A stretch of DNA of 63,833 nucleotides. It comes from Candidatus Kaiserbacteria bacterium. GTDB taxonomy: Bacteria; Patescibacteriota; Minisyncoccia; Phycocordibacterales; UBA2100. Each line of letters begins with the position of its first letter. Position 1 is the stretch's first letter. The translations under genes and the position numbers were made by a program. Below are positions 1-63,833 of the stretch, piece after piece. The notes beneath the pieces were generated by a model. The model worked only from the letters and a program-made list of their open reading frames with translations, was not told the DNA's origin and did no database searches. The stretch covers positions 1 through 63,833 of the forward strand of contig JAIOPS010000026.1 of the NCBI GenBank assembly GCA_021413775.1. Direction: 5' to 3'.

Positions 1-264
1 GCCAAGGAGAATCTGAAAGGCGTGGAGACCGTCATCGCGGGATTCGTCGAGACGGTCCAATCTATTCTCACCAAAAAGGGCGAGAAGATGGCATTCCTGA
101 AATTCTCTGATTTCTCAGGTGACGTGGAGGCAGTGGTATTCCCGCGCACCCTGAAGGAGAACGAGACGCTCTTCATCTCCGGCAACTGCATCATGCTCAA
201 GGGAAAGATTTCCGAGCGCAACGGCATCCCGAGCTTCGTCGTGGAGAAGGCAAAGGCGCTCTGA
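1..264 (+). CDS. dnaE: DNA polymerase III alpha subunit, C-terminal end (partial, 5' end upstream of window)
   Basis: Frame is open from base 1 (AKENLKGVETVIAGF...). The stretch KGEKMAFLKFSDFSGDVEAVVFPRTL resembles the C-terminal OB-fold tail of DnaE. Stop TGA at 262-264. Confidence 0.6.
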   Translation, partial: AKENLKGVETVIAGFVETVQSILTKKGEKMAFLKFSDFSGDVEAVVFPRTLKENETLFISGNCIMLKGKISERNGIPSFVVEKAKAL

Positions 265-325
265 TTTTGACTTTATTCATTTTTATGTTACCGTCAGATA
301 GGTAATTAGCCCTGGAGGATGTGAA

Positions 326-676
326 ATGGACGCAGACACGTTCAAAGACGGGGCAATGGAAATTTTTTCATTTGCCCAGCACGGAACCTGTGACGACAAA
401 AAGATGGAGGCGCTGATTGCTTCAATCGAGCATGTACGCGCCGAATGCAGGCACCCGAGTCCGTACTTGAAAGCCGCGTTCAGTGCCCTCTATCCGGCGC
501 TTACGCAGAACGAAGACTCGCTGGGTCGCGAGCTCGACGATGAACTGGCCCTCATCAACCGCATCTGCAACGGCGAGAAACTGAATCAGAGCGATATCGG
601 TCGGGTCATGAATTTCTGCCAAGAGATATGGTACCAGCTCCGCCTCTTCCAAAACGGCTCGACACCGCACAAATGA
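326..676 (+). CDS. hypothetical cytoplasmic protein (116 aa)
   Basis: ATG preceded by GGAGGA at 314-319 and followed by a strong terminator. No recognisable domain. Confidence 0.6.
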   Translation: MDADTFKDGAMEIFSFAQHGTCDDKKMEALIASIEHVRAECRHPSPYLKAAFSALYPALTQNEDSLGRELDDELALINRICNGEKLNQSDIGRVMNFCQEIWYQLRLFQNGSTPHK

Positions 677-700
677 ATGAGTGCCTGTCCGGCTCCGAAA

Positions 701-725
701 CGGCCGCGTCCGCGCGGCCGTTTTT
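701..725 (+). terminator. intrinsic terminator
   Basis: Perfect 8-bp GC stem cggccgcg/cgcggccg, loop tccg, then TTTTT. Confidence 0.8.
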
Positions 726-834
726 ATTTTGTCCCGTATTTTTCCGAAAAAAGTATTGACATGCGCGCGTGAGGCCTTACTCTACCTGCACGCACGAAAT
801 TGTGCGCGCACAAGAAGAGAAGGAGCGGTGTGAA

Positions 835-1185
835 ATGAAGGCTGGGGAACCTCTCGTCATTGATACTGAGGCATTCGCGGAAGCGGGTGCGATTCTCAGC
901 AATTTCAACGGCGAGGAAGAAGTGGACCTCACGCCCTGCAGCAAGGTGGCGACCGTGCTCGACATCATCCGGAAAGCGGACGGCTTCAAACGTCTGAATT
1001 CTGCTGAACAAGCACGACTGCGAGCTGCGGCGGTGAACGTAAGCTCTCGTCTCGAGAAGGATGACACCCGGGTGTTGAACTTTCTCAACGAGGCCTTCGG
1101 CGCCACACTGAGGCCGGCGAAAGCCGAACCCGCCCGACGTACGCGCGTCGGCACATTCCTGCTCAAGGTCGCGGATGCGTCCTGA
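835..1185 (+). CDS. hypothetical cytoplasmic protein (116 aa)
   Basis: ATG at 835 (MKAGEPLVID...) has AGGAG 8 nt upstream. The longer 769 start lacks an RBS. A terminator follows. Confidence 0.55.
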   Translation: MKAGEPLVIDTEAFAEAGAILSNFNGEEEVDLTPCSKVATVLDIIRKADGFKRLNSAEQARLRAAAVNVSSRLEKDDTRVLNFLNEAFGATLRPAKAEPARRTRVGTFLLKVADAS

Positions 1186-1202
1186 AAGTCGGATTACGAG
1201 GA

Positions 1203-1233
1203 CCCCGGGCGTAACGCCCGGGGTTGTACTTTT
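1203..1233 (+). terminator. intrinsic terminator
   Basis: 9-bp stem ccccgggcg/cgcccgggg, followed by ttgtactttt. Confidence 0.7.
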
Positions 1234-1272
1234 GTCGCTTTTGTTTGTGACTCCTGGCATTCTCCTGCTATC

Positions 1273-3027
1273 ATGGCTTCTACTATGGCTGAGATTGAAC
1301 ATATCAGACACACCCTCGCTCACCTCCTCGCCGCCGCCGTACAAGAGCTCTATCCGAACGCGAAGCCGACCATCGGTCCGGCGATTGATACGGGCTTTTA
1401 CTACGACTTCGATTTCTCCGGGGGCGAGATGCCGAGCGAGGACAGTTTGAAAGAACTGCAAAAAAAGATGAAGAAGCTTCTCAATGTATGGACGGAGTTC
1501 ACGCATGAGGTCGTGACGCCCGAGAAGGCACGCGAACAATTTGCGGGCAATCAGTTCAAGCTTGAACTCATTGATAATCTCGAGAAAGAAGGCGCGACCA
1601 TTACCCTCTATACCTGCGGAGGGTTTACGGACCTTTGCCGGGGCGGTCATGCGGACAATCCGAAAAAGGAAATTGATGCGGATGCTTTCCAGCTCGACAA
1701 AGTAGCAGGCGCGTACTGGCGCGGCGATGAGAAGAATCCCATGCTCACGCGAATCTACGGACTCGCATTTGCTTCAAAAGCAGAGCTTGATGCATTTCTC
1801 ACACAACGCGAAGAGGCGAAGAAACGCGACCATCGTAAAATCGCGCGCGAACAGGGGCTTCTCGTCTTTTCCGACTTGGTGGGTTCGGGCATGCCGATGT
1901 ACACGCCGAAAGGCAACCTCATCCGCAACGCCATCGTGAATTATTCACGAGAACTGAACGGCACCCTCGGTTTCGGCGAGGTGCACACGCCGAACGTCAA
2001 CAAGGCGGAACTGTTCAAGCTCTCCGGCCACTACGATGCGTACAAAGAGGACATGCTCAGCGTCCGCTCGCAATATGTTTCCGACGAAATGTTTCTGAAG
2101 CCGATGAACTGCCCGCAGCACACGCAGATATATGCGTCCGAACCTCGCAGCTATCGCGACCTCCCCGTGCGCTTCGCGGATTTCGCGACGCTCTACCGCG
2201 ACGAGAGACCGGGAGAGCTTTCAGGCCTCACCCGTCTGCGCGCATTCTCCCAGGACGACGGGCATATTTTCTGCCGTGAAGACCAGGTCGAAGCCGAACT
2301 TTTGGCGGTATTGGGTGCCATTCAGAGCGCTCTCCGCACATACAACATCACCTACTGGATACGGCTTTCGTTGCGCGATCCAAACAAAAAAGAAAAGTAC
2401 CTCGGTTCGGACGAAAGCTGGGAGCGCTCGCAGACTCAGCTGCGGAAGGTACTGGAAGAGAGCGGTGTGCCTTTTAAACCCGCCGAAGGTGAGGCGGCAT
2501 TCTACGGCCCGAAAATGGACATCATGGCGGTCGATGCAATCGGCCGGGAATGGCAAATCTCAACAATCCAGGTGGACCGGACGATGCCGGAAAGATTCGG
2601 ACTCGAGTATGCGGCGGAAGACGGAACCAAAAAAACACCCGTCATGATTCACCGGGCGCTCATCGGTTCGCCCGACCGCTTTCTCGGCATTCTTATCGAG
2701 CACTATGCGGGCGCGTTTCCGCTCTGGCTCGCGCCGGTACACGTACGAGTCCTGCCGGTATCTGAAAAGCACACCGAATATGCGCAGGCCGTGACGAATC
2801 AACTCAAAGACGCCGGTATCCGTGCGGAACTCGACGACTCCGACTCGCTCGGGAAGCGCATCCGCAATATGAAGATTGCGAAACTTCCCTACTTCATCGT
2901 CATCGGAGACCAGGAGGTTGAGGCGAAAAACATTACCGTCGAATCGCGCGCCGGTGAGAAAGAAGTGCTCGGTGTGCCTGATTTCATATCAAAAGTGACG
3001 CAGCTCATCGCGAGCCGCGCTGCGTAG
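1273..3027 (+). CDS. thrS: threonyl-tRNA synthetase (no N-terminal TGS domain)
   Basis: The N-terminus HTLAHLLAAAVQELYPNAKPTIGPAIDTGFYYDFDF is the editing/SAD domain. Class II core and anticodon-binding region are present (RDERPGELSGLTRLRAFSQDDGHIF, MIHRALIGS). Confidence 0.9.
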   Translation: MASTMAEIEHIRHTLAHLLAAAVQELYPNAKPTIGPAIDTGFYYDFDFSGGEMPSEDSLKELQKKMKKLLNVWTEFTHEVVTPEKAREQFAGNQFKLELIDNLEKEGATITLYTCGGFTDLCRGGHADNPKKEIDADAFQLDKVAGAYWRGDEKNPMLTRIYGLAFASKAELDAFLTQREEAKKRDHRKIAREQGLLVFSDLVGSGMPMYTPKGNLIRNAIVNYSRELNGTLGFGEVHTPNVNKAELFKLSGHYDAYKEDMLSVRSQYVSDEMFLKPMNCPQHTQIYASEPRSYRDLPVRFADFATLYRDERPGELSGLTRLRAFSQDDGHIFCREDQVEAELLAVLGAIQSALRTYNITYWIRLSLRDPNKKEKYLGSDESWERSQTQLRKVLEESGVPFKPAEGEAAFYGPKMDIMAVDAIGREWQISTIQVDRTMPERFGLEYAAEDGTKKTPVMIHRALIGSPDRFLGILIEHYAGAFPLWLAPVHVRVLPVSEKHTEYAQAVTNQLKDAGIRAELDDSDSLGKRIRNMKIAKLPYFIVIGDQEVEAKNITVESRAGEKEVLGVPDFISKVTQLIASRAA

Positions 3028-3040
3028 ATACGCCGCAACG

Positions 3041-3075
3041 AAAAACCGCCTGCGTGATGCAGGCGGTTTTCGTTT
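3041..3075. terminator. bidirectional intrinsic terminator
   Basis: 8-bp stem ccgcctgc/gcaggcgg flanked by AAAAA and TTTT. It lies between the convergent thrS and the 3125-4594 gene. Confidence 0.75.
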
Positions 3076-3124
3076 CACTTTTTGGAGCGTCGCGAGGCGG
3101 CGGACTTAAGAAATCGCAGATTTC

Positions 3125-4594
3125 TTAAGCGCGATTGATGACGATACGAGGTGTGCCGTCGTGTCCGCGCTGGATGAACATCGAGTCTTTCATCGGCTGA
3201 GCATCCGAGACAGGAAGCGCTTCAAGAGCTGCTACCGGAGATGTCTCTTCCTCATGGACGTGTGCGGGTGCCGGAGCTTCCTCAATCGTCGCTTCCGCTG
3301 CGGAGACATGGTCAACCCTGCGCACAGAGCCGAGCATCGAACCCGCGAGGGCGAATGCACCACCCTGGTAGTAGAGCACGAGGTACGCGGCTGCTACGGC
3401 GAAGCTGATGAGTCCCATCCAGTAGAGCGCGTTGCCGACCGGACCGAAGTCGAAGCCGGTGTACGGGATCTGCGAGAGCGAGACGTACGGTGCCGATGCT
3501 ACCGCCTGCGTGCGGCAGGTGTATGTACCGCCGGGTCCCGTGACCGTGAGCGAGTACACATTGTTGCCGTTCGCGTAGAAGGAGGTCGAACCGTTCGGAT
3601 TCACGTATCCCACAATCGGTGAGATGTACGCGGATGTGGCACCTGTGGAAGTCCACGTGAGGCTAACCATTCCTGAACCGTACCCGCCGGTGACCGAGAT
3701 GGCGCAGTAGAGATTCTGATTGTAGTACGTCGGAGTCGTGTAGACGATTGGCTGCGTGAACTGGTACTGCACTATCGGCTGCGGTGTGACCTGGTAGACC
3801 GGTGCGGTCACCGAGTAATTGCTGTTACCGCTGTTCGCAATGTTCGTGTTGAAGCTGCCGTTAATCGAGTTGTTCACGTAGCTGTTGTCGACGTACGAGC
3901 TGTTGCAGCTGCCGTTGGTGCAGTAGTTGCTCGTGTTGTTTGTGTACACAGGCTGCGGGTAATGACAGTTCGGATACGTGCCTGTCGTTCCTGCCGGGCA
4001 GTACTGAGGCTGCGGCTGCGGCGGGACGTAGGTCGGAGGCGTGTATGTCGTCGGCGGCGTGTAACGAGGCGGTGTGTACGAGGAGCCGCCACCGGAGTAG
4101 AGCGAGGAGAGGTAGTTCGTTCCGTACGAGGAGCCGTAGTTGTACGCGGACTGATTATCGTACTGCTGATTTGCGTAATTGTACGTGTATACGTCCGCAT
4201 ACGCGTTCTGCCAAGAAGTGTCGACGTACGGGCTGGAGTTCCACGAAGTATCGACATACGGGCTGTCCCAAGAGGTGTCAACGTACGGGCTGGAGTTCCA
4301 CGAAGTATCGACGTAGGGGCTGTCCCATGAAGTGTCGACGTACGGGCTATCCCAAGAGGTGTCGACGTACGGGCTATCCCATGAGGTGTCGACGTATCCG
4401 CCGCTGTCCCAAGAAGTATCAACGTATCCGCCGTTGTCCCAAGAGGTGTCGACGTAATCACAGCAACTACCATCTCCGGAACCGCCGTCATACTGTGCGA
4501 AGGCTGTCGTCGGAGCGACAACGGCAAACGACAGCGCCACGACCATGGCGAGCGAGACAACGATACGATACTGCACACGTGTAATGTAATTCAT
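3125..4594 (-). CDS. exported repeat protein (YVDTSW repeats, Y/N/S-rich region, Ig-like domain, IPYTG + TM + charged tail)
   Basis: ATG at 4594 (MNYITRVQYRIVVSLAMVVALSFAVVAPTTAFA signal peptide), nine YVDTSW repeats, C-terminal TM helix. Confidence 0.7.
   Translation of the reverse strand: MNYITRVQYRIVVSLAMVVALSFAVVAPTTAFAQYDGGSGDGSCCDYVDTSWDNGGYVDTSWDSGGYVDTSWDSPYVDTSWDSPYVDTSWDSPYVDTSWNSSPYVDTSWDSPYVDTSWNSSPYVDTSWQNAYADVYTYNYANQQYDNQSAYNYGSSYGTNYLSSLYSGGGSSYTPPRYTPPTTYTPPTYVPPQPQPQYCPAGTTGTYPNCHYPQPVYTNNTSNYCTNGSCNSSYVDNSYVNNSINGSFNTNIANSGNSNYSVTAPVYQVTPQPIVQYQFTQPIVYTTPTYYNQNLYCAISVTGGYGSGMVSLTWTSTGATSAYISPIVGYVNPNGSTSFYANGNNVYSLTVTGPGGTYTCRTQAVASAPYVSLSQIPYTGFDFGPVGNALYWMGLISFAVAAAYLVLYYQGGAFALAGSMLGSVRRVDHVSAAEATIEEAPAPAHVHEEETSPVAALEALPVSDAQPMKDSMFIQRGHDGTPRIVINRA
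4205..4456 (-). repeat. in-frame tandem repeat, nine units of 27-30 nt encoding (G/S)(G/P)YVDTSW(D/N/Q)
   Basis: Protein residues 47-130 read YVDTSWDNGG YVDTSWDSGG YVDTSWDSP x3, YVDTSWNSSP and so on. Confidence 0.9.
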
Positions 4595-4652
4595 ACGAGA
4601 TAAAAAACGAATAAAATAGCGAACCCCTAGTAATTTTCCCCCAGTGACAGAA

Positions 4653-4682
4653 CTATTACGACAAATCAACGTGATTTGTCAA
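4653..4682 (-). promoter_or_regulatory. sigma70-type promoter of 3125-4594
   Basis: Minus strand TTGACA (4677-4682), 18 nt spacer, TAATAG (4653-4658). Confidence 0.45.
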
Positions 4683-4718
4683 TACCCTTTCGAGGCTTAT
4701 ACCCTACACTACTATTAT

Positions 4719-4755
4719 AAAAAAGTCAAGGGGTGGAACGCATGCGTCCCACCCC
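4719..4755 (-). terminator. intrinsic terminator of 4771-5271
   Basis: Imperfect 12-bp stem ggggtggaacgc/gcgtcccacccc. On the minus strand a T6 run follows after 5 nt. Confidence 0.45.
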
Positions 4756-4770
4756 CCTCCGAAAGAGCCT

Positions 4771-5271
4771 TCACTGCTTGGGCAGTGCCTGACACGGAAC
4801 TGTTTCCGCACGGGCACCGTGCGAGGTGCCCCATGCCAGACCCTTCAGACTCACGCTCCAGCCGAAACGTCCTTTGCCGGTACGCGCACGTTCGAGTCCG
4901 GCTGCGACCTCGTCCGCATTTAATGTCGCGAAGCCGTTGTCGTTGTTGCAGAGACACACGGTGCCCCCGCGCCAGACGGATTCGCCGCGACAGTACTGGC
5001 CGTTGGTCCCGGCCGGCTTCGAATCGTACTTGGACGGGCGTCCGTCCGCGTAATCGATACGCAGCGTCACCGCACCCGGCTTCCATTGGTCGAAACGCAA
5101 CGGAATACAGGCAACCGGTTTCAGCACGCGCGGACGCGGATGCAACGACAGGTTGCACATCACGTCGGCACAGTCGCCCTTCTTGAGGACCTTTGCGTCC
5201 GCAGGAAGAGCTGAACCGAGTGCGAGCGCCAGCACGAAGCTGAGCGATAAAAAGAGCTTTTTACGCGTCAT
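4771..5271 (-). CDS. exported Cys-rich protein (166 aa)
   Basis: ATG at 5271 with GGAGGAG RBS, signal peptide MTRKKLFLSLSFVLALALGSALPADA, and 8 Cys in the mature part. Confidence 0.65.
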   Translation of the reverse strand: MTRKKLFLSLSFVLALALGSALPADAKVLKKGDCADVMCNLSLHPRPRVLKPVACIPLRFDQWKPGAVTLRIDYADGRPSKYDSKPAGTNGQYCRGESVWRGGTVCLCNNDNGFATLNADEVAAGLERARTGKGRFGWSVSLKGLAWGTSHGARAETVPCQALPKQ

Positions 5272-5365
5272 GGTTTTCTCCTCCAATTGCGATTTCGGAC
5301 ATGATGCCCGTTACCTGCGGTGTATCACACGAATACCTGGAAGCGCAAGGAAACCTTCCGCTCCC

Positions 5366-5407
5366 AAAAAAAACGGCGGGGCGAAGCACTATGCCTCACT
5401 CCCCGCC
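5366..5407 (-). terminator. intrinsic terminator of 5441-5773
   Basis: Stem ggcgggg/ccccgcc with a long loop. A T8 run follows on the minus strand (5366-5373). Confidence 0.45.
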
Positions 5408-5440
5408 TGTCATTCACCTGCAGCTCACGCTGCAAGCGTA

Positions 5441-5773
5441 CTACTTGCCGGCAACCTTTTTCGCACGGATGCGCTCGAGCGCGGCGGGCGTGCACTTCCA
5501 GCGCGCCGCGCCGGCGTCCGCGTTGCCGGTCATCTTGACGTTGGTGCATTCGCGGTCCGGCGCACCCGAATCCTGCATGCGCACATACTGCGCGGGCTTG
5601 ACGCCGGTCGGCGTGTCGCCGAGCGTGCCGTAGGCTTCCACGGCGAGCTTCGCGCACTGCGCGGTCGTGAGACCGTTGCAGGTCATGCCGGCGTTCGCGG
5701 AGCTGACGCTTCCGAGAGCGATGGCGACGGTTGCGGTGGTAACGAGAAGAGCAGACTGCAAGAGTTTACGCAT
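5441..5773 (-). CDS. small exported protein (110 aa, 4 Cys)
   Basis: GGAGG RBS and signal peptide MRKLLQSALLVTTATVAIALGSVSSANA. Confidence 0.65.
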   Translation of the reverse strand: MRKLLQSALLVTTATVAIALGSVSSANAGMTCNGLTTAQCAKLAVEAYGTLGDTPTGVKPAQYVRMQDSGAPDRECTNVKMTGNADAGAARWKCTPAALERIRAKKVAGK

Positions 5774-5936
5774 CGGAGGTCCTCCAGTGGTGAATCGTTG
5801 CGGTTGACCGAAGCAGTTCGATAGTAATTATCTTATGCCGGTCTGTCTGCGTGCGACATTCGCGCTCAGACAGACCTGTACAAGTGATAGGACGGCGGGG
5901 AGAACGGTTCTCCGTCGCCCCACCGCATGGAGATAG

Positions 5937-6146
5937 TCAATCTCCGTAAATTTTCCGCGCCTTGTCGACGACGCTTTCGTGGGCCGGTGGCGAATCGGCT
6001 GTCTGCGGATTAATCTTTATGTTGCCGCTGGCAACGAGAATCCCGTAGATTGCGAATGCGCCGACGATGACGAAGAACAGGGCTTTCCCCCATCCGGCTC
6101 CGTCCCCGCCGCTGTGACCACCCGAACCGTGAGCTGGTGCGTTCAT
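5937..6146 (-). CDS. small membrane-anchored protein ending in KARKIYGD
   Basis: ATG at 6146 (MNAPAHGSGGHSGGDGAGWGKALFFVIVGAFAIYGILVA...) with GAGG RBS. The 6203 start would lie inside the promoter. Confidence 0.6.
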   Translation of the reverse strand: MNAPAHGSGGHSGGDGAGWGKALFFVIVGAFAIYGILVASGNIKINPQTADSPPAHESVVDKARKIYGD

Positions 6147-6182
6147 GCTATACCTCGTGCGGTAAAATTTGTTTCCTCGCAG

Positions 6183-6210
6183 ATAATAGCAGATTAAATA
6201 CATTTGTCAA
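6183..6210 (-). promoter_or_regulatory. sigma70-type promoter of 5937-6146
   Basis: Minus strand TTGACA (6205-6210), 16 nt spacer, TATTAT (6183-6188). Confidence 0.55.
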
Positions 6211-6235
6211 GGGCTAAAAAGTGGCCTCCTGTATG

Positions 6236-6266
6236 AGAAAAAGGCGGGGCACTGGGCCCCGCCTTT
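6236..6266 (-). terminator. intrinsic terminator of 6290-6883
   Basis: Stem aaggcgggg/ccccgcctt, with a T-run on the minus strand. Confidence 0.65.
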
Positions 6267-6289
6267 CGATTCGACAGCTTCTGCAGCTG

Positions 6290-6883
6290 TCAGTTCTTGC
6301 CGTAAATCGATTCCGCTTTGGCGATTACGTCGCCGTCAGCAGCCGGCGCCTTGGCGATTTCGGTCTTGACGTCGGCCTTCTTCGTGTCGGCCTTGGTCGT
6401 ATCCTTCGGCTCGACCTTCACGTCGGGCTTTGCGTCCGCCTTCGGCTCGACCGTGCCGTCCGCTTTCGCGTCGGGCTTGGTGTCGGTCTTGGCGACCTTG
6501 TCGTCCGTCTTGGCGGCCGGCGCTTCAGCCTGCTGCTTCGCCTTGAGCGCGATGAGCTCGCCGGAGAGCTTGGTGACCTTGCCCTGCTCGACGGCGATTT
6601 CGCTCTTCAGCTTGTCGCGTTCGCCGGTGAGGGCCGTGATCTTCTCTTGCGCGTCGGTGAAGGTCTTGAGCTTCGCCTGCGCGGTCGAAAGCTGTTCGGT
6701 CACCGATGCGAGCGCAGCCTGCGTGTCCGCGAGCCCGGTGCCCTTCCAGAAGTAGACGCCGGTCACAGCGGCTGCGACGCCGACGACGAGACAGAGCGTG
6801 CCGACCCACAGGAGGTGCAGGAGCCAGTGACGGCGCTTCGGGGTCGTATTCGCGGGTTCGTCAGTGTGATGGGTATCGGACAT
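6290..6883 (-). CDS. membrane-anchored coiled-coil protein with Lys/Asp/Ala-rich tail ending in KAESIYGKN
   Basis: ATG at 6883 (MSDTHHTDEP...) with GGGAGA RBS, a TM helix LLHLLWVGTLCLVVGVAAAV, a heptad-like region and a KADxKPD low-complexity tail. Confidence 0.6.
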   Translation of the reverse strand: MSDTHHTDEPANTTPKRRHWLLHLLWVGTLCLVVGVAAAVTGVYFWKGTGLADTQAALASVTEQLSTAQAKLKTFTDAQEKITALTGERDKLKSEIAVEQGKVTKLSGELIALKAKQQAEAPAAKTDDKVAKTDTKPDAKADGTVEPKADAKPDVKVEPKDTTKADTKKADVKTEIAKAPAADGDVIAKAESIYGKN

Positions 6884-6968
6884 GGCGTTATCTCCCTTGG
6901 TTACCATGAATTTTGACCGCGGATGCAGCCAAATGACGGTCCGCCGAACAATGGCGGAACTACCGAAT

Positions 6969-6996
6969 ACTATAGCAATAAATTGTACTTTGTCAA
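6969..6996 (-). promoter_or_regulatory. sigma70-type promoter of 6290-6883
   Basis: Minus strand TTGACA (6991-6996), 16 nt spacer, TATAGT (6969-6974). Confidence 0.55.
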
Positions 6997-7002
6997 GTAT
7001 AT

Positions 7003-7046
7003 AAATAAAAGGCGGGGCTGCTACGTACGTAGTCTTATGCCCCGCC
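7003..7046 (-). terminator. intrinsic terminator of 7075-7638
   Basis: Stem ggcggggc/gccccgcc (7011-7018 and 7039-7046), with a T-rich run on the minus strand. Confidence 0.55.
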
Positions 7047-7074
7047 CTTTCTTGTTCATCTGACGCCGGAGACG

Positions 7075-7638
7075 TCAGGAATGCGATCGCTCTTCGAGGC
7101 GCCGCTGCGTCGCGAGCGATTCCTGGATGATGGAAATAATCGCCGACAGCGCATTGATGGCAATCGCGCCGATAACCGCCGTGTGCGCGATTATCAATAT
7201 GTCCGCGATGCCGTAGGTCGGCCCCATCCAGACGGGCTTCTCCGCCCACTTCCAGGTAGCCAGATACACCGTCGCCGGAAACGCCCATGCCAAGACTGCG
7301 ACGAGCGTCCCCCAGTACAGGGAGCGCATTTCGCCGCGCTGATGGTCGGATTCTTCCTGCTTGAGACTGTTGAAAACCTTCACCTGGATGATGATTTCCT
7401 TCAGCTCGATGTACCAGTAGAGATGCGTAAGCGCGAGGAAGACCGCGTAGATTGCCGTCTTCGCGTATCCGTCCCCCGGCAGAACGTAACCGAGAATCGG
7501 CACGCCGACGGCGATAGCCGCCGCATACAGCTGCGCATCGTGCTCGCTTAGACGCCACAGCAATGGCGCCGAGTCATGACGTTCTTGCTCGTGCGGGTCG
7601 CTGCTGCGACCGCGCAGCCTGTCCCAATGGGCGCTCAT
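7075..7638 (-). CDS. polytopic membrane protein (188 aa, about 4 TM)
   Basis: ATG at 7638 (MSAHWDRLRG...) with GGAGG RBS and several hydrophobic helices. No recognisable family. Confidence 0.6.
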   Translation of the reverse strand: MSAHWDRLRGRSSDPHEQERHDSAPLLWRLSEHDAQLYAAAIAVGVPILGYVLPGDGYAKTAIYAVFLALTHLYWYIELKEIIIQVKVFNSLKQEESDHQRGEMRSLYWGTLVAVLAWAFPATVYLATWKWAEKPVWMGPTYGIADILIIAHTAVIGAIAINALSAIISIIQESLATQRRLEERSHS

Positions 7639-7686
7639 TGTGTTTCGCCTCCTCTGATAGCGTGAATCTTCATTCGTGTCCGGAGA

Positions 7687-7716
7687 TATAATGAATTGAA
7701 TTTGTAGATTTGTCAA
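7687..7716 (-). promoter_or_regulatory. sigma70-type promoter of 7075-7638
   Basis: Minus strand TTGACA (7711-7716), 17 nt spacer, CATTAT. Confidence 0.5.
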
Positions 7717-7748
7717 ATAAAAAAGGCGGGGGCATTTCATCCCCCGTC
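7717..7748 (-). terminator. intrinsic terminator of 7817-8275
   Basis: Stem cggggg/cccccg, followed by TTTTTTATTT on the minus strand. Confidence 0.6.
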
Positions 7749-7816
7749 TTGTCGTTCGCACAGTTCCCAAACGGATAGAGCGCTTGAAATCCGGCAGCAG
7801 TATCGTGCGGCAGGAT

Positions 7817-8275
7817 TCAATCGTCACCGTAGATGGCACGCGCCCGTTTGACATCGGCAGCGGTGCCGGCAGACGGTGTCGGGCTGTACCGGATACGCTG
7901 ATGCGTGACGCTCACGGTGGTCGTGGAGCCACGTTTCCGCTCGAATCCTGAGCCCCACTGGCTTCCGTACTGGCTGCTCTGCACCCGCTGCCGGTTACGA
8001 TTCTGATGGTACCGGGGCTGCCGATGCATTTGCTGTTCCATCACGCCGAGGACGGCGAGCGGAATCGCGATTGCAGCGACGGGCGGGCGACGGTAGTGAT
8101 GCCGCGGCGCGGAGTAGCGCGGCGGGGTGTACCGTGGCGGCGCAACGTTGCGCGGCGGCGGCCGGTGAGAGACCGGACGTGAGGTCGGCGGATGCCCGTA
8201 GTACTGCGCATTCGATGCCGACGACATCACGCAGAGCGCAAGCGCGAGTGCTGCAGTTGTGAATGCCATCTTCAT
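7817..8275 (-). CDS. exported Pro/Arg-rich protein ending in KRARAIYGDD
   Basis: AAGGAG RBS, signal peptide MKMAFTTAALALALCVMSSASNA, PPRY-type low complexity and one internal hydrophobic helix. Confidence 0.65.
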   Translation of the reverse strand: MKMAFTTAALALALCVMSSASNAQYYGHPPTSRPVSHRPPPRNVAPPRYTPPRYSAPRHHYRRPPVAAIAIPLAVLGVMEQQMHRQPRYHQNRNRQRVQSSQYGSQWGSGFERKRGSTTTVSVTHQRIRYSPTPSAGTAADVKRARAIYGDD

Positions 8276-8340
8276 GGCTCACTCCTTTCGGTTGCACGTT
8301 CAGTTTTCCGCTCGAATTTCACTGAGCGGTCGCTGGGAAT

Positions 8341-8368
8341 ATAATAACGTAAAATGACAAAATGTCAA
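8341..8368 (-). promoter_or_regulatory. sigma70-type promoter of 7817-8275
   Basis: Minus strand TTGACA (8363-8368), 16 nt spacer, TATTAT (8341-8346). Confidence 0.55.
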
Positions 8369-8440
8369 GAATCGGCTCTGCTGAGCGCCCGATTCCCCAC
8401 TACGAAAAGCACCTCGGGGGCGCCTCTCAAGAATGCTGAT

Positions 8441-9121
8441 TTAGTTAATCGAGACCGAGCGCGGACGGCTCGTCGACACAGAGTTGCTTGTCGGGACGCT
8501 GTAGCTTGTATCGACGCTCACGCTTGTCGGGACCGAGTAGGATGTTGCAACGGAGTACGACGTATCGACTGACCTTCCGGTGTCGACGGAGTAGCTTGTA
8601 TCCACACTCCTGCCGGTGTCGACGGAGTACGATGTCGGGATTGAATACGACGTCGGCACAGAAAGACTCGTCATCACGCTGTAGCTGGTCGGAACGCTCT
8701 TCGCGACGGTGACGCTGTTTGCGACATTCACGCTCTTCGCAACGGTCACGGAATCGGCAACGGTTACAGACTGAGCGACCGTGACGCTCTGCGCGACGGT
8801 GACAGAATTTGCCACGGTCACGCTCTTCGCGACTGTTACGGGGTATGCGACCGTGACGGAGCGACCTACAAGCACACTCAAGCCCACGGTGACCGAACGT
8901 GCAGGCGTTACGGAGCGTCCGGACGGCACCGAGTAACCGGTCGGAATCGCGTAGCCGGTCGGAATGCCGTATGCAACGGGCACCGGATACGACACGGTGA
9001 CACTTTTTGAAGTCGAGATTGATTCCGATGTATCTGACGACGTCGTTGCGGCATCGGCCATCACAGGCGCGAGCGTGAACGTGAGCGCGAGGAAGACTGA
9101 GAGTATTTTTGACATATGCAT
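8441..9121 (-). CDS. exported protein made of 30 uninterrupted hexapeptide repeats (xSV[TPD][VT][ASG])
   Basis: ATG at 9121 lies 2 nt after the sortase stop. Signal peptide MHMSKILSVFLALTFTLAPVMADA. Residues 39-218 keep a strict 6-residue register. Confidence 0.7.
   Translation of the reverse strand: MHMSKILSVFLALTFTLAPVMADAATTSSDTSESISTSKSVTVSYPVPVAYGIPTGYAIPTGYSVPSGRSVTPARSVTVGLSVLVGRSVTVAYPVTVAKSVTVANSVTVAQSVTVAQSVTVADSVTVAKSVNVANSVTVAKSVPTSYSVMTSLSVPTSYSIPTSYSVDTGRSVDTSYSVDTGRSVDTSYSVATSYSVPTSVSVDTSYSVPTSNSVSTSRPRSVSIN
8468..9007 (-). repeat. in-frame 18-nt tandem repeat region (30 hexads)
   Basis: KSVTVS YPVPVA YGIPTG ... KSVTVA NSVTVA QSVTVA QSVTVA DSVTVA ... YSVDTG RSVDTS ... NSVSTS. 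Confidence 0.85.
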
Positions 9122-9122
9122 G

Positions 9123-9869
9123 TTAATTGGCGGTTCCGATAAAGTCGGCGTCGAGTACGAAGCGTGCACTTTTGCCGGAGAGCGTATCGCACGTGACAAG
9201 AGTGAGTTTCGTTCCGCCGTCACGGGCCAAACTGATGGTGACATTGTCGTTCACATCCACTTTCTTGACCGAGTTCACGCTGTAGAGGTATTTGGTTCCG
9301 TCTTCTCCGGTAAGGGTAATCGTATCCCCCGCAACCAGCTCCGGAACACGGTTGAATGCCTTGTACATCTGATTGTGAATGACGGGCAGATGCGAGGAGT
9401 GCGCGAAGATAATCATGTTTCCGGCCTCGCCGAGCTTCGCGGAATCTGTGTAGCGCGCCGGACCGTTCACGAGGAGCGCGTCGAGTGCATCGACATCTTT
9501 CGTGGTGGGATTCTGAATCTTCAGGTCGAGGTCTATCGCGCCTATCGTGATTCTTGCGGGAAACTGCGCGGCTGCATTTACCGCAGCGACACCGGTGCCG
9601 CGCGGCGGCAGTAAGCGGCCCTCGCTGTCGAGCATGAGCATATCGTCGCCGAGCTGCGGCAGCTCCGTCAGCGCGACAGCTTCACCCGCGGAAGTACCGT
9701 TATCTTCATCTGTGACAGCCGGATGAGCGGGAATGCCGTCGATGTAGTCGGGCACGAAGCCGATAGAATCCGCCGCTGAAAGCGCCAAAAAGAAAAAAAC
9801 GATAGCCGCTGCGATAAAGACAGGCTTCGGTGGCTTAGAATATGCGTTGTTTTGGGAGGACTTCTCCAT
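9123..9869 (-). CDS. sortase family transpeptidase
   Basis: N-terminal TM anchor. Catalytic-type motifs are present: IIFAHSSH (His), LTLVTCD (TLxTC Cys) and a downstream Arg (SARFVL). Confidence 0.8.
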   Translation of the reverse strand: MEKSSQNNAYSKPPKPVFIAAAIVFFFLALSAADSIGFVPDYIDGIPAHPAVTDEDNGTSAGEAVALTELPQLGDDMLMLDSEGRLLPPRGTGVAAVNAAAQFPARITIGAIDLDLKIQNPTTKDVDALDALLVNGPARYTDSAKLGEAGNMIIFAHSSHLPVIHNQMYKAFNRVPELVAGDTITLTGEDGTKYLYSVNSVKKVDVNDNVTISLARDGGTKLTLVTCDTLSGKSARFVLDADFIGTAN

Positions 9870-9875
9870 GCGGAT

Positions 9876-9904
9876 ACTGTACTCTAAATATCAGAATTTG
9901 TCAA
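9876..9904 (-). promoter_or_regulatory. promoter of sortase operon, apparently leaderless
   Basis: Minus strand TTGACA (9899-9904), 17 nt spacer, TACAGT (9876-9881), 6 nt, then ATG (9869). Confidence 0.5.
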
Positions 9905-9923
9905 GTCCCTGGCCCTAGAACGC

Positions 9924-9952
9924 TTGACAATCCCGCGTATCAGTGTGAAAAT
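9924..9952 (+). promoter_or_regulatory. promoter of 9955-10953
   Basis: TTGACA (9924-9929), 17 nt spacer, extended -10 TGtGAAAAT (9944-9952). Confidence 0.5.
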
Positions 9953-9954
9953 CA

Positions 9955-10953
9955 ATGTCTTACTCGCCCAACGACTATCCTCACGTTATGGCCGATTCCC
10001 ACGCACCGAAGCCTTCCCTTGAAGCCAAGGCCATGAATACTGTTTCCAATTTCCTGGCTATCGCGGGATTTTTGATTCTGATAGTTATCGTGGTGTGGGG
10101 ACTCTTTCATATCGCGACCCTCTCCTCCGGCTGGTTCACTTCCCTTTTCCACACATCCAATAAGACCAGCACTATTTCCGTGACTGCACCGGAGACGGCC
10201 ATCTCAGGCAAAGCGACCCGCATCACATGGAACTACCCGACCACCGATGCCGGCCGTTACGCATTCTTGTACGAGTGCACCGACGGACTTGAGTTCGGCA
10301 TTCCAGTACTTCCTCCCGGCGAAACCCGTGCACAACTTTCACGCGTGCCGTGTGGTGCGGCATTCACTATGGGCAATGCGACCAGCTCGGTGATTCTCGT
10401 GCCGATTCTTTCAACCAGCACCCCGAAGGTCGCGCGAATGACCGTACTTTTCGCGCCGACGACCACAGGCACGCCCGTCAGCGGCACCGCAAAGATGACC
10501 GTCAATGTGAATACCGAGCCTCAGTCCGCGGCAACCTCTTCAGAGCCCGTATCCAAACCGACGCCGGACACGACACCGCGACCCAGCAGCCCGGCGGATT
10601 TGCAGGTTTCTCTCGTCTCGGTGACGACTGATGGCTCGGGACAAAGCGTTGCGACGTTCAACATCGAGAATGTCGGCGGCTCCCCGAGCGGCACGTACTA
10701 CTTCACGGCGCTTCTCCCCACGTCGCAGCCCTACACGTTCGCCTCGCAGCCCCAGAGTTCGCTCGGCGCAGGCGACCACATCCTCAATACGCTGCGCTTC
10801 ACGCAGACGGTGTCCGGACTTTTCTCAGTGACCGTCTCGGGCGATAGCAACGTCTCCAACAACACAGCTTCGCAAAACGTTGTCGTACCGTACATCTACA
10901 ACACCTACAACGGCTACACTGATTACAATCAGTACCCCGTGTACCAGTACTAA
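9955..10953 (+). CDS. membrane-anchored surface protein with Ig-like/CARDB-like domains
   Basis: TM helix FLAIAGFLILIVIVVWGLF. ADLQVSLVSV...FNIENVGGSPSGTYYFTA resembles a CARDB domain. The start is uncertain: the -10 box ends 2 nt before ATG 9955, so ATG 9988 or 10033 may be the real start. Confidence 0.6.
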   Translation: MSYSPNDYPHVMADSHAPKPSLEAKAMNTVSNFLAIAGFLILIVIVVWGLFHIATLSSGWFTSLFHTSNKTSTISVTAPETAISGKATRITWNYPTTDAGRYAFLYECTDGLEFGIPVLPPGETRAQLSRVPCGAAFTMGNATSSVILVPILSTSTPKVARMTVLFAPTTTGTPVSGTAKMTVNVNTEPQSAATSSEPVSKPTPDTTPRPSSPADLQVSLVSVTTDGSGQSVATFNIENVGGSPSGTYYFTALLPTSQPYTFASQPQSSLGAGDHILNTLRFTQTVSGLFSVTVSGDSNVSNNTASQNVVVPYIYNTYNGYTDYNQYPVYQY

Positions 10954-10970
10954 GGGCAGAAGTGCCTGAG

Positions 10971-10998
10971 AAAAAAGACGGCATCCGCCGTCTTTTTT
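10971..10998. terminator. bidirectional intrinsic terminator
   Basis: A6, stem gacggc/gccgtc (loop atcc), then T6. It lies between the convergent 9955-10953 gene and gyrB. Confidence 0.75.
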
Positions 10999-11017
10999 CG
11001 CACATTGAAACGCACGG

Positions 11018-13084
11018 TTAAATATCGAGCGTCGCTTCCTTCGCGTGACTTTGGATGAACGACTTTCTCGCCGGAACATCAGTACCCATGAGCATATCGA
11101 AGACCATGTCCGCCTCCACGGCATCATCAACGGCGACCTGCTTCAAAATACGGCGGGCAGGATCCATGGTTGTCTCCCACAACTCCTCGGAGTTCATCTC
11201 GCCGAGACCCTTGTATCGCTGCACCGAAACCTTCGGCGCTTTCTTTGATTTGGTCTCCTCCGCCTCTTCGCCTGCAACCTCTTCTGATTCTTCCGTGGGT
11301 TCTGTTTCGATTTCCACTTCCCCGCCCGCGAATTTGACGCGCTCTTCATCGGTATACGCGTACATAACCTCCTTCCCTTTCTTTATTTTGAAAAGCGGCG
11401 GCTGTGCGATGTACAGGAATCCTCCGTCGATTACCGGTCTGAAATGCCGGTACATGAGCGTGAGAAGAAGCGTGCGGATGTGCGCGCCGTCCACGTCGGC
11501 ATCGGTGGCGATAATGATTTTGTGGTAACGCAATTTCGAGAGGTCAAAAATATCTCCGATAGCCGTGCCAAGAGCTACGACAAGGTTCTTGATTTGTTCT
11601 GATGCGAGCATCTTATCGAGGCGTGCACGCTCGATGTTCAATATCTTGCCGCGCAACGGGAGAATCGCCTGTATGCGGCGGTCGCGGCCCATTTTTGCGG
11701 TGCCGCCTGCCGAGTCTCCCTCCACAATGAAGAGTTCGGCCTCTTCGGCGCGCTTCGTCTGGCAGTCCGCGAGCTTGCCCGGCAGCGTCATGCCGTCGAG
11801 CGCGCCTTTGCGTAGAATCGAATCTTTCGCGGCTTTTGCGGCCTTTCTCGCCTTCATGGCGAGCGTTATTTTCGAAAATATCGCGCGCGCCTCATCCGGA
11901 TGTTCTTCAAGGAAGGTGTTGAAGGCCTCGCCGAATACCGCTTCTGTCGCACCGCGCGCCTCAACAGAACCGAGTTTTCCTTTCGTCTGACCTTCGAATT
12001 GAATTTCGCGGAGTTTTACCGACACGACCGCCGTAAGTCCTTCGAGGACGTCATCCCCCGTGAAGCTGTCGCTCTCTTTGCCTCCGCCGTTTTTGGCATT
12101 GAGCGTGCGAGTGAGCGCGGTTTTGAATCCCGTTACGTGCGTACCTCCCTCGGCGTTGTAAATGTTGTTTGCGAAGGCGGAAATGCGCGAAGTGATGTCA
12201 TCCACGTACTGGAGCGCGACTTCCACCTGCACGCCGTCCTGTTCCTTCTCCACATAAAAAATCGTTTTGTGTACAGGCTCGAGGTGGTGGTTCTGGAATT
12301 GCACGAGTGAGCGCAAGCCTCCTTCAAAGTAGAAGGTCATGGACGGAGCGTCGAGTCCGAGAGTGCGCAAATAGAAGACATCATCTATGCCTTTCAGCGC
12401 AGACGGATCGACTTTGCGCAGGTCCATGATGCAAATGCGGAGTCCGCGCACGAGATACGCCTGCTGGCGCATGTGAGAAACGATGGTGTCCCAGTTGAGC
12501 TCGCGGTCGGGGAAAATCGTCGTGTCCGGTTGAAAGGTAATGATGGTCCCCTGCATTTTCGATGCGCCGGTCTTTTTTATTTTGCCGGTCGGTTTGCCGA
12601 TTTTGTATTCCTGCACGTGCTTCGCTCCGTCGCGGTGAACCTCGGCACGCATGTGCGTCGAGAGCGCGTTCACGACGGCCGCGCCGACGCCGTGCAAGCC
12701 GCCCGACACTTTGTATCCGTCTCCGCCGAATTTGCCGCCGGCATGCAGAATAGTGAGCACCGTCTCAAGAGTCGAAACCTTCGTCTTCGGATGTACCTCG
12801 ACGGGGATGCCGCGGCCGTTATCGGCGTTACGGACCATGTTGTCGGGCAAAAGCGCTATTTCGATATCGTTGGCGAAGCCGCCCATCGCCTCATCGCGCG
12901 AGTTGTCGAAAATTTCCCAGATAAGGTGATGGAGGCCGGCCGTACCGGTCGTACCGATGTACATGCCCGGGCGGCGGCGCACCGCCTCCAGTCCTTCAAG
13001 CACCGTAATCTGGTCCGCACCATACGAACTTCCGCCCTTTTTCGGGGCGGTGTCTGCGGCCTTTTTTGCCTTGGTTTCAGCCAT
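11018..13084 (-). CDS. gyrB: DNA gyrase subunit B
   Basis: YGADQITVLEGLEAVRRRPGMYIG, GGLHGVGAAVVNALS, EGDSAGG, PLRGKILNIE and QRYKGLGEMN motifs. Confidence 0.95.
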   Translation of the reverse strand: MAETKAKKAADTAPKKGGSSYGADQITVLEGLEAVRRRPGMYIGTTGTAGLHHLIWEIFDNSRDEAMGGFANDIEIALLPDNMVRNADNGRGIPVEVHPKTKVSTLETVLTILHAGGKFGGDGYKVSGGLHGVGAAVVNALSTHMRAEVHRDGAKHVQEYKIGKPTGKIKKTGASKMQGTIITFQPDTTIFPDRELNWDTIVSHMRQQAYLVRGLRICIMDLRKVDPSALKGIDDVFYLRTLGLDAPSMTFYFEGGLRSLVQFQNHHLEPVHKTIFYVEKEQDGVQVEVALQYVDDITSRISAFANNIYNAEGGTHVTGFKTALTRTLNAKNGGGKESDSFTGDDVLEGLTAVVSVKLREIQFEGQTKGKLGSVEARGATEAVFGEAFNTFLEEHPDEARAIFSKITLAMKARKAAKAAKDSILRKGALDGMTLPGKLADCQTKRAEEAELFIVEGDSAGGTAKMGRDRRIQAILPLRGKILNIERARLDKMLASEQIKNLVVALGTAIGDIFDLSKLRYHKIIIATDADVDGAHIRTLLLTLMYRHFRPVIDGGFLYIAQPPLFKIKKGKEVMYAYTDEERVKFAGGEVEIETEPTEESEEVAGEEAEETKSKKAPKVSVQRYKGLGEMNSEELWETTMDPARRILKQVAVDDAVEADMVFDMLMGTDVPARKSFIQSHAKEATLDI

Positions 13085-13172
13085 ATTTTGGTCCGTTTAG
13101 TATACCTTATTTTCGCTCAAAAACCAAGCTTCCTGTGGACACTTTTTCAGTAAACGGGTGGCTGAAACGGGG

Positions 13173-15056
13173 TTATCTCACTTCCCACTCCCTCTCCTTC
13201 ATCGCGGCGTAAATACTCTCCATTCGCTCATTCGCATCGCCGTCCGTGAGCGTTTTGTCGAATGACTGGAAGACGAGCCGGAATGCGAACGAGACCTTGC
13301 CGTCTTTTTCAAAACGGTCAAAGAGGTCGAGCCGCACGAGTAAGTCGCCCGCATGCGTACGTATGACGTCGGCAATGTCCGTTTCTGAAGCAGCTGCGGG
13401 AGCCCACAGTGCGATGTCTCGGACGATAAACGGATAGCGGGAAAACGTGCGGTAACGGATGTCAGATATCGCAGGCAGGTCCTCATATGCCCCGACGTCG
13501 GGAAGTTTTGCAATGATGTCGTCGAGCGGTATTTCCAGCACCTCATCGGCCAGCGTGTCGGCGATGGTGACTCCCAGTTTTTCGCCGACTTCCCTGAGGT
13601 ATTCCTGAGCGGTCTTTTGTTTTTTTACTTTCTCTACCGCGACGCAGAGGAAAGTCGACTCCGCGCCTCCGCGCCACACGGTTCCCATCTCGAAAAGTCT
13701 GATTTGTTTCTGACCGAGCACGTCCTTATTGCGGACGTTTTTATCAAGGGCTGAGCGCAGTCCGCCGAGCAGCTCTCTGCGGAGATAGGGCGTATCGCTT
13801 TCGACTTTATTGAGTACGGCCTCCTCGCCTTCGGAAGTGAAGACCGGTGAATATATTTCGGAGAAACCTTCCGCGATGAGGAGCTGCCGCACTCGTTCTT
13901 GCCAGTAGAAATTTTGATTGACAGCGGGCTTGTGAGGAAAATCCGACAACGGAATCGCGGGGACGGAATCGTACCCGATGATGCGCCCCACTTCTTCAAT
14001 GAGGTCTTCCGGTATGAGAATATCGAGACGCTCAGGGGGAGGCGTGACGGTGAAATTTCCCGCGCTATTTTCAAAGGAGAACCCGAGGCGCCGGAAGGCA
14101 TCCTCCACGTCAGACTCCTCAAGCTTTGTTCCCAAAACCGCGTTCGTCATCGCGCCGGTAACTGACACGGTGCGTCTCTCTTCGCGCCGCGGATACTCGT
14201 CGACAAACCCGGCGATATCACCCCCTGCGAGCTCCTGTATCAGCCCGACAACCGCGCGCATCCCCTCCCCGGCGAGCTCAGGCGAGATAACCTGCTCGAA
14301 ACGCGCCGAAGCGTCGGTGCGGAGCTTGAGGGCCTGTGCAGATTTGCGCACGGAGACGCCGTTGAAATTCGCAGACTCGATGATGATATTTTTCGTCTCA
14401 ACGCTCACGCCTGCAGGCTTCCCGCCCTTTATGCCCGCGATACCGACGGGTACATCCGCATGGACGTCGGCGATAACGAGCACGGAATTCTGCAGCGTGT
14501 ATTCCTTGTCGTCGAGCGCGACCATCTTTTCACCGGGCCGTGCCGCGCGGACAGAGATAGCGTACGCACCGTCCGCTTGTTTCAGCTGTGCGGCGTCGAA
14601 CGCGTGCAACGGCTGGCCGATGTTGAACATGACGAAATTCGTCGCATCGACGACGCTGTTCACGCTCCTTTGTCCGAGAACTTCGAGACTTTTTACCAGC
14701 CACTCCGGCGAGGGCCCGACCGTCACATCGTGGATGAAGCCGGCTATATAGCGTGGGCACAGGTCCGCGTTTTCAATCCGCACTGAGATATTCTCGGCGG
14801 TCTTTTTCAGATTATCTTCGGTCAGAGCATACACTTCCTCCTTCATCGGGAGCCTTAGGATGGCGGAAAGTTCCTTGGCGATGCCGCGGTGTGAGAGACA
14901 ATCGTGACCACGGTTCGCGGTGACTTTCACATCGAGCACGTCGTTTTCCACACTCTCTATCTCGAACGCGTGGAATGTCAGGGCATGAGCGAGCGCGGCG
15001 CTCTCGGGGAGCGGTGTCTCAAAAAAGCGCTGCAGCCATGTCCGTGAAATTTTCAT
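13173..15056 (-). CDS. pheT: phenylalanyl-tRNA synthetase beta subunit (short form, 627 aa)
   Basis: The MKISRTWLQRFF start, B3/4 and B5 regions, and a C-terminal FDX-ACB-like end (FRLVFQSFDKTLTD). It sits directly downstream of pheS. Confidence 0.85.
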   Translation of the reverse strand: MKISRTWLQRFFETPLPESAALAHALTFHAFEIESVENDVLDVKVTANRGHDCLSHRGIAKELSAILRLPMKEEVYALTEDNLKKTAENISVRIENADLCPRYIAGFIHDVTVGPSPEWLVKSLEVLGQRSVNSVVDATNFVMFNIGQPLHAFDAAQLKQADGAYAISVRAARPGEKMVALDDKEYTLQNSVLVIADVHADVPVGIAGIKGGKPAGVSVETKNIIIESANFNGVSVRKSAQALKLRTDASARFEQVISPELAGEGMRAVVGLIQELAGGDIAGFVDEYPRREERRTVSVTGAMTNAVLGTKLEESDVEDAFRRLGFSFENSAGNFTVTPPPERLDILIPEDLIEEVGRIIGYDSVPAIPLSDFPHKPAVNQNFYWQERVRQLLIAEGFSEIYSPVFTSEGEEAVLNKVESDTPYLRRELLGGLRSALDKNVRNKDVLGQKQIRLFEMGTVWRGGAESTFLCVAVEKVKKQKTAQEYLREVGEKLGVTIADTLADEVLEIPLDDIIAKLPDVGAYEDLPAISDIRYRTFSRYPFIVRDIALWAPAAASETDIADVIRTHAGDLLVRLDLFDRFEKDGKVSFAFRLVFQSFDKTLTDGDANERMESIYAAMKEREWEVR

Positions 15057-15064
15057 AGTACAGA

Positions 15065-15814
15065 TTAAAATTGATTTATGAACCGGAGGTCCGCAGAGTG
15101 CATATGGCGCACGTCGTCGATGCCCCAGCGAAGCATCGCAAGTCTGTCGAGTCCCATACCGAACGCAAAGCCGCGGTACGTGTCAGGGTCGACTCCCGCA
15201 TTCCTGAGAACGTTCGGGTGCACCATACCCGCGCCCATCATCTCTATCCACCGGTCACGCAGCTTCTCCGGTACATCTTCGCCGACGAGGCGCATGTCCA
15301 CTTCGACGGACGGCTCGGTAAAGGGGAAAAAGCTGGGGCGGAAACGGATTTCCACCGACGCACTCTTGAACAATTCTTTGAAAAACGTCTCGAGCGTACC
15401 TTTCAGGTGCGCAAGCGTGATGTCTTCGCCCACCGCGAGACCTTCTATCTGGAAAAATTGCGCCTCATGTGTCATGTCCGTCGCTTCATTACGGAAAGCG
15501 CGTCCCGGCACGATGATACGGTACGGCGGCTTCACGCCGGCTTTCATCTGAGCCTCCATGTAGCGCACCTGCACGGGGGAGGTGTGCGTGCGCAGCACCG
15601 ACCCCGGCTTATCCTTAATGAAGAACGTGTCCTGCATATCCCGCGCGGGGTGATTCTTGGGTACGTTGAGTGCGTCGAAGTTATACCATTCGCTCTCGAG
15701 CAAGGGACCTTCGGCGAATGCGAAGCCCAAATCGAAAAATATTTTGTTCGCTTCGCGGATGAGCGACGAGATAGGGTGAATATGGCCCGGAGAATCTGAG
15801 TCGCTCTGCGTCAT
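15065..15814 (-). CDS. pheS: phenylalanyl-tRNA synthetase alpha subunit (short form, 249 aa)
   Basis: NFDALNVPKNHPARDMQDTFF, RTHTSPVQVR and FRNEATDMTHEAQFFQIEG class II motifs. The N-terminal helical arm is absent. Confidence 0.9.
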   Translation of the reverse strand: MTQSDSDSPGHIHPISSLIREANKIFFDLGFAFAEGPLLESEWYNFDALNVPKNHPARDMQDTFFIKDKPGSVLRTHTSPVQVRYMEAQMKAGVKPPYRIIVPGRAFRNEATDMTHEAQFFQIEGLAVGEDITLAHLKGTLETFFKELFKSASVEIRFRPSFFPFTEPSVEVDMRLVGEDVPEKLRDRWIEMMGAGMVHPNVLRNAGVDPDTYRGFAFGMGLDRLAMLRWGIDDVRHMHSADLRFINQF

Positions 15815-15820
15815 CGGTGT

Positions 15821-15848
15821 AGTATAGCCCCTCGCAAAAACGTTTCAA
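15821..15848 (-). promoter_or_regulatory. pheST promoter, apparently leaderless
   Basis: Minus strand TTGAAA (15843-15848), 16 nt spacer, TATACT (15821-15826), 6 nt, then ATG (15814). Confidence 0.5.
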
Positions 15849-15870
15849 AATAGCCATTTTCTGGTATAAT
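15842..15870 (+). promoter_or_regulatory. promoter of GT2 gene
   Basis: GTTTCA, 17 nt spacer, extended -10 TGgTATAAT (15862-15870), 8 nt, then ATG 15879. Confidence 0.45.
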
Positions 15871-15878
15871 TTGCGTTT

Positions 15879-17111
15879 ATGGTTTTTGGCTCGGGCGTCG
15901 TCTTTGCGCTGCTTTTTCTCTCGCTCTACTTCGAGGTTTTTTTGCTTGTTTCGTTCCTCGAGCGACGCTTTTCGACGCCGAAAATGCGCGCCGACGCCCG
16001 CCCGGAATCGCTCCCGGATGTCGCTATCATTGTTCCCTGTTTCAACGAAGAGAGGGCACTCGGTGCGTCCATAGAATCGCTTCTCGCACTTGAATACCCG
16101 CGCGGGAAACTTTCCGTCATCGTCGTTGATGACGGCTCCACCGATTCGACACTGTCTATCGCCCGAAGATACGAATCAGACTCCCGCGTGCGAGTATTTA
16201 CGAAGGAGAACGGCGGGAAACACACCGCGATGAACCTCGGCCTCGAACACACCGACGCGGAACTGGTCGGGTGCCTCGATGCGGATTCGGTAGTCGCGCC
16301 CGATGCGCTCATGCAGATTGCGCCCCTTTTCACGGACGCGCGTATCGCAGCGGTGACACCGGGCATCCACGTGAAGACTCCGAAAACAATGCTCCAGCAC
16401 ATGCAGCATGTTGAATACCGGCTTTCACTGTTCAACAGATTTATTTTGGCGGTACTCGGCTCCGTTTTTATCACACCCGGACCCTTCTCGATTTTCCGCG
16501 CGAACGTCATACGGGAACTTGGCGGATGGCGCTATGCGCACTCGACGGAAGACATGGAGATGGCGCTGCGCCTCCAGGAAGCGGGCTATATGATTGCAAA
16601 CGCTCCCAACGCCATCGTACATACTGCTACGCCGCCGAACCTCAAAGACCTCTTCCGACAGCGCGTCCGCTGGACGTACGGTTGGCTCCGAAATGCGGTC
16701 GACTACAAACACATGTTCGGCAACTGGCGCTACGGCAACCTCGGACTCATCGTTCTCCCCTTCGCTATCATATCCATATTCACCGGCATCTATTTCTTCG
16801 CACGCATAGTGTTCTACCTCTTTGTCGCCGCGTACCAAAAATACATGGAGCTGCATTACGCCGGCTTCCACTTCCGCCCTTCTGCGCCCGATCTCTTTTA
16901 CTTCAACACAAGCGCTATCTGGATGCTTGTATGGGTCTCGGTCGCGCTTATCCTTGTCCTCATATCCATCGGTTCACTTATCGGTACCGGCTCAAGACGG
17001 CCTCCCGCATCCACGCCCCTTTTCGTCATTTTTTACAGTTTGCTTGTTCCGCTCTGGCTCGGCGCGGCTGTATTTCGCGCATTCTTTAAAACAGGCGTGC
17101 GCTGGAGATAA
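15879..17111 (+). CDS. membrane-bound family 2 glycosyltransferase (processive synthase-like)
   Basis: IIVPCFNEE, VVDDGSTD, GCLDADS and the QRVRWTYGW (QxxRW) motif. TM helices occur at both ends. Confidence 0.8.
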   Translation: MVFGSGVVFALLFLSLYFEVFLLVSFLERRFSTPKMRADARPESLPDVAIIVPCFNEERALGASIESLLALEYPRGKLSVIVVDDGSTDSTLSIARRYESDSRVRVFTKENGGKHTAMNLGLEHTDAELVGCLDADSVVAPDALMQIAPLFTDARIAAVTPGIHVKTPKTMLQHMQHVEYRLSLFNRFILAVLGSVFITPGPFSIFRANVIRELGGWRYAHSTEDMEMALRLQEAGYMIANAPNAIVHTATPPNLKDLFRQRVRWTYGWLRNAVDYKHMFGNWRYGNLGLIVLPFAIISIFTGIYFFARIVFYLFVAAYQKYMELHYAGFHFRPSAPDLFYFNTSAIWMLVWVSVALILVLISIGSLIGTGSRRPPASTPLFVIFYSLLVPLWLGAAVFRAFFKTGVRWR

Positions 17112-17147
17112 TGAGACGAATACTGTAAGCTGGCCGAGCAAGAATAT

Positions 17148-17852
17148 ATGGAACCGACAGTAAACATACGCACAGCGCGCTGGGGCAGCTACATCGTTGC
17201 TTTTCTCATCACGGCGCTCATCTTTGCGACGGCTTTGTACGCGTCCAACTATTTCAACTCCCGACGCGCCGCCGAAATCAAAGCGACGCAGGACAATATC
17301 TCCGTCGACATTCTTTCAACAGAGACACAATTTGAGCTTCTCGCGGAACACTCTTGCGCGGACATCGAAGAGAATTCCGTCCTCTCGAGCGAAATTCAGC
17401 CGCTCGCATCGCGTCTTTCGTACCTCGAGCTGCAACCGAACGTCGATCCGAGTGAACTGATTCGCCTGAAGAGGTACTACTCTTTGCTCGAAATCAAGGA
17501 CTACCTCCTCATGCAGCAGGTCGCATCGAAATGCCACCTCAAGCCCGTTTTCATCCTGTACTTCTACTCCAACAAAGGCGATTGCCCCGACTGCGAAAAC
17601 CAGGGCTACGCGCTCACGGGTCTCGCTCAGAAGTATCCGGGACTTCGTATCTATTCATTCGACTACAACCTTGACCTCTCGGCGCTCCAAACACTCATCG
17701 ATATCAACAACGTAAAGTCGGACCTGCCTGCCCTCGTCATCAAGAACAAAGTGTATTACGGGCTTCACACCATCGGCGACGTCGAGACTATCCTTCCTGA
17801 GCTCGCCAAGATGGCTACGACCACTGCCGCAACCTCAACCCGTAACCGTTAG
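17148..17852 (+). CDS. membrane-anchored thioredoxin-fold protein with CPDC motif
   Basis: N-terminal TM helix SYIVAFLITALIFATALYA. The motif FYSNKGDCPDCENQ is a CxxC in a thioredoxin-like context. Confidence 0.55.
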   Translation: MEPTVNIRTARWGSYIVAFLITALIFATALYASNYFNSRRAAEIKATQDNISVDILSTETQFELLAEHSCADIEENSVLSSEIQPLASRLSYLELQPNVDPSELIRLKRYYSLLEIKDYLLMQQVASKCHLKPVFILYFYSNKGDCPDCENQGYALTGLAQKYPGLRIYSFDYNLDLSALQTLIDINNVKSDLPALVIKNKVYYGLHTIGDVETILPELAKMATTTAATSTRNR

Positions 17853-17861
17853 CTCCCCGTC

Positions 17862-17895
17862 AAAAAACACCCCGTAGTACTCCGGGGTGTTTTTT
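17862..17895. terminator. bidirectional intrinsic terminator
   Basis: A6, stem caccccg/cggggtg, then T6. It lies between convergent genes. Confidence 0.75.
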
Positions 17896-17908
17896 GGTAG
17901 AAACGAAG

Positions 17909-18805
17909 CTACGCTTTTTTGCCGAACGAATTGAGGGGGACTTTCAAGTATGTCGTTCCGTTCGCCTCCGGTTCCGGCAGTTTCCCCGCCTGAATATTCA
18001 CCTGAATCGAGGGGATTATAAGGCGCGGCATTCCGAGTGTCGCATCACGTTCGTTGCGCTTCTTCGCGAACTCTTCGCTGCTGACCCCTTCGCGCACCTG
18101 AATATTGCCGCGCTTCTCCTCGCCGATGGTTGTCTCCCACCGGTATTCTGTGCGTCCCACAGGCAGGTAGTCATGCCCGACAAAAACTCTCGTCTCGTCG
18201 GGCAATGTGAAGAGCTTCTGGATTGACCGGTACATGTCGTCCGCACTGCCTCCCGGAAAGTCACATCGCGCAGTGCCGTAGTCCTGCATAAAGAGCGTGT
18301 CGCCGACAAACGCCGCGTCTCCGATGAGATAGGTGACATCAGCAGGCGTATGGCCCGGGGTGTGGATGACCTTTACGGCAAGTGCGCCCAGAGTAAATTC
18401 GTCTCCATCTTCGAACAGCCGGTCAAACTGCGAACCGTCACGCTGGAATTCCGTACCCGCATTGAAAACTTTGCCGAAAACATTCTGCACGGTCACGATT
18501 TCTTTGCCGATTCCGATTTTGCCGCCGAGTTCGCGCTGGATATACGGCGCCGCCGAGAGATGATCGGCATGCGCATGCGTTTCCAGGACCCACTTCGGCG
18601 TAAGGGAGTGCTCGCGTATGAACGCGATAATGCGGTCCGCGGATTCGAACGAAATCGCGGCACCGTTGGGCTCGTAATCCATGACTGAATCGATGACCGC
18701 ACATGCTTTCGTGTTCGGGTCCACGACCACGTAGCTCGCCGTGTTGGTGGCACGGTCGAAGAATGCATGTACTTCCGGATTGTTCTGCGAAGGGTGAATG
18801 TCCAT
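17909..18805 (-). CDS. MBL-fold hydrolase, persulfide dioxygenase (ETHE1/Blh)-like
   Basis: The THAHADH metal motif, IHTPGHTP, and a long C-terminal extension typical of bacterial PDO-like MBL proteins. It is adjacent to a rhodanese. Confidence 0.65.
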   Translation of the reverse strand: MDIHPSQNNPEVHAFFDRATNTASYVVVDPNTKACAVIDSVMDYEPNGAAISFESADRIIAFIREHSLTPKWVLETHAHADHLSAAPYIQRELGGKIGIGKEIVTVQNVFGKVFNAGTEFQRDGSQFDRLFEDGDEFTLGALAVKVIHTPGHTPADVTYLIGDAAFVGDTLFMQDYGTARCDFPGGSADDMYRSIQKLFTLPDETRVFVGHDYLPVGRTEYRWETTIGEEKRGNIQVREGVSSEEFAKKRNERDATLGMPRLIIPSIQVNIQAGKLPEPEANGTTYLKVPLNSFGKKA

Positions 18806-18816
18806 ACAATGTTGTT

Positions 18817-19143
18817 CTAGCGGCTGCTGAGAGGTTTTCCGGATTGCGCCCAGGCCGTAATGCCGCCCTCGACGTTCACAAGCTCTGCAGTAATGCCGAG
18901 TGCGGCGAGCTCCTGAATGGCCATGCGGCTGCGACCGCCGGAGCGACAGTGTACATAAATAGTCTGTTTTTCTTTGAACTCGCCGACGTGCTGCTGAAGC
19001 CGGTCGAGCGGGACGCTGCGTACGCCGGAAATATGCGCGGCAGCGTATTCAGCGGGCGTGCAGACGTTGATAAAGTCGACCTTCGGGTCATTCGAATGTT
19101 CTTTGAGTTCGTGTTCGAGCTCTTGTACGGTTACTGATTTCAT
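18817..19143 (-). CDS. single-domain rhodanese sulfurtransferase
   Basis: Active-site loop CRSGGRS in a 108-aa rhodanese-sized protein. Confidence 0.8.
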   Translation of the reverse strand: MKSVTVQELEHELKEHSNDPKVDFINVCTPAEYAAAHISGVRSVPLDRLQQHVGEFKEKQTIYVHCRSGGRSRMAIQELAALGITAELVNVEGGITAWAQSGKPLSSR

Positions 19144-19147
19144 ATTG

Positions 19148-19411
19148 TTATCCTTTTATGAGCGCCAGAAGATCGTGTAATTCCGCCTTGTCGGCGGATG
19201 TGAGACCGCGTTTGGAAAGAAATTTCTCCGTGAGAAAGAGCGTAATAAATGAAGTCCTGAGGCCCTCGAATGAACGGAGGCTTGAGAGAAGCGTCCTTGA
19301 AGCTTTTCCGCATTCTGCAGATTCACCGCGCGCAAGTTCCTTTTTCACGGATTCAAGCTGTCCTTGGAGGCGCCCTATGTGCTGAATCATTTTGCTGCAT
19401 GCATCATCCAT
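19148..19411 (-). CDS. CsoR/RcnR/CstR-family (DUF156-like) transcriptional repressor, divergent
   Basis: 87 aa from ATG 19411. IGRLQGQLESVKKEL...AECGKASRTLLSSLRSFEGL aligns by eye with the CsoR helical core. Only one of the usual Cys/His ligand positions is retained. Confidence 0.5.
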   Translation of the reverse strand: MDDACSKMIQHIGRLQGQLESVKKELARGESAECGKASRTLLSSLRSFEGLRTSFITLFLTEKFLSKRGLTSADKAELHDLLALIKG

Positions 19412-19439
19412 ACGTGCTTTGTAAACCGATAATATATGT

Positions 19440-19468
19440 AGTATACCCCCTACCCTATATAGAGGCAA
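19440..19468 (-). promoter_or_regulatory. promoter of CsoR-like operon with a G-tract element in the spacer (candidate operator)
   Basis: Minus strand TTGCCT (19463-19468), 17 nt spacer, TATACT (19440-19445). The spacer is CTATATAGGGTAGGGGG. Confidence 0.4.
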
Positions 19469-19515
19469 GTCGCACCTCATGTCGCGTACCCGTCCCCATG
19501 CAACCGTCCTCTCGG

Positions 19516-19588
19516 AGCCGCTTCCCGGACTCGAACCGGGGACCTTCGCTTTACAAAAGCGTTGCTCTACCAACTGAGCTAAAGCGGC
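19516..19588 (-). tRNA. tRNA-Thr (anticodon UGU)
   Basis: Hand-folded cloverleaf: acceptor GCCGCTT/AAGCGGC, D-arm GCTC-AGTTGGTA-GAGC, anticodon loop TTTGTAA, T-arm CCCGG-TTCGAGT-CCGGG, discriminator U. CCA is not fully encoded. There is one A-A mismatch at 27-43. Confidence 0.85.
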
Positions 19589-19590
19589 GT

Positions 19591-20016
19591 TCAGCTATTC
19601 TGCCCGTTACTGTCAGGAGTATCAAGTCCGTTCCCCTCGTCGGGCGCGCCGTTCTTGTAATCACTGACATTTTTGAGAAAGTCCGACTGTGTTTCGCGGC
19701 GTTCAAATCCCCTCTTGTGCGAGACGAGGTCAGCGAGCCGGTGCGACTGCCTCTCGACGGTGCGCGCGATGAATGCGGCGCCAAGTGCAGCATCGTGCAC
19801 GATGGTTCGCGTCAGAAACACCATTTCCGAAGGAAGCTTCTTGAGCTCGCCCTGAGACCATGAAATCCAGCTCTTCAGCTCGAGCGCACGGGTATCCGCG
19901 TGCTCCCGCAAGGTCGGCGCAAACACTTTCGACGTACGCACCTCCCAAGCCTTAAGAGAGAAGAGCAGGATAATCGACAGGAGCGAGAGCGCGAAGATAA
20001 GTATCGCGAAAGTCAT
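19591..20016 (-). CDS. membrane-anchored hypothetical protein (141 aa)
   Basis: N-terminal TM helix MTFAILIFALSLLSIILLF. It abuts the tsf stop. Confidence 0.55.
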   Translation of the reverse strand: MTFAILIFALSLLSIILLFSLKAWEVRTSKVFAPTLREHADTRALELKSWISWSQGELKKLPSEMVFLTRTIVHDAALGAAFIARTVERQSHRLADLVSHKRGFERRETQSDFLKNVSDYKNGAPDEGNGLDTPDSNGQNS

Positions 20017-20018
20017 GA

Positions 20019-20603
20019 TTATTTAACGGAGAGCCTCTCAAAACGGGCCACCTCGATGCGCTCACCGAATTTCTGTACGTACTGGTCTATGAGTTGGCGC
20101 ACGGTCATATCGGAATTCTTGACGAACGGCTGTTCAACGAGCACGCGCTCGGAAATGTAGCTCTCGAGCTTGCCCTGAAGCGCCTTTTCTTTCGAAGCTT
20201 CCGGCAGATTCGCGACCTCGCCCGCGAATACTTCCCGGGCGGCACGGAGATCCTCTTCCTTAATGTCGTCGCGGGAGAGAAACTGCGGATGCATCGCCGC
20301 GACATGCATGGCGATATCGTATGCGAGCTTGCCGAACTCTTCGTTGCGCGAAACGAAATCCGTCTCGCACACGAGTACGACCGCGCCCACAACGGAGCCC
20401 CCGGCGTGGATGTACGCGCTCACAATACCGGCAGCGAGTTCGCGGTCGGATTTCTTGCTCGCAGTCGCAGCTGATATTTTGCGGAGAATAACCTTCGCTT
20501 TTTCGACGTCCCCGGCCGCTTCTTCAAGAGCCTTTTTGCATTGCATGACGGAAACTCCCGTTTCCTCTCTGAGCGCCTTAATCATGTCCGTGGTGATTTC
20601 CAT
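20019..20603 (-). CDS. tsf: translation elongation factor Ts (short form)
   Basis: ATG at 20603. The N-terminus MEITTDMIKALREETGVSVMQCKKALEEAAGDVEKA is UBA-like, and CETDFVSRNEEF is present. Confidence 0.9.
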   Translation of the reverse strand: MEITTDMIKALREETGVSVMQCKKALEEAAGDVEKAKVILRKISAATASKKSDRELAAGIVSAYIHAGGSVVGAVVLVCETDFVSRNEEFGKLAYDIAMHVAAMHPQFLSRDDIKEEDLRAAREVFAGEVANLPEASKEKALQGKLESYISERVLVEQPFVKNSDMTVRQLIDQYVQKFGERIEVARFERLSVK

Positions 20604-20666
20604 AGATGACGATTGTACATTAAAAAACCTGTCGCCGCACGAGTGCGGCTTCAATAATTGCGGAAT

Positions 20667-21362
20667 TTACTTCTGCGGAGCGCGCTTCCCTTCGTTGACC
20701 GCGTTCGCGATACCTTCAGAGATGAGACGGATGGAGCGTACCGACGTGTCGTTGGCGGGAATCGGATACTGAACCATGGCAAAATCACAATCAGATGACG
20801 AAAGTCCGACGACGGGAATCTTGAGCTGGTTCGCCTCTTTCACTGCGGTTTCCTCGTGACGGGTGTCGACGATGTAGAGCGCTCCCGGGAGATCCGACAT
20901 GTTGACGAGTCCGCCGAAACGGCCGAGCAATTCTTCTATCTCACGGTCAATCATGAGACGCTCGCGCTTCGTGTACTTCTCAAGCTCACCCGATTCGCGG
21001 TCGGCCATGAGCTTCTGGAGGCGCTCGATGCGCTTCCGGATATTCTTGAAATTTGTGAGTGTGCCGCCAATCCAGCGTCCGGCCACGTACGGCGAACCTG
21101 TCTTTTCCGCGAGCTCCTTCACGATGCTGATTGCCTCGTGCTTGCCGCCGACGAACACGACCTGGCGGCCGGTCGCAACGACAGATGATACGAATGCCCG
21201 AGCGGCCTCAAGGCGCTTTTCGGTCAACTCGAGGTCGAAAATATCAGTACGGTCCTTGGTTCCGAAGAGGAACGGAGATGCGGTGGGGTGACGGCGCGCG
21301 CGGGGGTAGCCGAAATGCGCTCCCGCTTCGAACAATGTCTTAATATCGGTAACAATTGACAT
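20667..21362 (-). CDS. rpsB: 30S ribosomal protein S2
   Basis: LFEAGAHFGY, VVFVGGK, YVAGRWIGGTLTNF and PVVGLSSSDCD motifs. Confidence 0.95.
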   Translation of the reverse strand: MSIVTDIKTLFEAGAHFGYPRARRHPTASPFLFGTKDRTDIFDLELTEKRLEAARAFVSSVVATGRQVVFVGGKHEAISIVKELAEKTGSPYVAGRWIGGTLTNFKNIRKRIERLQKLMADRESGELEKYTKRERLMIDREIEELLGRFGGLVNMSDLPGALYIVDTRHEETAVKEANQLKIPVVGLSSSDCDFAMVQYPIPANDTSVRSIRLISEGIANAVNEGKRAPQK

Positions 21363-21413
21363 GATGTTTTGAAAAAATGCCGCCCGAGGGCGTGAGCCAA
21401 GAATATAGCAAAC

Positions 21414-22421
21414 TTACTCCTCATCCGCAACAGCATCCCCTCCGTCGGCCTTTGCGAGCGCTTCGAGAATGGGGCCCAGGTCGCCCGCCAGTATTTTCGG
21501 GATATTGGACCACGACTCTTTAATGCGGTGGTCGGTAATCCTGTCCTGAGGGAAGTTGTACGTACGGATTTTCTCGGACCGGTCTCCGGTGCCGACCTGC
21601 GACTTCCTGTCCGCGGCGCGCTCACGCGCCTCACGCTCATCCTGCGCCTGCTGGAGCCTGCTCATAAGGAGCATCATGGCCTTCTCTTTGTTCTGCGCCT
21701 GCGAACGCTCCGATGTGCAGCGGACGTCCATGCCCGTCGGTTTATGTACGATGCGCACGGCCGTTTCGACTTTATTCACGTTCTGGCCGCCGGCGCCTCC
21801 CGAGCGTGAGGTCTCAATAAGAAGGTCCGAAGGATTTATTTCAATCTTCGTACGCTTGTAAATCGGCAGAATCGCCACCGAGGCGGTCGACGTGTGAATG
21901 CGACCCTGCTTCTCAGTCGCGGGAACGCGCTGTACGCGGTGCACGCCCGTTTCATATTGCAGCTCGCGGTAACAATCCACACCTTTCACTTCGAACTGTG
22001 CCTCCTTAAAGCCGCCGAGAGCCGCACGCGATTCATCGAGGGATTTCCATTTCCATCCCTTATTCTCGGCATACCGCAGGTACATCGACGCGAGCTCGCC
22101 GGCGAACAGTGTCGCTTCTTCCCCGCCGACACCCGCGCGAACCTCGAGCACGATTTCATTCGGCCATTCTCGTTCGTTCGGATTTCCGATGATTGATTCC
22201 ATCTGCTTCATGAGTGCGTCTTTCTGAACCTCGATGTCCGAAAGCTCCTTCTCCGCGAGCTCCTTCATCGCAGGGTCCACCTCCATCAATTCCGTCGCAT
22301 CCTTTTCCGCCTGCGTGAGACGGTTCCACTCGACGACCAAATACGAAACCCGCGGGTCGTCCGCGTATTCCTCTGGTTTGATGACGTGTTCGGCCATATC
22401 AATAATGTAAGTGTAGCGCAC
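21414..22421 (-). CDS. prfA: peptide chain release factor 1
   Basis: GGQ motif ([20 protein letters not shown]) and a PxT-type tripeptide (RVPATE), which points to RF1. GTG start at 22421 has GGAGG 4 nt upstream. ATG 22397 is an alternative start. Confidence 0.85.
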
Positions 22422-22430
22422 CGCACCTCC

Positions 22431-22468
22431 ACAAAGGTGACACCTCCGTACGGAGGTGTCACCTTTGT
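22431..22468. other. perfect 18+18 bp inverted repeat between rpmE and prfA
   Basis: ACAAAGGTGACACCTCCG-TA-CGGAGGTGTCACCTTTGT, with no flanking T-run. Confidence 0.9.
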
Positions 22469-22478
22469 AAGACGGGCG

Positions 22479-22748
22479 CTATTTCTTTGTCTTCTTGGGA
22501 GCCGCTGCTGCGAGGCGCTTCTTGAATTTATCGACGCGGCCGGCGGTGTCGATGACCTTGGACTGACCGGTATAGAAAGGATGTGAAGCGCTCGAGATTT
22601 CAACCTGATACACGGGATACTCTTTACCGTCCTCCCATTTATCGGTCTTTTCTGTCTCAATGGTCGAACCAATGAGAAAACGCTTCCCCGAGGTGACGTC
22701 CTCGAAGATAACGTGTCTGTAGCCTTCCGGATGCAGTTCCTTTTTCAT
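22479..22748 (-). CDS. rpmE: 50S ribosomal protein L31 (type B, no CxxC)
   Basis: [10 protein letters not shown]...[26 protein letters not shown]. Confidence 0.9.
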
Positions 22749-22756
22749 GTCGGGCG

Positions 22757-22784
22757 ATTATACGGAAAATAGAATAAAAGACAA
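22757..22784 (-). promoter_or_regulatory. rpmE promoter with very short leader
   Basis: Minus strand TTGTCT (22779-22784), 16 nt spacer, TATAAT (22757-22762), 8 nt, then ATG (22748). Confidence 0.45.
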
Positions 22785-22788
22785 GCAC

Positions 22789-24072
22789 TCATCCTCCGAG
22801 AATATCGATTTGCGCCTGATACTTCGCTGCGAGCGCCATCACATCATCACCGTAAAAGGCATAGGCCGACTTTGTCGCATTCTTCCATCCTGCGAGATAC
22901 CGCAGCGCAGCGAGACGCTCGGCCGCTGCCGTTCCGCCGTCCGCTCCGTTATCCATCATGAGGAGTGCCGTCGCAAACGTCGCGGTACGCGGGTCCCACG
23001 GATTCGGCGGTGTCTGTCCTGTTATTTTCGCTATACGGTCTTTGTAGAGAACCCAGGTCGAGGGAATGAACTGTGCAGGTCCCATCGCACCGCCCCAGCC
23101 GTACCAGGCCTTCTTTGAGACCGGCTGCGTATCCGGATTAAGACCGAGCTCCGATGTTATTTCCGCGAAAACAGGAACATCGCGCGTCGGATGCATATCG
23201 ACCTTCCAGTTGCCTGTACCGACGTTCTGGCCGAGGTTACTTTCTTCCGCGAGAATGCCGAGTATGACGGCTGGGCGCACGCCGGTTTTGGCGGACGCTT
23301 CTTTTGCGTATGCGAGCATGTCGCCGAAGCTGGTCGAACGGTTTCCGCCGTTGAGTGCGAAGAGTGCCGCCTTTATCTGCGCTGCGGTTTGCTGCTTTGC
23401 GGCGATGATTTTCTGGTAGTTCGCCTCCTGTCCTTTCGCCGCATTCACGAGGTCCTGCTTTTCCTTTTCAGTCTGTTTCAGTGACCGCTGTTGCAGTACC
23501 TGGAGCTGCAAGAGGTCGCTCTCCTCACTCTGCTTATCCTCCAACTCCGTCTTCCGCGTCGTTAAGTCTGAGCGCGTGTTAGCCATCTGAGTAAAGGCTT
23601 CGCCGAGCGCACGCTGTACCTGTTCAAACGCATCTATGTCGTCAAAAACATCGGTAACCGAACCGTTCAGCGCAAGCTGCGCGAGCGATATATCATCTAT
23701 TTCGCGTGTGCGCCGCAATATTTGGGCGAGCGAGGCTTCTCCTGCCGCGACTTTCACGTCAACGGTATTGATACCCCTCTGCTTGTCCAAAATATCGTTC
23801 TTCAGCTGCTGAATCGTGAGGTCGCGCTGTTTAATCTTCAGTTGAGCATCTTTTATTTTTGAGTCGAGAATCGAAACATCCCGCTCAAGGCTTGTGCGCT
23901 CCCGTTGCTTCGAGGAAAGTTGCGTTTGGTTTTGCGTTATCTCCGCATTTATCTCATCGAGCTGTTTTTGCAGCGCCGCCCTTTGATTGTCGACCGCTGT
24001 ATCGGCAAAAAGAAACAGCGGCGCAAAGAGTAACGCCGCAGCAGCGGATGCGATGAGAACGTTCCTGTGCAT
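22789..24072 (-). CDS. exported coiled-coil protein with C-terminal lytic murein transglycosylase-like domain
   Basis: Signal peptide, about 230 aa of heptad-rich sequence, then ILAEESNLGQ...GAMGPAQFIPSTW, which is typical of SLT/MltB-like domains. Confidence 0.6.
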   Translation of the reverse strand: MHRNVLIASAAAALLFAPLFLFADTAVDNQRAALQKQLDEINAEITQNQTQLSSKQRERTSLERDVSILDSKIKDAQLKIKQRDLTIQQLKNDILDKQRGINTVDVKVAAGEASLAQILRRTREIDDISLAQLALNGSVTDVFDDIDAFEQVQRALGEAFTQMANTRSDLTTRKTELEDKQSEESDLLQLQVLQQRSLKQTEKEKQDLVNAAKGQEANYQKIIAAKQQTAAQIKAALFALNGGNRSTSFGDMLAYAKEASAKTGVRPAVILGILAEESNLGQNVGTGNWKVDMHPTRDVPVFAEITSELGLNPDTQPVSKKAWYGWGGAMGPAQFIPSTWVLYKDRIAKITGQTPPNPWDPRTATFATALLMMDNGADGGTAAAERLAALRYLAGWKNATKSAYAFYGDDVMALAAKYQAQIDILGG

Positions 24073-24118
24073 ACACGTTATACACTCAGTATAACCCGTC
24101 TCTTGCCGCCGCGTGAAT

Positions 24119-24146
24119 ATAAAAAAACAGGGTGATGCCCTGTTTC
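24119..24146 (-). terminator. intrinsic terminator of rplY
   Basis: Stem acaggg/ccctgt, with T7 on the minus strand. Confidence 0.7.
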
Positions 24147-24180
24147 TTCATGATTTTTTGAACGCGCAAATGCGACGAAG

Positions 24181-24825
24181 CTACTCTTTCTTCTCGCCTT
24201 CAGCCGGTGCTGCTTCGCCTTCGGCCGGAGCGGCTTCAGCGGCTGCGCCTTCGGCCGGAGCGGCCTCCTGCGCTTTCTCCTCGACGAACTCCGTCACAGA
24301 TACGAGTATCTCTTCCGGACTCGTCTTGAGCTCAGCGGATTTGGGGAGAGCGATGTCGCCTGCGAGAATATGGTCGCCGACGTTCACCAGCTTGGACAGG
24401 TCGATTTCAAAGCTATGAGGAAGCTCCGCAGGTGAGACTTCAATCTCGACCTCGTGCATCGCCTTTACGATGATGTGACCAGCTTTTTCCGCAGGAGAGA
24501 CGCCGACGAATTCGAGCGGCACGTTGATTTCAACCTTCTTGCCCTTTTCGATAACATAAAAATCAGCATGGAGGAGCTTGCCCGTGACCGGGTGTACCTG
24601 CACGTCGTGGATGAGAGTATCTTTGTCGCCGCCGGCACCCTGGAGAGTTATGAGTGTCGTTTCTCCAGCGTCGCGCCAAATCATCTCGAGCTTGCGCGCA
24701 TCGACTGAGATAGCCGTCGCCTCTTCCTTCGGACCGTAGAAGACGGCCGGCACGCGGCCGGACGCACGGACAGAATCCGTGTCTATCTTCGAGTCTCTCG
24801 GCTGGACATCAAGCATGATTGCCAT
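24181..24825 (-). CDS. rplY: 50S ribosomal protein L25/general stress protein Ctc, with Ala/Glu-rich tail
   Basis: RASGRVPAVFYGPKEE, HPVTGKLLHADF and a C-terminal AAPAEG low-complexity tail. Confidence 0.85.
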   Translation of the reverse strand: MAIMLDVQPRDSKIDTDSVRASGRVPAVFYGPKEEATAISVDARKLEMIWRDAGETTLITLQGAGGDKDTLIHDVQVHPVTGKLLHADFYVIEKGKKVEINVPLEFVGVSPAEKAGHIIVKAMHEVEIEVSPAELPHSFEIDLSKLVNVGDHILAGDIALPKSAELKTSPEEILVSVTEFVEEKAQEAAPAEGAAAEAAPAEGEAAPAEGEKKE

Positions 24826-24832
24826 GGGCGGC

Positions 24833-24860
24833 AGTATACGGATTTATCCCGTTTTTGCAA
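24833..24860 (-). promoter_or_regulatory. rplY promoter, apparently leaderless
   Basis: Minus strand TTGCAA (24855-24860), 16 nt spacer, TATACT (24833-24838), 7 nt, then ATG (24825). Confidence 0.5.
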
Positions 24861-24879
24861 TCATCCGGCTATTTCAGCG

Positions 24880-24888
24880 TGCTAAAAT
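24880..24888 (+). promoter_or_regulatory. extended -10 promoter of the PfkB-family kinase gene, apparently leaderless
   Basis: TGcTAAAAT, 6 nt, then ATG 24895. Confidence 0.45.
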
Positions 24889-24894
24889 GCCGCG

Positions 24895-25884
24895 ATGGAT
24901 GTTCTCGCAATCGGTGATGTGGTTATCGACGATTTTATACGCCTGAAAGACGCACGGGCGAACTGCGACATCAACAACGAGAACTGCATGCTCTGCGTGC
25001 GATTCGGCGATAAGGTGCCGTTCGAATTTAATCAGCTCGTGCCGGGTGTCGGTAATTCTCCGAATGCGGCTGTTGCGTGCGCACGACTCGGTCTTGCGAC
25101 GGGCCTTCGGGTCCATGTCGGAGCCGATGACCGCGGCAAGGTCTGCATCGACGCACTGAAGGCAAACGGCGTAGACACGTCGCTTGTCGTCGTCGAGGAA
25201 GGCAAGCTGACCAACTACCACTATGTACTCTGGTACGAAAGCGAGCGCACGATTCTCGTAAAACACGAATCGTTCTCATACTCGATGCCGACGCTTACCG
25301 AAAAACCGAAATGGATGTATCTCTCTTCGCTCGCGGATAACACCCTGTCGTATCATCGGGAAATCGCAAAATACGTTTCGGAGAATCCGGATGTGAAGCT
25401 CGCGTTCCAGCCCGGTACGTTCCAAATAAAATTGGGTGCGGAAGCGCTCAGGGACCTGTATGCACATACGCAGATTTTCTTCTGCAACAAAGAGGAGGCT
25501 CAAAAGATACTGAACATTCACCAAGAACACGACATCAAGAAACTGCTCGACGGAGTCCACGCGCTCGGTCCGAAAATCGTCGTCATCACCGACGGCCGCG
25601 AAGGTTCCTACGCGCGCGATGAGAGCGGCGCAATGTGGCACGCACCGATGTACCCGGACCCGAAGCCGCCGCTTGAGCGCACGGGCGCCGGTGACGCCTC
25701 GGCATCGACGACCGTCGCATATCTCGTGAAAGGAATGTCACTTGAAGAATCTCTTTTGCGCGGACACATCAACAGCGCGAATGTCGTCCAGGAAATCGGC
25801 GCGCAAAAGGGACTGCTCACCGCTGAACAAATCGAAGACTGGTACTCCCGCCGCCCGGCGGACTACCGAGCAACAGCAATTTAA
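24895..25884 (+). CDS. PfkB-family carbohydrate/nucleoside kinase
   Basis: N-terminal VLAIGDVVIDDF and the C-terminal TGAGDASASTTVAYL signature. Confidence 0.8.
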   Translation: MDVLAIGDVVIDDFIRLKDARANCDINNENCMLCVRFGDKVPFEFNQLVPGVGNSPNAAVACARLGLATGLRVHVGADDRGKVCIDALKANGVDTSLVVVEEGKLTNYHYVLWYESERTILVKHESFSYSMPTLTEKPKWMYLSSLADNTLSYHREIAKYVSENPDVKLAFQPGTFQIKLGAEALRDLYAHTQIFFCNKEEAQKILNIHQEHDIKKLLDGVHALGPKIVVITDGREGSYARDESGAMWHAPMYPDPKPPLERTGAGDASASTTVAYLVKGMSLEESLLRGHINSANVVQEIGAQKGLLTAEQIEDWYSRRPADYRATAI

Positions 25885-25910
25885 GGGCTCTACTCTGCCC
25901 TATTCCGCTC

Positions 25911-25939
25911 TTGACCTGAGCATATTTAAATGTTATAAT
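25911..25939 (+). promoter_or_regulatory. sigma70-type promoter of SleB-like gene
   Basis: TTGACC (25911-25916), 17 nt spacer, TATAAT (25934-25939). Confidence 0.6.
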
Positions 25940-26006
25940 TACAAGTGGGAGGTCTCGACAGAGACCGGAGTCACTCACATCATGCAACAAAGCAGGAGTG
26001 AGTGTA

Positions 26007-26579
26007 ATGCGTATCAGACTTTGGCCCATCGAGGCGCGGCTTCACAGTTTCGCCCCGTACTTCTCGTTCATCGTTCTTGCCTTTTTCGCGCTCGCCGCGG
26101 GGGTGTATTCCCTCTCGATGTACGCGAAGAAAGAGCAGGCTGCTATGTGTCTCGCCGAAAACCTCTATCACGAGGGTCGCGGCGAGCCGGTAAGCGCGCA
26201 GTACATCATCGGCATGATGACGATTGCGCGCGTCACCGACCCCGATCCGCAATGGCAGAAGACCATTTGCGGCGCGGTCGCACAGAATCGCCAGTTCAGT
26301 TGGACGCTGGATTACAAGCTCGCAACGCAAAGAAACGAGCAGGCGAAGTGGGAGCAGGCGAAGTTCATCGCGCGCGACCTTCTGGCACATGCGTGGGCCC
26401 GCTACGTGTTGCCGGCCGGATGGGAATGCGCACGGTTCTTCAAGCGAAGCGACGGAAAAGGTGTCTCAAAAGCCTCAATGAAGGAGTTCGAGACAAGGCT
26501 CTTCCCCGTCGGTTCGTTCGGTCACCATACCGCATACCAGGAACGTCGCGGGTGCAAAAATCCGCTTCCGACCAACTGA
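26007..26579 (+). CDS. SleB-like cell wall hydrolase (Hydrolase_2 domain)
   Basis: ATG at 26007 with AGGAG 8 nt upstream, a TM/signal segment, and CLAENLYHEGRGEP...AVAQNRQFSW. Confidence 0.75.
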   Translation: MRIRLWPIEARLHSFAPYFSFIVLAFFALAAGVYSLSMYAKKEQAAMCLAENLYHEGRGEPVSAQYIIGMMTIARVTDPDPQWQKTICGAVAQNRQFSWTLDYKLATQRNEQAKWEQAKFIARDLLAHAWARYVLPAGWECARFFKRSDGKGVSKASMKEFETRLFPVGSFGHHTAYQERRGCKNPLPTN

Positions 26580-26596
26580 TCTATCTTTTAGGAATT

Positions 26597-26624
26597 GCCG
26601 CGGCCTCGAGCCGCGGCTTTTTTT
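26597..26624 (+). terminator. intrinsic terminator
   Basis: Perfect 8-bp stem gccgcggc/gccgcggc (loop ctcga), then T7. Confidence 0.85.
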
Positions 26625-26643
26625 ATTCTCCCGGATGTTTTTA

Positions 26644-27630
26644 CTATTTCCGGGCAATCGCTTTTTTCACGGCGTCTACGATATGTGATACACCCATGCC
26701 GTAGTGTTCGATGAGCTCTACAGGCGTTCCGGACTGACCGAACTGGTCGTGAACGCCGATGAATTCCTGCGGAAGCGGTTTGGTTTGAACGAGAAGCTCG
26801 GCGATTGCGCTTCCGAGACCGCCTGAAATCTGGTGCTCTTCGACGGACACAAGAGCGCCTGCACTACCCGCTTCCCGTACGATTGTTTCCGTGTCGAGCG
26901 GCTTGATGGTATGTACATTCGTGACACTTATCCGAATTCCCTCTTTCTCGAGCTCGCGTGCGGCAAGGAGCGCATTGTGAACGAGCGGCCCCGTAGCGAA
27001 TACCGCACACACGGGAGAGTCAGCACGGTAGAGAACGTTCGCCTTGCCGATTTTGAACGGAGTATCGGCGGCGGTCATGACGGGTGTCTTTTCCCGGCCG
27101 AAACGCAGATAGAAGGGTCCGTCGCCTGCGGCAGCGGCCAGCGTCGCCTTGCGGGCCTCCTCGCTGTCGCACGGAGAAATCACGGTCATGTGCGGCTGCA
27201 TGCGCATGAGGCCCATATCTTCAAGCGCCTGATGCGTCGCACCGTCGGGCCCCACTGAAACTCCGGCGTGCATCCCGCATACAATCGCATGCACGTTGTT
27301 TATCGAAAGTGTCGTCCGAATCTGTTCATTATTTCTTCCGGGAGAAAACGTCGCGTACGATGTGAGGAACGGAATTTTCCCGTATTCGGCGAACCCTGCC
27401 GCAAGTGCCGCCATATTCTGTTCTGCGACGCCGATTTCAATAAAACGCTCCGGGAATTTTTTCTGGAACGCTTCGACGCGCGTCGATTCCGTGAGGTCTG
27501 CGGAAAGCGCGACAATGCGCGGATCCTTTTCCGCCGCTTCGATGAGTCCCGCGCCGAACCCGTCGCGGGTGGCCGCCATGTCGGGCGTCCCGAATATATT
27601 CACTTTCAGTTTCATTTCAGGAATCAGCAT
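26644..27630 (-). CDS. tkt: transketolase, C-terminal (pyrimidine-binding) subunit
   Basis: TRDGFGAGLIEAAEKDPRIVALSADL, EIGVAEQNM and FATFSPGRNNEQIR. The start could be ATG 27630 or 27615. Confidence 0.85.
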   Translation of the reverse strand: MLIPEMKLKVNIFGTPDMAATRDGFGAGLIEAAEKDPRIVALSADLTESTRVEAFQKKFPERFIEIGVAEQNMAALAAGFAEYGKIPFLTSYATFSPGRNNEQIRTTLSINNVHAIVCGMHAGVSVGPDGATHQALEDMGLMRMQPHMTVISPCDSEEARKATLAAAAGDGPFYLRFGREKTPVMTAADTPFKIGKANVLYRADSPVCAVFATGPLVHNALLAARELEKEGIRISVTNVHTIKPLDTETIVREAGSAGALVSVEEHQISGGLGSAIAELLVQTKPLPQEFIGVHDQFGQSGTPVELIEHYGMGVSHIVDAVKKAIARK

Positions 27631-27631
27631 A

Positions 27632-28492
27632 CTATTGATGTTCGCTCGCAATTTTTCCCTGCATTGTACGCAACTCATTTAAGAAGAGCGCTGCCTCCTC
27701 TTTGTTCGGCGGTTTGCCGTGCCAGCGGTAATCGCGCTCGATTTCACTGATGCCCTTCCCGGGAATCGTATGCGCGATGATTACCGTCGGCTTTTCATAG
27801 ATTGCTTTCGCCTCTTCGCACGCGGCGATGAACTGCGGGATATTGTGACCGTCGACCTCGAGTACGTGCCAATTGAATGCTTCGTACTTTTCGCGCAACG
27901 GCTCGAGCGGCATAATGCTCTCCGTGTAACCGTCTATCTGAATATTATTCCGGTCGATGATACCGGTGAGGTTCGAGAGCTTATTGGCGCCCGCCCACAT
28001 CATCGCCTCCCAGATGTTTCCCGAATCATGTTCTCCGTCGGACATGGCGCAATACACGCGCGACTTCGCTCCGTCCATACGCATAGCATACGCGATGCCG
28101 GCCGCCTGCGAGAGACCGGAGCCGAGGGGGCCGGAGGTGGATTCAAGTCCGGGCAATTTTGTGCGCTCCGGGTGACCCTGTAAGCGTGAGCCGAATTTTC
28201 TGAGAGTCAGACACTCTTCAACGGGAAAGTATCCCGCATGCGCCATCGCAGCGTACCGTACCGGCACGATGTGACCGTTGGAGAGAATCAGGCGGTCGCG
28301 CCCCTCCATATCGGGATTTTTGGGGTCGTGATTGAGTACGCGGAAATAAAGTGCCGTAAAAATATCCGTCATTCCGAGCGGGCCGGCAGTGTGTCCGGAG
28401 CCCGCCGCAACGAGCATTTCGATAATCGTCTGCCGGATTTCGTTCGCCTTCTTCTCCAATTGTTTTATTTCCGAATCCAAAAGAGCTTCCAT
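27632..28492 (-). CDS. tkt: transketolase, N-terminal (TPP-binding) subunit
   Basis: ATG at 28492. Motifs GSGHTAGPLGMTDIF, DRLILSNGH, GPLGSGLSQAAG and SDGEHDSGNIWEA. Confidence 0.9.
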   Translation of the reverse strand: MEALLDSEIKQLEKKANEIRQTIIEMLVAAGSGHTAGPLGMTDIFTALYFRVLNHDPKNPDMEGRDRLILSNGHIVPVRYAAMAHAGYFPVEECLTLRKFGSRLQGHPERTKLPGLESTSGPLGSGLSQAAGIAYAMRMDGAKSRVYCAMSDGEHDSGNIWEAMMWAGANKLSNLTGIIDRNNIQIDGYTESIMPLEPLREKYEAFNWHVLEVDGHNIPQFIAACEEAKAIYEKPTVIIAHTIPGKGISEIERDYRWHGKPPNKEEAALFLNELRTMQGKIASEHQ

Positions 28493-28499
28493 CGCCCGA

Positions 28500-29243
28500 T
28501 TATACCGCGACTTCAGCCTGTCGCGGTGCACAGCCGCGCATCGCGCGGTCGAGAATTTTGGCGTACGCGGAAGCAGGATTGTCCGCTTTTGAAATTGCGG
28601 AGCCGACGCACAAACGGTTCGCCCCGGCGCGGACGAGCAGCTCCACATTCGCTTCGGAAATACCGCCGTCCACGGCAACCATGAGATCAGGATAGTGCGC
28701 GTGAAGCTCTTCTGCACGTTGCAGAGCGCGCTCATCGAAAGGCTGCCCCTGAGCGCCGACTTTTGCGATGGACATGAGCTGGACGGCGTCGCACAGCGGT
28801 ATAAAGGACTCCAGCAAATCGAGCGGCGTATCGAGACACACCGAAAGACCTACTTCTTGTGCACCTGCCGCCTTCCACTGCGCAAACATATCCCGCGCGA
28901 CATCCGCATCAGAAAGTGACTCGACATGCGCGAGCACACGAAATGCACCCGCACGCGCAAGCAGCGCTCCTATCTGCCGCGGGTCCGAGACCATAAGGTG
29001 CACTTCGTACTGCATGGACTCCGAGCACGGGAGCATCGCTCCCGTAGAGTACAGACGTTCCAATTCGGACATTTGTCCGTGCCTGTAGGGCCAAGAAACA
29101 ACGGGCGCAAATACACCGTCGCAAATATCAAGCTGAATGAGCGGTGCATATTCTGCAAACTCTCTCGAGCGGCGCTCAAGCTCCGATAAATCGGGTGGGC
29201 ACGTGTTCGTCGGAATCACGTGAGGATCGCAGAGATACTTCAT
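28500..29243 (-). CDS. rpe: ribulose-phosphate 3-epimerase-like
   Basis: IQLDICDGVFAP and MVAVDGGISEANVELLVRAGANRLCVGSAI fit the Rpe barrel. The sequence is somewhat divergent. Confidence 0.7.
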   Translation of the reverse strand: MKYLCDPHVIPTNTCPPDLSELERRSREFAEYAPLIQLDICDGVFAPVVSWPYRHGQMSELERLYSTGAMLPCSESMQYEVHLMVSDPRQIGALLARAGAFRVLAHVESLSDADVARDMFAQWKAAGAQEVGLSVCLDTPLDLLESFIPLCDAVQLMSIAKVGAQGQPFDERALQRAEELHAHYPDLMVAVDGGISEANVELLVRAGANRLCVGSAISKADNPASAYAKILDRAMRGCAPRQAEVAV

Positions 29244-29255
29244 GCGCGAGGTGGC

Positions 29256-29744
29256 TTACGGGCCTACGCGGAATGTTCCGGTCGGTTCTGTGGAGGGACT
29301 CGCGCCTGAAGGCACCGTGCATGAGTCTGAAGGGCTCGGTACGGTCGCCTCCGTAACAGCACCGATACAATACGATGCAATGACGCTGCTCACGGTATAT
29401 GCGGTGTAATTGTAATTGGAGCCGGTCGACGGGTCAGTCGGTACGGCTGATATATCACCATCGGTAACAAGAGCGGAGAGGGCCGAAGGGTACGCAGGAG
29501 TAGTCTGATTGCTGTAGTAGAGCTCCAACGCGACCTGGAGTTGTTTTACGTCGGCGAGCCGGCGGGCATCTCTTCCCTTTTTACGCGCGGAATTCAACGA
29601 ACCGAGAATGACTGAGGAGAGGAGCCCTATGATGGCAATAACCACGAGGAGCTCGATGAGGGTAAAGCCCTTCTCTGCGCTCGTGTACCGGCTGATGCCG
29701 TGTGATGTTCGTGCTGACATGTTAGTTGTGTTATGTAACGACAT
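29256..29744 (-). CDS. type IV pilin/pseudopilin
   Basis: Class III signal KGFTLIELLVVIAIIGLLSSVIL. The leader is unusually long, and ATG 29720 is an alternative start. Confidence 0.85.
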   Translation of the reverse strand: MSLHNTTNMSARTSHGISRYTSAEKGFTLIELLVVIAIIGLLSSVILGSLNSARKKGRDARRLADVKQLQVALELYYSNQTTPAYPSALSALVTDGDISAVPTDPSTGSNYNYTAYTVSSVIASYCIGAVTEATVPSPSDSCTVPSGASPSTEPTGTFRVGP

Positions 29745-29753
29745 TCAAAACCT

Positions 29754-29999
29754 TTACTGCGGGAGAAGCGGCGGAGCGGAAGAGCCGCCTTTGAAGAAGA
29801 GAAAGTACAGGGCCAGAAGAAGTGCGAGCGCACCTACGGCCATGAGAATGTACTCCGCCTGCTTTCTGTCCTGCGCGAGCCCCCAGCTTACTAATTTACC
29901 GGTAATGTCCGAACCCATGCTCTGCACGGGTGGCCTGCCGAATTCATCGGCGCTGTCGTTAAATTGCATGTCACTCATAGGCATCAGTATAGCGCTCAT
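29754..29999 (-). CDS. small membrane protein (81 aa)
   Basis: One TM helix near the C-terminus (ILMAVGALALLLALYFLFF). Confidence 0.5.
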   Translation of the reverse strand: MSAILMPMSDMQFNDSADEFGRPPVQSMGSDITGKLVSWGLAQDRKQAEYILMAVGALALLLALYFLFFKGGSSAPPLLPQ

Positions 30000-30030
30000 T
30001 TGAGACCTCGGAAATGACCTGTGGATACGT

Positions 30031-30552
30031 TTATTTCTCGGCTGATGCGGGAAGTTCCCCGAGTTTCGCTATCCTGCGCAGGTGCCGGTCCTCGGCCGCC
30101 GGCTCCGCGCTCAGCCACTGTAATACCGCTTGCTTCGCCTCATCAATAGAGAGGAAGCGTGCGCCGAGTGAAAGCGCATTGGCACCGTTGTGCTGTCGCG
30201 ACGAAGACAGCATATCGAGCTCGTGACCGCTCATATCAGTCTGCTTTTTTGCCGGCTCGCCGTAGTACAGCGCGCAGCGCACTTTCGGAAAACGGTTCGC
30301 CGCCATGGCCTCTCCTTGTCCTGACGCTCCGATAACCACCGCACGACTCTCCACCCCCGCTGCAGCATCGTCCGAGAGGAGCTTCGACGCCCGTCCGACG
30401 AAGTCGGTGTAATCATCCGCTTTATCGAGTTCGAACGCGCCGCAGTCCACTGCCTCGTGCATAACGCCGCGTATCGTCGTCCCTTGTACGAATTGCATCA
30501 GTACGGACTTCAAATCGAATCCGGCGTGGTCTGCTGCAAAATATATCTTCAT
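30031..30552 (-). CDS. rpiB: ribose-5-phosphate isomerase B
   Basis: ATG at 30552. Motifs MKIYFAADHAGFDLK and VVIGASGQGEAMAANRFPKVRCAL. Confidence 0.85.
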   Translation of the reverse strand: MKIYFAADHAGFDLKSVLMQFVQGTTIRGVMHEAVDCGAFELDKADDYTDFVGRASKLLSDDAAAGVESRAVVIGASGQGEAMAANRFPKVRCALYYGEPAKKQTDMSGHELDMLSSSRQHNGANALSLGARFLSIDEAKQAVLQWLSAEPAAEDRHLRRIAKLGELPASAEK

Positions 30553-30559
30553 GATGGTA

Positions 30560-31564
30560 CTAGAGTTTGGCCGCGACCCGGAGGACATGCTCCACGAGCG
30601 TATGTGTGTACCCCATTTCGTTGTCATACCACGCGAGCACTTTTACCAAGGAGCCGTCCACCACGCGGGTCATTCCCAAGTCTGCAATCGAGCCGTACGG
30701 GAGCCCCAGAATATCCGACGAAACGAGCGGCTCATCGGTCACCGCGAAAACGCTCTTCCAACGGTCGGTCGCCGCCGCCTTACGGAGCGCCTCATTCACC
30801 TCTTCGACTGAAGTCGGACGTTTTGAAACAAAGGTCACGTCGACGAGAGAGCCTGCGGGAACGGGAACGCGTACAGAAATGCCGTCAAACTTGCCTGCGA
30901 GCTGCGGATATGCGAGTGCTGTCGCCTTTGCGGCGCCTGTCGAAGTCGGAACCATATTTTGTGCTGCTGCGCGGCTCTCTCTCACGTCTTTCGCTTTTCC
31001 GCCGTCCACAAGACTCTGGCTCGCCGTGTATGCGTGCGTGGTATTCAATACTGCACGCTCGATACCGATTGCCTCATCCAAAATACCGATAAGCGGTGAG
31101 GCGGCGTTGGTTGTACACGACGCGTTCGATGTAATGTCGCACGTGCCAAACTTTTCCTCATTGGCACCGATAAGTATTGTCTCCAAACCGTCGCCTTTTC
31201 CGGGTGCTGAAATAACGACTCTCTTTGCTCCCGCGGTGATGTGTGCCTTTGCCTTGTCGGCATCAGTGAAAAACCCGGTCGATTCGATAACGATGTCGAT
31301 GTTCATATCGCGCCAGGGCAGAGCGCTCGGCTCTTTTTCCGCGAGCACGGCAATCTGCTTCCCGCCGACGATGAGGGCTTTCTCGGCAGAAGTGACGGAA
31401 AATGATGCCCGTCCGTATACCGTGTCGTATTTCAAGAGGTACGCGAGATTTTCAGGCGCCGCGAGGTCATTAATCGCGACGACTTCAATGTCCGCTCGTC
31501 CCTCGACCGCTCTCATAAAGCCTCTTCCGATTCTTCCGAACCCGTTTATTGCGACACGTGTCAT
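30560..31564 (-). CDS. gap: glyceraldehyde-3-phosphate dehydrogenase
   Basis: VAINGFGRIGR, SNASCTTNA and WYDNEMGY. Confidence 0.95.
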   Translation of the reverse strand: MTRVAINGFGRIGRGFMRAVEGRADIEVVAINDLAAPENLAYLLKYDTVYGRASFSVTSAEKALIVGGKQIAVLAEKEPSALPWRDMNIDIVIESTGFFTDADKAKAHITAGAKRVVISAPGKGDGLETILIGANEEKFGTCDITSNASCTTNAASPLIGILDEAIGIERAVLNTTHAYTASQSLVDGGKAKDVRESRAAAQNMVPTSTGAAKATALAYPQLAGKFDGISVRVPVPAGSLVDVTFVSKRPTSVEEVNEALRKAAATDRWKSVFAVTDEPLVSSDILGLPYGSIADLGMTRVVDGSLVKVLAWYDNEMGYTHTLVEHVLRVAAKL

Positions 31565-31654
31565 ATCAGCATCTCAAATGATTATTCAGTAAGTGCTCTG
31601 ATTGTAGCACCGCAGTGCTTCCCCGCTGTCCCCATGCGGCATTCCGGGACCTCA

Positions 31655-32821
31655 CTACTGAGCCGCAGTTGTTGTCGCCGTAGTCGCGGAAGTTGTACTG
31701 GCGGACGTGTCAGTCGACGTAGTAGCCGTACCGGGAAGAGGTGTGCTCGAGTCGGGGGTAGACGTCGCGGACTCCGTATTGCCGGCCGACGTCGAGGATG
31801 CAGTTTCTTGAGTTGACGTGGCCGCACCGCCTGAATCTGCGGGCGTTGTTGTAACAGTTCCGCCAGTATCCGGAGTCGTCTGCGTGCCGGTGCCCGAACT
31901 CCCCGTGGTAGGAGTAGAGCCGTTTACAACTTGAGATGCGGGTACGGGCGGACCGGTCACCGGGTCGTACACGATGACGGTGCGCTCTGCGGAAACCGAA
32001 TTATTGTTCGGGTCCAGCGCGACATATTTGACTATCCAGGTACTCGTCGCGGTGGTATCAATCTGTACCTGCGTAGTTTTCGCTCCATTCAGGTACGTTT
32101 CGATTCTGATGACGTCGTTCTGCTGGTCGGTCGCAATCGCGCCCAAATCCGAGTAGCTGCTGTGAAGCGGTATCTGTGCGGGATTATTTCCGAGAATCTG
32201 TATCGCCAGCGAGGCGTTACCCGAAGTCTGCTGAGCCGGTGTTTGACCATCCGGGGTTTGCGGATTCTGCGCTACTGCGAGCGAAGGGTCCGGTTCGGTA
32301 ACAACCGGCACATAGCCCGGGAGTGTTTCCGTGGAAGCGTTCAGCATCTTCCCTACCAAACCTCCGTAGACCGTCGCCACCGCTTTTTGTGTGACATTTT
32401 TCCTTTCGATGTCCTGCGTCTCGCGCAGACGAACGAGTTCCGAGTCAACATTCTCCTTAAGCTGTTGCGTCACATAGACACCGAGGTCACGGTACTGTCC
32501 GAGCATCGCCTTTGATACCGTCAGTGTCCGGTCTTTGGTCACGTCCTGCCATACACTGTCGGAGAGATCGATGGTGGAGAATTTATATGCGACGTAGTAA
32601 TTATCCGTATCTTCGGTGACCGATGTTATTTGGATTTGCGGCGAATATGTCGAAAGATCCTTATTGGCTATGTACGTATTATCAATGGAGAGTACCTGTT
32701 GATCGGAAGAATAGATGGCGCCGGGGTCCGTGGCGGCGAATGCCCCTCCCGCACCGAGCAACATCAGCGAGACCGCAATCGGTACGGCGTTGTTGTAGGT
32801 GAGAAATTTTACGACTGACAT
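31655..32821 (-). CDS. exported surface protein with Ig-like (DUF5011-type) domain and Ser/Thr-rich tail
   Basis: Signal peptide. LGNNPAQIPLHSSYSDLGAIATD...TWIVKYVALDPNNNSVSAERTVIVYD looks like a DUF5011/HYR-type Ig fold. The C-terminal region is T/S/G-rich. Confidence 0.6.
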   Translation of the reverse strand: MSVVKFLTYNNAVPIAVSLMLLGAGGAFAATDPGAIYSSDQQVLSIDNTYIANKDLSTYSPQIQITSVTEDTDNYYVAYKFSTIDLSDSVWQDVTKDRTLTVSKAMLGQYRDLGVYVTQQLKENVDSELVRLRETQDIERKNVTQKAVATVYGGLVGKMLNASTETLPGYVPVVTEPDPSLAVAQNPQTPDGQTPAQQTSGNASLAIQILGNNPAQIPLHSSYSDLGAIATDQQNDVIRIETYLNGAKTTQVQIDTTATSTWIVKYVALDPNNNSVSAERTVIVYDPVTGPPVPASQVVNGSTPTTGSSGTGTQTTPDTGGTVTTTPADSGGAATSTQETASSTSAGNTESATSTPDSSTPLPGTATTSTDTSASTTSATTATTTAAQ

Positions 32822-32838
32822 ACGGATACATCTCCATT

Positions 32839-34749
32839 CTACACCCCGCCTGCAGTGCTCTCTTGCGTCTCCGGGGTCGGAGGAGTCTGTTGGGACGTTA
32901 TCGAATTCAGCAGATTCTTGGCATCCGTATAATCCGGATTCAAGATGAGCGCTCTGCGCAGAGCGTCCCGTGCCTTAACGGCATCCCCCTTCTGAACAGC
33001 CATCTGCGCTTCCAGGAACGGACCCTCGGCTCGCATGGGCGCAAGCTGCTGCACCTGAGAGATTGCAACGTTCGCACTTTCCTCCGCATTCGGATACCCG
33101 GTCGATAGAATGGTTACATAAAGCGAGGCGCTGTAGAGCCAGGTCCTGTAGTCGCTTCGCGCGACCTGGGTGGCCAGACTGGCAAAATCAGCGGCCTCTC
33201 TCAAGGACTTTTTCACTGCCTCGACATCCACCGGCGATTGACGAGCTTGCGCATTTGCCTGTTGGAAAAGTGCGCGCGAGGCGTCTATATCGTAGGTACC
33301 AGAATTCCATACTCTCGCTGCGAACATGAGCACAGTGGTGCGCGACTCGCTGCTCTCAGTGCTTATCGCATTGCCGCGCGCATGAAGCTCCGCTGCCAGA
33401 AATTGCCGAAACGATGTCTGAATCAAAAAAAGTCCGCCAGCAACGAAGAGCACCGCAAGAGGTACCGTAACCCTCAAATCTCCATGCAGCCGGAGTACCG
33501 GCCGTTCGCGGACAAGGAGGCTCGCCACGACACCGGTCGCCGCTCCGGCGACAAGAAAGAGCGGCAGAGCTATCGGATATACAAACATTGCGCCGAATGA
33601 AAAAAGCGCGAGGGCGAGGGCGGCAGGAAGCTCTTGTCCGGCAGACTGCGATATTGAAGAATCTCTCACAAGGAAAGACGTGACGGATGCCACAAGCAGC
33701 AACGGAATGAGAATAAATGACAACAACCCGATTAATCCGAGAGTTACGGCAATCGTGGCTACTGTTGAATACGCGGAGTCAGGCACGAGACCGGCCGAAG
33801 GAGAACTGTTTGTTTCCATGAGACGGTAGCGCTCCCACGTCGCGGTGAACGAACCGGGACCCGTTCCGATTAACGCGCCCGGCAGATTCTGAATGTACAG
33901 AGCTCCCCCGACGAGTACCGTCGAAACGAATGACGGATATCCGTTTACGGGAGCAACTTTTAACACAGGGCTGCGAACACCAACGAGCATGCAGATGAGC
34001 ACGCAGACGCTGGCCGCAAGAATCGCAAAAGGGATCCTCGTGCCGGCGTGCGCTATTGCGCCGACAGCTACAAAAAGCCCTGAGGCCGCAAGAATTATAA
34101 GGAGCACGGTGGCCGCAGTAATTTCAAAAAAAAGCACGAAGAGCACGAGCAAAACAACGCTCACGCCCGCGTACATGAGACGTGGCCGCAAACGCTGTGC
34201 GCTATCAGTACATATTGTCGACACGAGGAGTGCCGCCGCAATAATGTATGTAAGGTCCGGCCAGGCTCCGGATAACGTGGCAACACCAACGGCGTCGGGT
34301 CGCATAAGAATCAACACGGCAGAAAGCGCCGAGGCAATCCCCGCGGATACAACAAGTGCGTAAAAGAAGGGGTAAACGAAACTTCTCGGAATAAGTGCGC
34401 CGGTGAAACTGGCAACTAGGAAAAGGAAGAACGACCCGAGACTGCCAGCTTCAAATCCCAACCCGGAAAACGACACGGGCAGCGAACTGTTTACAATGAG
34501 CGACAGGCACGCAACGATAAAAAGCGGTACGGCCGCGTATGCAAGTAACGACCGCGGGACTTCGATGGAACTGCGATATCGAACCAAAGAGAAGGCAGCG
34601 GCGCATACGGAAACGCCCAATATAAAGGCGGTGAGTATTCCTTTTTGAAGGTAGGGAGGCGTCCACGCAAACGGCAGCACAAGCAGTGGAAGAAGTGCGA
34701 CGGTAAAAAGATATGGTACCGTAATCACTGCAATAGTTGAGCGCCACAT
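32839..34749 (-). CDS. polytopic O-antigen-ligase-like membrane protein with C-terminal TPR-like domain
   Basis: About 10-12 TM helices, a GTGPGSF...W..YR loop typical of Wzy_C/O-antigen ligase proteins, and a helical-repeat C-terminus. Confidence 0.55.
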   Translation of the reverse strand: MWRSTIAVITVPYLFTVALLPLLVLPFAWTPPYLQKGILTAFILGVSVCAAAFSLVRYRSSIEVPRSLLAYAAVPLFIVACLSLIVNSSLPVSFSGLGFEAGSLGSFFLFLVASFTGALIPRSFVYPFFYALVVSAGIASALSAVLILMRPDAVGVATLSGAWPDLTYIIAAALLVSTICTDSAQRLRPRLMYAGVSVVLLVLFVLFFEITAATVLLIILAASGLFVAVGAIAHAGTRIPFAILAASVCVLICMLVGVRSPVLKVAPVNGYPSFVSTVLVGGALYIQNLPGALIGTGPGSFTATWERYRLMETNSSPSAGLVPDSAYSTVATIAVTLGLIGLLSFILIPLLLVASVTSFLVRDSSISQSAGQELPAALALALFSFGAMFVYPIALPLFLVAGAATGVVASLLVRERPVLRLHGDLRVTVPLAVLFVAGGLFLIQTSFRQFLAAELHARGNAISTESSESRTTVLMFAARVWNSGTYDIDASRALFQQANAQARQSPVDVEAVKKSLREAADFASLATQVARSDYRTWLYSASLYVTILSTGYPNAEESANVAISQVQQLAPMRAEGPFLEAQMAVQKGDAVKARDALRRALILNPDYTDAKNLLNSITSQQTPPTPETQESTAGGV

Positions 34750-34850
34750 ACGAGTCTCTCAAGTTTACCATGTGCACCGGTGCAGAAAATAGCGCGGATA
34801 GCTGAGCAGGCATCAGCGAACCAGCCTCGGAACGCGATATACTGCAACAT

Positions 34851-35255
34851 ATGACAAAAATCATGCTCAGCGGAGTTGTCGTACTCGGTATTTTTTCCGG
34901 CATCCTTATGACGTACGTCGCCCTCGAACCGACCGACTCCGCACTGACACTCGAAACACCGCCGCCCTACCCCGAGAGCATCCAGGTGGCGGGTATTCTC
35001 ACATCGCGCGATACTGAGACTAAAAAAATCACGATTCTTATGGTGAGCCCGTATTTACGCTCCGAGAGAGTTCCTGTCCAAATCACCTACAACGACCAAA
35101 CTACGCTGCGCATAGCGCCGAGCGAAAGCCCACTAGAATCGCTGGCCTCAGTCGATGAGCATCGACTTGGGCCCGGCACGCGCGTTCTCGTCTTCGTGGC
35201 TCGGGAGCCCGGCCCGCTGCGTGCCGACATGTTGGTTGTGCCCGAAAATCTATGA
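34851..35255 (+). CDS. membrane-anchored hypothetical protein (134 aa)
   Basis: N-terminal TM helix. TATACT lies 7 nt upstream of the ATG. ATGA overlap with the next gene. Confidence 0.55.
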   Translation: MTKIMLSGVVVLGIFSGILMTYVALEPTDSALTLETPPPYPESIQVAGILTSRDTETKKITILMVSPYLRSERVPVQITYNDQTTLRIAPSESPLESLASVDEHRLGPGTRVLVFVAREPGPLRADMLVVPENL

Positions 35256-35701
35256 CCAGGCGCACCCTTTACCGTATAGCGTTCGTATTTCTTGCCTCTG
35301 CATTGCTGGGAACCTATGTCTTCTTATTCCTCGTTGCTCCTTTCCTTTTGGCAAAAGGTGGGAAAGTACTTTCGGAAATACGGAAAACTGTCACGACCAG
35401 CGCAAGAATGGTATATGGAACAGTAACCGCAGTTGACAGTGTGAATCAATCCATCGACATCGATATCCAGAGCCCGTTCGGGAACGGAGTGGTACACCTC
35501 CACTTGAACATCCTGCAGCCCTCTTTTATCGCGCGTCAGGACCTGGTCGCGGGACCCGAGGGAATATTTAACTCCCTCACCGAACCAAAACTCGCGCCGC
35601 TCTCTGACATGCACCCGGGAGATAGAGCAGCCTTACTGATCAGTCGCGATGCCAACCTTCGCGTCGGGACGTACTACATAATTTTCGGCAATCCCCTCTA
35701 A
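35252..35701 (+). CDS. membrane-anchored hypothetical protein (149 aa), distant paralogue of 34851-35255
   Basis: Same architecture: a TM helix plus a beta-rich domain of about 100 aa. Confidence 0.55.
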   Translation: MTRRTLYRIAFVFLASALLGTYVFLFLVAPFLLAKGGKVLSEIRKTVTTSARMVYGTVTAVDSVNQSIDIDIQSPFGNGVVHLHLNILQPSFIARQDLVAGPEGIFNSLTEPKLAPLSDMHPGDRAALLISRDANLRVGTYYIIFGNPL

Positions 35702-35879
35702 AAGCACGTCTGTCGCATAAAAAGCGAGAGGTGCCCAGCGAAATTCCGCTGACACCGGCATCCTGAGGACTGTCGCGCAAATATGATATGCTGGAGTCTG
35801 CTAGAACGTTACGTGCCGGTCGTGCATTCGCGCGACACCAACATACAGATACGCAATCAAGCCGAAAAGGATCTCTTCG

Positions 35880-36857
35880 ATGCGTCATACAATCGCTATT
35901 CTCTCGATCATCGCAACAATGGCCGGTTTCCCGGTTCCGGCAGGAGCCCAGTGGCCCGAGCGGGCGATTAAAGTCGTGGTCCCCTTTCCGGCAGCGATTG
36001 CCTACGACAAAATCATCACGGATGCTCTCGCCGAAAAGCTCGGAGTACCGGTGTACCTCGAAATTGTCCCGGGCGCCGGCGGGACGATAGCGCTCCAGCG
36101 GATGATGGAGTCGCCCGCTGACGGATACACGCTCGGGCACGGGGCAGGTCCGAATATGATTCTGTCTTTGTGGAAACATCCTCCCTACGACCCGCTCAAC
36201 ATGACCGTCATCGGTCCCACCACCGCATTCCCTCCGCCCGTTCTGTTCGTCCGGAAGTCCTATAAAGGTTCTCTCAAGGACTTCGTGGAGGAGGCGCGCA
36301 AAACAGGATCGGAGATATCGTGGGGTTCCGGTAACCGCAATACGGCATCCATGGCCGGCTTGCAGTTCCTTTCGCTCGCGGGAATAAAAGGGGCGACACT
36401 CGTCCCCTCATCTCCGGCGAGCGGGGCAAATCAGTCACTCATCGAGGTTCTGGCCGGACGCTATGCATTCGGCGTTGAAGCCGGTTCGTTCGTGCTTCCC
36501 CAGACTGCGGAAGGGGGCGGTTTGCGGGTACTCACGGTTCTCAGCAATCGGCGCCACTGGATGTTTCCCGATGTCCCGACGCCGCAAGAAGCCGGACTGC
36601 AAGGCAACTTCGAACTGTACGTCATGAACTGTTTCTTGTCACCGAAGGGCACGCCGCCCGAAATCGTACTCCGGCTCCGGCAGGCACTCTACGAAGTGAT
36701 GAGCAATGCTGATGTCGAGAAAAGGTTGCGCGTAATCTACAATGAACCGATTGTGGTTCCTCCGGAACAGATGGAGACCCGCGTTCGGCAATGGCTTACG
36801 ACCGAAACCAATAATTGGAATCGGATTATCGAGAAAAACGGGCTCCCGCTGCAGTGA
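35880..36857 (+). CDS. Bug/TctC-family (tripartite tricarboxylate transporter) extracytoplasmic solute receptor
   Basis: Signal peptide, then WPERAIKVVVPFPAA...VPGAGGTIALQRMMESPADGYTLG, typical of the Bug family. Confidence 0.7.
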   Translation: MRHTIAILSIIATMAGFPVPAGAQWPERAIKVVVPFPAAIAYDKIITDALAEKLGVPVYLEIVPGAGGTIALQRMMESPADGYTLGHGAGPNMILSLWKHPPYDPLNMTVIGPTTAFPPPVLFVRKSYKGSLKDFVEEARKTGSEISWGSGNRNTASMAGLQFLSLAGIKGATLVPSSPASGANQSLIEVLAGRYAFGVEAGSFVLPQTAEGGGLRVLTVLSNRRHWMFPDVPTPQEAGLQGNFELYVMNCFLSPKGTPPEIVLRLRQALYEVMSNADVEKRLRVIYNEPIVVPPEQMETRVRQWLTTETNNWNRIIEKNGLPLQ

Positions 36858-36875
36858 GCGGCGGAGCATCCTCTG

Positions 36876-36907
36876 AGCCCGGCGGCATACCCGCCGGGCT
36901 TTTTTTT
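36876..36907 (+). terminator. intrinsic terminator
   Basis: 10-bp stem agcccggcgg/ccgccgggct (loop catac), then T7. Confidence 0.85.
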
Positions 36908-36912
36908 AATCG

Positions 36913-36940
36913 TTGTGCAGCTCTTATGCTTTGTTATTCT
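36913..36940 (+). promoter_or_regulatory. promoter of the 36947-38895 gene pair, apparently leaderless
   Basis: TTGTGC (36913-36918), 16 nt spacer, TGtTATTCT (-10 at 36935-36940), 6 nt, then ATG 36947. Confidence 0.45.
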
Positions 36941-36946
36941 TTCGTG

Positions 36947-37648
36947 ATGAACGGACATTCCGTATTTCCGCTGTCGTGGGGGCCCAGACCGCCTGTCGCG
37001 GACGAGTCGTACGACTGGGTTACAAACTCGTTCGGACCAAGCGACCCGCGTGCGCTCGACATTGTCCCGGTGAAATGTGACGAACCGTGGGAAACTCTGG
37101 AGACGTTCACACGGAAATGTGCACCGCATCTCGTACTGGGACTTTTTCCCGCCTTCTTGCAGATAGATACCCGCTTTCACCGCGCTATACACTCATTGGG
37201 CCTTCCCGTATGCACGATGGTTGAAGAGCAGGCGAAGATTGCGGCCGCAGTCGTCGGGCATCTGGATATAGGCGGCGTCGTACTCTTACAATCTGCGTGT
37301 ACAGTATTCGAAAGAGAGCTTGCGAAGTTTAAGCCGGCTATGACTGTCCGGTATCTGGCGATTCTCGCACCGGAAGAGCGGCCCGGGATTGCGCACGGTG
37401 AAATAGATATTCTTTTTGAACTCCATCTCGTACCGGGAATTGTCGGCCTCTTCCAATGCGAACAGGCGCGCGACAGCGCAAGGATTTTCCACCCCAATGA
37501 TCGATTCGTGTGGGAGTTTGCCGATTCGAAAGCATGGGTGAGCGACAACGACGGCCGCCGCTTCTCTCATGCGGAAATTCCTCAGCCGGTTTTTCCGCAT
37601 GAGACCCAATGCGCATGCGGGAGAAGCACATCACTCCGGCTCAATTGA
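36947..37648 (+). CDS. PaaK-superfamily-like protein lacking the P-loop (N-domain only, ends in CACGR)
   Basis: The start follows the terminator and promoter. There is no TSGTTG motif. The C-terminus ...HETQCACGRSTSLRLN resembles the CxCGR element of PaaK/F390-synthetase-type enzymes. Confidence 0.45.
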   Translation: MNGHSVFPLSWGPRPPVADESYDWVTNSFGPSDPRALDIVPVKCDEPWETLETFTRKCAPHLVLGLFPAFLQIDTRFHRAIHSLGLPVCTMVEEQAKIAAAVVGHLDIGGVVLLQSACTVFERELAKFKPAMTVRYLAILAPEERPGIAHGEIDILFELHLVPGIVGLFQCEQARDSARIFHPNDRFVWEFADSKAWVSDNDGRRFSHAEIPQPVFPHETQCACGRSTSLRLN

Positions 37649-37650
37649 CT

Positions 37651-38895
37651 ATGTCGACTCTCATCCAATTGCGCAGAAAAATTCATGAGGTACTGCATTC
37701 CCCGTATTCAGACTTCTATCGAAACCTCTACCGGGGAAAAGTGTCTCTCAACGACGGGTTCCCCGGCTCATGGGAAGAGTGGACATCACTTCCGCTGCTT
37801 ACGAAAGCTGATCTGCAACACGTGCCGTATCAGCAACGACTCTATGTCCCCAAGGAAAAAATCTATCGCATACATCAGACATCCGGGACCACCGGCGCGG
37901 GCATAACGGTACTTCCCCGGACCCGCACTCCTTACCACAAACAAGCTCTTGCGCATTTCAACGCCGCGTCCTATATCGGGTTTATGTATCCGCACAGCGG
38001 GTACGAAATGTTCACGCCCCCGGGTTCGCAATTTATCGGCGGCGACCCGGCGAGACTCCAGGCTTCCGCTGTACTTGCATCCAGAATCGCCGCAGAGGGT
38101 ATAGCCGTGGCATCGGCGTCGCTCGCCATCGAATTTGCGTCCGAGTTGCAAAAAAGCCTCGACCTTTTATCAATAAAACATATTCTTCTCCAGGGCGATA
38201 TTTGTACACGTCTGCAGCGCAAGGCCCTCTCCCGGCTCTACCCGAACGCCAAGATAACGATGATATATCTGTGCGCCGAAATGCAGGGTGTGGCCGTATT
38301 CCCCGCTCTCCCCGCTATTCCCGATGAACCGAACGGACTGGAGCCTTCAAGCGATATCTATGCAGAACTCGCGGATGAACGCGGTGGAATCATTTCCGAA
38401 CCGAACACCGAAGGAAATCTGATTGTGTCCGTTCTTCAGGACGGTATGGCACTTCCGCTACTGCGCTACACTCCAGGAGATCGGGCGACATTTCTCGTCC
38501 ACGACGAGACACGAACGGTCTTTAAAGTCGTCGGAAGAAACGTCAATGACCGCCTCCGCCTTTCTGTAGGACAAATTGTGCTCCGGGAACTCGAGCGGGC
38601 AGTTGAAATGAGCGTGCCTGACTCCGTAACGGATTTCCAGGCGACCCTGGAAGAAAGCGGAATTCCTCCCTTGCCATTTCTTTCACTTACGCTGTACGGT
38701 AGCGCCAGTTCGGCCCAAAATTCCGAAGCAATTGCCCGTCTGATACAGGAAAATCTACGCATTACACCGGAGAGGACATACGCAGACGGCATGGCGAGAG
38801 GAATATGTGCACCGATTGTCTGCACGGTTTCTGCGCCGGAGATGCACGGCGTGCCGCAAAAAAGACAGCGGCTCGTTGACGGACGAGCGCGCTGA
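37651..38895 (+). CDS. phenylacetate-CoA ligase/coenzyme F390 synthetase-like adenylate-forming enzyme
   Basis: ATG lies 3 nt after the previous stop. Motifs SPYSDFYRNLY, LLTKADL, the P-loop QTSGTTGAG and RYTPGDRA. Confidence 0.65.
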   Translation: MSTLIQLRRKIHEVLHSPYSDFYRNLYRGKVSLNDGFPGSWEEWTSLPLLTKADLQHVPYQQRLYVPKEKIYRIHQTSGTTGAGITVLPRTRTPYHKQALAHFNAASYIGFMYPHSGYEMFTPPGSQFIGGDPARLQASAVLASRIAAEGIAVASASLAIEFASELQKSLDLLSIKHILLQGDICTRLQRKALSRLYPNAKITMIYLCAEMQGVAVFPALPAIPDEPNGLEPSSDIYAELADERGGIISEPNTEGNLIVSVLQDGMALPLLRYTPGDRATFLVHDETRTVFKVVGRNVNDRLRLSVGQIVLRELERAVEMSVPDSVTDFQATLEESGIPPLPFLSLTLYGSASSAQNSEAIARLIQENLRITPERTYADGMARGICAPIVCTVSAPEMHGVPQKRQRLVDGRAR

Positions 38896-38925
38896 GTGCA
38901 CCACCGGTTTTACTCTTCGCTCTAC

Positions 38926-40035
38926 CTACATCGCAGCCTTGAGGCCGCTTTGAATTTCTTCAACAAGACCGTCGAATTGCGGGTCGAGTTCCTTGCGAAG
39001 CGGGGCCAACGCCTCTTTGAAGACATTTCTCTGTTCCGGCGTCAGCCGGATAATCGTGGTGCCGTTCTTTTCGAGGAGTGCGCGCATCGAATCTTCGTAT
39101 GCGATATTATCCTGCTTCTCCGCAACTGCGGCATCATGCACAGCGTCCTTAAGAGCAGTCTGGTCTTTCGGTGACAGAGAGTCGTAGAAGCCCGTACTCA
39201 CAAGGACAATGGTGAGCGACATACTATGATTGGTCTCCGTTACATATTTAATGAATGTCGGATTCGCCTCGAGGAGCGGTGCCAGACGACTATAGGTAGT
39301 CTCCACTGCGTCAGCAGTCTTCAACTTCACGAGATCAGGAGTGAACTCCAGTTTCGGGTCTTGCACCGGGTTAGCTCCCAGCGCGCGTGTCGTGCCCTGA
39401 ATCACCGGTCCGCCTGCCCCGCTCAAAATTTCCATGCCCTTCATATCCTCCGGCGTCAGTATCTTTTTGTCTTTGGATACGAAAATCCTGAATCCGCCGC
39501 TCATAGTAAAGGCGAGCGGTTTGTATTTGGGAATTTTAAGCGCCAGGTCATTCAGCAATTTTTCTCCGCCGGGTCCATCGAGGAACTTGAGAGCAGAATC
39601 ATAATCATCAAATAAGAAGGGCAGATCGAGCACGCGTACACTGAAAGAATACGTCCCACCGAGGTGTCCGACGTATTCTGAAATCATCCGCGGATGCCCC
39701 GGTGTCTCGCTGTCAATGTATGCAGTAAAATCATGCCCTGTAGTGTACGACGGCGGCAACACATCATCAGGCAGCACAGTTCGTTCAAGTGACACGTCTC
39801 CGCCGCTTTTTACTGAAATTTCTTTCGAGAACACGTCAGCCGCCCGTGCAAACAAAACGGTTGGCGGATGAGGCAAAAGCCAGGTAATGGCCGCCTTTGC
39901 AGCGGGCTCCTTCTGTGCGCTCGACGCAAAAGTGTTCCAACCGAACAGAAGGAGCAGGGCGCATACAACGAGAATCCCCAGATAAACGAGCAAGCGCTTT
40001 GCACTAAACTGACCAGTGTTTCCTTGCTCGGACAT
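38926..40035 (-). CDS. TRAP transporter DctP-type solute-binding protein (TM-anchored)
   Basis: ATG at 40035 and an N-terminal TM anchor. LDLPFLFDDYDSALKFLDGPGG, TPEDMKGMEI, ALGANPV and VTETNHS match the DctP family pattern. Confidence 0.7.
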   Translation of the reverse strand: MSEQGNTGQFSAKRLLVYLGILVVCALLLLFGWNTFASSAQKEPAAKAAITWLLPHPPTVLFARAADVFSKEISVKSGGDVSLERTVLPDDVLPPSYTTGHDFTAYIDSETPGHPRMISEYVGHLGGTYSFSVRVLDLPFLFDDYDSALKFLDGPGGEKLLNDLALKIPKYKPLAFTMSGGFRIFVSKDKKILTPEDMKGMEILSGAGGPVIQGTTRALGANPVQDPKLEFTPDLVKLKTADAVETTYSRLAPLLEANPTFIKYVTETNHSMSLTIVLVSTGFYDSLSPKDQTALKDAVHDAAVAEKQDNIAYEDSMRALLEKNGTTIIRLTPEQRNVFKEALAPLRKELDPQFDGLVEEIQSGLKAAM

Positions 40036-40134
40036 GTCCTTACATAATAGTACGCACGACTGCAATTGCATAGCTGCTCTGTGGATTAAGCCTTGTTCAC
40101 ATGCTGTGCTGCACGGAAATTTCAATAGGTTGCC

Positions 40135-41379
40135 TTACGAACCTACACCCTGATGACGTGCGAGCATGTCTTCAGTACTGAAAATCGGAGGTTTCTCGAG
40201 AGGGACAGTGAGCGCGTTGTAGGAATACAGCCAGCCGTTCCGGTCCTTGCCTTCGTTGGCAGCAGCGTATGCCCCTCTAATCTCCCCTTCGGTGCGAAGC
40301 TCGAATGTCGCCCGATTCGCTTCGGTGCGTTCAGTGGCATGTGCCGTTCGCGTCATCCTATTATATTGATACATGTGCAATGCTTCACTGACATCAGCGG
40401 CTTTGAGCAGTGAGCGGGTGAAAATGACCGCATCCTCCATCGCCATACCGGCGCCCTGCGCGAGGAACGGCAGCGCCGGATGTGCGGCATCACCCAAAAG
40501 AGTCGCCCGGTGCGTGCTCCAGTTGCGCGCCGGCTGCCGGCTAAAGAGTGACCAACGATAACATTGATCTTTCGAGGCCGAATCGATAATCGCCTGGATG
40601 GAGGGGTGCCACCCTTCGAAATCCTTCTTCAACGCGCTCCACGACGACTTGCGCGTCCACGCCTCCTCCGACGCCTCGGGGACCTGAACCTCGCCACAGA
40701 AATTCATGAGCGACCCGCCACGTACGTAGTAGCAGATTGCATGTGTGCCACCGCCGATAAAAATAGAGGTCACCTGATCGAGGCGGAGCTCTGCCGGAAT
40801 GTCCTCGCTCGGGACGAGAATCCGCCATGCGGTAATACCCGTATACTCCGTGCGGAAGCCTCCGATAATCTGTTTGCTGACCGCGGATTTGACACCATCG
40901 GCTCCGAGCAAGACATCGCCGCGCGCGGTCGACCCGTCCGCAAAGCGGAGCTCGACGCTGTCCGCCTGTTCTGCAAAGCCTGTCGCTTTCTTGTTTAAAT
41001 GTACCGCATCCCGTTTCAATTCACGGACCTTGGCCACCAAAAGCGCCTGCAGATCGGCACGATGAATCTGAACGAACGGAGCCCCGTGGCGCTGCAGATG
41101 TTCATCGAAAAGCGGGAATTGATGTATCACTTCCCCGGTATCATGGAGGCGAAATTCGTATCCCTTTGCGCGTACCCCGGCCCGCATGACAGCCTCTTCG
41201 AGTCCCACATGCCTCATGATATGCATGGCATTGGCCGGCAACTGCACACCGGCACCTACCTCTTTGAGCACCCGCGCCTGTTCAAACACGTCAACATCGA
41301 AACCTTCTTTCAAGAGACATGCGGCTGCGGTAAGTCCGCCGATACCCGCTCCAGCGATAAGTATTTTCTTACGTTTCAT
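40135..41379 (-). CDS. class A FAD-dependent aromatic hydroxylase (salicylate/3-hydroxybenzoate hydroxylase-like)
   Basis: ILIAGAGIGGLTAA (GxGxxG), LLGADGVKSAV (DG) and LLGDAAHPALPFLAQGAGMAMEDA (GD) motifs. Confidence 0.8.
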   Translation of the reverse strand: MKRKKILIAGAGIGGLTAAACLLKEGFDVDVFEQARVLKEVGAGVQLPANAMHIMRHVGLEEAVMRAGVRAKGYEFRLHDTGEVIHQFPLFDEHLQRHGAPFVQIHRADLQALLVAKVRELKRDAVHLNKKATGFAEQADSVELRFADGSTARGDVLLGADGVKSAVSKQIIGGFRTEYTGITAWRILVPSEDIPAELRLDQVTSIFIGGGTHAICYYVRGGSLMNFCGEVQVPEASEEAWTRKSSWSALKKDFEGWHPSIQAIIDSASKDQCYRWSLFSRQPARNWSTHRATLLGDAAHPALPFLAQGAGMAMEDAVIFTRSLLKAADVSEALHMYQYNRMTRTAHATERTEANRATFELRTEGEIRGAYAAANEGKDRNGWLYSYNALTVPLEKPPIFSTEDMLARHQGVGS

Positions 41380-41601
41380 ACAGGATTCTACCTACGGACA
41401 AAATCATCGTATCACAGGAGGCACGTGTGCCGGAGTGGCCCGGAACAAGGCATTGAAAGATTGTCTCAGGAGTATACAATTCACACATGGAGGAATCCTC
41501 TCCCAACGAAGCCTCAAGCCAAGACACCGCGAAAAGCGCTCAAACAGAGATCGCTCCCGAAGATATTTTTCACTTCGTTGCGTGCGTTGGCTTTTTTTAG
41601 T

Positions 41602-42966
41602 CTATAAGAAGCCTCGCTCCTTCCACGAATTCACACGATTCATCCCACCGCGAATCATTTCCCGGAGCATATCTTTCGTCACTGTCGGATAGACCTCTTC
41701 AATCCCTTTATGCAGTGACTGATCAGCGCCGACTCTCCCACTCCCAATGAATGAGGCTTTTTCTGGCAGCCTCCAGACACTGCCGTTGAACGGAAGGAAG
41801 TAGAGACTGAGATGCGCGTGCGCGACGAGCGCCGCTCCGAGAGGATACACGGAAAGGGCGCCGAGACCCGTGCGCGCTTTCGCAGCCTGGACCTGAAGCC
41901 CGACCTCTTCCACGAAGGTCATGAGCAGATAATCGAGCATGCTCGATCGCTGTTTCGCGACGAGCTCGCGATTGAGATGTGCTCTGCGCTGCATATCCGC
42001 AATCGTCAATACGTCCATCCAATATTGCTGGTCTCGCATCGTATAGAAACGTGTTCCTGTCTGCATCCAATAAGGCACATTGCGATCAATCGCAGTTTGG
42101 AACAGTGCTTTTCCGATCCAGCCATATCGCGCATTACTGGTCCCCACGGGCAAGAAATAAAACCGGTCCACGGGCTCTACTCGCACAAACGTATAATTTG
42201 TCATGCGGTTCTGCAGCATGTATACGATGAACTGCCGGTCGGTCGGCTGCCCGTCAAAATTCGAGAGCCGGACCGTTATTGGGCCGTGCTGCTCGATGAT
42301 GATCGATTCCTCGGCATGACGCTCAGTGTTGAGTTCCGACATCGTCATTCCGATCTCAGACAACGGATCTCCTGTCCTTCCCTCGACCGGCTGTGTCGGA
42401 GCGGGCGGATTATATTCAGACGCCGATTCGCGAAGGAGCACAGTTCGAACGGCAACGTCTTTCTCCAACGCGACGGCGTTCTGTTTTAATGTCTCAAGCG
42501 CCTGCCAAATATCGGCATGCGTAAAACTATTACCGACCTTGTCGAAAAAGATTTTCTTATCACGAATGAGAATATCGTGCGATAGCACCGCATGGTGCAA
42601 CGCCGTAAAACGGGCGACACTGATCCGATAGGTGCGCGCAGCTTTCTTCCACGACTTCAGGAGGCGCTTGGCGGCCGCTTCGGAAGGTTGCGAGAGAAAT
42701 CTCCGGCGTTCTCTTTCGCATTCGATGAACTGCTTCAGGAATGGGACGGGATAGAGGTGTGTCTGCAGCGGATGCGTCCAGAGATAAGCTTTTTTTGCAT
42801 ACGAAGGTCGGCTGAGATAGCCTCCTATCTCTTTGAGCGACGCCCTCAGCGCATCGAGTGCTACCTCACCGCGTTCAAGATCCATCCCCTCCGCAGCGAA
42901 GAGCGGATCCTTGATTACAGACTCGTAAAAGGCCTGTGATAGCTTGTTTTGCATACCCCACATCAT
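41602..42966 (-). CDS. hypothetical protein (about 454 aa), paralogue of 46339-47982
   Basis: Start trimmed to ATG 42966, because the longer ORF overlaps the Bug gene and its leader. It shares LYP(V/I)xFL(K/R)...ER.R..F(L/I)S and other blocks with 46339-47982. Confidence 0.55.
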   Translation of the reverse strand: MMWGMQNKLSQAFYESVIKDPLFAAEGMDLERGEVALDALRASLKEIGGYLSRPSYAKKAYLWTHPLQTHLYPVPFLKQFIECERERRRFLSQPSEAAAKRLLKSWKKAARTYRISVARFTALHHAVLSHDILIRDKKIFFDKVGNSFTHADIWQALETLKQNAVALEKDVAVRTVLLRESASEYNPPAPTQPVEGRTGDPLSEIGMTMSELNTERHAEESIIIEQHGPITVRLSNFDGQPTDRQFIVYMLQNRMTNYTFVRVEPVDRFYFLPVGTSNARYGWIGKALFQTAIDRNVPYWMQTGTRFYTMRDQQYWMDVLTIADMQRRAHLNRELVAKQRSSMLDYLLMTFVEEVGLQVQAAKARTGLGALSVYPLGAALVAHAHLSLYFLPFNGSVWRLPEKASFIGSGRVGADQSLHKGIEEVYPTVTKDMLREMIRGGMNRVNSWKERGFL

Positions 42967-43084
42967 TCGAAATCCAGTATAGCAGAAGTGAAATCCGTAT
43001 CCTTGAGTTCCTTTGCCATCTGACATAGATTGACGGCAGGTCGTACCGGAAACGGACGACAAAAAAGGACGAAAGGAACTCCGC

Positions 43085-44065
43085 ATGAAAAAACGTCTTA
43101 TGACGCTCGCCGCCTTCGCATTTCTGAGCGTGTTCGCAAACGCCGCACTCGCGGACGGCACAGTCCGCCTCGTCGTCCCGTTCCCCGCGGGATCGATTAC
43201 CGACATCGCGGCGCGCCTGGTTGCACCGAGGCTCTCGGACCAACTCAAGCAGCCGGTCATTATCGATAACCGCACCGGTGCGTACGGCATGATTGCCGCG
43301 CGTGATGTTGCGGTCTCGAAACCCGACGGCCTGACGCTTGGATTCAGCCCCGACGGACCGCTCGCCACCTTGCCCGCAAGCTGCATCGCCCACGGGCAGA
43401 AACTGCTCTATGACCCGACGACATTCTCCACCATCGGATTCGTCGGACGGACCTACTTCGAACTGGTGGTCAGAAAAGACCTTCCGTTCGATACGCTTGG
43501 CCAGTTGATTGAATACGCCCGTAAAAATCCGGGCAAACTCAACTTCGGCTCAGGCACCCCGTCGGCTATTCTCGGTGACGGCATTCTGAACTCGATCGAG
43601 GGCGTCAAGGTGACCGAGATACCTGCAGGACGAGGCGGCGAACCGCAGGTCATCCTTGATATCATGTCGGGGACCGTCGACGCGCTGTTCAGCACGACGT
43701 ACTCGGCTATGCCGTACCTCGAAAACGGCGCACTCAAGTCGCTGGGCACGGTCGGCTCGGTGCGGAATCCGTTCCTTCCGCGTTCTATCACGTTGGCCGA
43801 ACAAGGTTATCCGGCATTCGCTGAAGCCGAGGTCTGGTTCGCTCTTGTCGGGCCTCCGGGACTTCCGGCAAAAGAAATCGAACGCCTGAACACCGCGCTC
43901 AATAAGGCCCTCGATGACAATGAGCTGAAGGATCAGTTGGCGAAATCGCGCGTGACACTCTATTCGACCTCGCCGGCCGCTCCCGCCGCGCAGATTAAAA
44001 AGCAGATCGAGTTCACGGCCAAGCTCATCCGCGAACACGACCTCAAGGTTCCGTGCGGCAGTTGA
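43085..44065 (+). CDS. Bug/TctC-family extracytoplasmic solute receptor
   Basis: Signal peptide MKKRLMTLAAFAFLSVFANAALA, then VRLVVPFPAGSITDIAARLVAPRLSDQLKQPVIIDNRTGAYGMIAA...KPDGLTLG. Confidence 0.75.
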   Translation: MKKRLMTLAAFAFLSVFANAALADGTVRLVVPFPAGSITDIAARLVAPRLSDQLKQPVIIDNRTGAYGMIAARDVAVSKPDGLTLGFSPDGPLATLPASCIAHGQKLLYDPTTFSTIGFVGRTYFELVVRKDLPFDTLGQLIEYARKNPGKLNFGSGTPSAILGDGILNSIEGVKVTEIPAGRGGEPQVILDIMSGTVDALFSTTYSAMPYLENGALKSLGTVGSVRNPFLPRSITLAEQGYPAFAEAEVWFALVGPPGLPAKEIERLNTALNKALDDNELKDQLAKSRVTLYSTSPAAPAAQIKKQIEFTAKLIREHDLKVPCGS

Positions 44066-44091
44066 TGCCGAGACCGGCGCCTACATGAGAA

Positions 44092-44125
44092 GCGGCAGCC
44101 CCTCCCGGGCTGCCGCACTTTTTTT
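44092..44125 (+). terminator. intrinsic terminator
   Basis: 9-bp stem gcggcagcc/ggctgccgc, then acTTTTTTT. Confidence 0.8.
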
Positions 44126-44903
44126 ACCGATTCACGAGAGTGAACCCGCCGCTTGGGTCGCCTACAGGATGTGTCGCGATGTCGGTTCGGTACTGTATGA
44201 TCGGCGTCGTTAGGAGCCGTCGTTTCGTAAGCACCAGCACGCCATCTTGATGTTCGACGAGTGAATCGCCGAGCGGCGAGAAGACCGGCGCTGAGGAATA
44301 CGGCGCATCAGCAAATGCCCCCGTTTCCGGAAGTATCAGGAGCAGACGGATGCGGCGCGCAAACCTGCTATACGGCGCAAGCTGTTCGTAATTAAACGAG
44401 TCCCCTATGACCGTGATTGAGGAAATTGGTTCGGTTGAAGCTGTAAAAAACGGGAGCATTTTTTCAAGTGAACGGGAATCGGTAATGAGAGCGTCTATCC
44501 GGTACTTTGAAGCAGTGAAAACGCTCGCCTCCGCCATTTTTTCCCCTATCAGCGGAATCATGTTGTTCTCGCGGCACCACATAGATTTCTCCACCGCTTC
44601 GTATGAATTACTCAGGTAGACCATCGGTCGTCGAGCCTGCTCTCCCCACTGCTCCTTTTGTATGTCGTCGAAGCTCCACTCGGACAAAAAGACACCCTCA
44701 GGATAGCGCACAACTTTCACGAGACCGCTCTCATCCTTATATCGTCTTCGAGAAAGCGGCGTAGCAATGAATTCTGCGCGGGATACGGCCGGAATATCAG
44801 AAAAAGTTTCCGCACCGCCCCACATGTCGCGGTAAAAAGCAGAAGCATCGCTTGTGCGGACTGCGTCTACGAGATCTTGTACGGCTGATTGCGCATCGTT
44901 CAT
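44124..44903 (-). CDS. PaaK-superfamily-like protein lacking the P-loop
   Basis: ATG at 44903, 5 nt after the upstream stop. The N-terminus AFYRDMWGG...IPAVSRAEF is PaaK-like, but VRYPEG replaces TSGTTG. Confidence 0.45.
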   Translation of the reverse strand: MNDAQSAVQDLVDAVRTSDASAFYRDMWGGAETFSDIPAVSRAEFIATPLSRRRYKDESGLVKVVRYPEGVFLSEWSFDDIQKEQWGEQARRPMVYLSNSYEAVEKSMWCRENNMIPLIGEKMAEASVFTASKYRIDALITDSRSLEKMLPFFTASTEPISSITVIGDSFNYEQLAPYSRFARRIRLLLILPETGAFADAPYSSAPVFSPLGDSLVEHQDGVLVLTKRRLLTTPIIQYRTDIATHPVGDPSGGFTLVNR

Positions 44904-44907
44904 ACTC

Positions 44908-46017
44908 TTATATACGCTGGACAATCTTAGCTTCCTTCGTCTCATCCGGGAAAGGCTGTTCGACCACTACGATCTCAAGCGGCGAGAACAGGCCTTTTTT
45001 CACTAAGGTACCCAGTGTCTGAGTCGGTGTCACATACAGGCCTGTCAGAAACCGTTCATTGATTTTGCGAATTGACGCATCGCCTACTCCTCCTTTTTTA
45101 TACACTTTCATTATGAGTTTCCCCCGAGAGATGCCGCGGTCATTTTCCAGAAATGCTTCGATGCGGTAATCCTCGAACAATTCCGCGTTGGCTGTGGCAA
45201 TTCGATCAAAGAGGTCCCGCCGGAATGTTGCCCCGGCAAGGCGCACGTAGTCCCGTCCGAGACGGCCGACAATTTCAAATGTGACCGGCTTCCCGCAACG
45301 ACACGTGCCCGGCTTTATCCTGCCGATGTCGGCGAGACGATACTGACGCACCATGATTCCGAAAGCAATTGTTTTGCTCACAAGCACTTCACCCTCTCCG
45401 GTGTCATCGGGCTCGAGAACTTCTACAGTGACTCCCGAAAGCGGATGATATTGGTTTTCGGGCAAAAACTCGCACGAACGTCCGATACCGCCAATTTCCG
45501 ACGCCATGTACGCCATGCTCACTTTTGCTCTCGGGAAACTCCGGCGCAGATTCTCGTTGAGCGAAGCGGTGAGTCCCTCTCCCACGTATTCGGCAGAACG
45601 TACTCCGTCCCTGGTGCCGGCATCCATGTAGTCGGCAAGCTGCGACATGATATGCGGGTATCCGGTTATGCCGTCGGGAGCGAAATCCGACAGGAGCGGC
45701 ATGATGTCCGCAGCGTAGTCCGCCCGATCCAATGTGAGTATGCGCGCATTGAAATGGCGTGAACGAAATTTAGTGAACACGGCGTTATTGAGCGCAGTGC
45801 TCAGCGACCCCCGCGTGCTTAGCATGCGACCGGGCCCCGATGAAAAGATTCCTTGCGCCACCGGGTACTCTCTCATGGCTACGAGTACCTTGCTGCGTGA
45901 CGTGCCTGACGTCACGCCGATACCATACTGCTCGGTATCGGCCGGCGGCGTCAGAAAGAAATGCTCCAGCGTCTGCTCGGCGAGCGCGGCAAAACCATCG
46001 CGATCGATCATATGCAA
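44908..46017 (-). CDS. PaaK/F390-synthetase-like adenylate-forming enzyme (degenerate P-loop TSGTSRS)
   Basis: VTSGTSRSKV, YMASEIGG, GEVLVSKT, YRLADIGR and CRCGKPVTFEIVGRLGRDYVRLAG. Confidence 0.55.
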   Translation of the reverse strand: MHMIDRDGFAALAEQTLEHFFLTPPADTEQYGIGVTSGTSRSKVLVAMREYPVAQGIFSSGPGRMLSTRGSLSTALNNAVFTKFRSRHFNARILTLDRADYAADIMPLLSDFAPDGITGYPHIMSQLADYMDAGTRDGVRSAEYVGEGLTASLNENLRRSFPRAKVSMAYMASEIGGIGRSCEFLPENQYHPLSGVTVEVLEPDDTGEGEVLVSKTIAFGIMVRQYRLADIGRIKPGTCRCGKPVTFEIVGRLGRDYVRLAGATFRRDLFDRIATANAELFEDYRIEAFLENDRGISRGKLIMKVYKKGGVGDASIRKINERFLTGLYVTPTQTLGTLVKKGLFSPLEIVVVEQPFPDETKEAKIVQRI

Positions 46018-46047
46018 AGGGTTCTCAACTGCACGGGATGGATGTTT

Positions 46048-46281
46048 CTATTCCAGAAAGCCGCCGCACGTCACGAACAGCAGCGTGTCCGGGTTAGATG
46101 TATTCTGGACCGAAGCGGCTGTGTCCGAGTTCCCGTACCGAGCACATGCTTCACCTTGTGCAAAGGCAATTGACTGAGTCCTCTCCGAGACATACGCCGC
46201 GACAGCGCTCATGATGCCTACAAGGACCGCAAACACCGCGGCAAGCTTGGAAACAGAGGTGCGAGTGTCTTTTGCGAACAT
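46048..46281 (-). CDS. small exported/anchored peptide (77 aa, 2 Cys in mature part)
   Basis: Hydrophobic segment LAAVFAVLVGIMSAVAAYV, a possible AFA-Q cleavage site, and a C-terminus ...LLFVTCGGFLE. It is the first ORF upstream of the 46017-44124 pair. Confidence 0.4.
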   Translation of the reverse strand: MFAKDTRTSVSKLAAVFAVLVGIMSAVAAYVSERTQSIAFAQGEACARYGNSDTAASVQNTSNPDTLLFVTCGGFLE

Positions 46282-46338
46282 ACGGCAATTTTACCATACC
46301 GTTTAAGAATGCAACCATGGGCAGTGTAGAATAATTGC

Positions 46339-47982
46339 GTGACAAGACCGGATTATCGTACAGCGACATTCATCGTTATCGCCTGTTGTGCAGCAGCGGT
46401 AATGGCGGCTTTGGCGCTCTCAAACGTAAAGCACAACACTTTTTACGGCGTCAAAGATGCGTTAGCGGACAGCCATATAACCGGCGACGTATACCTTGCC
46501 GGGAGGCACTACGAGGTAAGCGGGTCTACGGTACAGGGTCCGATTGCACCCCTCTCTCCTATCCTGGAGCATGAGGCGCTCAAAGTCATGTACGCTCTCA
46601 CGCTCGCAAAGCGCACACCGGTCTTCGGTCTGGCGGGTGTCAACCCCGATTCGCTCGACGCGGCAACAGCTAAATTGGAGGCGGCGCAAAAGGACCTCAT
46701 CGGTCTGCAGAAGGACGCCGGCAACGCGAAATTAGTGAGGTCCCTCTATCCGATTGTATTTCTTCGCGCTATCTCCGCAGCCGAGCGTGCACGGCTCGAT
46801 TTTATATCATCGGCATCGGATTCAGATGCTGCCCGCTATAACGCGGCTCTCAAAAACGCGGCGCGGGAAGGCGTCATTGCGGCTGATTCTTTCAACAAAG
46901 CATTCGCTGCGGCAATCGGTTCGGCCACATTCCGAATCGGTTCGGCGTCCGGGACACTGACCGGAAAAGGCATGCTTTCTTCCATCGCCGTTATCAGCGA
47001 ACGTATGAAAGAATCATCTGCGGAAATAGACGAGCGCGAGGCATGCATGGACGGGAAGGCCCTCTGCCGGACGAACCTTTCGTTGCCCGACGCTCCGGAG
47101 ATTCCTGTTTTTCTGAACCCGGCCGCCGCAACCACACTCGCGCGGGAAGTTCTCGCGGTGTTTCAGGCTGCCATACCGCCTGCGGAAGGCGAGAATCGTG
47201 TCATAGCACTGTCATCGAGCGTATGCGTTTCGGCACTTGATGCACCGTACTTCTTCTCGCAACTCGCGCCCGTACATGCGGCGTCGGTCCCTTTCCGCTA
47301 CGTAGGCAACATTCTGTTCCTGCGTACTTCAAACGCAAATCAACCGCTCATGCAATACATGAAGAATACGCTCGGGATTACGTACAATATCTCCAACCCT
47401 TTTGTGTATTACATGTGCCCGGAAGTCGGTGACGACCTCGCCCGGCTTCTCAACGTGCAGGCGATAGCACAGTTCGCGTATATGCATCCCGATATCGCGA
47501 TAAAAAAACGTTCGGCCCTCGCGAAAGACGAAATATACGAATCGGACGCTCAGGCGTATTTGAGAGACGCTCTGGCGGAAGCACGCAGCGGCGAAACATC
47601 CCTCCCGCCGGAAGCATCTGCCGAACTGTATGCACTCGCTCTCGCGCAATACGAAAAAGGAACCGGTCTCGACATAGTCATCAAGGGAATAGCGGAAACT
47701 CTGACGAAAGACATTGAAGACTCGCGCAGAGGCGTGCCTTTCCCCTTTCTCACCGATATGAAAATATTATTCACGACACAAAGCCCGTTCCCGTCACTCT
47801 TTCTCGCCCACAACCCGTCGTTCGGCACCTCTCAAATCACGCTGCACGAATCGAACGCAGCCGAGCAGGTCGGATATTTTCGCACATTCCTGCGGTATTC
47901 CGACCTGAAATCAGAAATTCCCCGCGAGTTGTTCGTCCACGACATACGGGAACACGCAATCTTTGAAGGCGCCTCCCTCTGA
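46339..47982 (+). CDS. membrane-anchored hypothetical protein (547 aa), paralogue of 41602-42966
   Basis: GTG start 6 nt after TAGAAT, and an N-terminal TM helix TATFIVIACCAAAVMAALAL. No recognisable domain. Confidence 0.55.
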   Translation: MTRPDYRTATFIVIACCAAAVMAALALSNVKHNTFYGVKDALADSHITGDVYLAGRHYEVSGSTVQGPIAPLSPILEHEALKVMYALTLAKRTPVFGLAGVNPDSLDAATAKLEAAQKDLIGLQKDAGNAKLVRSLYPIVFLRAISAAERARLDFISSASDSDAARYNAALKNAAREGVIAADSFNKAFAAAIGSATFRIGSASGTLTGKGMLSSIAVISERMKESSAEIDEREACMDGKALCRTNLSLPDAPEIPVFLNPAAATTLAREVLAVFQAAIPPAEGENRVIALSSSVCVSALDAPYFFSQLAPVHAASVPFRYVGNILFLRTSNANQPLMQYMKNTLGITYNISNPFVYYMCPEVGDDLARLLNVQAIAQFAYMHPDIAIKKRSALAKDEIYESDAQAYLRDALAEARSGETSLPPEASAELYALALAQYEKGTGLDIVIKGIAETLTKDIEDSRRGVPFPFLTDMKILFTTQSPFPSLFLAHNPSFGTSQITLHESNAAEQVGYFRTFLRYSDLKSEIPRELFVHDIREHAIFEGASL

Positions 47983-47990
47983 CGAAGTTC

Positions 47991-49184
47991 TCATTTGGCG
48001 GCACTCCGCTGCAGTGCATCACACCGGTCTTTGAGAACGCCCGGAAGCGGCCGGCAAAACGCACCAAATTCCCTCTCATCTGTACCGAAAATATAGACTG
48101 AACGGTTCACTATGCCGGAAAGACATTCGGCAGCCAGAGATTCTGTCGGTATCGACTGACAGAACGCCATCGCACCCATAGCGTTTGTGCGGTCCTCTTC
48201 CAGTAGGATTTGTGCGACGGTCACAACGCATGACGATTGCTGGTCTTCCGGGACGTGGAGGCACGCAGAAACCGCTTTCCCCGGCTCAGCTACATATGCC
48301 CTGCCGATGGTGGAGAACTCGATGCCGTAGCAATACTTTCTCTCTGTGACGTCCGGTTCGGCAGCGCAGAGCGCCTCCACACCCGAGCCGCTCAATATTT
48401 CATCTCTGAAAAACGGCCAGCTCTCGCGGATGCAGGCACCGACATACTGTGAGTCCTCAAACGACCGGCAAAATTGTCCTACGGTCGCCTTCGTCGGTTG
48501 CACGGGCAGCTGCTGTATCATCAGGAAATCTTCCGGTTCGCGGGGACGGAATATCTGCATAAAGACTCCGTCGAAACAAAAGTGGCGGAAGTCGGAAGGA
48601 ACGGCCCGTGAACAAATCGAAAGCGCTTTCGGAATATCCGTGTTCGTAATGAAATCGAAAAGGTGACCCAGGCCGTGATAGCACCCTTCTCTGTCCAGGT
48701 CTGAAGGCGACCATTTTGCGGAGTTGCTGCACGCCAGTGAAAATTGCGGAATGAACTTCTCAATCGTCGCATCATCGAGCACTTCGCTTCTGAAGCGCCC
48801 CACGGTAACGCCGTGAACGTATCCGTTCGAGCACACACCTTCCGGCGGCGTCAGGGACAGCATGTCGACCCACTGTGCGGGATCTTCCGCAACGACGCGC
48901 TCGCCTATTTTATGTCCGAGAACATGGCAGAACTGATACGACACATCAAGCGCACGTATCTCGCGTACGACCTCGAAAATCTGTGCCACTGACATTTTCG
49001 GATACAGAGCCGGGACTTCAGCCTCGTAGCATGCGGAATGGTCAATACCGCTTCGAGCGCATGACGCCACAATCAGCCGCGCGACATTTTTTACGGAGCC
49101 CGACGCACGGAAAAACCCTACGGCGGCGGCGCTCACAGCCAGGAGACAGATAACGACAATCCCTATTTTTTTTCCGGAATACAT
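47991..49184 (-). CDS. Cys/His-rich exported paralogue P1 (subtype A)
   Basis: TM anchor IGIVVICLLAVSAAAV. Motifs YQFCHVLGHKIG, CSNGYVHG, CYHGLGHL and CFDGVFMQIF. It is the last gene of the operon. Confidence 0.7.
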   Translation of the reverse strand: MYSGKKIGIVVICLLAVSAAAVGFFRASGSVKNVARLIVASCARSGIDHSACYEAEVPALYPKMSVAQIFEVVREIRALDVSYQFCHVLGHKIGERVVAEDPAQWVDMLSLTPPEGVCSNGYVHGVTVGRFRSEVLDDATIEKFIPQFSLACSNSAKWSPSDLDREGCYHGLGHLFDFITNTDIPKALSICSRAVPSDFRHFCFDGVFMQIFRPREPEDFLMIQQLPVQPTKATVGQFCRSFEDSQYVGACIRESWPFFRDEILSGSGVEALCAAEPDVTERKYCYGIEFSTIGRAYVAEPGKAVSACLHVPEDQQSSCVVTVAQILLEEDRTNAMGAMAFCQSIPTESLAAECLSGIVNRSVYIFGTDEREFGAFCRPLPGVLKDRCDALQRSAAK

Positions 49185-49266
49185 GAATATGCAGCGAGAA
49201 TTATTGCAATCGCACTTCTCTATAGTTCTAGCACACCCGCATGACCGGCGAAGCTCACCTCACCGT

Positions 49267-49803
49267 TTATCGTTTGCGCCCTTTCCAGATGAAAAACGCG
49301 AGCGCCCCCATGAGCGCGCCGCCGAGAAAAATACCGGTGCTCGGCAAAACGCTGCCTCCCGAGCCGGAGGAAGAAATCGAAAACGGGAACGATGCGACGG
49401 CCATATCGTTACCTTCTTTGTCGCGGAAGCTTGCCTCGATTTTGTACGTACCCGCATCCAGAAAGCTATAGAGCAACGTAGTGGGTCCCAGCTGCTGCTG
49501 GCGGATGCCTGTCGCAAGCAGTGTTTTTTCGTTTCGCACGAGGCGCACCCACACGTGGTCGTACGCGGTGATATCGCTGTTCTTCTCCTCGAGCAGCTGG
49601 AAGTCAAAACGCGCGCTGAGGCCGACTTGAAACTCATTCGGGTCATACCCGATATCAATGACGTACGGCGAAGTGGTCGCGGTCCACGACAGTCCGACCA
49701 CGTGCGCCGAGGCGCGTTCGGTAACGCTCAGCAGTGCCCCGCACACTGTAAGGAGAGTGATTGCAAAATATGCGGATGTGCGGACGAGACGACGTTCTGT
49801 CAT
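49267..49803 (-). CDS. LPSTG-anchored surface protein (sortase substrate) with predicted N-terminal His after signal cleavage
   Basis: Signal peptide ...SVTERASA-HVVG. The C-terminus is LPSTG, a hydrophobic helix and KGRKR. ATG 49803 is preferred over GTG 49821. Confidence 0.7.
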   Translation of the reverse strand: MTERRLVRTSAYFAITLLTVCGALLSVTERASAHVVGLSWTATTSPYVIDIGYDPNEFQVGLSARFDFQLLEEKNSDITAYDHVWVRLVRNEKTLLATGIRQQQLGPTTLLYSFLDAGTYKIEASFRDKEGNDMAVASFPFSISSSGSGGSVLPSTGIFLGGALMGALAFFIWKGRKR

Positions 49804-49821
49804 ATGCGGAGTATATCGCAC

Positions 49822-51012
49822 TCACCGCGGCTGTGAACTTCTCCCGCACTGTGAGCGCATATCGGCCGGGAGCGCGGCACAGAATCGCTGTAACTCATCT
49901 GAATTCTGTCCGAAGATAAACGGTGCCTGCATAGTCAGCGTTTCCATACAATTCCGCGCGATGCTGCCGGGGGCACGCGCACACAGAGAAATGGCTTTAC
50001 TTGCATCATTCCTGTTCTCTTCCAAAACAGCCTGGGCTGTCGTTTTGAAACAGAGGTCCTGACGCTCTGACGGCAGTTTCCCGCACGCATCGGCCGCCTT
50101 CGCGGGGTCGCCCAGCGACATCCGCCCGATGATTGCGGTCGCGGATTGGTAACACGCTGTTTCCTCTTCCGCATTCGGCTGTCCGGAGCAGAATGATTCC
50201 ACCCCGGTACCGTCCGTCATTCCGGCATGCAGCGGCCAGCTTTCGCGGAGGCACGCTCCTTCGTACGCGGGATTCGAGCGGAATGCTGCGCAAAATTGCC
50301 GTACAGTATCCGCTGTCGGCTTTACGGGCATTTGTGCGATGAGAGCATAATCGTCCGGCTCGAGCGGCTGATAGATTTGCATAAACACTCCCTCGCGGCA
50401 TACCCGATGGAAATCATCGCTGGTGGTTTCTTCACAAAGGGCCAGGGCTTTTTTCAGGTCGGCATTTGTAATGAAGTCATAGAGGTGTCCCATGCCGTGA
50501 TAGCACATGGCCTTATCCAGATTGCTCGGATTCCACCCGTTATGCGGTTCGCACGCGCGACGGAAATCGGGCAAAAACTTTTGGAGCGTACTGTCATCGA
50601 GAACTTCCGCGCGAAAGCGCCCCCCCACTACTCCGTGAATGTACCCGTTCGAACACAGTCCGTCCGTCGGATTCATCGGTATCGCATCAACCCACCTGTT
50701 CGGGTCCTCGGCGACGACCTTCTCACCTATTTTATGCGCGAGCACATGGCAGAACTGATAGGACGGGTCTTTCTGACGGATGATACGGATGATGTCGAAA
50801 AGCTGCGGTACCGCGACGCCCGGATACAGCGCGGGCACCTCCTTTTCATAACAGGCACTCGGGTCCGTTTGCGTTTTGCACGTCGTCACGATGGCGTTCG
50901 CGCGGGCCTCCAGACTTCCGGTGCCGACGCTCCTCAGAGACCAAAAAGCGAACACCGACATGATGATTGCCAGCGCAGCCAAACCGCCTACGATGTATTT
51001 TTTGTCCGTCAT
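49822..51012 (-). CDS. Cys/His-rich exported paralogue P2 (subtype A)
   Basis: The start ATG overlaps the P3 stop (ATGA 51009-51012). Motifs YQFCHVLAHKIG, CSNGYIHG, CYHGMGHL and CREGVFMQIY. By hand count there are 18 Cys after the anchor. Confidence 0.7.
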   Translation of the reverse strand: MTDKKYIVGGLAALAIIMSVFAFWSLRSVGTGSLEARANAIVTTCKTQTDPSACYEKEVPALYPGVAVPQLFDIIRIIRQKDPSYQFCHVLAHKIGEKVVAEDPNRWVDAIPMNPTDGLCSNGYIHGVVGGRFRAEVLDDSTLQKFLPDFRRACEPHNGWNPSNLDKAMCYHGMGHLYDFITNADLKKALALCEETTSDDFHRVCREGVFMQIYQPLEPDDYALIAQMPVKPTADTVRQFCAAFRSNPAYEGACLRESWPLHAGMTDGTGVESFCSGQPNAEEETACYQSATAIIGRMSLGDPAKAADACGKLPSERQDLCFKTTAQAVLEENRNDASKAISLCARAPGSIARNCMETLTMQAPFIFGQNSDELQRFCAALPADMRSQCGRSSQPR

Positions 51013-52238
51013 GGTGCCTGTATACATGCCTCTTTGTATTGTGCGGGAAACATCCCGCATACCTGTTTTTTCTTGTCCGGTCCGTAAAAACGCGAGAGCC
51101 TCCGGGCCAGGGTATCGTAGCAGATGCTTGTGCCTTCGCGCGCATTCAGCTCCCCGAGTGCGCACATAGGCAAAATCTTCGCGTATTCATTTCCCGGGTC
51201 GCCGTGCTCCATCATCCCGTTTGTAGCGCTGACGATGCACGCCTTGAACAGCGCGTCGTCGGTCACCTTCGTACAATCTTTAAACACGTTCGGATACCCG
51301 TCGAGCGGCGCGAGCCTCTGCATCATCCCCGCGACAATGACGCCGAAGGTCATGTCCCGAATATCTGTCTCCTTGATGCCACCGACGTACTTTGAGGCCG
51401 AAAGCACGTCATCTCCGATAACCGGCTGAAGCTTCTGTCCGAACTCGTAATAACACGCCCAGTGCCATCTTTGAATGAGACCATCACAGTCCTTAAACGG
51501 GTTCTTGAAATCGAATGCGAGTCCGAAGTTCTTTTCTATCATCCAATCCGACATCACGTTGAATACGCCTTCTCTGCATTCTTCCACTTCCTGTTCGGAA
51601 ATGCCCGGAAGCGCTTCGCATTTCTTGAGAGGAGCGTTCACCATCCACGCCACGTCTCCCCACTTGTCTTTCTTGAGAGTATCCGCTACAGATTGAATGA
51701 AACCGTGCCCGCTCGCGTGATAGCAAACCCGTGCGATATCGTGCATGTTCTCCGAAAGACGTCCCCGCAGATACTCGCATGTCTCTTTCACGAAGCTCGG
51801 CTGCGGGTGGTCCTGCGTCATGTGCTCGAGAAAACCGTGAAAAAAGCCGTATCCGCAGGACGTCGTTTCCTGAGGAAAATCCATCTGCGGAAGACTCAGA
51901 CCGTGGGTGACGAAAAATTCATAGTACGCCGTGTCACCAAGGCGATGCGCGTTCACATGGCAGCCCCATGAACCGAAGAGCGGATACGCGTCGTACAGGT
52001 AATCAAAGGCGCGGTACGCAGCGGATACGTCGCCGTTCCTGATGTACTTGAGCGCGATTTGTACGAAACAATTATCCTTATCATCATCGGTGCCGCCCTT
52101 CGATGCGCAGGCGCGGGCTTCAATGCGATTCGTGACACTCTCCACGATACGCGGTCCGCGGATGACGGCTGCAACGGCGAGCACCGCACCGAGCAACGCA
52201 ATCACGAGCACGATATTTCTATGCTTACTGAACCACAT
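51009..52238 (-). CDS. Cys/His-rich exported paralogue P3 (subtype C)
   Basis: TM anchor IVLVIALLGAVLAVAAV. Motifs GCHVNAHRLG, SCGYGFFHGF, VCYHASGHGF and CREGVFNVM. It overlaps the cupredoxin-like gene by 14 nt. Confidence 0.7.
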   Translation of the reverse strand: MWFSKHRNIVLVIALLGAVLAVAAVIRGPRIVESVTNRIEARACASKGGTDDDKDNCFVQIALKYIRNGDVSAAYRAFDYLYDAYPLFGSWGCHVNAHRLGDTAYYEFFVTHGLSLPQMDFPQETTSCGYGFFHGFLEHMTQDHPQPSFVKETCEYLRGRLSENMHDIARVCYHASGHGFIQSVADTLKKDKWGDVAWMVNAPLKKCEALPGISEQEVEECREGVFNVMSDWMIEKNFGLAFDFKNPFKDCDGLIQRWHWACYYEFGQKLQPVIGDDVLSASKYVGGIKETDIRDMTFGVIVAGMMQRLAPLDGYPNVFKDCTKVTDDALFKACIVSATNGMMEHGDPGNEYAKILPMCALGELNAREGTSICYDTLARRLSRFYGPDKKKQVCGMFPAQYKEACIQAP

Positions 52239-52623
52239 GAATAGTGCCCGTATAGTAAGAACGGATATGGTCGTGATACCCCCACCGTCCGATTTTGTCG
52301 AAACGGAATTGCCAGGTGGCATCGGCCGCCACCGGCGCAAGCGGGTCGAACGCGGGATACAACGTGTGATTGGGATGCGGGTCGGACGCCGGCCAGAAAG
52401 GTCTGCCGTTTGTCGTGGAAAAGGTCACTGTGCCGCCCACCCGGATGGTTACATTATTCGGTTCAAACCCTTTGTCCGTCAGCACAACGGTCGCGTGCTC
52501 CTTCACTTCCGTCACCTGCTGTGAAGGCCGGAATACGCCTGTACGCGAAACCAAGAGGACCGTGACTGCTACGACGGCGACTACAAGCATCGCAGGACGG
52601 GAAAATCTCATACGGGCCATCAT
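52225..52623 (-). CDS. membrane-anchored cupredoxin-like protein without the type-1 Cu cysteine
   Basis: TM anchor. VVLTDKGFEPNNVTIRVGGTVTFSTTN fits the cupredoxin beta-sandwich pattern. Conserved WPASDPHPNHTLYP and WGYHDHIRSYYTGTIHVV are present, and the mature part has no Cys. Confidence 0.55.
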   Translation of the reverse strand: MMARMRFSRPAMLVVAVVAVTVLLVSRTGVFRPSQQVTEVKEHATVVLTDKGFEPNNVTIRVGGTVTFSTTNGRPFWPASDPHPNHTLYPAFDPLAPVAADATWQFRFDKIGRWGYHDHIRSYYTGTIHVVQ

Positions 52624-52651
52624 AGCACCCGAGGTCGGCTAGAAAAAAATG

Positions 52652-53659
52652 CTATCGGGCCCCGCAGAGATTCCCGTACGATATCTGACCGGAGGTGCAA
52701 AGCGCACGTAACTGCGCCTTCCCCGCATCACTTTGCAGGAGGTGCTGCAGCGCCTCATGGAGACAGGCATCCCTATCCGGTGCCGTCGGCATGACAGAGC
52801 ACCAATCCCGCATCGTGGCCGATTCGTATCCGCTTCCCGGTCCGATAGTGTTTCCGATACCCCGGAAACACGTGTCTCTGAGCGCGGAATCCGTAATGAC
52901 CGCACAGAGACCTCCGACCACCCGATATTGATCCTTCGTAGACACATCTTTTTCGCCGAGTGACGCTTTCCACCATGACGGAAGCTCGTAATAACACGCA
53001 CCGCGGAACTTTTCCGGTACTTCTGTTGCGCACGGTTCGTTTGCGGCCGAAGCGTCAAAGGGCCGCAGCTTGATGCCGTCCGCGCTTTGCATCGTGTTGT
53101 AGTTGTACTCCATGAATACGCCTCCGTAACATCCGCCGATGGTCTGACCGTTGTTAACGGATGCGCAAGCCTCGAGTGCCTGAGAAAGTTTTTCATTGCC
53201 GAGGTACGCAAGAATACCGTGTCCGATTCCATGAATGCAACCGAACGCAATCATAGAATCGCCTGCTCCGTTGCAGGCGTCACGCAAATCGTTCGTCCCG
53301 CTCAGTCCGCGCGCACTAAGCGCCGCTCCTGCAAACCCGTGATAACAGCCGTATGCGAAATCCTGCGTACATTTCTGGATACCCTGCATGCCGAATTTTT
53401 TGTAGAGAATTCCGCCGATAACGTGCGCCAGTTTATGCGCCTCGTCGTAGGACAGAGGGTTCGCCTCTTTCATAAATTCTCCGTACGCACCGTCGGGCGA
53501 ACGGTCGAAGGCATCTTCCCATTTCTTTTCGAGCTGCTGATACGCGGACAGCGGGCCGGGCTGCTGAACGGTCTTTTGACCACGCGCGTACAGAACACAT
53601 ACGGACAGAACCAGCAGCAGCGCGACTCCTCCGACCAGGTATGCCAGTGACTTTTTCAT
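52652..53659 (-). CDS. Cys/His-rich exported paralogue P4 (subtype B)
   Basis: ATG at 53659. Motifs AHKLAHVIGG, GCYHGFAG, GCIHGIGHG and GGCYGGVFMEYN. Confidence 0.7.
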   Translation of the reverse strand: MKKSLAYLVGGVALLLVLSVCVLYARGQKTVQQPGPLSAYQQLEKKWEDAFDRSPDGAYGEFMKEANPLSYDEAHKLAHVIGGILYKKFGMQGIQKCTQDFAYGCYHGFAGAALSARGLSGTNDLRDACNGAGDSMIAFGCIHGIGHGILAYLGNEKLSQALEACASVNNGQTIGGCYGGVFMEYNYNTMQSADGIKLRPFDASAANEPCATEVPEKFRGACYYELPSWWKASLGEKDVSTKDQYRVVGGLCAVITDSALRDTCFRGIGNTIGPGSGYESATMRDWCSVMPTAPDRDACLHEALQHLLQSDAGKAQLRALCTSGQISYGNLCGAR

Positions 53660-53669
53660 GTGAAGCGGA

Positions 53670-54881
53670 TTAGCGTACTGTGCGGGTCTTTTGGTAACAC
53701 GAGTCATGCCACTCATCCGGTATGGCATCGCACAGCGTCTTTGCCTCTACCGATCCCTGCGGCATCCCTTGTTCCGCGTATGTCACCAGTTCCATCCAGC
53801 ACGATTGTTTCGCTTCCTGCGGCGCGTCGTTGCAGATACCGACTGCCTTCGCGACATTCTTCCAGTCAGCCCACACGAATTTTGAAGCGGTGCGAGCCCA
53901 GCAACTGTTCCGAAAATCCGGGTCGACGATTCCGCGGCAAAACTCCTCTATTTTCGGCACGTCGTAATGCAGCGTCTCGATGACGGGATATATTATCGCG
54001 GACGCGCAGTACAACTCAGCGCTCCTGTCGCTCGAGAGATTGCAGAGCGCTTCCATTATGTGCGGGTCAGTGGAGCTTCCCGGCACATCGGGCCACGATT
54101 CTTTGACGCATGTGTTGTATACGAGCCCCGTAAACTGCGAGCAGAATTTTTTCGTATTCTTCGCCAGGGGCCCCACCTCGTGGACGAGCACCTCATCCTC
54201 AGGTTCGAGCGGTTGATAGAGCTGCATGAAAACTCCCTCATAGCAGGTCTGTCTGAAATCATAATCGGGCAGTTTGGCTATCGCAGCACACAGAGCAACC
54301 GATTTCTTTACGTCTGCCTGCGTCACGTAAAGAAAGAGGTGACCCATGCCGTGCATACAGGACGAACGATCGAGGAGCGTCGGATTCCAAGCGCCCCGCG
54401 GATCACACACTCCCGCGAGCATGCCCTTCATCTCATCGACTGATACCGTGCCAAGGGACTCCAAGCGGAAACGTTCCTGGAATGCCCCGTGGACGGCGCC
54501 GGAACCGCAGATACCCATCGGCGAGCGAACCACAACGTCTTTCCATTTTGACGGGTCCCTCGCCACCTCTTTCGACGTGACGAGATGTGCGAGTACGTGA
54601 CACGATTGGTAACCGGGGTCCAGCTGCTGGATGAGCCGCACAACGGAAAAAGTCCTTTCCATCGACAGTCCTGCATCCATGAGCGTGGGCACATTTTTTT
54701 GATAGCATATCTCCTTCTGCGCCTCGGTTGTAGCCGCTTTGCATGCGGCGACTTCACGATGAGCCACAGCGTTATCGCTTTCAAAGTGTGTAGGCAGGAG
54801 CGAGGGAAAAGCAGCGACGCCGGCCAGCACAAGAGCTACAAGCGCGAGCGCGAGCACAACAGCAATGCGGATTTTTTTCAT
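53670..54881 (-). CDS. Cys/His-rich exported paralogue P5 (subtype A)
   Basis: ATGA overlap with P6 (54878-54881). Motifs YQSCHVLAHL, CGSGAVHG, CMHGMGHL and CYEGVFMQLY. Its closest relative is P7. Confidence 0.7.
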   Translation of the reverse strand: MKKIRIAVVLALALVALVLAGVAAFPSLLPTHFESDNAVAHREVAACKAATTEAQKEICYQKNVPTLMDAGLSMERTFSVVRLIQQLDPGYQSCHVLAHLVTSKEVARDPSKWKDVVVRSPMGICGSGAVHGAFQERFRLESLGTVSVDEMKGMLAGVCDPRGAWNPTLLDRSSCMHGMGHLFLYVTQADVKKSVALCAAIAKLPDYDFRQTCYEGVFMQLYQPLEPEDEVLVHEVGPLAKNTKKFCSQFTGLVYNTCVKESWPDVPGSSTDPHIMEALCNLSSDRSAELYCASAIIYPVIETLHYDVPKIEEFCRGIVDPDFRNSCWARTASKFVWADWKNVAKAVGICNDAPQEAKQSCWMELVTYAEQGMPQGSVEAKTLCDAIPDEWHDSCYQKTRTVR

Positions 54882-56068
54882 ACGTCGCATTGGGATTTTC
54901 TATACTTCTCCGGTATCTGCCCGCAAACGGTATGCAACACATCGGGTTCGAAATAGTATTCGGACAAAAGCTGAATCGTCGCGTAGCACGAGTCGCGTAA
55001 TCCGGCGGGAAACGTTTCTGCGCTGCAAAGATTCTCGGCTTCGATGTACTGTTTTCCCGGCGAGCCGAACTCGAAAATACCTCCGACAAGACCACTGACG
55101 CAGCTGTCTCGCAGTTCGGCGGTGGGCAATTCACATACGCGAACCTGCTCCGGCTGGAGTTGCTTTTGATCCCATTTGAGAATTTGTATATAGAACGAGA
55201 CGGCTTCGTGAATGGCGAGTGCCCGGTACTTTTGGTTCGTTATCGTATTGCCGAACGCGACCATGCCTTTTAAGTCATGGTTGGCGAGAGCTGCGGCCTG
55301 TGTATTCATTTGGTCGTAACACGTTTCCGTCTCAAGAGGTGTGAAGCCGCCCACGCGACAAAGCGCGTACGGGTCAGTCCCGGAGTCGAGTTTGTACTTC
55401 GGATTCGGATACATATTACCGATGGCGTTGAAAACACCCGACACGCACCGCATGTGCCACGTTTCATTGCCTGCCGAGACTTTGTCGCAGACAGCCAACC
55501 CCGGTTTCGCTATCGCGACCGCGTCGCCCCACAATCGCGGGTCGGTTCCGTCGGTTATACCGTGGCCGATGCCGTGATAGCACGAGCCTTCCGCGAATTC
55601 AGGCGGCGGCGGGTGCGGGACATTCTTACCGACATACGTGCAGAACGCGCGAGCAACCTCCATGTCGTTCGTGTCCACATACAGCGCATCCATGAAGCCG
55701 TGATAGAAGCCGTATCCGCAGTACGACGCCTTGCTCGTGAGTTCAGTCTTCCCTGTTTTCTGAAATTCCTCGTACGCGGCCTTTCCCAGTTCGTGCGTGA
55801 CATCGTGACACGTACCCGCAAACCCGGGGTCCGTATCATACGCAAGTGCAAGCGCGTCAAATGCCGCAGAAATCCCCTTCGCGCGCAACAGGTTCTCTAT
55901 CTCCGTTGCATAACAGAGAGGTTTGTTCCCGGCGCTCGCGCAGATTTCCAGAACACGTGCAGGATTTTCGCGCGAGATGAATGTATGCGCGACGATGCCC
56001 GCGAGCGCGAACATGGCGCATAAGAGAAAGCCGACAATAGAAAGCTTGAAATAGCGTGAACTCATCAT
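54878..56068 (-). CDS. Cys/His-rich exported paralogue P6 (subtype C)
   Basis: ATGA overlap with P7 (56065-56068). Motifs TCHDVTHELG, YCGYGFYHGF, SCYHGIGHG and CVSGVFNAI. Confidence 0.7.
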   Translation of the reverse strand: MMSSRYFKLSIVGFLLCAMFALAGIVAHTFISRENPARVLEICASAGNKPLCYATEIENLLRAKGISAAFDALALAYDTDPGFAGTCHDVTHELGKAAYEEFQKTGKTELTSKASYCGYGFYHGFMDALYVDTNDMEVARAFCTYVGKNVPHPPPPEFAEGSCYHGIGHGITDGTDPRLWGDAVAIAKPGLAVCDKVSAGNETWHMRCVSGVFNAIGNMYPNPKYKLDSGTDPYALCRVGGFTPLETETCYDQMNTQAAALANHDLKGMVAFGNTITNQKYRALAIHEAVSFYIQILKWDQKQLQPEQVRVCELPTAELRDSCVSGLVGGIFEFGSPGKQYIEAENLCSAETFPAGLRDSCYATIQLLSEYYFEPDVLHTVCGQIPEKYRKSQCDV

Positions 56069-57285
56069 AGCGTAGTATGTGTATTCGTAAGACACGTCGA
56101 ACGCCACTTCTCCGGCATCCCGCCGCACAACGCTTTGGTCTGAGGAGAATCGGGCTTCATTCCCTGCTCCGCATATCCTGAAAGTTCTTTCCAACAGGCA
56201 TCAGCGGACGGCGGTGAATCCGAGCACACAGCAATTGCTTGGGGTACGTTTTTCCAATCAGTCTCGACGAACCGGACGGCCGTACGCGAGACGCAGATGT
56301 CACGGACTGACGGATCAGGAAGCTGTGAACAGAGCGAGAGCATAGACTTTGCATCATATTCTTTCATCCCCATGACAACAAATACGAGTCCCCGTACGCA
56401 GTTGTCGTACCCGTCTTTACCTTTAAGCGGTGCGCACACGGCGTCGAAACCTTCCGGAGTCATAATATGCTCCTTTTCAACAGGCCAGCTCTCTTTGATA
56501 CACGTCTCAAACGCGAGTCCGGGATATTGGCTGCAAAATTTCACCCTGTCTTTCGATGCGGACGTTAATTTGGCAACAAGACCGATATCCTCGGGTTCGA
56601 GCGGCTGATAAATCTGCATGAAAACTCCCTCCTCGCAGGTCTCGACGAAATCAGCGACCGGCGCTTTCCCTTTCCCCAACACCTCGCAAAGCGCAATGGA
56701 TTTCGAGATGTTCGCATCCGTGATGTAAACGAGCAAGTGCCCCATGCCGTGCATGCAACTCGAACGCTCTATCAGGGTCGGCGACCAACCTTCACGGGGG
56801 TCGCACGCACCGGCGATAAGATTCCGCACTTCCTCAACAGACGCATTCGGCAAGGACGTCGAACGGAAGCGCTCCTGGAAAGCACCGTGCAGGGCGCCGT
56901 TTCCGCACATTCCTGCGGGCACGCGTGCGATGATATCTTTCCATTTCGACGGATCCTTTGCCGTCTCTTTCGCGGATATGAGGTGCGCCAATACGTGGCA
57001 GTAGTGATACGTGGGGTCAAGCTCCTGGACAATCGCGGTCACGGCATACGCACGCTCCATCGAAAGACCCTTGTCCATGAGCGCGGGAACTGATTTTTCG
57101 TAACATAAATCTCTGCTCGAGCCCTTTTCTTTCGCGCACGCCGTCACTATGTCCGCTGCTATCTTTGCGTCGCTCCGCATGCTTCCGGGTAAACGTGCCA
57201 GCAAAATCCAAGCGAGGAGCACTCCGATAAGCACGAGCGCTCCGACGATAATAAGCATGCGGTATGTCTTTCGTACGTACATCAT
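56065..57285 (-). CDS. Cys/His-rich exported paralogue P7 (subtype A)
   Basis: ATGA overlap with P8 (57282-57285). Motifs YHYCHVLAHL, CGNGALHG, CMHGMGHL and CEEGVFMQIY. Confidence 0.7.
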   Translation of the reverse strand: MMYVRKTYRMLIIVGALVLIGVLLAWILLARLPGSMRSDAKIAADIVTACAKEKGSSRDLCYEKSVPALMDKGLSMERAYAVTAIVQELDPTYHYCHVLAHLISAKETAKDPSKWKDIIARVPAGMCGNGALHGAFQERFRSTSLPNASVEEVRNLIAGACDPREGWSPTLIERSSCMHGMGHLLVYITDANISKSIALCEVLGKGKAPVADFVETCEEGVFMQIYQPLEPEDIGLVAKLTSASKDRVKFCSQYPGLAFETCIKESWPVEKEHIMTPEGFDAVCAPLKGKDGYDNCVRGLVFVVMGMKEYDAKSMLSLCSQLPDPSVRDICVSRTAVRFVETDWKNVPQAIAVCSDSPPSADACWKELSGYAEQGMKPDSPQTKALCGGMPEKWRSTCLTNTHTTL

Positions 57286-58295
57286 TGAATAGCAAAAAAA
57301 TACTCTTTCAGGCATGTCGAGGATTCGGAAGCATTGAGGCCTTTGGTACAGACGCCTTCCGCCTTATCCCGAGTGACAGGGTCGGCATAGAATGCCCACG
57401 CGAGCCCCTCTCGACACCACAGGCGCGCGTTTCCTGTCGCCGCGTTGTCACAAAACACTTCTCCCGCATCGGCATTGAAATGCGTCTCAGGAATGATGCC
57501 GTATCCGAGCCCGCGGTAACATGCGACCCGGAGACGGGATTCCGCGACAGCGGCGCAAAATCCTCCGAGCTTCTGCGGCAAAGCGGAATCGAACGGAAGC
57601 GCGGTCGCCCACCATGCGGGCAGGCCGAAGTAACATGCTTCCGGATACAAACTCAGCGAAGGGCACGGCTCGTACACATTCCCAGCATCAAACGGACGGT
57701 AGCGCTTCGTCGCATCTTTTTCCATGACACGGAAGTTGTACTCCATAAATACTCCGTCCGCACATCCTCCAATCGGCTTTTTCCAGGAAAGAGTCGCGCA
57801 TAAGGATAGAGATTTTTCTACATCCTGAATGCCGTATCCGTAGTACGAGAGCAGGCCGTGCCCGATGCCGTGAAAACATCCTGTGCCATCCGGGCCGTAG
57901 ATAGTGACACATGTGGCATCGAGAACTTTCACAACATCCGGACCGTGCTCTGCAATCGCGCGCCCGAGAAAGCTATGGTAGCAACCAAATCCGAAGCTTC
58001 CGTCACAGACCGTAAAGCCCTTGATGCCCTCGTGCTCGTAGAGAACCTCGCCGAAAATATGAGCGGATGTGTGCTGGTCGACGGCGGAAAGCTTTGCATT
58101 CTCGTTTTTAAACATCCCGAACGCTTCCGCAGCGGAGCGGCCGGCAAACAAAGATTCCATGTGAGCCCGTTCGTCGGAAAAAGCGCCGGAGTCGGTACCC
58201 GCTTTTTCACCACGTGCAGACAACAAAATCGCTGCCGATGCAGCGAGAATCACAATAAGTGCGAGCGCCGAAACGACAATGCGGACTCGGCTCAT
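57282..58295 (-). CDS. Cys/His-rich exported paralogue P8 (subtype B)
   Basis: ATGA overlap with P9 (58292-58295). Motifs HTSAHIFGE, GCYHSFLG, GCFHGIGHG and GGCADGVFMEYN. Confidence 0.7.
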   Translation of the reverse strand: MSRVRIVVSALALIVILAASAAILLSARGEKAGTDSGAFSDERAHMESLFAGRSAAEAFGMFKNENAKLSAVDQHTSAHIFGEVLYEHEGIKGFTVCDGSFGFGCYHSFLGRAIAEHGPDVVKVLDATCVTIYGPDGTGCFHGIGHGLLSYYGYGIQDVEKSLSLCATLSWKKPIGGCADGVFMEYNFRVMEKDATKRYRPFDAGNVYEPCPSLSLYPEACYFGLPAWWATALPFDSALPQKLGGFCAAVAESRLRVACYRGLGYGIIPETHFNADAGEVFCDNAATGNARLWCREGLAWAFYADPVTRDKAEGVCTKGLNASESSTCLKEYFFAIQ

Positions 58296-59515
58296 AACGA
58301 GAGCTTCGTTCTGCAGGCAGACTGATACTCTCCAGGTACCTGCGCGCAGAAAGCCGCGGCAGGATTACTCTTCGGGGCAACGTAATGTGAAGCCTCTTCG
58401 AAGAGTGCCTGAAAGCATGCCGGACGTTCAGCAGAGTCGGCACTACCGCAAAAGCGAATCGCCGCTTTCGAGTCGTTCTCACCTCCCCAAAAGAGAGACG
58501 CGACAATCGACTGTTCGCATGCATCATAGGCTTCTTTGTGAGGAGCCAGTGCGCACCATTCTCGCATTTGGTTCAGCTGCTGGTCAGTCGCGTCCGCAAT
58601 CGAACGGATATCACGCATCATCGCAAGCACGGGAAACTCCTTGCCGATGCCGCCGAAGCAGGCCTGACGCAGTTCGGGAGTGTCTTTCGAAAGACGGTCG
58701 CAGTATGTAAATGCTTTTGCGAAATGTTCCGGTTTGGGAATATCGAGATTCGCTCCCGCGGCTTCGAAGAGGTGCGGTGTGATATACACGTAACACAAAC
58801 CCTTCGCGTCGGACGGAATGACACTCGTTGAGCATGGCGCAAGCGGATCCTTCGGGTCGTAGTATTTTTCGCGCGCCTTGAGCCACAAATTACGGTCATG
58901 ACCTCCGCCGCCCATCAGTTCCATAATCGCGCCTCCCACACACTGCACATACTCATCGTTGTGATACTGCGCCGTACCGGTCTTGCGGCAAAAGTCGACT
59001 GTCTTCGCGAGATCGTATCCGTAGAAAGCAAAGACGCCGTGGCCGAGTCCGTGATAGCACATTGTGTATGCGCCGGAGCCGCCGGGAGCCTTGCGGCACG
59101 CGTCGTTGATAAGAGAGAGCGCTTTTGTGCCGCCGTATTCATTCAGCGTGCCGATGACGATTGCGTGCGAACAGGCATTCCTGAAATCCTGGGTACAGTC
59201 GGCAATACCGTCGACTCCTTTTTGTTTGTACAGCTCATCCCCCACCGTGTGACCGAGGAGGTGCAAGTCTGTATTCGGCGGAAGCTGCGCCCTGCCGAGA
59301 ACTGCATAGGCGTACACCGCACCTTTTTTTTGCGCGAGTGCCGCGAAGCGATCCGAAAGTTCCTGGAAATTTCGCGCATCCGCTCCGATAGTTTCCGCCT
59401 CAGGGTATGAGCCGCCGGAAGTGGTGCGGGCGAAGAGCGCGATAAGACCTCCTACAAGAACGAGGAGCGTCACTCCAATAACAACCGGTACGTTCAGATG
59501 AGGTACACGTTTCAT
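58292..59515 (-). CDS. Cys/His-rich exported paralogue P9 (subtype B-like)
   Basis: TM anchor VVIGVTLLVLVGGLIALF. Motifs HLLGHTVGD, ACSHAIV, MCYHGLGHG and CVGGAIMEL. Confidence 0.7.
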   Translation of the reverse strand: MKRVPHLNVPVVIGVTLLVLVGGLIALFARTTSGGSYPEAETIGADARNFQELSDRFAALAQKKGAVYAYAVLGRAQLPPNTDLHLLGHTVGDELYKQKGVDGIADCTQDFRNACSHAIVIGTLNEYGGTKALSLINDACRKAPGGSGAYTMCYHGLGHGVFAFYGYDLAKTVDFCRKTGTAQYHNDEYVQCVGGAIMELMGGGGHDRNLWLKAREKYYDPKDPLAPCSTSVIPSDAKGLCYVYITPHLFEAAGANLDIPKPEHFAKAFTYCDRLSKDTPELRQACFGGIGKEFPVLAMMRDIRSIADATDQQLNQMREWCALAPHKEAYDACEQSIVASLFWGGENDSKAAIRFCGSADSAERPACFQALFEEASHYVAPKSNPAAAFCAQVPGEYQSACRTKLSL

Positions 59516-59538
59516 TCAACAAATGTAGCAACGAACCG

Positions 59539-60627
59539 TCACCTGAACAAGAAATGGTACAGACGTTGAATGAGAGGAATATTTGAGGGCGTTGTCGGCT
59601 CCACGCTGAAACCAAGAACGTCGGGCAGACTTCCGAAGCCGGGTGTCGAACGCGTCGAGAAATAGGAGGTATACCCCTCCGGGAAAAGGTACTCGCCCTT
59701 ATTAACAAGTTGCCCGGGACCTTTTTCGACTTCCGGCACAATCGGATTCGCCAGAATGTAGGCGTCATGACGGATTCCCGTTACCTGCCACGAGACTTTC
59801 CCGTTGGCAGCACCTCCACCGATCGTGAACTCGTTATTTTTTTCTTCCACTTTTACATAGAGATTCGGCATCGGTGCACCGAGAGGCTTGAGCTGGTATC
59901 GCACCTCAGTATTCAACGCGTCAAAATATGAGGGGAGCTCCACAATCGCCTCACCTTTTTTATCAAGCCGCACAATACCGTCGTAGACGTTTTTCGCGTC
60001 GGGTGACTCGACGAACGAGTGGTACAGGAGTTTGTTCTTGGGGTCCTGCGGGTGGTCAATAACGAACGTACCCGAGCCTTTGGATATAGAACCGGTGACG
60101 GCAAAATTTCCTGTCACGCTCACGTTTTTAGTAAATGTCGTCTGGTACGAACCCTGGTAGTACGCCTGGGCGTAGCCGTAGTAATAGCCCTGGGCGTAGC
60201 CGTAGTAATAGCCCTGGGCGTAGCCGTAGTAGTAACATTGTGCGTAGCCGTAGTAGTAACCTTGTGCGTAGTAATAGCCCTGGGCGTAGCCGTAGTAGTA
60301 ACCTTGTGCGTAGCCGTAGTAGTAACCTTGCGCGTAGGCGTAGCCGTAGTAATAACCTTGCGCGTAGCCGTAGTAATAGCCCTGAGCGTAGCCGTAGCCG
60401 TAGTAATAGCCCTGGCCGTAGTAATAGCCCTGGGCGTAGCCGTAGCCGTAGTAATATCCCTGGCCGTAGCCGTAGTAATATCCCTGGCCGTAGCCGTAGT
60501 AATATCCCTGGCCGTAGCCGTAACCCGCGTACGCGGTACCGGGTGTGAGGAGCACCACATACACAATGATTCCTGCGAGTACTGACAGGAAAGCGCCGTA
60601 CGTCCATGCTTTCTGCTGAAGGTTCAT
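59539..60627 (-). CDS. exported protein: 127-aa Gly/Tyr repeat plus 'HSFVESPD' domain (paralogue D3)
   Basis: ATGA overlap with D2 (60624-60627) and a TM/signal segment. The region contains about 15 (GY)(G/A)QGYYY-type units (6-11 aa, mostly 8 aa), then SKGSGTFVIDHPQDPKNKLLYHSFVESPDAKNVYDG...GKVSWQVTGIRHD. Confidence 0.7.
   Translation of the reverse strand: MNLQQKAWTYGAFLSVLAGIIVYVVLLTPGTAYAGYGYGQGYYYGYGQGYYYGYGQGYYYGYGYAQGYYYGQGYYYGYGYAQGYYYGYAQGYYYGYAYAQGYYYGYAQGYYYGYAQGYYYAQGYYYGYAQCYYYGYAQGYYYGYAQGYYYGYAQAYYQGSYQTTFTKNVSVTGNFAVTGSISKGSGTFVIDHPQDPKNKLLYHSFVESPDAKNVYDGIVRLDKKGEAIVELPSYFDALNTEVRYQLKPLGAPMPNLYVKVEEKNNEFTIGGGAANGKVSWQVTGIRHDAYILANPIVPEVEKGPGQLVNKGEYLFPEGYTSYFSTRSTPGFGSLPDVLGFSVEPTTPSNIPLIQRLYHFLFR
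60145..60525 (-). repeat. in-frame tandem repeat (mostly 24-nt units, with 18-33-nt variants) encoding GYAQGYYY/GYGQGYYY
   Basis: Repeated gcgtagccgtagtaatagccctgg-type units on the plus strand. The encoded region is about 50% Tyr. Confidence 0.9.
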
Positions 60628-61172
60628 TTGCATAAAGGCTCGAAGAGGCACGTGCCGACGTTTACTTCCTGACCGGGACCTTTTGGCACTTCGACAATGA
60701 CAGGATGCTTCAAAATGTACGGGTCATGGCGGATACCTGTTATTTGCCATGAGACTTTTCCACCCGGAGTACCTCCTCCTATGACGAAGCTGCTATTCTT
60801 CTCTTCGGTTTTTATATACAGATTTGGCATTGCGCTGTCGAGTGCGGAAAACTGATATCGTGAATCTCTGTTCAGCGCATCATAGTATGCAGGCAGCTGT
60901 ATGACAGTTTCTCCCTGTGCGTCCAAAACTGCAATACCGTCGTAGATGTTTTTCACGTCCGGCGACTCGACGAACGAGTGGTAGAGAATTTTGTTTGCCG
61001 GATTTATCGGATCGTCGATTGCGAATGTTCCCGAACCTTTCGAGAGTGTTCCCGTAATCGCGAGATTGCCCAGGAATCTCACACCGCCTGTAAGGGTGAC
61101 GGCGAATGCAGCGGCCGGCACAAGTACTGCGAGAGTAAGGAGACCGACAATGAGTGAAGATTTATTGCGCAT
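60624..61172 (-). CDS. exported 'HSFVESPD' domain protein (paralogue D2)
   Basis: ATG at 61172 (MRNKSSLIVGLLTLAVLVPAAAFA), then SKGSGTFAIDDPINPANKILYHSFVESPDVKNIYDG...GKVSWQITGIRHD. Confidence 0.65.
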   Translation of the reverse strand: MRNKSSLIVGLLTLAVLVPAAAFAVTLTGGVRFLGNLAITGTLSKGSGTFAIDDPINPANKILYHSFVESPDVKNIYDGIAVLDAQGETVIQLPAYYDALNRDSRYQFSALDSAMPNLYIKTEEKNSSFVIGGGTPGGKVSWQITGIRHDPYILKHPVIVEVPKGPGQEVNVGTCLFEPLCK

Positions 61173-61767
61173 AGCATTCTTCGCAAATATATTTGCCTTT
61201 ATCAACGATTTCGTCAGGCCCCTTAGCGACCTCCGGAATTATGGGGTTGGCGAGAATGAACGGGTCGTGACGGATTCCGGTGACCTGCCACGACACTCTG
61301 CCGTTTGGTGCGCCGCCCGCGATTGCGACAGACGGCGAACCGAAAAGCCCGAGGAAGCGCGGCTTTACTTCGCTCGAGAGGTACATCTCCGGCATCGGCT
61401 CTCCTATCGCCGTCGCGAGATACCGGAAGTCCTGATTGAGCGCGAGAAAATATGCAGGAAGAACTACGGTTGCCTCTCCTTTCTCGTCGAGCGTGACAAT
61501 ACCGTCGTACATGTTTTTTGCGTCAGGCGATTCCACAAACGAGTGAAAGAGGAGCATGTTCTTGGGGTCCAGCGGATGGTCGATGACGAACGTGCCCGCG
61601 CCCTTCGAAAGAACTCCTGTGATAGACGCGCTGCCCGCAGTCGAGCTCTTCGAGAGCTTTATGGTCGTGTGCGAAAATTGCGCATGCGCACGGACGGGCA
61701 GGAAGAGGGCCAGCCCAATCAGAGAAACTCCAAGTAGAGAGTACAAAGAGAGTGCCTGGGCGCGCAT
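61162..61767 (-). CDS. exported 'HSFVESPD' domain protein (paralogue D1), first gene of the operon
   Basis: Signal peptide ...LFLPVRAHA, then SKGAGTFVIDHPLDPKNMLLFHSFVESPDAKNMYDG...GRVSWQVTGIRHD. Confidence 0.65.
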   Translation of the reverse strand: MRAQALSLYSLLGVSLIGLALFLPVRAHAQFSHTTIKLSKSSTAGSASITGVLSKGAGTFVIDHPLDPKNMLLFHSFVESPDAKNMYDGIVTLDEKGEATVVLPAYFLALNQDFRYLATAIGEPMPEMYLSSEVKPRFLGLFGSPSVAIAGGAPNGRVSWQVTGIRHDPFILANPIIPEVAKGPDEIVDKGKYICEECYAQ

Positions 61768-61773
61768 CCGCTT

Positions 61774-61779
61774 AGTATA
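61774..61779 (-). promoter_or_regulatory. -10 box of the 14-gene operon, apparently leaderless
   Basis: Minus strand TATACT, 6 nt, then ATG (61767). The -35 region is weak. Confidence 0.35.
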
Positions 61780-61873
61780 AGGCTGAAAAGCGGAGAATGG
61801 AACCGCTGTGAAGCAGACATCGTGTCAAACGACTTTTGCGAAGAAAAGCCCGTGGGATATACTCCCTACATCT

Positions 61874-62356
61874 ATGCGGACCTACTGGATTATCGGAATT
61901 GTCGCGGCAGCTGTCCTCTTAGCCGGAGGCGGATACATATATAGTGAACGTCCGCATGTACCTTCATATGCCTCGCCCGCAGCACAGCCCCCCGGCCACG
62001 GCATCGTCGGTAATTCTAAGCTTGATACGGACCCTTACGATGTCCTCATAACGTACACCGACGAGGGATTTTCCCCCGCTGACATTTCCATTGCACAGGG
62101 TCAGCGCGTGCGATTCCTTAATAACTCAAAGCAAACGACATGGCCGGCATCGGGTCTCCACCCGACGCACACGCTCTACCCCGAAAAAGAATCCTCCGAT
62201 TGTTTGGGGAGCTCATTCGATTCGTGCGCTGAATTGCAGAAGGGTGAATTTTTTGACTTCACATTTAACTATGCCGGTGTTTGGACATTCCACGACCACC
62301 TGCACCCCTACTCGACCGGCTCCATTACGGTCACCGCATCCTCGACGCAGCAATAA
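61874..62356 (+). CDS. membrane-anchored cupredoxin-like protein, paralogue of 52225-52623
   Basis: ATG at 61874 (MRTYWIIGIVAAAVLLAGGG). Motifs VLITYTDEGFSPADISIAQGQRVRFLNN, WPASGLHPTHTLYP and WTFHDHLHPYSTGSITV. Confidence 0.55.
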   Translation: MRTYWIIGIVAAAVLLAGGGYIYSERPHVPSYASPAAQPPGHGIVGNSKLDTDPYDVLITYTDEGFSPADISIAQGQRVRFLNNSKQTTWPASGLHPTHTLYPEKESSDCLGSSFDSCAELQKGEFFDFTFNYAGVWTFHDHLHPYSTGSITVTASSTQQ

Positions 62357-62412
62357 GAAGCTGCCGCATTCTCACGCGAGCCTGTCCGCTTGCGGCCTGC
62401 GCTTCGATTCTC

Positions 62413-63833
62413 TTATTGAGTACTCTCTGATTCGGGCTTCGAAGATATGACGTGCGTACCTGCGTCGTTGCCGTCCTGGTCCGGGCGGAGGTTCAACCAC
62501 TTCGTGTAATCGTAACGGCTACCCATGAGTCGCACCGAGACCGGTCCGCTCTTGTCCGTAAGGATGTGCAGCGTTTTGTTCGCGATATCCTGTTCGTAAA
62601 ACGCTCTGCCGTCGAATCCGGGCGTAAGTGTGACGACAAGGTTTGTCCAATTTTTCCCGAAGTCCGTCACCTGGTAGAAGAGCCATACGTCACTTCCCAT
62701 CGGAGCCTCGGGGAACGCAATCGCGTAATCGTACAATTTGCGCTTCGCGTCATAGGAAGCGGGCGTAACTTTAAGCGCGACTTCCTCATGTATACCAATC
62801 GTCGAGTGTCCGTAGGTCGCGTACTTCGTACCATCTATTGTATAGACAGGGTCGATGGTGCTCACGTCGAGCTTGCCGTTGATTTTGATGTCGCCGTAGA
62901 AGGTGGAGGTGGCCGTGCCCATGCCGGTTGCGCCGTTGGCGCCTATGAAGAGAAGGCCCGCCGCAGACAATTGCTCGGTTGGTGTACTTGTTCCGATACC
63001 GAGCTTGGCGGCATTGGTCGCAGCGGAGGTTAGGTAAAGCTGAGGAGCGCCGTTCGTGCTCAAAGAGAAACCGGTCCCGTCCTGATACAGGATGCGGCCC
63101 GTGTAATCACTGGAAAGGTTCGCTGAACCTTTGAAATCTATAAACGACGCTGCGTCATTACCGCTTCCTATCTCGATTGCCCCGTCATTCGGACTCACAT
63201 CTACATATCCTGATGAACCGGTGTCTGCGACAGAGAATACCGCCGTCCTTGTAGAGGTACCGACAAGCAGTTTATTTTCAATAATTGCATTTCCAGTACC
63301 GCTTATCGTTCCCCCCGGACACGAACCACCGGCACACACCCACAAGTTGTCGTCGTTGATGCGCACGTCATCGCCCGAAGGATTGATAACGAAGTCTCCG
63401 GAGGAGTCCGTCTGCAACTGCGTGTCGCGAGTATCGTCGTACGCGACGGAGACCTGCGCTGCGGCCACAGTGTCTTTCACGGAGAGTTTCCTGTACGGCG
63501 TCGTCGTGCCGATGCCGACATTTCCTTGAATAATTGCGCCATTCGCGGTTGGAGTAGTACCCGTATAACTTTGACCCAACGCGAGCCCACCATTATTGAA
63601 GAAGCTGAAGTTCTCGGTAACATTGTAGTATCCGCGAAGTCTTCCACTATTGTTGTCCATCGTCCATGCATTAAAACCGGAGCTCTGCCAGACCACTTCG
63701 CCACCGTCAGCCGCACCGTTATTTATATTAATTGCTGAGAAATTCGCCGTACCGGAGAACGTCGGAGATGCGGAAAGCACGACACTCCCCGTGCCTGTGG
63801 AGCTGGTCACGCCGGTACCGCCGTTGGCGACGG
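62413..63833 (-). CDS. tail-fibre-like giant surface protein, C-terminal part (partial, 5' end beyond window)
   Basis: Frame is open to the window edge (...VANGGTGVTSSTGTG...). Contains GNVGIGTTTPYRKLSV and KLGIGTSTPTEQLS fibre-type motifs and a C-terminal globular domain of about 170 aa. Confidence 0.6.
   Translation of the reverse strand, partial: VANGGTGVTSSTGTGSVVLSASPTFSGTANFSAININNGAADGGEVVWQSSGFNAWTMDNNSGRLRGYYNVTENFSFFNNGGLALGQSYTGTTPTANGAIIQGNVGIGTTTPYRKLSVKDTVAAAQVSVAYDDTRDTQLQTDSSGDFVINPSGDDVRINDDNLWVCAGGSCPGGTISGTGNAIIENKLLVGTSTRTAVFSVADTGSSGYVDVSPNDGAIEIGSGNDAASFIDFKGSANLSSDYTGRILYQDGTGFSLSTNGAPQLYLTSAATNAAKLGIGTSTPTEQLSAAGLLFIGANGATGMGTATSTFYGDIKINGKLDVSTIDPVYTIDGTKYATYGHSTIGIHEEVALKVTPASYDAKRKLYDYAIAFPEAPMGSDVWLFYQVTDFGKNWTNLVVTLTPGFDGRAFYEQDIANKTLHILTDKSGPVSVRLMGSRYDYTKWLNLRPDQDGNDAGTHVISSKPESESTQ

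Follow-up and report, generated by a model that had tools for sequence, protein, structure and literature searches.

The window analyzed here, a 63,833-nucleotide stretch of Kaiserbacteria DNA, carries three solute receptor genes interspersed with genes for PaaK-like enzymes and an aromatic hydroxylase, and the question raised by this locus is what such receptors do when no transporter membrane subunit is encoded nearby. The original prediction placed them in an accessory island bounded at 35880 and 47982. In this study, we found that these genes form the variable left edge of a larger cell-envelope gene cluster, a unit of about 28 kb that spans about 31.6 to 62.4 kb.

Solute receptors and membrane subunits

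TctC1 (35880-36857, plus strand) and TctC2 (43085-44065, plus strand) are Bug/TctC receptors (PF03401; 108 and 158 bits, respectively) with signal peptides, that of TctC1 being of the cleavable type, and DctP (38926-40035, minus strand) is a DctP-type receptor with an N-terminal transmembrane anchor (PF03480, 128 bits; NCBIfam TRAP_S1, 94 bits against a cutoff of 50). Each of the three aligns to solved structures of the Bug/TctC or DctP type across most of its length; the top structures are 6hke for TctC1 (E 3e-23), the terephthalate-binding protein TphC (8hka; E 2e-42) for TctC2, and 4n15 for DctP (E 4e-18), with the GGFR Arg aligned to an Arg. Export signals or anchors are visible at all three N termini. 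Pfam, NCBIfam, and the solved structures bear out the two exported Bug receptors and one DctP receptor proposed previously.

Both TctC genes are monocistronic and have their own terminators (a strong one at 36875-36901 after TctC1 and one at 44092-44116 after TctC2) and may therefore function independently of their neighbors. TctC2 is convergent with PaaKNdeg, a degenerate PaaK gene, and in one related locus (L098) a TctC2-like gene adjoins a PaaKNdeg homologue, as in the window. In another (L003), a 33%-identical TctC1 homologue occupies the equivalent position, the TctC gene adjoining those for PaaK-A and its partner, "small." A PaaK-like gene and/or "small" is found within two genes of DctP in the window and in L003, L007, L013, L015, L016, L018, L025, and L098, and L002 has a tandem DctP pair a few genes from such genes; the closest relatives of DctP (38 to 42% identity) come from the same cluster type.

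No Pfam match to TctA, TctB, DctQ, DctM, or MBOAT was found among the open reading frames scanned in the 64-kb window, a scan that left out a few later-recognized genes, including two solenoid paralogues. In tblastn searches of the window, polytopic neighbor proteins from related loci, TctA and TctB-like ones among them, had no match. Six-frame hydropathy analysis detected only two polytopic proteins in the window, a GT2 glycosyltransferase and a 636-aa protein with a TPR tail (32839-34749, minus strand; at least 10 transmembrane segments), neither of which resembles a transporter subunit; the latter gave no TctA, DctM, or MBOAT match even at E < 10. Neither protein had been listed in the original prediction. 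By all three approaches, the predicted lack of transporter membrane subunits in the window was upheld, and the receptors have no nearby cognate permease.

Paired PaaK-like proteins and a hydroxylase

The four PaaK-superfamily reading frames noted earlier resolve, by their motifs and by hhalign, into two intact enzymes and two degenerate fragments. PaaK-A (37651-38895, plus strand) is an intact, cytoplasmic, PaaK-like adenylate-forming enzyme of 414 aa that keeps the TSGTT P-loop, Y..AE, RYTPGD, the GRxxD hinge, and the C-terminal Lys; it has weak PaaK matches in NCBIfam and the PDB and only seven relatives in a word-based search of 5.8 billion proteins. PaaK-B (44908-46017, minus strand), a PaaK-like adenylate-forming enzyme without the first ~45 residues of the family, retains TSGTS, YMASE, GRLGRD, and the C-terminal Lys, matches the PDB PaaK 9s3l (E 4e-6), and has orthologues in L002, L016, L018, L096, and L097. 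These PaaK-like proteins score 33 to 36 bits with curated PaaK models, against 646 to 700, a gap too wide for substrate and acceptor to be carried over from PaaK.

Directly upstream of PaaK-A, "small" (36947-37648, plus strand) is a degenerate PaaK-like fragment that lacks both the P-loop and the C-terminal domain and has no Pfam or NCBIfam match; its relation to PaaK residues 119 to 271 (hhalign probability, 87.6%; E 3.5e-6) is visible only with a nine-sequence profile. PaaKNdeg (44124-44903, minus strand) is a truncated, degenerate PaaK-like N domain (hhalign probability, 96%; E 1.3e-9) that retains the N-terminal FYR microdomain, has lost the P-loop, and is predicted to be catalytically dead. 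Each intact enzyme is paired with a dead PaaK-like fragment, "small" with PaaK-A and PaaKNdeg with PaaK-B. The degenerate partners also recur in related Kaiserbacteria-type loci: "small" adjoins PaaK-A/C and/or DctP in the window, L002, L003, L007, L013, L015, L016, L018, L025, and L098, and PaaKNdeg orthologues (41 to 50% identity) directly follow PaaK-B in L016, L018, L096, and L097. Since the ligase genes are adjacent to those for many extracytoplasmic proteins, the enzymes may serve envelope chemistry rather than acid assimilation.

The predicted class A flavoprotein hydroxylase (40135-41379, minus strand) was confirmed by PF01494 and by its GAGIGG, DG, and GDAAH motifs. It scores 256 bits with NF006021, below the cutoff of 459, and its nearest solved relatives are decarboxylative vanillate 1-hydroxylase, 6-hydroxynicotinate 3-monooxygenase, and 3-hydroxybenzoate 6-hydroxylase (PDB matches, 8x38 at 3e-60 and NicC at 7e-59). 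Its gene precedes DctP by 99 nt on the same strand; nothing like a terminator separates the two, which are probably cotranscribed, as had been suggested. It was not found in any related locus sampled and is unique to the window genome among them. The aromatic or organic-acid flavor first perceived in this region persists in the nearness of TctC2 to TphC, of the hydroxylase to hydroxy-aromatic-acid enzymes, and of the ligases to PaaK, and a pathway of adenylation plus hydroxylation is still plausible.

The surrounding envelope cluster

The earlier gene inventory missed a conserved, unannotated gene at 46048-46281 (minus strand), 30 nt upstream of PaaK-B, for a 77-aa microprotein with one N-terminal transmembrane helix (N-in/C-out) and a predicted extracytoplasmic tail ending in ...LLFVTCGGFLE. 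A tblastn search and motif scan gave a family of 17 distinct members ending in [ST]CGG plus 1 to 4 residues; L097 and L098 supply two further members, and L096 supplies a CSG variant. All members lie beside PaaK-like genes, as in 15 related loci, or on short Kaiserbacteria-type contigs, and in other DctP loci (~0.7 Mb) matches were found only in two short cluster-type contigs. The topology obeys the positive-inside rule in 11 of 12 cases. PaaK-B/C and microprotein genes are roughly one to one, and two tail subtypes track two enzyme subfamilies. The external Cys is likely disulfide bonded to an upstream Cys, which most members have; some members have no Tyr.

The two proteins of unknown function, whose predicted paralogy was verified by blastp, are U540a (46339-47982, plus strand; 547 aa), which is N-terminally anchored and extracytoplasmic with four conserved cysteines, and U540b (41602-42963, minus strand), which lacks the anchor and these cysteines. 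U540a has 429 cluster representatives at E ≤ 1e-3; no sequence relative was found in the PDB, and its AlphaFold2 model (pLDDT 94.7) gave no Foldseek PDB match below E 0.3. The 540-aa gene usually adjoins the microprotein gene, and in some genomes the U540a family is naturally fused to a Cys-rich solenoid domain. U540b is a 453-aa gene call on an identical Logan contig, and a 30%-identical orthologue follows the PaaK-B genes in L016.

Beyond U540a lies an array (47991-59515, minus strand) of nine paralogous, membrane-anchored, Cys/His-rich alpha-solenoid proteins, with a 184-aa anchored protein (49267-49821, minus strand) and a cupredoxin (52225-52623, minus strand) encoded inside it. The solenoid family has 274 homologues; those that are named come from Kaiserbacteria and other Parcubacteria, and the top ones are named Candidatus Kaiserbacteria. 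In the aligned subfamily (query, 49822-51012), 18 Cys and 5 His residues are invariant, and the proteins are predicted to be disulfide-rich surface proteins. The model is all alpha (pLDDT 94.4) and gave no PDB fold match; judged by these confident models, the 540-aa and solenoid families, both uncharacterized, appear to have no PDB counterpart. To the left, the cluster continues through two small N-terminally anchored proteins (34851-35255 and 35252-35701, plus strand), the 636-aa protein, and a surface protein with a Pfam Ig-like match (31655-32821, minus strand), and orthologues of this flank hold the equivalent position in L007, L018, and L013. On the right are three paralogues with a common C-terminal domain (59539-60651, with a long GYYYGYAQ repeat, 60624-61205, and 61162-61767, minus strand) and a second cupredoxin (Cupredoxin_1; 61808-62356, plus strand), a set that also adjoins the Cys-rich array in L013 and L096.

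The PaaK-like genes, DctP, and the 540-aa family are found again, in a common order that reaches the flanking genes, in at least 12 loci of related Kaiserbacteria-type genomes and metagenome contigs. The solenoids are colocated with PaaK/U540 genes in L002, L003, L007, L008, L011, L013, L015, L016, L018, and L096 to L098; in L095, solenoid genes are present, and PaaK, U540, and receptor genes were not found within 10 kb. The cluster is common to, and specific to, Kaiserbacteria-type Parcubacteria (Patescibacteria/CPR), which are ultrasmall bacteria. Its conserved core comprises the pairs of PaaK-like enzyme and dead fragment, the microprotein, the anchored 540-aa protein, and the solenoid array with cupredoxins. 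The anchored DctP-type receptor is a frequent but variable member, and the two TctC receptors and the hydroxylase have been added in the window genome and in a few related ones. In L096 and L097, the microprotein/PaaK-B/PaaKNdeg module and the solenoid array are both present, and no receptor gene occurs within 21 kb; therefore, the core does not need receptors. The accessory character originally ascribed to the whole region is limited to the hydroxylase and the sporadic, monocistronic TctC genes and does not extend to the PaaK-like genes, the 540-aa family, or DctP; the cluster is conserved in relatives, although not with a known function.

Possible roles of the receptors and ligases

We tentatively propose that the anchored receptors take aromatic or organic carboxylates that cytoplasmic pairs of PaaK-like enzyme and pseudoenzyme adenylate. 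Tethered or secreted receptors would bind carboxylic acids, probably aromatic or hydroxy-aromatic, outside the cell; the acid would then enter the cytoplasm via a membrane step with no gene in the window, and the PaaK-like enzymes would make the acyl-adenylate and hand the acyl group to an acceptor. In the window genome, the hydroxylase cotranscribed with DctP would hydroxylate, and possibly decarboxylate, the acid. The data establish the family assignments, motifs, and topologies, the lack of permease genes in the 64 kb, the native composition, and the presence of the gene set in relatives; we infer the class of substrate, the direction of flow, the acceptor, and any physical link between receptors and ligases.

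A catabolic island newly imported from Proteobacteria, as the predicted horizontal acquisition would have it, is very improbable and, for the whole region, largely refuted. The hydroxylase, with its absence from related loci and 43% identity to alphaproteobacterial plasmid genes (Rhizobium and Celeribacter), and TctC2, with the highest GC3 in the region (0.716), would suit such an origin; however, GC, tetranucleotide, GC3, and codon usage at 35.9 to 48 kb all match the rest of the contig, and because its composition is native, the region is not a recent import. In addition, no Pfam match to an integrase or transposase was found, the sole tRNA sits 16 kb away, most of the genes are shared with relatives in conserved order, and TctC2 is only 34 to 37% identical to betaproteobacterial Bug proteins, to which it is no closer than to its homologues in related Kaiserbacteria-type loci (31%). 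It is unlikely, though less so, that these are ordinary transporter parts, the receptors docking to permeases (TctAB and/or DctQM, or TctA-type) with genes elsewhere in the genome and the PaaK adjacency being meaningless. Most Bug proteins in Betaproteobacteria do dock to permeases encoded elsewhere in the genome, and Bordetella and Cupriavidus have many more orphan Bug/TctC genes than tctAB loci, with matches at up to 40 or more places on a Cupriavidus replicon; the monocistronic TctC genes fit this pattern, as do more distant metagenome loci of the same DctP clade, which have a TctC-like neighbor in 23 cases and TctA in 7 (Pfam, 1.5e-33). However, Kaiserbacteria-type genomes are small and usually transporter poor, and besides the lack of a permease in the 64 kb, DctP in the seven cluster-type loci analyzed has no polytopic protein encoded within 4 kb other than the 636-aa homologue and a 763-aa, 14-transmembrane protein, which resemble neither DctQM nor TctA. 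Furthermore, DctP adjoins PaaK-like genes or "small" in about nine loci at only 25 to 42% orthologue identity, an adjacency that is hard to explain without selection.

Two other readings turn on the microprotein. That it is a precursor peptide with a C-terminal core that the PaaK-like enzymes modify ahead of export, giving a disulfide-looped surface or signaling peptide bound or processed by the 540-aa protein or the receptors, is quite improbable. The roughly one-to-one pairing with PaaK-B/C and the matched subtypes would agree with it, as would an asparagine synthase-like gene after the module in L016 and, in L095, a YcaO gene 9 kb away from the solenoids; however, each of these genes occurs in one locus, the N-terminal segment resembles a signal anchor more than a leader peptide, a dedicated protease or exporter is absent, and PaaK-like enzymes are, to our knowledge, not peptide-modifying enzymes. 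Compared with our proposal of carboxylate capture and adenylation, it is also rather unlikely that the cluster relays acyl groups to the envelope, with the group activated by PaaK-like enzymes reaching the outer face, being held on the conserved Ser/Thr-Cys of the microprotein tail, and being transferred by the 540-aa protein to a surface polymer or the solenoids; the receptors would then supply or sense the acid. The external tail with its invariant terminal motif and the anchored, in some genomes solenoid-fused, 540-aa protein usually encoded beside it are consistent with such a relay, as are an MBOAT gene flanking the cluster in L013/L014 and a GDSL/SGNH gene after the PaaK-B module in L096 and L097. 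On the other hand, MBOAT, carrier, and SGNH proteins were not found in the 64-kb window, the likely disulfide would engage the external Cys, and the model of the 540-aa protein does not correspond to any known transferase fold.

The logic of an acyl relay would resemble that of teichoic acid D-alanylation (DltA/DltX/DltB/DltD), for which the mechanism of DltX has been described (PMC12148441). Although [ST]CGG differs from the FxYxxF acyl-shuttle motif, and some microproteins have no Tyr at all, the gene for the microprotein is the immediate neighbor of one for an adenylating enzyme in the window and in 13 related loci, much as dltX neighbors dltA.

Solute receptors and the search for permeases

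Every gene class that the original prediction had listed for 35880-47982 was present, including the two Bug/TctC receptors and the single DctP-type receptor. TctC1 (35880-36857, plus strand) and TctC2 (43085-44065, plus strand) scored 108 and 158 bits, respectively, against PF03401 (cut-off, 27), spanning profile positions 5 to 274 and 2 to 273 of 274, and each gave full-length matches to 11 solved Bug/TctC proteins; the closest solved relative of TctC2 was the terephthalate-binding protein TphC (2e-42). A recent betaproteobacterial transfer of TctC2 was considered and rejected. Classical signal peptides were read off the translations (MRHTIAILSIIATMAGFPVPAGA/QW and MKKRLMTLAAFAFLSVFANAALA/DG), and the N-terminal PF..GG..D stretch reads PFPAAIAYD in TctC1, which on sequence appears to lack the usual GG turn. 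Strong GC-rich hairpin terminators with T-runs lie directly 3' of each TctC gene (36875-36901 and 44092-44116), the second of which stands between the convergent TctC2 gene and a PaaK-like fragment and could serve both directions. The DctP protein (38926-40035, minus strand) exceeded the thresholds of PF03480 (128 bits versus 23.4) and of the TRAP_S1 model NF037995 (94 versus 50) but remained under that of TIGR00787 (90.5 versus 175). With its start at 40035, as originally predicted, the translation carries an N-terminal membrane anchor; in a sequence alignment, the Arg of LAFTMSGGFRIF, a candidate for the conserved carboxylate-binding arginine, pairs with an Arg in 4n15, the best solved match, and it is kept in five of seven cluster DctPs. 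All three receptors align with solved receptors over most of their length.

The claim that the window encodes no membrane subunits for these receptors held up in profile, tblastn, and hydropathy scans. Among the window ORFs scanned there were no matches to TctA (PF01970), TctB (PF07331), DctQ, DctM, or MBOAT profiles; TctA and TctB-like proteins taken from three related loci (L050, L077, and L036; L numbers denote loci from other genomes or metagenome contigs) gave no tblastn matches in the window or the cluster loci; and neither DctQ/DctM nor a fused DctQM was found in the window or, in an analysis of seven cluster-type loci, at distances of up to 4 kb from DctP. A six-frame hydropathy scan detected only two polytopic proteins in the window, a GT2 glycosyltransferase and a 636-aa protein (32839-34749, minus strand), and the latter was rejected as the missing permease on account of its TPR tail and its lack of similarity to TctA or DctM. 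Likewise, a 763-aa protein with 14 TM helices beside DctP in L015 was rejected as a fused DctQM, since it has no Pfam match and its central soluble domain appears methyltransferase-like. The receptors are orphans in the contig and in the related loci, and the literature searched offered nothing relevant on TTT, TRAP, or DctP systems in Patescibacteria or Kaiserbacteria.

The same DctP clade, marked by an LAFTxSGG motif, recurs in metagenome loci (L019-L094) whose GC content ranges from 0.28 to 0.64. A phage origin of the low-GC contigs among them was rejected, as they are not phage-like by tblastn. The signal peptide was absent in one representative looked at. Neighbouring genes include TctC-like genes in 23 loci and TctA in 7, together with two recurrent SGGxDS (PP-loop-like) families, a GNAT, and an AMP-binding enzyme, and in the majority of the loci a 4-kb neighbourhood contains no polytopic protein. 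An association of DctP with TctC and TctA would be out of the ordinary.

Adenylate-forming enzymes, the microprotein, and the hydroxylase

The four PaaK ORFs of the original prediction are indeed all PaaK-like, but only two are enzymes, the other two being degenerate fragments. PaaK-A (37651-38895, plus strand), PaaK-B (44908-46017, minus strand), and 11 homologues conserve the P-loop, YxxxE, YRTGD, the GRxxD hinge, and the C-terminal Lys, with Ala in place of Gly in the RYRTGD motif of PaaK-B. The two proteins scored 32.6 and 35.8 bits against PaaK equivalog cut-offs of 646 and 700 (TIGR02155 and NF041878), and by these scores they are members of the superfamily and not PaaK itself; Pfam families of the paa catabolic context (PaaABCDE, PaaG, PaaZ, and others) did not occur in the scanned window ORFs. 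PaaK-A has only seven relatives in an index of 5.8 billion proteins, and these have the same neighbours on their contigs. For the finding of loci by a PaaK pattern, a 5-sequence alignment was used, the 8-sequence one being too divergent.

PaaKNdeg (44124-44903, minus strand) is a truncated PaaK-like N-domain without a P-loop (hhalign probability, 96%). The product of a second gene, here called small (36947-37648, plus strand), is a more degenerate PaaK-like fragment; single-sequence and 3-sequence tests were negative, and it took a profile of nine sequences to reveal the similarity (probability, 88%; E, 3.5e-6). Since PaaKNdeg lacks the P-loop and small is more degenerate still, the four ORFs are better described as two enzymes and two probable pseudoenzymes, one beside each enzyme.

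An unannotated 77-aa ORF (46048-46281, minus strand), missed in the original prediction, lies 30 nt upstream of PaaK-B and encodes a microprotein with a single TM helix and the C-terminus ...LLFVTCGGFLE. A motif scan yielded 17 distinct members of this family, each of which terminates in [ST]CGG plus one to four residues, and all of them adjoin PaaK-like genes or sit on short Kaiserbacteria-type contigs. Every cluster-type locus has the family next to PaaK-like genes. Within other DctP loci (0.7 Mb in total), matches occurred only on two such short contigs; further members were present in L097 and L098, and L096 has a CSG variant. The tail falls into subtypes that track the enzyme, ..IFF[ILV][ST]CGGIY with PaaK-C (a further PaaK-like gene in related loci) and NPNK.[LF]F[IV][ST]CGGF.[ED] with PaaK-B, and by the positive-inside rule it is predicted to be extracellular in 11 of 12 cases.

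The aromatic hydroxylase (40135-41379, minus strand) matched PF01494 with 79 bits (threshold, 22) over profile positions 3 to 348 of 349, and its translation carries GAGIGG, GADGVKS, and GDAAHP, the three fingerprints (GxGxxG, DG, and GD) that mark group A flavoprotein monooxygenases. Among solved structures, the nearest are enzymes acting on hydroxy-aromatic acids, several of them decarboxylating. The best equivalog, NF006021 (3-hydroxybenzoate 6-monooxygenase), gave 256 bits versus a cut-off of 459, and no curated substrate-level cut-off was reached. Among the related loci compared, the hydroxylase was seen in the window only.

An envelope gene cluster and its distribution

The two remaining proteins of the predicted island, U540a (46339-47982, plus strand) and U540b (41602-42963, minus strand), are paralogues, as had been proposed. 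Their 540-aa family numbers 429 cluster representatives in an exhaustive representative search; a word-based homology search returned nothing, not even the query. The family model has a pLDDT of 94.7, and a profile search found no relative among PDB sequences. Next to U540a lies an array of nine tandem membrane-anchored Cys/His-rich paralogues (47991-59515, minus strand), predicted to form an all-alpha solenoid (AlphaFold2 pLDDT, 94.4) that has no significant PDB neighbour; the aligned subfamily has 18 invariant, paired Cys and 5 invariant His residues. Foldseek searches of the PDB with the 540-aa and solenoid models gave only nonsignificant matches to helical-repeat or membrane proteins. The solenoid family is widespread in Kaiserbacteria and other Parcubacteria, every member being annotated as hypothetical. 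Some relatives are fused to a cupredoxin or to the 540-aa family, and the latter fusion, found in some genomes, links the two families. Within the window, one cupredoxin gene lies inside the array (52225-52623) and another (61808-62356) travels with it. Three overlapping or adjacent paralogues at 59539-61767 (minus strand) share a C-terminal domain (GSGTFVIDHP.DP.NK..) with no family match, the first having about 130 residues of extremely tyrosine-rich GYYYGYAQ repeats; a trio of this type adjoins the solenoid array in L013 and L096. On the other flank, the 636-aa protein has at least 10 TM helices, a C-terminal TPR-like tail, and no Pfam family, and two small anchored proteins are encoded next to it (34851-35701, plus strand); in L007 and L018, all three genes keep this position relative to the cluster (synteny), and L008 has a similar pair. 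Pfam and NCBIfam gave no matches for small, the 540-aa family, the microprotein, a 184-aa protein, and the two small flank proteins and no significant match for the solenoid family or the 636-aa protein.

The reading of 35880-47982 as an accessory island failed on both composition and distribution. The window is one entire NCBI contig of 63,833 bp with housekeeping genes of a reduced-genome type (ThrRS, PheRS, GyrB, EF-Ts, S2, a release factor, and L25), a split transketolase, RpiB, GAPDH (30560-31564, minus strand), and a sole tRNA (19514-19588), and the named best homologues of its lineage-specific proteins belong to Candidatus Kaiserbacteria and other Parcubacteria of the Patescibacteria group. 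GC content is flat along the window (0.53 to 0.60) and amounts to 0.53 to 0.56 between 35.9 and 48 kb; the tetranucleotide distance of this segment is less than 1 SD from the contig mean, and its GC3 and codon usage lie inside the range of the housekeeping genes. Tetranucleotide deviations of more than 2 SD occur only at 3000-9000, where six ORFs have no Pfam match and GC reaches 0.60, and at 58000-63000, where the tyrosine-codon repeats are at least partly responsible. Long plus-strand antisense ORFs (30567-31592, 49183-49836, 51462-52524 [51462-51971 and 52042-52524], and 60991-61737) overlie genuine minus-strand genes, namely, those for GAPDH, the 184-aa protein, a cupredoxin, one of the solenoid paralogues, and the paralogues with the repeat domain. 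In this 55% GC genome, such ORFs lead gene calling by the longest ORF astray.

Most of the genes, and their order, are common to the related loci, the hydroxylase alone being private. These loci were found through the relatives of PaaK-A (L002 and L003), by genome scan (L007, LaPlata_bin-2928, in which Ig-like and 636-aa membrane flank genes are also syntenic), via solenoid homologues (L011, L013 [Candidatus Kaiserbacteria GCA_016217925.1], L095, L096, L097, and L098), or by metagenome scan with a DctP alignment (L015-L018 and L025). PaaK-like, partner, U540, and DctP genes stand in shared order in L002, L003, L007, L013, L015, L016, L018, and L098. L003 (GCA_021733385.1), for example, has the order DctP, TctC, small, PaaK-A, and solenoid, and L002 has two DctP genes, small, PaaK-A, two 540-aa genes, PaaK-B, and eight solenoid genes. 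The modules that recur are microprotein, PaaK-B, and PaaKNdeg, in some cases with a second PaaK-B and U540b after them; U540a, microprotein, and PaaK-C, with DctP and small alongside; and TctC, small, and PaaK-A, with DctP alongside. Receptor-ligase adjacency is repeated, although the orthologous proteins are only 25 to 42% identical. DctP is present in about 9 of 13 informative loci and TctC in four (the window, L003, L007, and L098), a TctC2-like gene adjoining the PaaKNdeg homologue in L098 as it does in the window. L096 and L097 have the core with the receptors absent, and in L095 the same housekeeping block has no more than three solenoid genes and a cupredoxin next to it. From the recurrence of modules and the gene counts per locus, the unit extends over about 31.6 to 62.4 kb, with the receptors and the hydroxylase as its variable part.

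Other genes were seen near the cluster in single loci or pairs of loci. A GDSL/SGNH lipase-like gene and a fatty-acid desaturase gene are convergent with the microprotein, PaaK-B, and PaaKNdeg genes in L096 (19115-20857) and L097 (19833-21203), and an MBOAT gene lies at the L013/L014 edge. In L016, the gene immediately after the PaaK-B/U540b module is asparagine-synthase-like (19558-20928, plus strand), and L095 has a YcaO-nitroreductase pair (1141-3338, plus strand) at a distance of about 9 kb from its solenoid genes.

Candidate functions and comparison with known systems

Patescibacteria (CPR) depend on other cells and are thought to be poor in uptake systems, and the cluster bears on how they acquire metabolites and build their surfaces. 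We tentatively favour a reading in which the receptors would capture aromatic or other organic acids, the PaaK-like pairs would then adenylate them, and the hydroxylase would be a genome-specific addition acting on the same class of compounds; we put the chances of this reading as a whole somewhat below even. The data themselves show carboxylate-receptor folds outside the cytoplasm, adenylate-forming enzymes within it whose motifs are intact, dead paralogues beside these enzymes, a microprotein with an external tail, anchored proteins with an unmatched fold, a 64-kb window free of permease genes, and the repeated adjacency of receptor and ligase genes. The receptors may instead be ordinary transporter components whose permeases are encoded elsewhere. 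Distant members of the DctP clade have TctC and TctA, not DctQM, as neighbours, so that a remote TctA-type partner is conceivable, and if TctAB or DctQM were encoded elsewhere in the genome, the receptors would be ordinary and interest would move to the uncharacterised core cluster. If they truly lack permeases, solute-binding proteins would have been recruited to a nontransport role in a minimal organism.

By analogy, the core cluster may alternatively be an envelope acyl relay comparable to the Dlt system (PMC12148441). The placing of a microprotein beside an adenylating enzyme supports such a relay, as do the MBOAT gene at the L013/L014 edge and the GDSL genes in L096 and L097; against this, the FxYxxF motif, an MBOAT, an SGNH protein, and a carrier (the scan for the last covering ORFs of 90 aa or more) were not found in the window. 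It can be envisioned, although we consider it improbable, that the conserved core is a new envelope-modification machine of Kaiserbacteria-type ultra-small bacteria. Permease-less TRAP/TTT-type receptors would capture a host-derived or environmental acid, which would be adenylated inside, carried across the membrane to the tail of the microprotein, and attached to proteins or polymers of the surface, a parallel in function to Dlt and MBOAT-SGNH systems with an independent mechanism. The machine would consist of the PaaK-like enzymes with their pseudoenzyme partners, the [ST]CGG microprotein, the anchored 540-aa protein with its novel fold, and the array of disulfide-stapled solenoids and cupredoxins. 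A modified-peptide pathway is less likely. The asparagine-synthase-like and YcaO genes, each seen a single time, are possible hints of peptide-modifying chemistry. Recent import is less likely as well, horizontal acquisition being largely unsupported, with the exception of the hydroxylase, in view of the native composition, the shared gene order, and the lack of integrase or transposase Pfam matches in the scanned window ORFs and of a tRNA at the borders of the segment.

What has been found is a set of known parts (Bug and DctP receptors and PaaK-like ligases) in an uncharacterised, lineage-conserved envelope cluster, and of the two it is the cluster that is more novel. A Kaiserbacteria-type lineage has TRAP- and TTT-type receptors whose surroundings contain no recognisable permease, and their genes repeatedly adjoin those of adenylating enzymes and a large group of surface proteins specific to the lineage. 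Three receptors, two pairs of enzyme and pseudoenzyme, a microprotein family whose external motif is invariant, and two abundant families with confident models but without a solved-fold match provide handles for further work.

The window TctC proteins share their fold family and signal peptide with the orphan Bug/TctC receptors of Bordetella and Cupriavidus (solved examples being BugD, BugE, TphC, and AdpC), and their genes are likewise stand-alone and monocistronic, with no adjacent tctAB. Unlike those receptors, they occur in only two copies, in a Kaiserbacteria-type Parcubacterium rather than a betaproteobacterium, and are embedded among PaaK-like and uncharacterised envelope genes. The window DctP passes the same PF03480 and TRAP_S1 thresholds as TRAP DctP-type proteins, and its GGFR Arg aligns to an Arg of the best solved match; however, an N-terminal TM helix anchors it, where the TRAP proteins are free in a periplasm, it has PaaK-like genes as neighbours instead of DctQ/DctM in the window and related loci, and its clade has the distant TctC/TctA members already described.

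The hydroxylase resembles the decarboxylating group A enzymes (vanillate 1-hydroxylase, NicC, and 4-hydroxybenzoate 1-hydroxylase) and 3-hydroxybenzoate 6-hydroxylase in its PF01494 fold and FAD/NAD(P)H fingerprints, with E values of 1e-44 to 3e-60 against those structures over about 350 residues. It differs from them in its Parcubacteria genome, its probable cotranscription with the DctP receptor gene, and the absence of ring-cleavage genes nearby. The window enzymes have the short (about 400-aa) adenylate-forming architecture of PaaK and PaaK-like ligases (F390 synthetase-like, NatL2/AjiA1, and the DVU_1553 family), which also share all five of their motifs and provide their best PDB and NCBIfam matches. 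In contrast to PaaK, they score 20-fold under the curated cut-offs, have no paa catabolic genes, belong to a set of three lineage-specific subfamilies, and are each paired with a dead PaaK-like fragment, and a microprotein gene adjoins the PaaK-B and PaaK-C genes.

The Dlt D-alanylation system comprises the DltX microprotein, the DltA adenylating enzyme, the DltB MBOAT, the DltC carrier, and the DltD SGNH protein, and the external C-terminal acyl-shuttle motif of DltX is FxYxxF (PMC12148441). The window microprotein differs from DltX in its tail of [ST]CGG plus 1 to 4 residues, the adenylating enzyme is PaaK-like rather than DltA-like, and the fold of the anchored protein is unmatched, yet the operon logic is similar: in both, a microprotein that spans the membrane once and has a conserved C-terminal motif on the outside is encoded beside an adenylate-forming enzyme and an anchored extracytoplasmic protein.

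Follow-up and report, generated by a model that had tools for sequence, protein, structure and literature searches.

Two adjacent, conserved cell-surface modules in Patescibacteria: a putative adhesion fibre and a putative histidine-based metal-binding assembly

On the evidence of its sequence, a region of the 63,833-nt Candidatus Kaiserbacteria contig analysed here (the window) looks like two cell-surface modules side by side, each of them conserved across Patescibacteria. The reading that we tentatively prefer, to which we give somewhat less than an even chance, is that an adhesion fibre module lies beside a His-based extracytoplasmic metal module, the metal probably being copper. Invariant His residues in the surface proteins of the cluster suggest metal binding. 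No published description of the cluster was found.

Recomputation showed that 14 genes, all on the minus strand, occupy positions 47991–61767, with the same junction lengths and six ATGA start/stop overlaps that had been given in an earlier note on this DNA. The cluster comprises the D1–D3 genes, nine P genes, a cupredoxin gene (Cup1) and a gene for an LPSTG-containing protein (LP). The start codons were inferred from the overlaps and from N-terminal hydrophobic segments, one of which was found in each of the 14 products, consistent with the signal peptide or anchor that the note had ascribed to all of them. Promoter-like and terminator-like sites were not more frequent across the region than in shuffled sequence, so operon boundaries could not be read from the sequence. 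This background level would also suit a collection of unrelated exported-protein genes that genome streamlining had packed together. We give that explanation almost no weight, because it is contradicted by order-preserving synteny in 80 loci of different species, by repeated fusions of Cup to P domains and one of LP to Cup, and by the six 4-nt start/stop overlaps. Convergent with the putative operon lies X547 (46339–47982, plus strand), which encodes a TM-anchored protein of a family without Pfam match. In 16 of the 80 loci, homologues of X547, often 2–3 of them, faced the P array convergently; X547 is a recurrent neighbour and probably a separate unit.

Each gene of the cluster has many homologues in other genomes and the arrangement recurred in 80 independent loci, which indicated more than chance. 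The gene-neighbourhood check proposed earlier hence found the cluster conserved in relatives and its members not scattered. Homologues with informative names all came from Kaiserbacteria, Paceibacterota, Nomurabacteria, Adlerbacteria and similar groups, so the organism is a Patescibacterium. Because the 80 related loci were found with subfamily-A P patterns and mostly in Paceibacteria-like genomes, their frequencies are biased: at least three P genes were present in 70/80 loci, Cup in 59/80, and LP, located after the P core, in 39/80. The recurring core order was P9-type, P8-type, P2/P7-type, LP, Cup. In the majority of related loci the P array began with a P9-type orthologue (39–59% identity); orthologues of the P2 type were typically ∼37–72% identical and preceded LP in most loci.

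The first module would consist of Y, D1, D2 and D3 and would be an attachment fibre. Y (62413–63833, minus strand) encodes the C-terminal part, at least 473 residues, of a large surface protein that is tail-fibre-like, as had been described; no stop codon occurred before the window edge, beyond which the gene continues, and no Pfam match was obtained. D1 (61162–61767) and D2 (60624–61172) overlap by 11 nt with the ATG at 61172, D2 and D3 (59539–60627) share the ATGA at 60624–60627, and D3 is followed by P9 after a gap of 23 nt. D1 is signal-anchored, with a beta domain like phage tail-fibre tips and an HSFVESPD motif; D2 and D3 are the second and third members of this trio. The pairwise identities of 48–61% (48% between D2 and D1, 61% between D2 and D3) bore out the proposal that the three are paralogues. 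The translation of D3 has a Gly/Tyr repeat spacer of ∼120 aa between anchor and domain, and this repeat, also remarked on before, proved to be a real DNA tandem repeat at 60165–60522 with a period of 24 and 14.7 copies.

The AF2 model of D1 (pLDDT 82) was compared with BFVD by Foldseek. Tail-fibre and minor-tail proteins were matched, the best being the minor tail protein of Arthrobacter phage Mufasa8 (E 2e-8, ∼30% identity), and 15 matches in all were obtained at E ≤ 1e-3. The PDB fold matches were weak (E 0.03), to the receptor-binding domain of the cyanophage Pam1 tailspike and to the R2 pyocin fibre. By tblastn, D matched Arthrobacter phage and cyanophage records at E 8e-7 to 5e-5. In both fold and sequence, D1–D3 resembled the C-terminal domains of tail-fibre and minor-tail proteins. 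The likeness of D to the Mycoplasma lipid-uptake protein P116/MG075 covered 58 residues only (E 4e-4) and was provisionally taken as a shared beta motif; P116 was absent among the 50 PDB fold matches listed for D. The order D1-D2-D3 was identical in 11 of 11 loci with three D genes. Since phage tail-fibre tips are trimeric and the trio is fixed, we infer that the membrane-anchored D1–D3 may form a heterotrimeric knob or base. Together with the giant fibre protein whose gene lies upstream, this structure would make contact with a host or a surface. Y-type ORFs with 2–5 repeated segments were located upstream of the D trio in 11/80 related loci, and the trio was counted together with the giant fibre gene in 19 of the 80.

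All 14 proteins together with Y might constitute a single host-attachment apparatus, in which the P proteins would be a diversified receptor-binding surface, much as in parasites with families of paralogous adhesins. Patescibacteria in cultivation grow attached to the cells of a host, and the likeness of the D fold to tail-fibre tips hints at receptor binding. In many loci the three D genes and the giant fibre gene immediately precede the P genes on the same strand, and D–P adjacency was found in 19/80 loci across diverged lineages, where the subfamily-A P proteins are only 30–50% identical to P1. We nevertheless regard a single apparatus as quite unlikely, because P proteins are not hypervariable (orthologues remain stable at ∼37–72% identity across genera, in fixed order), because their invariant residues are His and Cys rather than a variable surface, and because no D or Y gene lay within 10 kb of the P/Cup/LP module in 24 of the 35 loci with full flanks. 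The P/Cup/LP module is far more widespread than the D trio and is also present without it. Since the D trio is like tail-fibre tips and P/Cup/LP occurs without D, each hypothesis of the earlier note fits one part: a host-attachment or surface-layer apparatus fits Y and D, and metal handling fits P/Cup/LP. What the note had taken as one exported protein set is a conserved cluster, but it is better read as two modules.

The nine P proteins, rightly grouped before as Cys/His-rich paralogues, shared 16 invariant His/Cys/Gly positions and the start Met in their alignment. They fell into three subfamilies with only ∼20% identity among them. Subfamily A comprises P1 (47991–49184), P2 (49822–51012), P5 (53670–54881) and P7 (56065–57285); P1 and P2 were 46% identical, and P7 was 46% identical to P5 and 32–33% to P1 and P2. 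Subfamily B comprises P4 (52652–53659), P8 (57282–58295; 33% identical to P4) and P9 (58292–59515), which is its founder type, and subfamily C comprises P3 (51009–52238) and P6 (54878–56068). P9, P8 and P2 are conserved core genes 1, 2 and 3, respectively, and P2 is the best-conserved orthologue. ATGA overlaps join P9 to P8 (58292–58295), P8 to P7 (57282–57285), P7 to P6 (56065–56068), P6 to P5 (54878–54881) and P3 to P2 (51009–51012), and a 10-nt gap separates P5 from P4. The family, with 7,187 representatives at 50% identity (E ≤ 1e-3), is undescribed, as the claim of an unrecognised family had implied: it had no NCBIfam match, none of the nine proteins matched a Pfam family at E ≤ 0.1, the Sel1 repeat profile included, and no PDB sequence matched at E ≤ 10.

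The AF2 model of P1 (pLDDT 94.3, pTM 0.89) was all-alpha with ∼22 helices. No fold match was found by Foldseek in the PDB (best E 0.076, TM 0.14), although the query included the N-terminal TM helix, which may have lowered the scores; the structure matches were all generic helical repeats (TPR, HEAT, importin) with TM ≤ 0.24 and E ≥ 0.08. Profile self-alignment revealed internal hairpin repeats (E 1e-7). Among 405 P domains of the related loci, the Cys pairs 152/168, 191/203, 239/251, 308/319 and 342/354 were 89–100% conserved, and H87, H91, H124, H170 and H174 were 98–99% conserved. The five near-invariant His form a ladder (H-x3-H, H, H-x3-H) in repeats 2–4. The Cys pairs probably form disulfides stapling the helical hairpins, and the five His, as judged from the repeat register only, may form one site.

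Proteins of this kind might alternatively build a structural envelope scaffold. The P solenoids would then be a non-catalytic hetero-oligomeric layer or spacer from the membrane to the S-layer, their His and Cys would be needed only for the fold, for structural Zn or for an assembly that depends on pH, and Cup and LP would be accessory structural domains. Helical-repeat proteins are typical scaffolds, and generic solenoids were the only PDB matches of P1. That the paralogues keep a fixed order and are tightly coupled points to stoichiometric subunits, and one P domain is fused to a Wzy_C envelope-polymer ligase domain. No transporter or enzyme was found nearby in the five loci with Pfam-annotated neighbours, where CopA, CopZ, CopC/D, Sco, a cuproenzyme and a permease were absent beside the cluster. 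A scaffold is in our judgement unlikely, since five His conserved to 98–99% at the low identity between subfamilies exceed what would be expected for packing; Cup and LP, described below, speak against it as well.

Cup1 (52225–52623) is a membrane-anchored cupredoxin located 28 nt after P4 and overlapping P3 by 14 nt, and Cup2 (61808–62356, plus strand) encodes a membrane-anchored cupredoxin domain divergently from D1. Profile comparison of the Cup family with amicyanin (E 1e-7 to 8e-7 over ∼90 residues, the whole domain) indicated that Cup1 and Cup2 are true amicyanin homologues in the cupredoxin superfamily, in line with what had been suspected of the small Cys-less protein and of the divergent flanking gene. 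Pfam Cupredoxin_1 matched Cup2 at E 1.5e-5, just below the Pfam cut-off, and Cup1 at E 0.002; most close relatives reach the threshold and are annotated with PF13473. In the alignment, amicyanin Cys92 corresponded to an invariant Asp with His on its flanks, His95 fell on a position that is not conserved and Met98 on a hydrophobic residue, so that the type-1 ligand set of His, Cys, His and Met was absent from the Cup family. The invariant motif was WPASxxHPxH ... FD ... HDH, and 106 of 119 Cup domains were Cys-free. Cup1 has zero Cys and the motifs WPASDPHPNH and YHDH; Cup2 has WPASGLHPTH and FHDH, without the type-1 Cys ligand and with three Cys elsewhere. The conserved His and Asp sit in the two loops that hold the type-1 ligands, and an invariant cluster exactly at these canonical copper-site loops argues against a structural scaffold. 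Because Asp replaces the Cys ligand, Cup cannot be a redox-active type-1 centre. This weakens the redox part of the metal/redox assembly put forward earlier, relative to metal binding.

Fusion to a P domain was observed for 78 of the 119 Cup domains, 71 of them with subfamily C, and more fusions were present in the representative library (P0364, P0301, P0300, P0349 and P0282). The P6 type is usually Cup-fused in relatives, as in locus L003, where the P6 equivalent is a Cup::P fusion, and Cup1 and P3 together resemble the common Cup::P(C) fusion divided into two genes. In loci L003, L005 and L015, a Cup2 orthologue stood between D3 and P9, in the same orientation as these. One LP::Cup fusion was found, in locus L073.

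LP (49267–49803) follows P2 after 18 nt when started at the ATG at 49803 and without a gap when started at the GTG at 49821, and an 82-nt gap separates it from P1. Its C-terminus, ending ...LPSTGIFLGGALMGALAFFIWKGRKR, consists of LPSTG, a hydrophobic segment and a KGRKR tail, the layout of an LPXTG sortase substrate that the note had recognised. Nearly all listed homologues have a TM segment and a basic tail without LPXTG, the exception being LPATG in locus L069. Weak matches to filamin and PKD Ig-like domains suggested an Ig-like fold. Across 34 aligned homologues, W85 and His34 were invariant. His34 directly follows the A-x-A end of the signal peptide, and cleavage is predicted just before it, which would make His residue 1 of the mature protein. 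None of the 34 members matched DUF1775 or CopC at E ≤ 1, no YcnI or CopC chain was found by a profile search of the PDB at E ≤ 10, and sequence homology to LPMOs was not detected. The invariant N-terminal His is a further point against a scaffold, and the occurrence of His-based sites three times independently, in proteins that are fused or adjacent, speaks for ligand chemistry.

Such sites might also be catalytic. The centre of an extracytoplasmic metalloenzyme system would then be either the five-His site in P or the His at the N-terminus of LP. The system would act oxidatively (LPMO- or oxidase-like) or hydrolytically on envelope polymers, lipids or nucleic acids of the host, so as to scavenge building blocks, with Cup as metal donor or accessory. 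Many biosynthetic pathways are absent from Patescibacteria, and such gaps would be in keeping with this role. The residue evidence of P, Cup and LP is the same as for metal binding, and in one giant relative seven P copies are coupled to a GH3 glycosidase domain. N-terminal-His Ig-like proteins include LPMO enzymes (PMC10952591, PMC12537917). However, LP is small (∼110 aa) and lacks the second invariant His of a canonical brace, the P1 model has no fold match to any enzyme, nine paralogues per genome are unusual for an enzyme, and the Cys-less Cup is incapable of type-1 electron transfer. An enzyme system is accordingly rather improbable in our view.

In the preferred reading of a metal module beside the adhesion fibre, P, Cup and LP would make up an extracytoplasmic, membrane-tethered metal-binding assembly with three kinds of His-built site. 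Cu(II) is probably the metal, but His-only sites leave its identity ambiguous, and Zn, Ni or Fe are possible. Two negative results also count against the reading: no metal-specific gene adjoined the cluster in the five loci whose neighbours have Pfam annotation, and LP showed no sequence homology to YcnI, CopC or LPMOs. Each P would be an alpha-solenoid made of helical hairpins stapled by disulfides, anchored at its N-terminus and carrying the five-His ladder. The Cup site would be built from the invariant H-D-H and H-P-x-H, with Asp in place of the type-1 Cys, and the mature N-terminal His of LP could form a site of the histidine-brace type. Use of a conserved mature N-terminal His as search criterion for new metalloproteins has yielded Cu-binding Ig-like proteins (PMC12537917). 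That the paralogue order is fixed, that start and stop codons overlap by 4 nt and that Cup is often fused to P all hint at a hetero-complex of set stoichiometry. Such a complex may take up a metal ion at the cell surface and hand it on, or put it to catalytic use there.

Compared with known systems, Cup is homologous over the whole domain to the amicyanin/plastocyanin-type cupredoxins (Cupredoxin_1, Copper-bind). It differs from amicyanin in having an invariant Asp for the Cys ligand, a hydrophobic residue at the Met position and no conserved second loop His, and these changes imply that it is not a blue-copper electron carrier. It also has new invariant His (HPxH, HDH) and a WPAS insertion, and is membrane-anchored or fused to P. 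Cup resembles the type-2/type-zero sites of engineered azurin C112D. EfeO of the EfeUOB iron uptake system combines a cupredoxin domain with an all-alpha M75 metal-binding domain. Cup::P follows the same two-domain logic: a non-blue domain of the Cupredoxin_1 type stands at the N-terminus, and an all-helical extracytoplasmic domain that bears a metal-type motif comes after it. In contrast to EfeO, P proteins are membrane-anchored and multi-paralogous and matched M75/imelysin neither in sequence nor in fold, and the five loci whose neighbours have Pfam annotation contained no EfeU/FTR1 permease and no EfeB peroxidase. The Sel1-like-repeat Helicobacter cysteine-rich proteins (Hcp) are hairpin solenoids in which a Cys pair staples each repeat. 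The Cys at helix ends and starts and the repeat alignment suggest a similar solenoid of Cys-stapled hairpins for P, but P lacks a Sel1 Pfam match, spaces its Cys by ∼10–15 residues rather than 7, carries a ladder of His, is anchored in the membrane by its N-terminus, and occurs in Patescibacteria. In LP, the signal peptide, the predicted mature N-terminal His and the C-terminal membrane anchor follow the layout of the Cu(II)-binding YcnI (DUF1775; PMC8424229), as do a small beta-sandwich and an invariant Trp. Unlike the N-terminal-His copper proteins (YcnI, CopC, LPMO, Ang-1/DUF6702), it has no DUF1775, CopC or LPMO sequence match, its weak matches being to filamin and PKD Ig repeats, and it has neither a CopC/CopD partner nor a second invariant His. 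D is alike by fold, and weakly by sequence, to the tips of phage tail fibres and minor tail proteins and of R-type pyocin fibres. In contrast to these, D proteins are cellular and short (180–360 aa), are anchored by an N-terminal hydrophobic segment with no fibre shaft, and are encoded as a fixed paralogue trio beside non-phage genes.

The earlier note had claimed a run of 14 genes on a single strand, and ORF listing with translation gave consecutive minus-strand ORFs from 61767 down to 47991, encoding three HSFVESPD-domain proteins (D1-D3), nine Cys/His-rich paralogues (P1-P9), a cupredoxin-like protein (Cup1) and an LPSTG-bearing Ig-like protein (LP). Start codons in the cluster were picked from overlaps and N-terminal hydrophobic segments. 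The six ATGA start/stop overlaps that had been described were recovered at 60624-27, 58292-95, 57282-85, 56065-68, 54878-81 and 51009-12; with the chosen starts, the other junctions were overlaps of 11 nt (D1/D2) and 14 nt (Cup1/P3) and gaps of 23, 10, 28, 18 and 82 nt. Each of the 14 products had one N-terminal hydrophobic segment, in agreement with the export signal ascribed to all of them, and the Gly/Tyr repeat of D3 was confirmed and found to be encoded by a DNA tandem repeat at 60165-60522. Promoter-like and terminator-like motifs in the cluster region were at background level and uninformative on operon boundaries, so the transcript structure could not be read from the sequence. A Shine-Dalgarno-like tetramer 4-18 nt upstream was present at 0 of the 14 cluster starts and in 5 of 26 other window genes (approximate starts); translation initiation in the window seems to be largely independent of such motifs. 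The remaining window carried ordinary chromosomal genes (ThrRS, GyrB, PheT, release factor, transketolase, GAPDH and RpiB), and the informatively named homologues were all from Patescibacteria. Two related complete genomes have chromosomes of ~0.7-0.9 Mb, compared with ~14 kb for the cassette.

In an alignment of the nine P paralogues, the start Met and 16 His/Cys/Gly positions were invariant, and the paralogues were split into subfamilies A (P1, P2, P5, P7), B (P4, P8, P9) and C (P3, P6). Related loci were retrieved with the subfamily-A alignment, since that of all nine paralogues was too divergent. This gave 83 loci, mostly from GTDB species representatives, whose six-frame translations were searched with HMMs of the window proteins; the locus counts below refer to the 80 non-duplicate loci. 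P-family, Cup and D genes were found to co-occur in these loci, which speaks against an unconserved cluster with scattered members. At least three P genes were present in 70/80 loci (median 5, maximum 13), Cup in 59/80 (32/35 among loci with full 10-kb flanks), LP in 39/80, D in 19/80 and Y, the large tail-fibre-like ORF upstream of D1, in 11/80. The order P9-type, P8/P4-type, P2/P7-type, then LP and Cup recurred across loci, and in the close relative GCA_021733565.1 nearly the entire window order was kept, including three ORFs beyond P1 (X547, Z369 and Z273). Subfamily-C genes usually had Cup just before them or fused to them: 78 of 119 Cup domains shared an ORF with a P domain, which in 71 of the 78 cases was of subfamily C. 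Independent Cup::P fusions were also found in the representative library, and a single LP::Cup fusion was observed (locus L073, 6184-7239). With its 14-nt overlap, the Cup1/P3 pair looks like a split form of the Cup::P fusion. These fusions and the order-preserving synteny indicate with high confidence that P, Cup and LP work together.

The description of P as an unrecognised family was borne out, as no match was found in Pfam, NCBIfam or PDB sequences, the P profile giving nothing at E<=10 against the latter. When 1.84 billion representatives were searched exhaustively with the profile, 7,187 proteins scored E<=1e-3, of which 5,904 reached E<=1e-10; in some, P was present in 2-7 tandem copies. 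The AlphaFold2 model of P1 from a 97-sequence alignment was very confident (pLDDT 94.3, pTM 0.89) and exhibited an N-terminal TM/stalk helix followed by ~22 helices. A Foldseek search of this model against the PDB gave generic solenoids only (best E 0.076, TM<=0.24 among the 50 matches listed). Zinc phospholipase C/P1 nuclease, imelysin/M75 and hemerythrin were absent among these 50, and these identities were dropped because neither a fold match among those listed nor a PDB profile match was obtained.

Profile self-alignment revealed internal repeats in P (E 1e-7), in which the helix C168-Y-H-G-x-G-H is the counterpart of the second-Cys helices in later hairpins. In the P1 model the first Cys of each repeat ends one helix and the second starts the next, so the hairpins are probably stapled by disulfides. 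Over 405 distinct P domains from the 83 loci, the Cys pairs 152/168, 191/203, 239/251, 308/319 and 342/354 were 89-100% conserved, and H87, H91, H124, H170 and H174 were 98-99% conserved. In three successive repeats, the matching helices carry the conserved His residues at the same depth, Cys+1/+2 and Cys+5/+6; because of this match in depth, the five would form a ladder making one putative site. Unusual fusions in the representative library (P0348 and P0241) were a Wzy_C (O-antigen ligase-like) domain joined to a P domain and a 3,580-aa protein that combined seven P copies with a GH3 glycosidase and LRV/HEAT repeats. Pfam scans of giant multi-copy P relatives gave these GH3 and LRV/HEAT domains in the one and nothing in the other three, and were not decisive.

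Cup1 and Cup2, the latter encoded divergently from D1, share 36% identity. Pfam and NCBIfam gave only cupredoxin matches below threshold for Cup, whereas a 34-member Cup profile spanned the full domain against amicyanin (E 1e-7), which upholds the assignment as cupredoxin-like. Among the sources, Cup relatives are named 'plastocyanin' or 'cupredoxin domain-containing protein', and members of the other families 'hypothetical protein'. The type-1 Cys92 of amicyanin corresponds to an invariant Asp in Cup with an invariant His on either side (H-D-H), His95 and Met98 are not kept, and 106/119 Cup domains were free of Cys. The N-terminal ligand loop reads WPAS-x2-H-P-x-H. Judged from these residues, Cup is a cupredoxin by descent and, because it lacks the type-1 Cys, His95 and Met98, predictably cannot be a blue-copper electron carrier. 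A 'putative cupredoxin' has been proposed as the electron donor of NirK in Kaiserbacteria (PMC5581439), and this protein may belong to the Cys-less Cup family. If so, a donor role would be impossible because the type-1 Cys is Asp, and that model would need revisiting.

LP carries LPSTG at its C-terminus, followed by a hydrophobic segment and KGRKR, and the listed homologues likewise finish in a TM segment and basic tail. In 34 aligned homologues, the His that directly follows the A-x-A closing the signal peptide was invariant, as were two Gly and W85; Asp50 and Asp67 were nearly so. LP alone gave no sequence match in the PDB and its profile matched filamin Ig repeats only; Pfam and NCBIfam likewise yielded only weak Ig-like matches, the sequence similarities being to filamin and PKD repeats. 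Tests of LP as a member of DUF1775 and of CopC placed it outside both.

P, Cup and LP have in common near-invariant His-based sites in extracytoplasmic, membrane-tethered domains. Since all three families keep such sites, the most economical reading of the sequences is that they form a metal-binding assembly, for which we infer Cu(II) as the leading candidate. Such an assembly might relay or buffer the metal, or be catalytic. A rival is a structural scaffold, with the helical repeats of P on its side and the shared His sites on that of metal binding; a metalloenzyme system is another rival. No copper, iron or transport gene was linked to the cassette in five loci with Pfam-labelled neighbours. 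If the His sites of the metal-binding assembly do bind metal, they would offer bioinorganic chemistry three new site types and provide a first way into the metal economy between symbiont and host.

Near the cluster, a TctC-family solute-binding protein is encoded at 35880-36857 (+) and a DctP-family one at 38926-40125 (-); no matching membrane subunit was seen among the ORFs scanned. Proteins of both kinds were also present in related loci L084 and L085. X547 (46339-47982, +), convergent to the cluster, encodes a TM-anchored protein of 547 aa with no Pfam match; its homologues kept the same convergent position in 16/80 loci, often as 2-3 tandem copies. The next ORFs, Z369 and Z273 (44124-46017, -), overlap by 38 nt and were found alongside the cluster in 14/80 and 4/80 loci, respectively. 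Z273 had no match, and Z369 weakly resembled AMP-binding enzymes in their C-terminal part (E 0.004). Further uncharacterised surface proteins may be encoded in the window: five ORFs of 277-636 aa had no Pfam match (41602-43386 (-), 37609-38895 (+), 36815-37648 (+), 32839-34749 (-) and 3125-4669 (-)), and an ORF with a bacterial surface Ig-like domain (31655-32821) adjoins one such ORF.

Pfam and NCBIfam scans of D1-D3 gave nothing, and a profile search retrieved at least 2,956 D relatives. The order D1-D2-D3 was kept in 11/11 loci with three D genes. The AlphaFold2 model of D (pLDDT 82) had an N-terminal helix followed by a beta domain, and Foldseek against predicted viral structures gave 15 matches at E<=1e-3; foremost were the Arthrobacter phage Mufasa8 minor tail protein (E 2e-8, 30% identity) and a tail-fibre-like protein of Prochlorococcus phage P-SSM2. 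The same phage genes were recovered by tblastn. Fold matches in the PDB were weak and of the same kind, namely the Pam1 tailspike receptor-binding domain and the R2 pyocin fibre. The D profile weakly matched 58 residues of the lipid-uptake proteins P116/MG075 of Mycoplasma (E 4e-4); P116 was absent among the 50 PDB fold matches listed, and the match was not taken as meaningful homology. The giant tail-fibre-like protein said to flank the cluster was found as Y; as no stop codon occurs up to the window edge, Y represents the C-terminal portion of a larger fibre-like protein. The D trio and Y are best read as an attachment fibre, of which D1-D3 might form a heterotrimeric tip or base; the trio would then exemplify a phage tail-fibre tip domain put to use by a cell as adhesin. 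D and Y are often, not always, encoded beside the P module, which may reflect cooperation or mere co-expression of surface functions; a single adhesion machine is a further rival to the metal-binding assembly.

Tentatively, and as an outcome that we consider less likely than not, P, Cup and LP would be an unrecognised Patescibacteria-specific class of extracytoplasmic metalloproteins, serving as a host-interface metal relay or catalyst coupled to the D adhesin. P would then combine two novelties, a metal site of five histidines and the disulfide-stapled solenoid fold that bears it, Cup would be a natural Cys-to-Asp cupredoxin and LP a brace-like N-terminal-His Ig protein. The tethered relay or catalyst, physically coupled to a heterotrimeric tail-fibre-derived adhesin, would give reduced-genome episymbionts a means of acquiring or using copper or another metal.

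Much of bacterial diversity belongs to Patescibacteria, and to our knowledge the majority of the surface proteins conserved among them lack an assigned function; P is a family of thousands of members with no Pfam, NCBIfam or PDB counterpart. In every membership test run, P and LP fell outside the known families. Cup and D belong to known superfamilies, as divergent members in what would be new roles. No described system corresponds to the cassette as a whole: in line with the earlier note, which could not match it to one, full-text literature search found no published account of it or of the P family. Compared with amicyanin, the Cup site occupies the place where copper is canonically bound, with Cys and Met replaced by hard ligands. 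A conserved His at the mature N-terminus has served as a search criterion for new metalloproteins and gave Cu-binding Ig-like proteins (PMC12537917). YcnI, which binds Cu(II), has a signal peptide, N-terminal His, beta-sandwich, Trp and C-terminal TM segment (PMC8424229), and LP shares with it the signal peptide, a predicted N-terminal His, the beta-sandwich, a conserved Trp and the C-terminal TM segment.

Follow-up and report, generated by a model that had tools for sequence, protein, structure and literature searches.

Nine paralogous genes of a CPR bacterium suggest an undescribed cell-surface metal system

The gene array and its products

The window analyzed here is a whole stretch of 63,833 nt from Candidatus Kaiserbacteria bacterium (contig JAIOPS010000026.1). 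In the ORF list, positions 47991-59515 of the minus strand are tiled by nine ORFs, which encode the paralogues G1-G9 (Table 1). With the most plausible starts, the products are 335-409 aa long. Overlaps of 4 nt between most neighboring ORFs indicate that G1-G9 form one operon. The initial annotation had assigned this span to nine paralogues. They are present, but they are not alone, as an Ig-like protein (NHis) and a cupredoxin-like protein (Cup) are encoded there as well.

Every paralogue starts with a short basic stretch, and a strongly hydrophobic window of 19 residues comes next (Kyte-Doolittle 2.15-3.11), consistent with an N-in/C-out membrane anchor. The single N-terminal anchor claimed for all nine is thereby upheld. 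Pairwise identity was 46% for G1/G2, 47% for G5/G7, 31-34% between A and A*, 25-33% among G4/G8/G9, 25% for G3/G6, and about 17-22% for the remaining pairs, so that the subtypes A, B, and C proposed earlier were reproduced. G2 is identical to the database protein P0001.

Table 1 Features of the array and its surroundings, in window positions.
Feature	Coordinates	Strand	Description	Basis
G1	47991..49184	-	Subtype A, 397 aa	ORF; TM anchor residues 7-25; AF2 pLDDT 94, all-alpha; all motifs
G1 residues 86-210	48555..48929	-	His-cluster core	H87, H91, H124, H170, H174, M209 on four successive Gly-rich helices
NHis	49267..49803	-	178 aa	Signal peptide; Ig-like beta-sandwich from mature N-terminal His; C-terminal TM anchor
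G2	49822..51012	-	Subtype A, 396 aa	ORF, alignment, TM anchor, motifs
G3	51009..52238	-	Subtype C, 409 aa	ORF, alignment, TM anchor, motifs
Cup	52225..52623	-	132 aa, membrane-anchored, cupredoxin-like	Cupredoxin_1 E 0.002; amicyanin profile match; conservation
G4	52652..53659	-	Subtype B, 335 aa	ORF, alignment, TM anchor, motifs
G5	53670..54881	-	Subtype A*, 403 aa; alternative start 54890 possible	ORF, alignment, TM anchor, motifs
G6	54878..56068	-	Subtype C, 396 aa	ORF, alignment, TM anchor, motifs
G7	56065..57285	-	Subtype A*, 406 aa	ORF, alignment, TM anchor, motifs
G8	57282..58295	-	Subtype B8, 337 aa	ORF, alignment, TM anchor, motifs
G9	58292..59515	-	Subtype B9, 407 aa; first gene of operon	ORF, alignment, TM anchor, motifs
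Second cupredoxin-like gene	61808..62356	+	182 aa, same His/Asp type; 2.3 kb beyond array	Pfam Cupredoxin_1 E 1.5e-5

Helical repeats, paired cysteines, and conserved histidines

The AlphaFold model of G1 is an all-alpha solenoid with 23 helices (pLDDT 94, pTM 0.89), and repeat units of 34-35 residues were found alike in profile self-comparison (hhalign 84-96%). The proteins are extracytoplasmic alpha-solenoids of about ten such helical hairpins behind a single N-terminal membrane anchor, as the suggested helical repeat had implied. The family was not matched by Pfam or NCBIfam at E<=1 or by a PDB sequence profile search at E<=10, and a Foldseek search of the PDB gave no significant fold neighbor for the model (best E 0.07, TM<=0.29), returning solely generic HEAT/ARM/TPR/PPR scaffolds. 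The earlier proposal of a new family is supported by this lack of matches, since a confident match to a known family had been named beforehand as refuting it.

The module C-x2-3-[LIVM]-P-x6-8-C was observed 13 times against 0.375 expected in 1000 residue shuffles (shuffle maximum 3), which places the tandem C-x3-(L/I/V/M)P-x6-8-C modules reported earlier beyond chance. For 52 Cys, another Cys follows at a distance of 9-13 residues, compared with 27.7 +/- 4.7 in shuffles. Each paralogue contains 14-19 Cys, strictly in pairs spaced 10-16 residues apart across hairpin turns, and no CxxC or CxxxC runs were found in the nine paralogues. Gain and loss of the pairs covary, with phi values of 0.97, 0.91, 0.91, 0.88, and 0.83 in five pairs and 0.64 in another, and even Cys counts are strongly in excess. 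The pairwise gain and loss fits one disulfide per helical hairpin and, with the excess of even counts, backs the notion of disulfide-clamped hairpins. Judged from these sequence patterns, the proteins are probably disulfide-stapled in nearly every hairpin, and the Cys beside the HxxxH motifs are likelier to pair in disulfides than to coordinate metal.

In the alignment of the nine paralogues (G1 numbering), H87, H91, H124, C152, C168, H170, G173, and H174 are invariant, as are C191, C203, G206, C239, C251, C319, C342, and C354. The initial annotation had described four colinear motifs, M1-M4. Regular expressions for M1, M3, and M4 matched 9/9 paralogues. M2 also matched all nine, but in one of two forms, as its Cys is placed elsewhere in subtype B, within an alternative Cys pair. 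Failure of the motif residues to be conserved in homologues had been set beforehand as a refuting test, and the motifs passed it. Each of the five His is conserved in 98.7-99.4% of 696 non-identical domains, and all five are kept in 679 of them. Nine of the 17 exceptions lack two or more His, far above the expectation for independent loss. Conservation and joint loss of this kind are typical of a chemical site and not of a packing role. M209, one repeat after H174, is conserved at 82%, with Asn in its place in subtype C. The core regions of the His cluster are the lowest-entropy stretches of the family, the helices that carry the His show low hydrophobic moments, and Gly/Ala flank each cluster His. 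No acidic residue conserved alongside the cluster was found in the conservation and entropy profiles. The C-terminal repeats are variable except for their Cys.

Distribution of the arrays and their partner genes

The family contains 7,243 representative clusters at E<=1e-3, with named members in Kaiserbacteria, Paceibacterota, and other Patescibacteria. It is a large, previously unannotated, Patescibacteria-centred family. The genes nearly always occur in tandem arrays of 2-11 (417 family ORFs in 84 loci; maximum 11 per 21 kb). The subtype order B9, B8 ... A is conserved, with B9 then B8 kept in 37/83 loci. In another genome these two are fused in a single chain (P0085), and single chains with up to seven solenoid copies were found. 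The subtypes are ancient and syntenic, orthologous across Paceibacteria, and neither rapidly diversifying nor locally burst-duplicated. The two close pairs reported earlier were confirmed, but the divergence within the family is ancient and does not reflect a local duplication burst.

The Cup gene, directly upstream of G3, is the split form of a common Cup-solenoid fusion. Fusions of the type TM-Cup-solenoid account for 72/419 family ORFs, 118 Cup ORFs are spread across 60/84 loci, and Cupredoxin_1 occurs in 10/27 multidomain family representatives. One fusion from another genome (L073) carries the subtype-C motif pattern, and P0164 joins all three modules as NHis-Cup-solenoid-solenoid. The second cupredoxin-like gene of the window belongs to the same jackhmmer family as Cup. 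In the match of the Cup family profile to amicyanin (E 1.3e-7), the type-1 Cys is aligned with D118, and Cup is on this evidence a genuine cupredoxin relative. Its H83, H86, D93, H117, and H119 are invariant and D118 is kept at 97%, without a Cys ligand. The HPxH and YHDH motifs presumably recall the HxH motifs of multicopper oxidases. JGI labels Cup as 'plastocyanin'; a blue-copper carrier was ruled out, as the canonical ligands are missing.

NHis is the commonest array neighbor (51/84 loci, median distance 15 bp). Its cleavage junction, Ala followed by His, is invariant in 25/25 homologues. The AF2 model (pLDDT 88.7) retrieved mostly generic Ig-like folds in Foldseek; CrdA, a copper-resistance protein of H. 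pylori, was among the matches (TM 0.63-0.69), and neither the CopC nor the DUF1775 model of Pfam matched. The invariant mature N-terminal His suggests that NHis may hold a histidine-brace-like, CopC/YcnI-like site. Gene order and fusion show that the solenoids are associated with Cup and NHis in the same operon; the roles of these partners are inferred.

Other genes neighboring arrays include Ig-like surface proteins, and one array has an SLT_2 lytic transglycosylase in its vicinity. No CopA/CopZ/Sco/CopD-type copper transporter or chaperone was found among the recurrent neighbors. Fusions to GH3 (P0121, 3,580 aa), Wzy_C, and FG-GAP were each seen once and would equally fit an envelope-glycan role.

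Interpretation and comparison with known systems

The repeated fusion and adjacency to copper-protein-like domains suggest an undescribed cell-surface metal system, probably for copper. Repeats 2-5 would present the near-invariant H87+H91, H124, and H170+H174, and usually M209, on Gly-rich faces of successive inner helices. The five His, usually with M209, may make up a single site for a metal or cofactor, with copper the likeliest candidate. Cup, a Cys-less, His/Asp-lined domain often fused N-terminally to subtype-C solenoids, would serve as one of two small partners of the solenoids, the other being NHis. The diverged subtypes B9, B8, C, and A probably act as a cell-surface hetero-assembly and not as redundant copies, in view of their ancient origin, conserved gene order, and occasional fusion into one chain. 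The function may be capture, relay, or storage of copper (or another metal), or a copper-dependent envelope redox reaction.

Whether the solenoid is a new extracytoplasmic metal-binding (probably copper) module working with Cup and NHis is evenly balanced in our judgment, with binding and site geometry inferred. That the five His cluster and that the paired Cys lie close together rests solely on sequence register, helix periodicity, and covariation, without coordinates or binding data. The Cu/Zn coordination put forward in the initial annotation gained independent support from the cupredoxin-like fusions and adjacency and from the N-terminal-His protein; the adjacent Cys, however, are likelier disulfides, and binding is unproven. 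The copper assignment is further weakened by the missing Cys/Met ligands of Cup, the absence of transporters or chaperones among recurrent neighbors, and the lack of a CopC/DUF1775 match and mostly generic Ig-like fold matches of NHis. Copper is not the only possible occupant of a His cluster, as Zn, Ni, Fe, or haem can be bound too.

The solenoids could instead be metal-free TPR/Sel1-type scaffolds for proteins or ligands, in host attachment or envelope organization, with the His as a structural or ligand-recognition patch. The generic fold neighbors, the variable C-terminal repeats, and the Ig-like neighbors of these episymbiotic CPR bacteria with many surface proteins are in keeping with this. 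It is nevertheless unlikely, as the five His are about 99% kept at only about 20% paralogue identity and lost together, fusion to the His/Asp cupredoxin-like domain is systematic, and the subtypes are ancient and syntenic.

Haem or tetrapyrrole binding by the His/Met cluster would make the protein a COA7-like redox factor of an oxidizing compartment, for instance one that reduces disulfides or relays electrons for neighboring small proteins. COA7 itself offers a precedent, being a disulfide-tethered alpha/alpha solenoid that binds haem via His/Met and serves copper chaperones (PMC8892353). The conserved M209 would suit this reading, and Gly/Ala beside every His would leave space for a flat cofactor. 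We still regard it as decidedly unlikely, since M209 is Asn in subtype C, haem needs two axial ligands and not five His, no Sel1 Pfam match was found, and COA7, HcpB, and HcpC are absent from the best 50 Foldseek matches. CPR bacteria are generally not known to synthesize haem. It is quite improbable that these proteins are extracytoplasmic enzymes with envelope or host glycans, or peptidoglycan, as substrates, the His serving as catalytic acid/base or holding catalytic Zn and copper having no role: the GH3, Wzy_C, and FG-GAP fusions and the SLT_2 neighbor point that way, but each such fusion occurs once against 10/27 for cupredoxin, no hydrolase or lyase similarity appeared in Pfam, NCBIfam, PDB profile, or Foldseek searches, and the cluster has no conserved acidic residue. 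That the Cys themselves are ligands, in Csp-like Cu(I)-thiolate storage or Zn/Fe-S sites, can be nearly dismissed despite the Cys-rich helical protein and copper-associated gene context, because the domain is extracytoplasmic, CxxC/CxxxC runs are lacking, and the hairpin-spanning Cys are gained and lost in pairs with even counts dominating.

The proposed metal system resembles several known systems in part. Like CopC/PcoC/CrdA and YcnI/DUF1775, NHis is a small beta-sandwich with an invariant predicted mature N-terminal His, and its C-terminal TM helix presumably has a counterpart in B. subtilis YcnI. YcnI uses a mono-histidine brace to bind Cu(II) (10.1101/2021.06.11.448128). NHis differs from CopC/YcnI-type systems in that it lacks a second invariant His, has no permease of the CopD/YcnJ type close by, and is partnered by a solenoid family, which known systems lack.

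Cup matches the cupredoxins (amicyanin/plastocyanin, PF13473) and keeps the first type-1 His ligand position (H83). It differs from them in D118 replacing the type-1 Cys, in the absence of two ligand-loop residues, the Met and the second His, and in its invariant H86, H117, H119, and D93, and it cannot be a blue-copper electron carrier because of the missing ligands. Cupredoxin folds without canonical Cys/Met copper ligands can be metal-free.

Csp copper-storage proteins are likewise helical, Cys-rich, and copper-linked. They are four-helix bundles whose core-lining Cys bind Cu(I), whereas the Cys of the new family are paired across hairpin loops, covary pairwise, and are extracytoplasmic. Pfam, PDB profile, and Foldseek searches returned no match in sequence or fold.

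Helicobacter HcpB/HcpC and human COA7 share alpha/alpha hairpin repeats of about 30-36 residues in a solenoid, one disulfide per repeat (inferred for the new family), and an oxidizing compartment. The Hcp/Sel1 likeness noted at first holds for the architecture but not for the sequence, in which neither Sel1 nor TPR was matched by Pfam at E<=1. Cys spacing is 8-11 residues in COA7 (PMC8892353) and 10-16 in the new family. The new family adds an invariant five-His cluster, an N-terminal anchor, diverged tandem paralogues, and cupredoxin fusions.

Genes of the array and its surroundings

Nine minus-strand open reading frames (ORFs), G1 to G9, tile the array and encode proteins of 335-409 aa when the most plausible start codons are used. 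With these starts, most of the array genes overlap by 4 nt (stop/start). The overlaps make the array look like one translationally coupled operon, and coupling along all 11 genes is implied by the predicted reading frames. Each of the nine proteins begins with a short basic N-terminus, followed by a 19-residue hydrophobic window with a Kyte-Doolittle score of 2.15-3.11, which fits a predicted N-in/C-out membrane anchor in every paralogue.

The initial annotation had described four colinear Cys/His motifs, M1 to M4. M1, M3 and M4 match 9/9 paralogues, and M2 also matches all nine, each in one of two forms. There are 13 occurrences of the proposed module C-x2-3-[LIVM]-P-x6-8-C, where shuffles predict 0.375, and 52 Cys have a partner 9-13 residues downstream, against 27.7 +/- 4.7 in shuffles. 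Pairwise identity recovers the subtypes: A (G1/G2), A* (G5/G7), B (G4/G8/G9) and C (G3/G6). The MAFFT alignment of the nine proteins shows as invariant H87, H91, H124, C152, C168, H170, G173, H174, C191, C203, G206, C239, C251, C319, C342 and C354 (G1 numbering). The observation of a nine-paralogue array was thus confirmed overall. Its interpretation was also supported, but two partner genes within the same span, NHis and Cup, had been overlooked.

Coordinates of the array, its partner genes and the surrounding features
Feature	Positions	Strand	Description
G1-G9	47991-59515	minus	Nine solenoid paralogues
4-nt overlaps	51009-51012, 54878-54881, 56065-56068, 57282-57285, 58292-58295	minus	Stop/start overlaps in the array
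NHis	49267-49803	minus	178-aa protein inside the array
Cup	52225-52623	minus	132-aa membrane-anchored cupredoxin-like protein
Second Cup copy	61808-62356	plus	
Exported-protein trio	59539-60651, 60624-61205, 61162-61767	minus	Three tandem paralogues
547-aa protein	46339-47982	plus	Adjoins the array; N-terminal TM segment
Gene cluster	35880-46017		Includes the next four entries and several unannotated ORFs
AMP-ligase-like genes	44124-44945, 44908-46017		Two weak PaaK/F390-synthetase-like genes
Monooxygenase-like gene	40135-41379		FAD-binding
Solute-binding protein	38926-40125		DctP-type
Solute-binding protein	35880-36857		TctC-type
Membrane protein	32839-34749		636 aa, multi-pass; C-terminal helical-repeat-like tail
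Surface protein	31655-32821		Bact_surface_Ig-like
Antisense ORFs	49183-49836, 50227-51087, 53087-53650, 55277-56023, others	plus	150-290 aa, opposite real genes
His-rich protein (locus L065, another genome)	2901-3983	minus	Exported, about 330-360 aa

Several neighbouring genes were also recorded. The exported-protein trio shares a conserved C-terminal domain and Tyr/Gly-rich repeats ('GYGQGYYYGY...') that are most extended in the first gene; the domain has the motif '...GSGTFVIDHP.DP.NK.L.HSFVESPD.KN.YDG...'. Neither the trio nor the 547-aa protein has a Pfam or NCBIfam match. The Tyr/Gly-rich family lies near solenoid arrays in 23/84 loci (52 ORFs), homologues of the 547-aa protein flank arrays in 26/84 loci, and the AMP-ligase-like genes recur near arrays in 22 loci. 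The 636-aa membrane protein and the Bact_surface_Ig-like protein both recur near arrays in other genomes. The His-rich exported protein near some arrays has homologues in 6 loci and the motifs 'HTHEVSD', 'HHIVLF' and 'AHTHPADGG', with no Pfam match. For the long antisense ORFs found throughout the region no homologues of their own were found, and they appear to be by-products of the coding strand's 55% G+C.

A new solenoid family of Patescibacteria

The claim of a new family held against every database searched. At E<=1, scanning the nine proteins against Pfam and NCBIfam returned only noise, and the nine-paralogue profile had nothing at E<=10 against PDB sequences. AlphaFold2, run on G1 with a 64-sequence alignment, predicted 23 helices with pLDDT 94.0 and pTM 0.89. 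Foldseek of this model against the PDB gave no match at E<=1e-3 (best E 0.07, TM<=0.29), and its top 50 were generic HEAT/ARM/TPR/PPR solenoids without Hcp or COA7. The confident helical model, together with only generic matches, places the family by prediction in the alpha-solenoid class without a specific relative. LanC was considered for the CHG and GxxG motifs, which are reminiscent of it; it was rejected, with no Pfam match of any kind and no LanC-type structure in the Foldseek top 50. The phospholipase C/P1-nuclease Zn3 fold similarly had no Foldseek match. No prior description of the family was found in literature searches.

The family is large and centred on Patescibacteria, and its members are membrane-anchored solenoids. 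A profile search over 50% identity clusters found 7,243 representatives at E<=1e-3 and 2,084 at E<=1e-30, including chains with up to seven solenoid copies. Every named source lists the homologues as 'hypothetical', and those with a named organism come from Kaiserbacteria, Paceibacterota, Minisyncoccia and other Patescibacteria. Scanning species-representative genomes gave 79 loci, nearly all of them from Patescibacteria. In total, 417 family ORFs lie in 84 loci, almost always as tandem arrays with as many as 11 in 21 kb. A recurrent order is B9, B8 ... A (subtype-B genes of the G9 and G8 types, then subtype A); B9 is directly followed by B8 in 37/83 loci, and the commonest array is 'B9 B8 A'. 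Since the fetched loci were seeded on a subtype-A-rich alignment (A2), counts of A-containing arrays are biased.

Conservation of subtypes and order across distant lineages rules out a recent lineage-specific expansion or variable antigens. A mobile island is likewise ruled out by the housekeeping genes of the window (ThrRS, PheRS, S2, EF-Ts, RF, GyrB and pentose-phosphate genes), which recur as neighbours in other genomes. The array sits in a conserved core locus of the ordinary chromosome. Patescibacteria have tiny genomes, about 0.6-1 Mb, and their surface biology is largely unknown. At about 11.5 kb, the nine copies of this single unannotated family would take up more than 1% of such a genome. 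Thousands of members are known for a family inherited as ordered arrays over many Paceibacteria lineages, in a conserved housekeeping region.

Cysteine pairs and the five-histidine cluster

The variable Cys columns appear and vanish pairwise: 86-118 (phi 0.97), 42-52 and 273-285 (both 0.91), 377-388 (0.88), 342-354 (0.83) and 308-319 (0.64). In subtype B the 86-118 pair is swapped for another pair, and the great majority of domains have an even number of Cys (14, 16, 18 or 20). The pairs lie 10-16 residues apart across loops, and each links the end of one predicted helix with the opening turns of the helix that follows. Starting at residue 239 they have a period of 34-35 residues, in units that are mutually similar (hhalign 84-96%). 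Such pairing in an extracytoplasmic domain favours a single disulfide in each hairpin; the disulfides are inferred, without SG-SG distances or chemistry. The pairwise gain and loss agrees with the disulfide-clamped hairpins of the initial annotation. Its suggestion that the Cys beside HxxxH take part in metal coordination was corrected, as these are probably disulfide partners.

Conservation was counted over 696 non-identical domains of the family. H87 (99.4%), H91 (99.0%), H124 (98.9%), H170 and H174 (98.7% each) are nearly invariant, and the motif His are therefore kept in homologues as they are in the array. G173 is conserved at 100%, C168, C191, C203, C239 and C251 at about 100%, and M209 at 82%, with Asn instead in subtype C. 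The full set of five His is present in 679/696 domains. Among the 17 exceptions, nine lack at least two His and six lack three to five; less than one case of multiple loss is expected under independent loss, which indicates that the five His behave as one unit. Mean-field direct-coupling analysis of the 696 domains gave scattered top pairs and did not recover the Cys pairs, and this was read as subfamily-structure noise.

Gly, Ala or Ser flanks every His of the cluster. The His-bearing helices (86-100, 117-131, 162-179 and 197-212) have hydrophobic moments of 0.19-0.65, whereas the alternating helices have 1.3-1.5. The low moments suggest that the His-bearing helices form an inner layer. When positions are counted from the first Cys of each motif, H91, H124, H174 and M209 fall at equivalent places (+5/+6) in four successive repeats, with H87 and H170 at +1 and +2. 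Such a register, inferred from sequence alone, is what would be expected of a single site spanning adjacent repeats. A zincin metalloprotease (HExxH) is ruled out, as had been anticipated: the first His is followed by V, L, T, K or D in M1 and by G or A in M3, never the catalytic Glu, and no peptidase family was matched in Pfam.

Partner proteins and a possible metal site

The ordered arrays contain a His/Asp cupredoxin-like domain, often fused, and an N-terminal-His beta-sandwich protein. The Cup-family profile matches amicyanin (E 1.3e-7 over 94 positions), and PF13473 is found in about half of Cup homologues. A 31-sequence alignment shows no variation at H83, H86, D93, H117 and H119 and 97% conservation of D118; the family has no His or Met at the type-1 ligand-loop positions and no conserved Cys. 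D118 aligns with the type-1 Cys ligand of amicyanin, and with no conserved Cys elsewhere Cup cannot be a blue-copper protein; by its profile match it is a cupredoxin relative. Many members (e.g. P0296 and P0312) are labelled 'plastocyanin' by JGI; since the Cys ligand is absent, both this label and any electron-carrier role inferred from it are doubtful. Plastocyanin-annotated proteins were proposed as electron carriers in a recent CPR study (PMC12931201); these may or may not be members of the Cup family.

A total of 118 Cup ORFs was found in 60/84 loci, 106 of them within 200 bp of a family gene. Single TM-Cup-solenoid chains make up 72/419 family ORFs, with one example showing the subtype-C motif pattern; the window has the split arrangement, Cup directly upstream of G3. 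Cupredoxin_1 (PF13473) occurs in 10/27 multidomain representatives (best E 1.1e-18). In P0164 a single chain holds NHis, a weak cupredoxin match and two solenoids, and P0085 fuses B9 to B8, matching the order of genes G9 and G8. These fusions and the conserved gene order indicate that the paralogues are ancient, non-redundant and probably physically associated. Giant single chains with 3-7 solenoid domains were also noted (P0121, P0122, P0125, P0126, P0128 and P0152); in P0121 (3,580 aa) a GH3 glycosidase domain and LRV/HEAT repeats come after the solenoids, and P0214 is a family member fused to a Wzy_C domain.

NHis is the commonest array neighbour (51/84 loci, median distance 15 bp). All 25 homologues share a DIGY motif, a C-terminal TM helix and an Ala/His junction that follows a signal-like hydrophobic stretch. 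His is thus the predicted first residue of the mature protein, with cleavage itself inferred. The AlphaFold model is an Ig-like beta-sandwich (pLDDT 88.7). Foldseek matched the H. pylori copper-resistance protein CrdA (E 2e-3, TM 0.63-0.69), but RhoGDI, macroglobulin and FN3 domains score equally well. Pfam at E<=1 gave no CopC (PF04234) or DUF1775 (PF07987), only weak Ig-like matches to Y_Y_Y and Big_3_5; neither NHis nor Cup has an NCBIfam match.

We infer that the solenoid Cys would form disulfides and that the His cluster, usually with Met, may be a metal or cofactor site, copper being the most probable metal. The subtypes would assemble with Cup and NHis at the cell surface. No metal-binding data or coordinates support this, and the copper reading is further weakened by the missing canonical ligands of Cup and by the absence of a copper transporter or chaperone among recurrent array neighbours in 84 loci. 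A metal-free scaffold is the strongest rival. A haem-binding redox factor is another. Its precedent is COA7 (PMC8892353), a disulfide-tethered solenoid in which His/Met ligates haem and which acts on copper chaperones; no COA7 appeared among the top 50 fold matches. For an envelope-glycan enzyme, GH3, Wzy_C and FG-GAP domains are each found once among the 27 multidomain representatives. Metal binding by Cys thiolates is the weakest, with the Cys probably engaged in disulfides.

Should the His cluster bind metal, the family would be a new extracytoplasmic metalloprotein family within a new three-part system of solenoid, Cys-less cupredoxin and N-terminal-His protein. It could then explain copper acquisition or use at the episymbiont surface. 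An unlikely extension is a surface multicopper machine of Paceibacteria, all-histidine-ligated, built of solenoid subtypes, the Cys-less His/Asp Cup and NHis. It would act, for example, as an oxidase, oxygenase or copper relay, its active site lying where the solenoid His cluster meets the HxH motifs of the cupredoxin. If true, minimal episymbionts would gain extracellular redox or scavenging chemistry from a class of copper enzymes with no relationship to multicopper oxidases, LPMOs or pMMO.

Each component can be compared with a known system. YcnI binds Cu(II) via a mono-histidine brace (10.1101/2021.06.11.448128); NHis shares the predicted N-terminal mature His of CopC/YcnI-type proteins but neither their CopC/DUF1775 sequence match nor Cu(II)-binding data. 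Cup is related to cupredoxins in sequence and fold, but the type-1 ligand set His-Cys-His-Met is missing. Csp is a four-helix bundle with core-lining CxxxC/CxxC Cys, whereas the present family is a predicted 23-helix solenoid with loop-spanning Cys; Cys spacing and pairing speak against Csp-like Cu(I) storage, and no Csp match was found by Pfam among the nine paralogues. The likeness to Hcp/Sel1 first proposed survives in architecture only. Although a Sel1/TPR sequence match in Pfam or NCBIfam and an HcpB, HcpC or COA7 fold match are lacking, both families build a solenoid from alpha/alpha hairpin repeats, with a Cys-pair period of 34-35 residues here and repeats of about 34-44 residues in the Sel1-like type. 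One disulfide per repeat, the Hcp/COA7 principle, is supported here by Cys pairing and even Cys counts alone.
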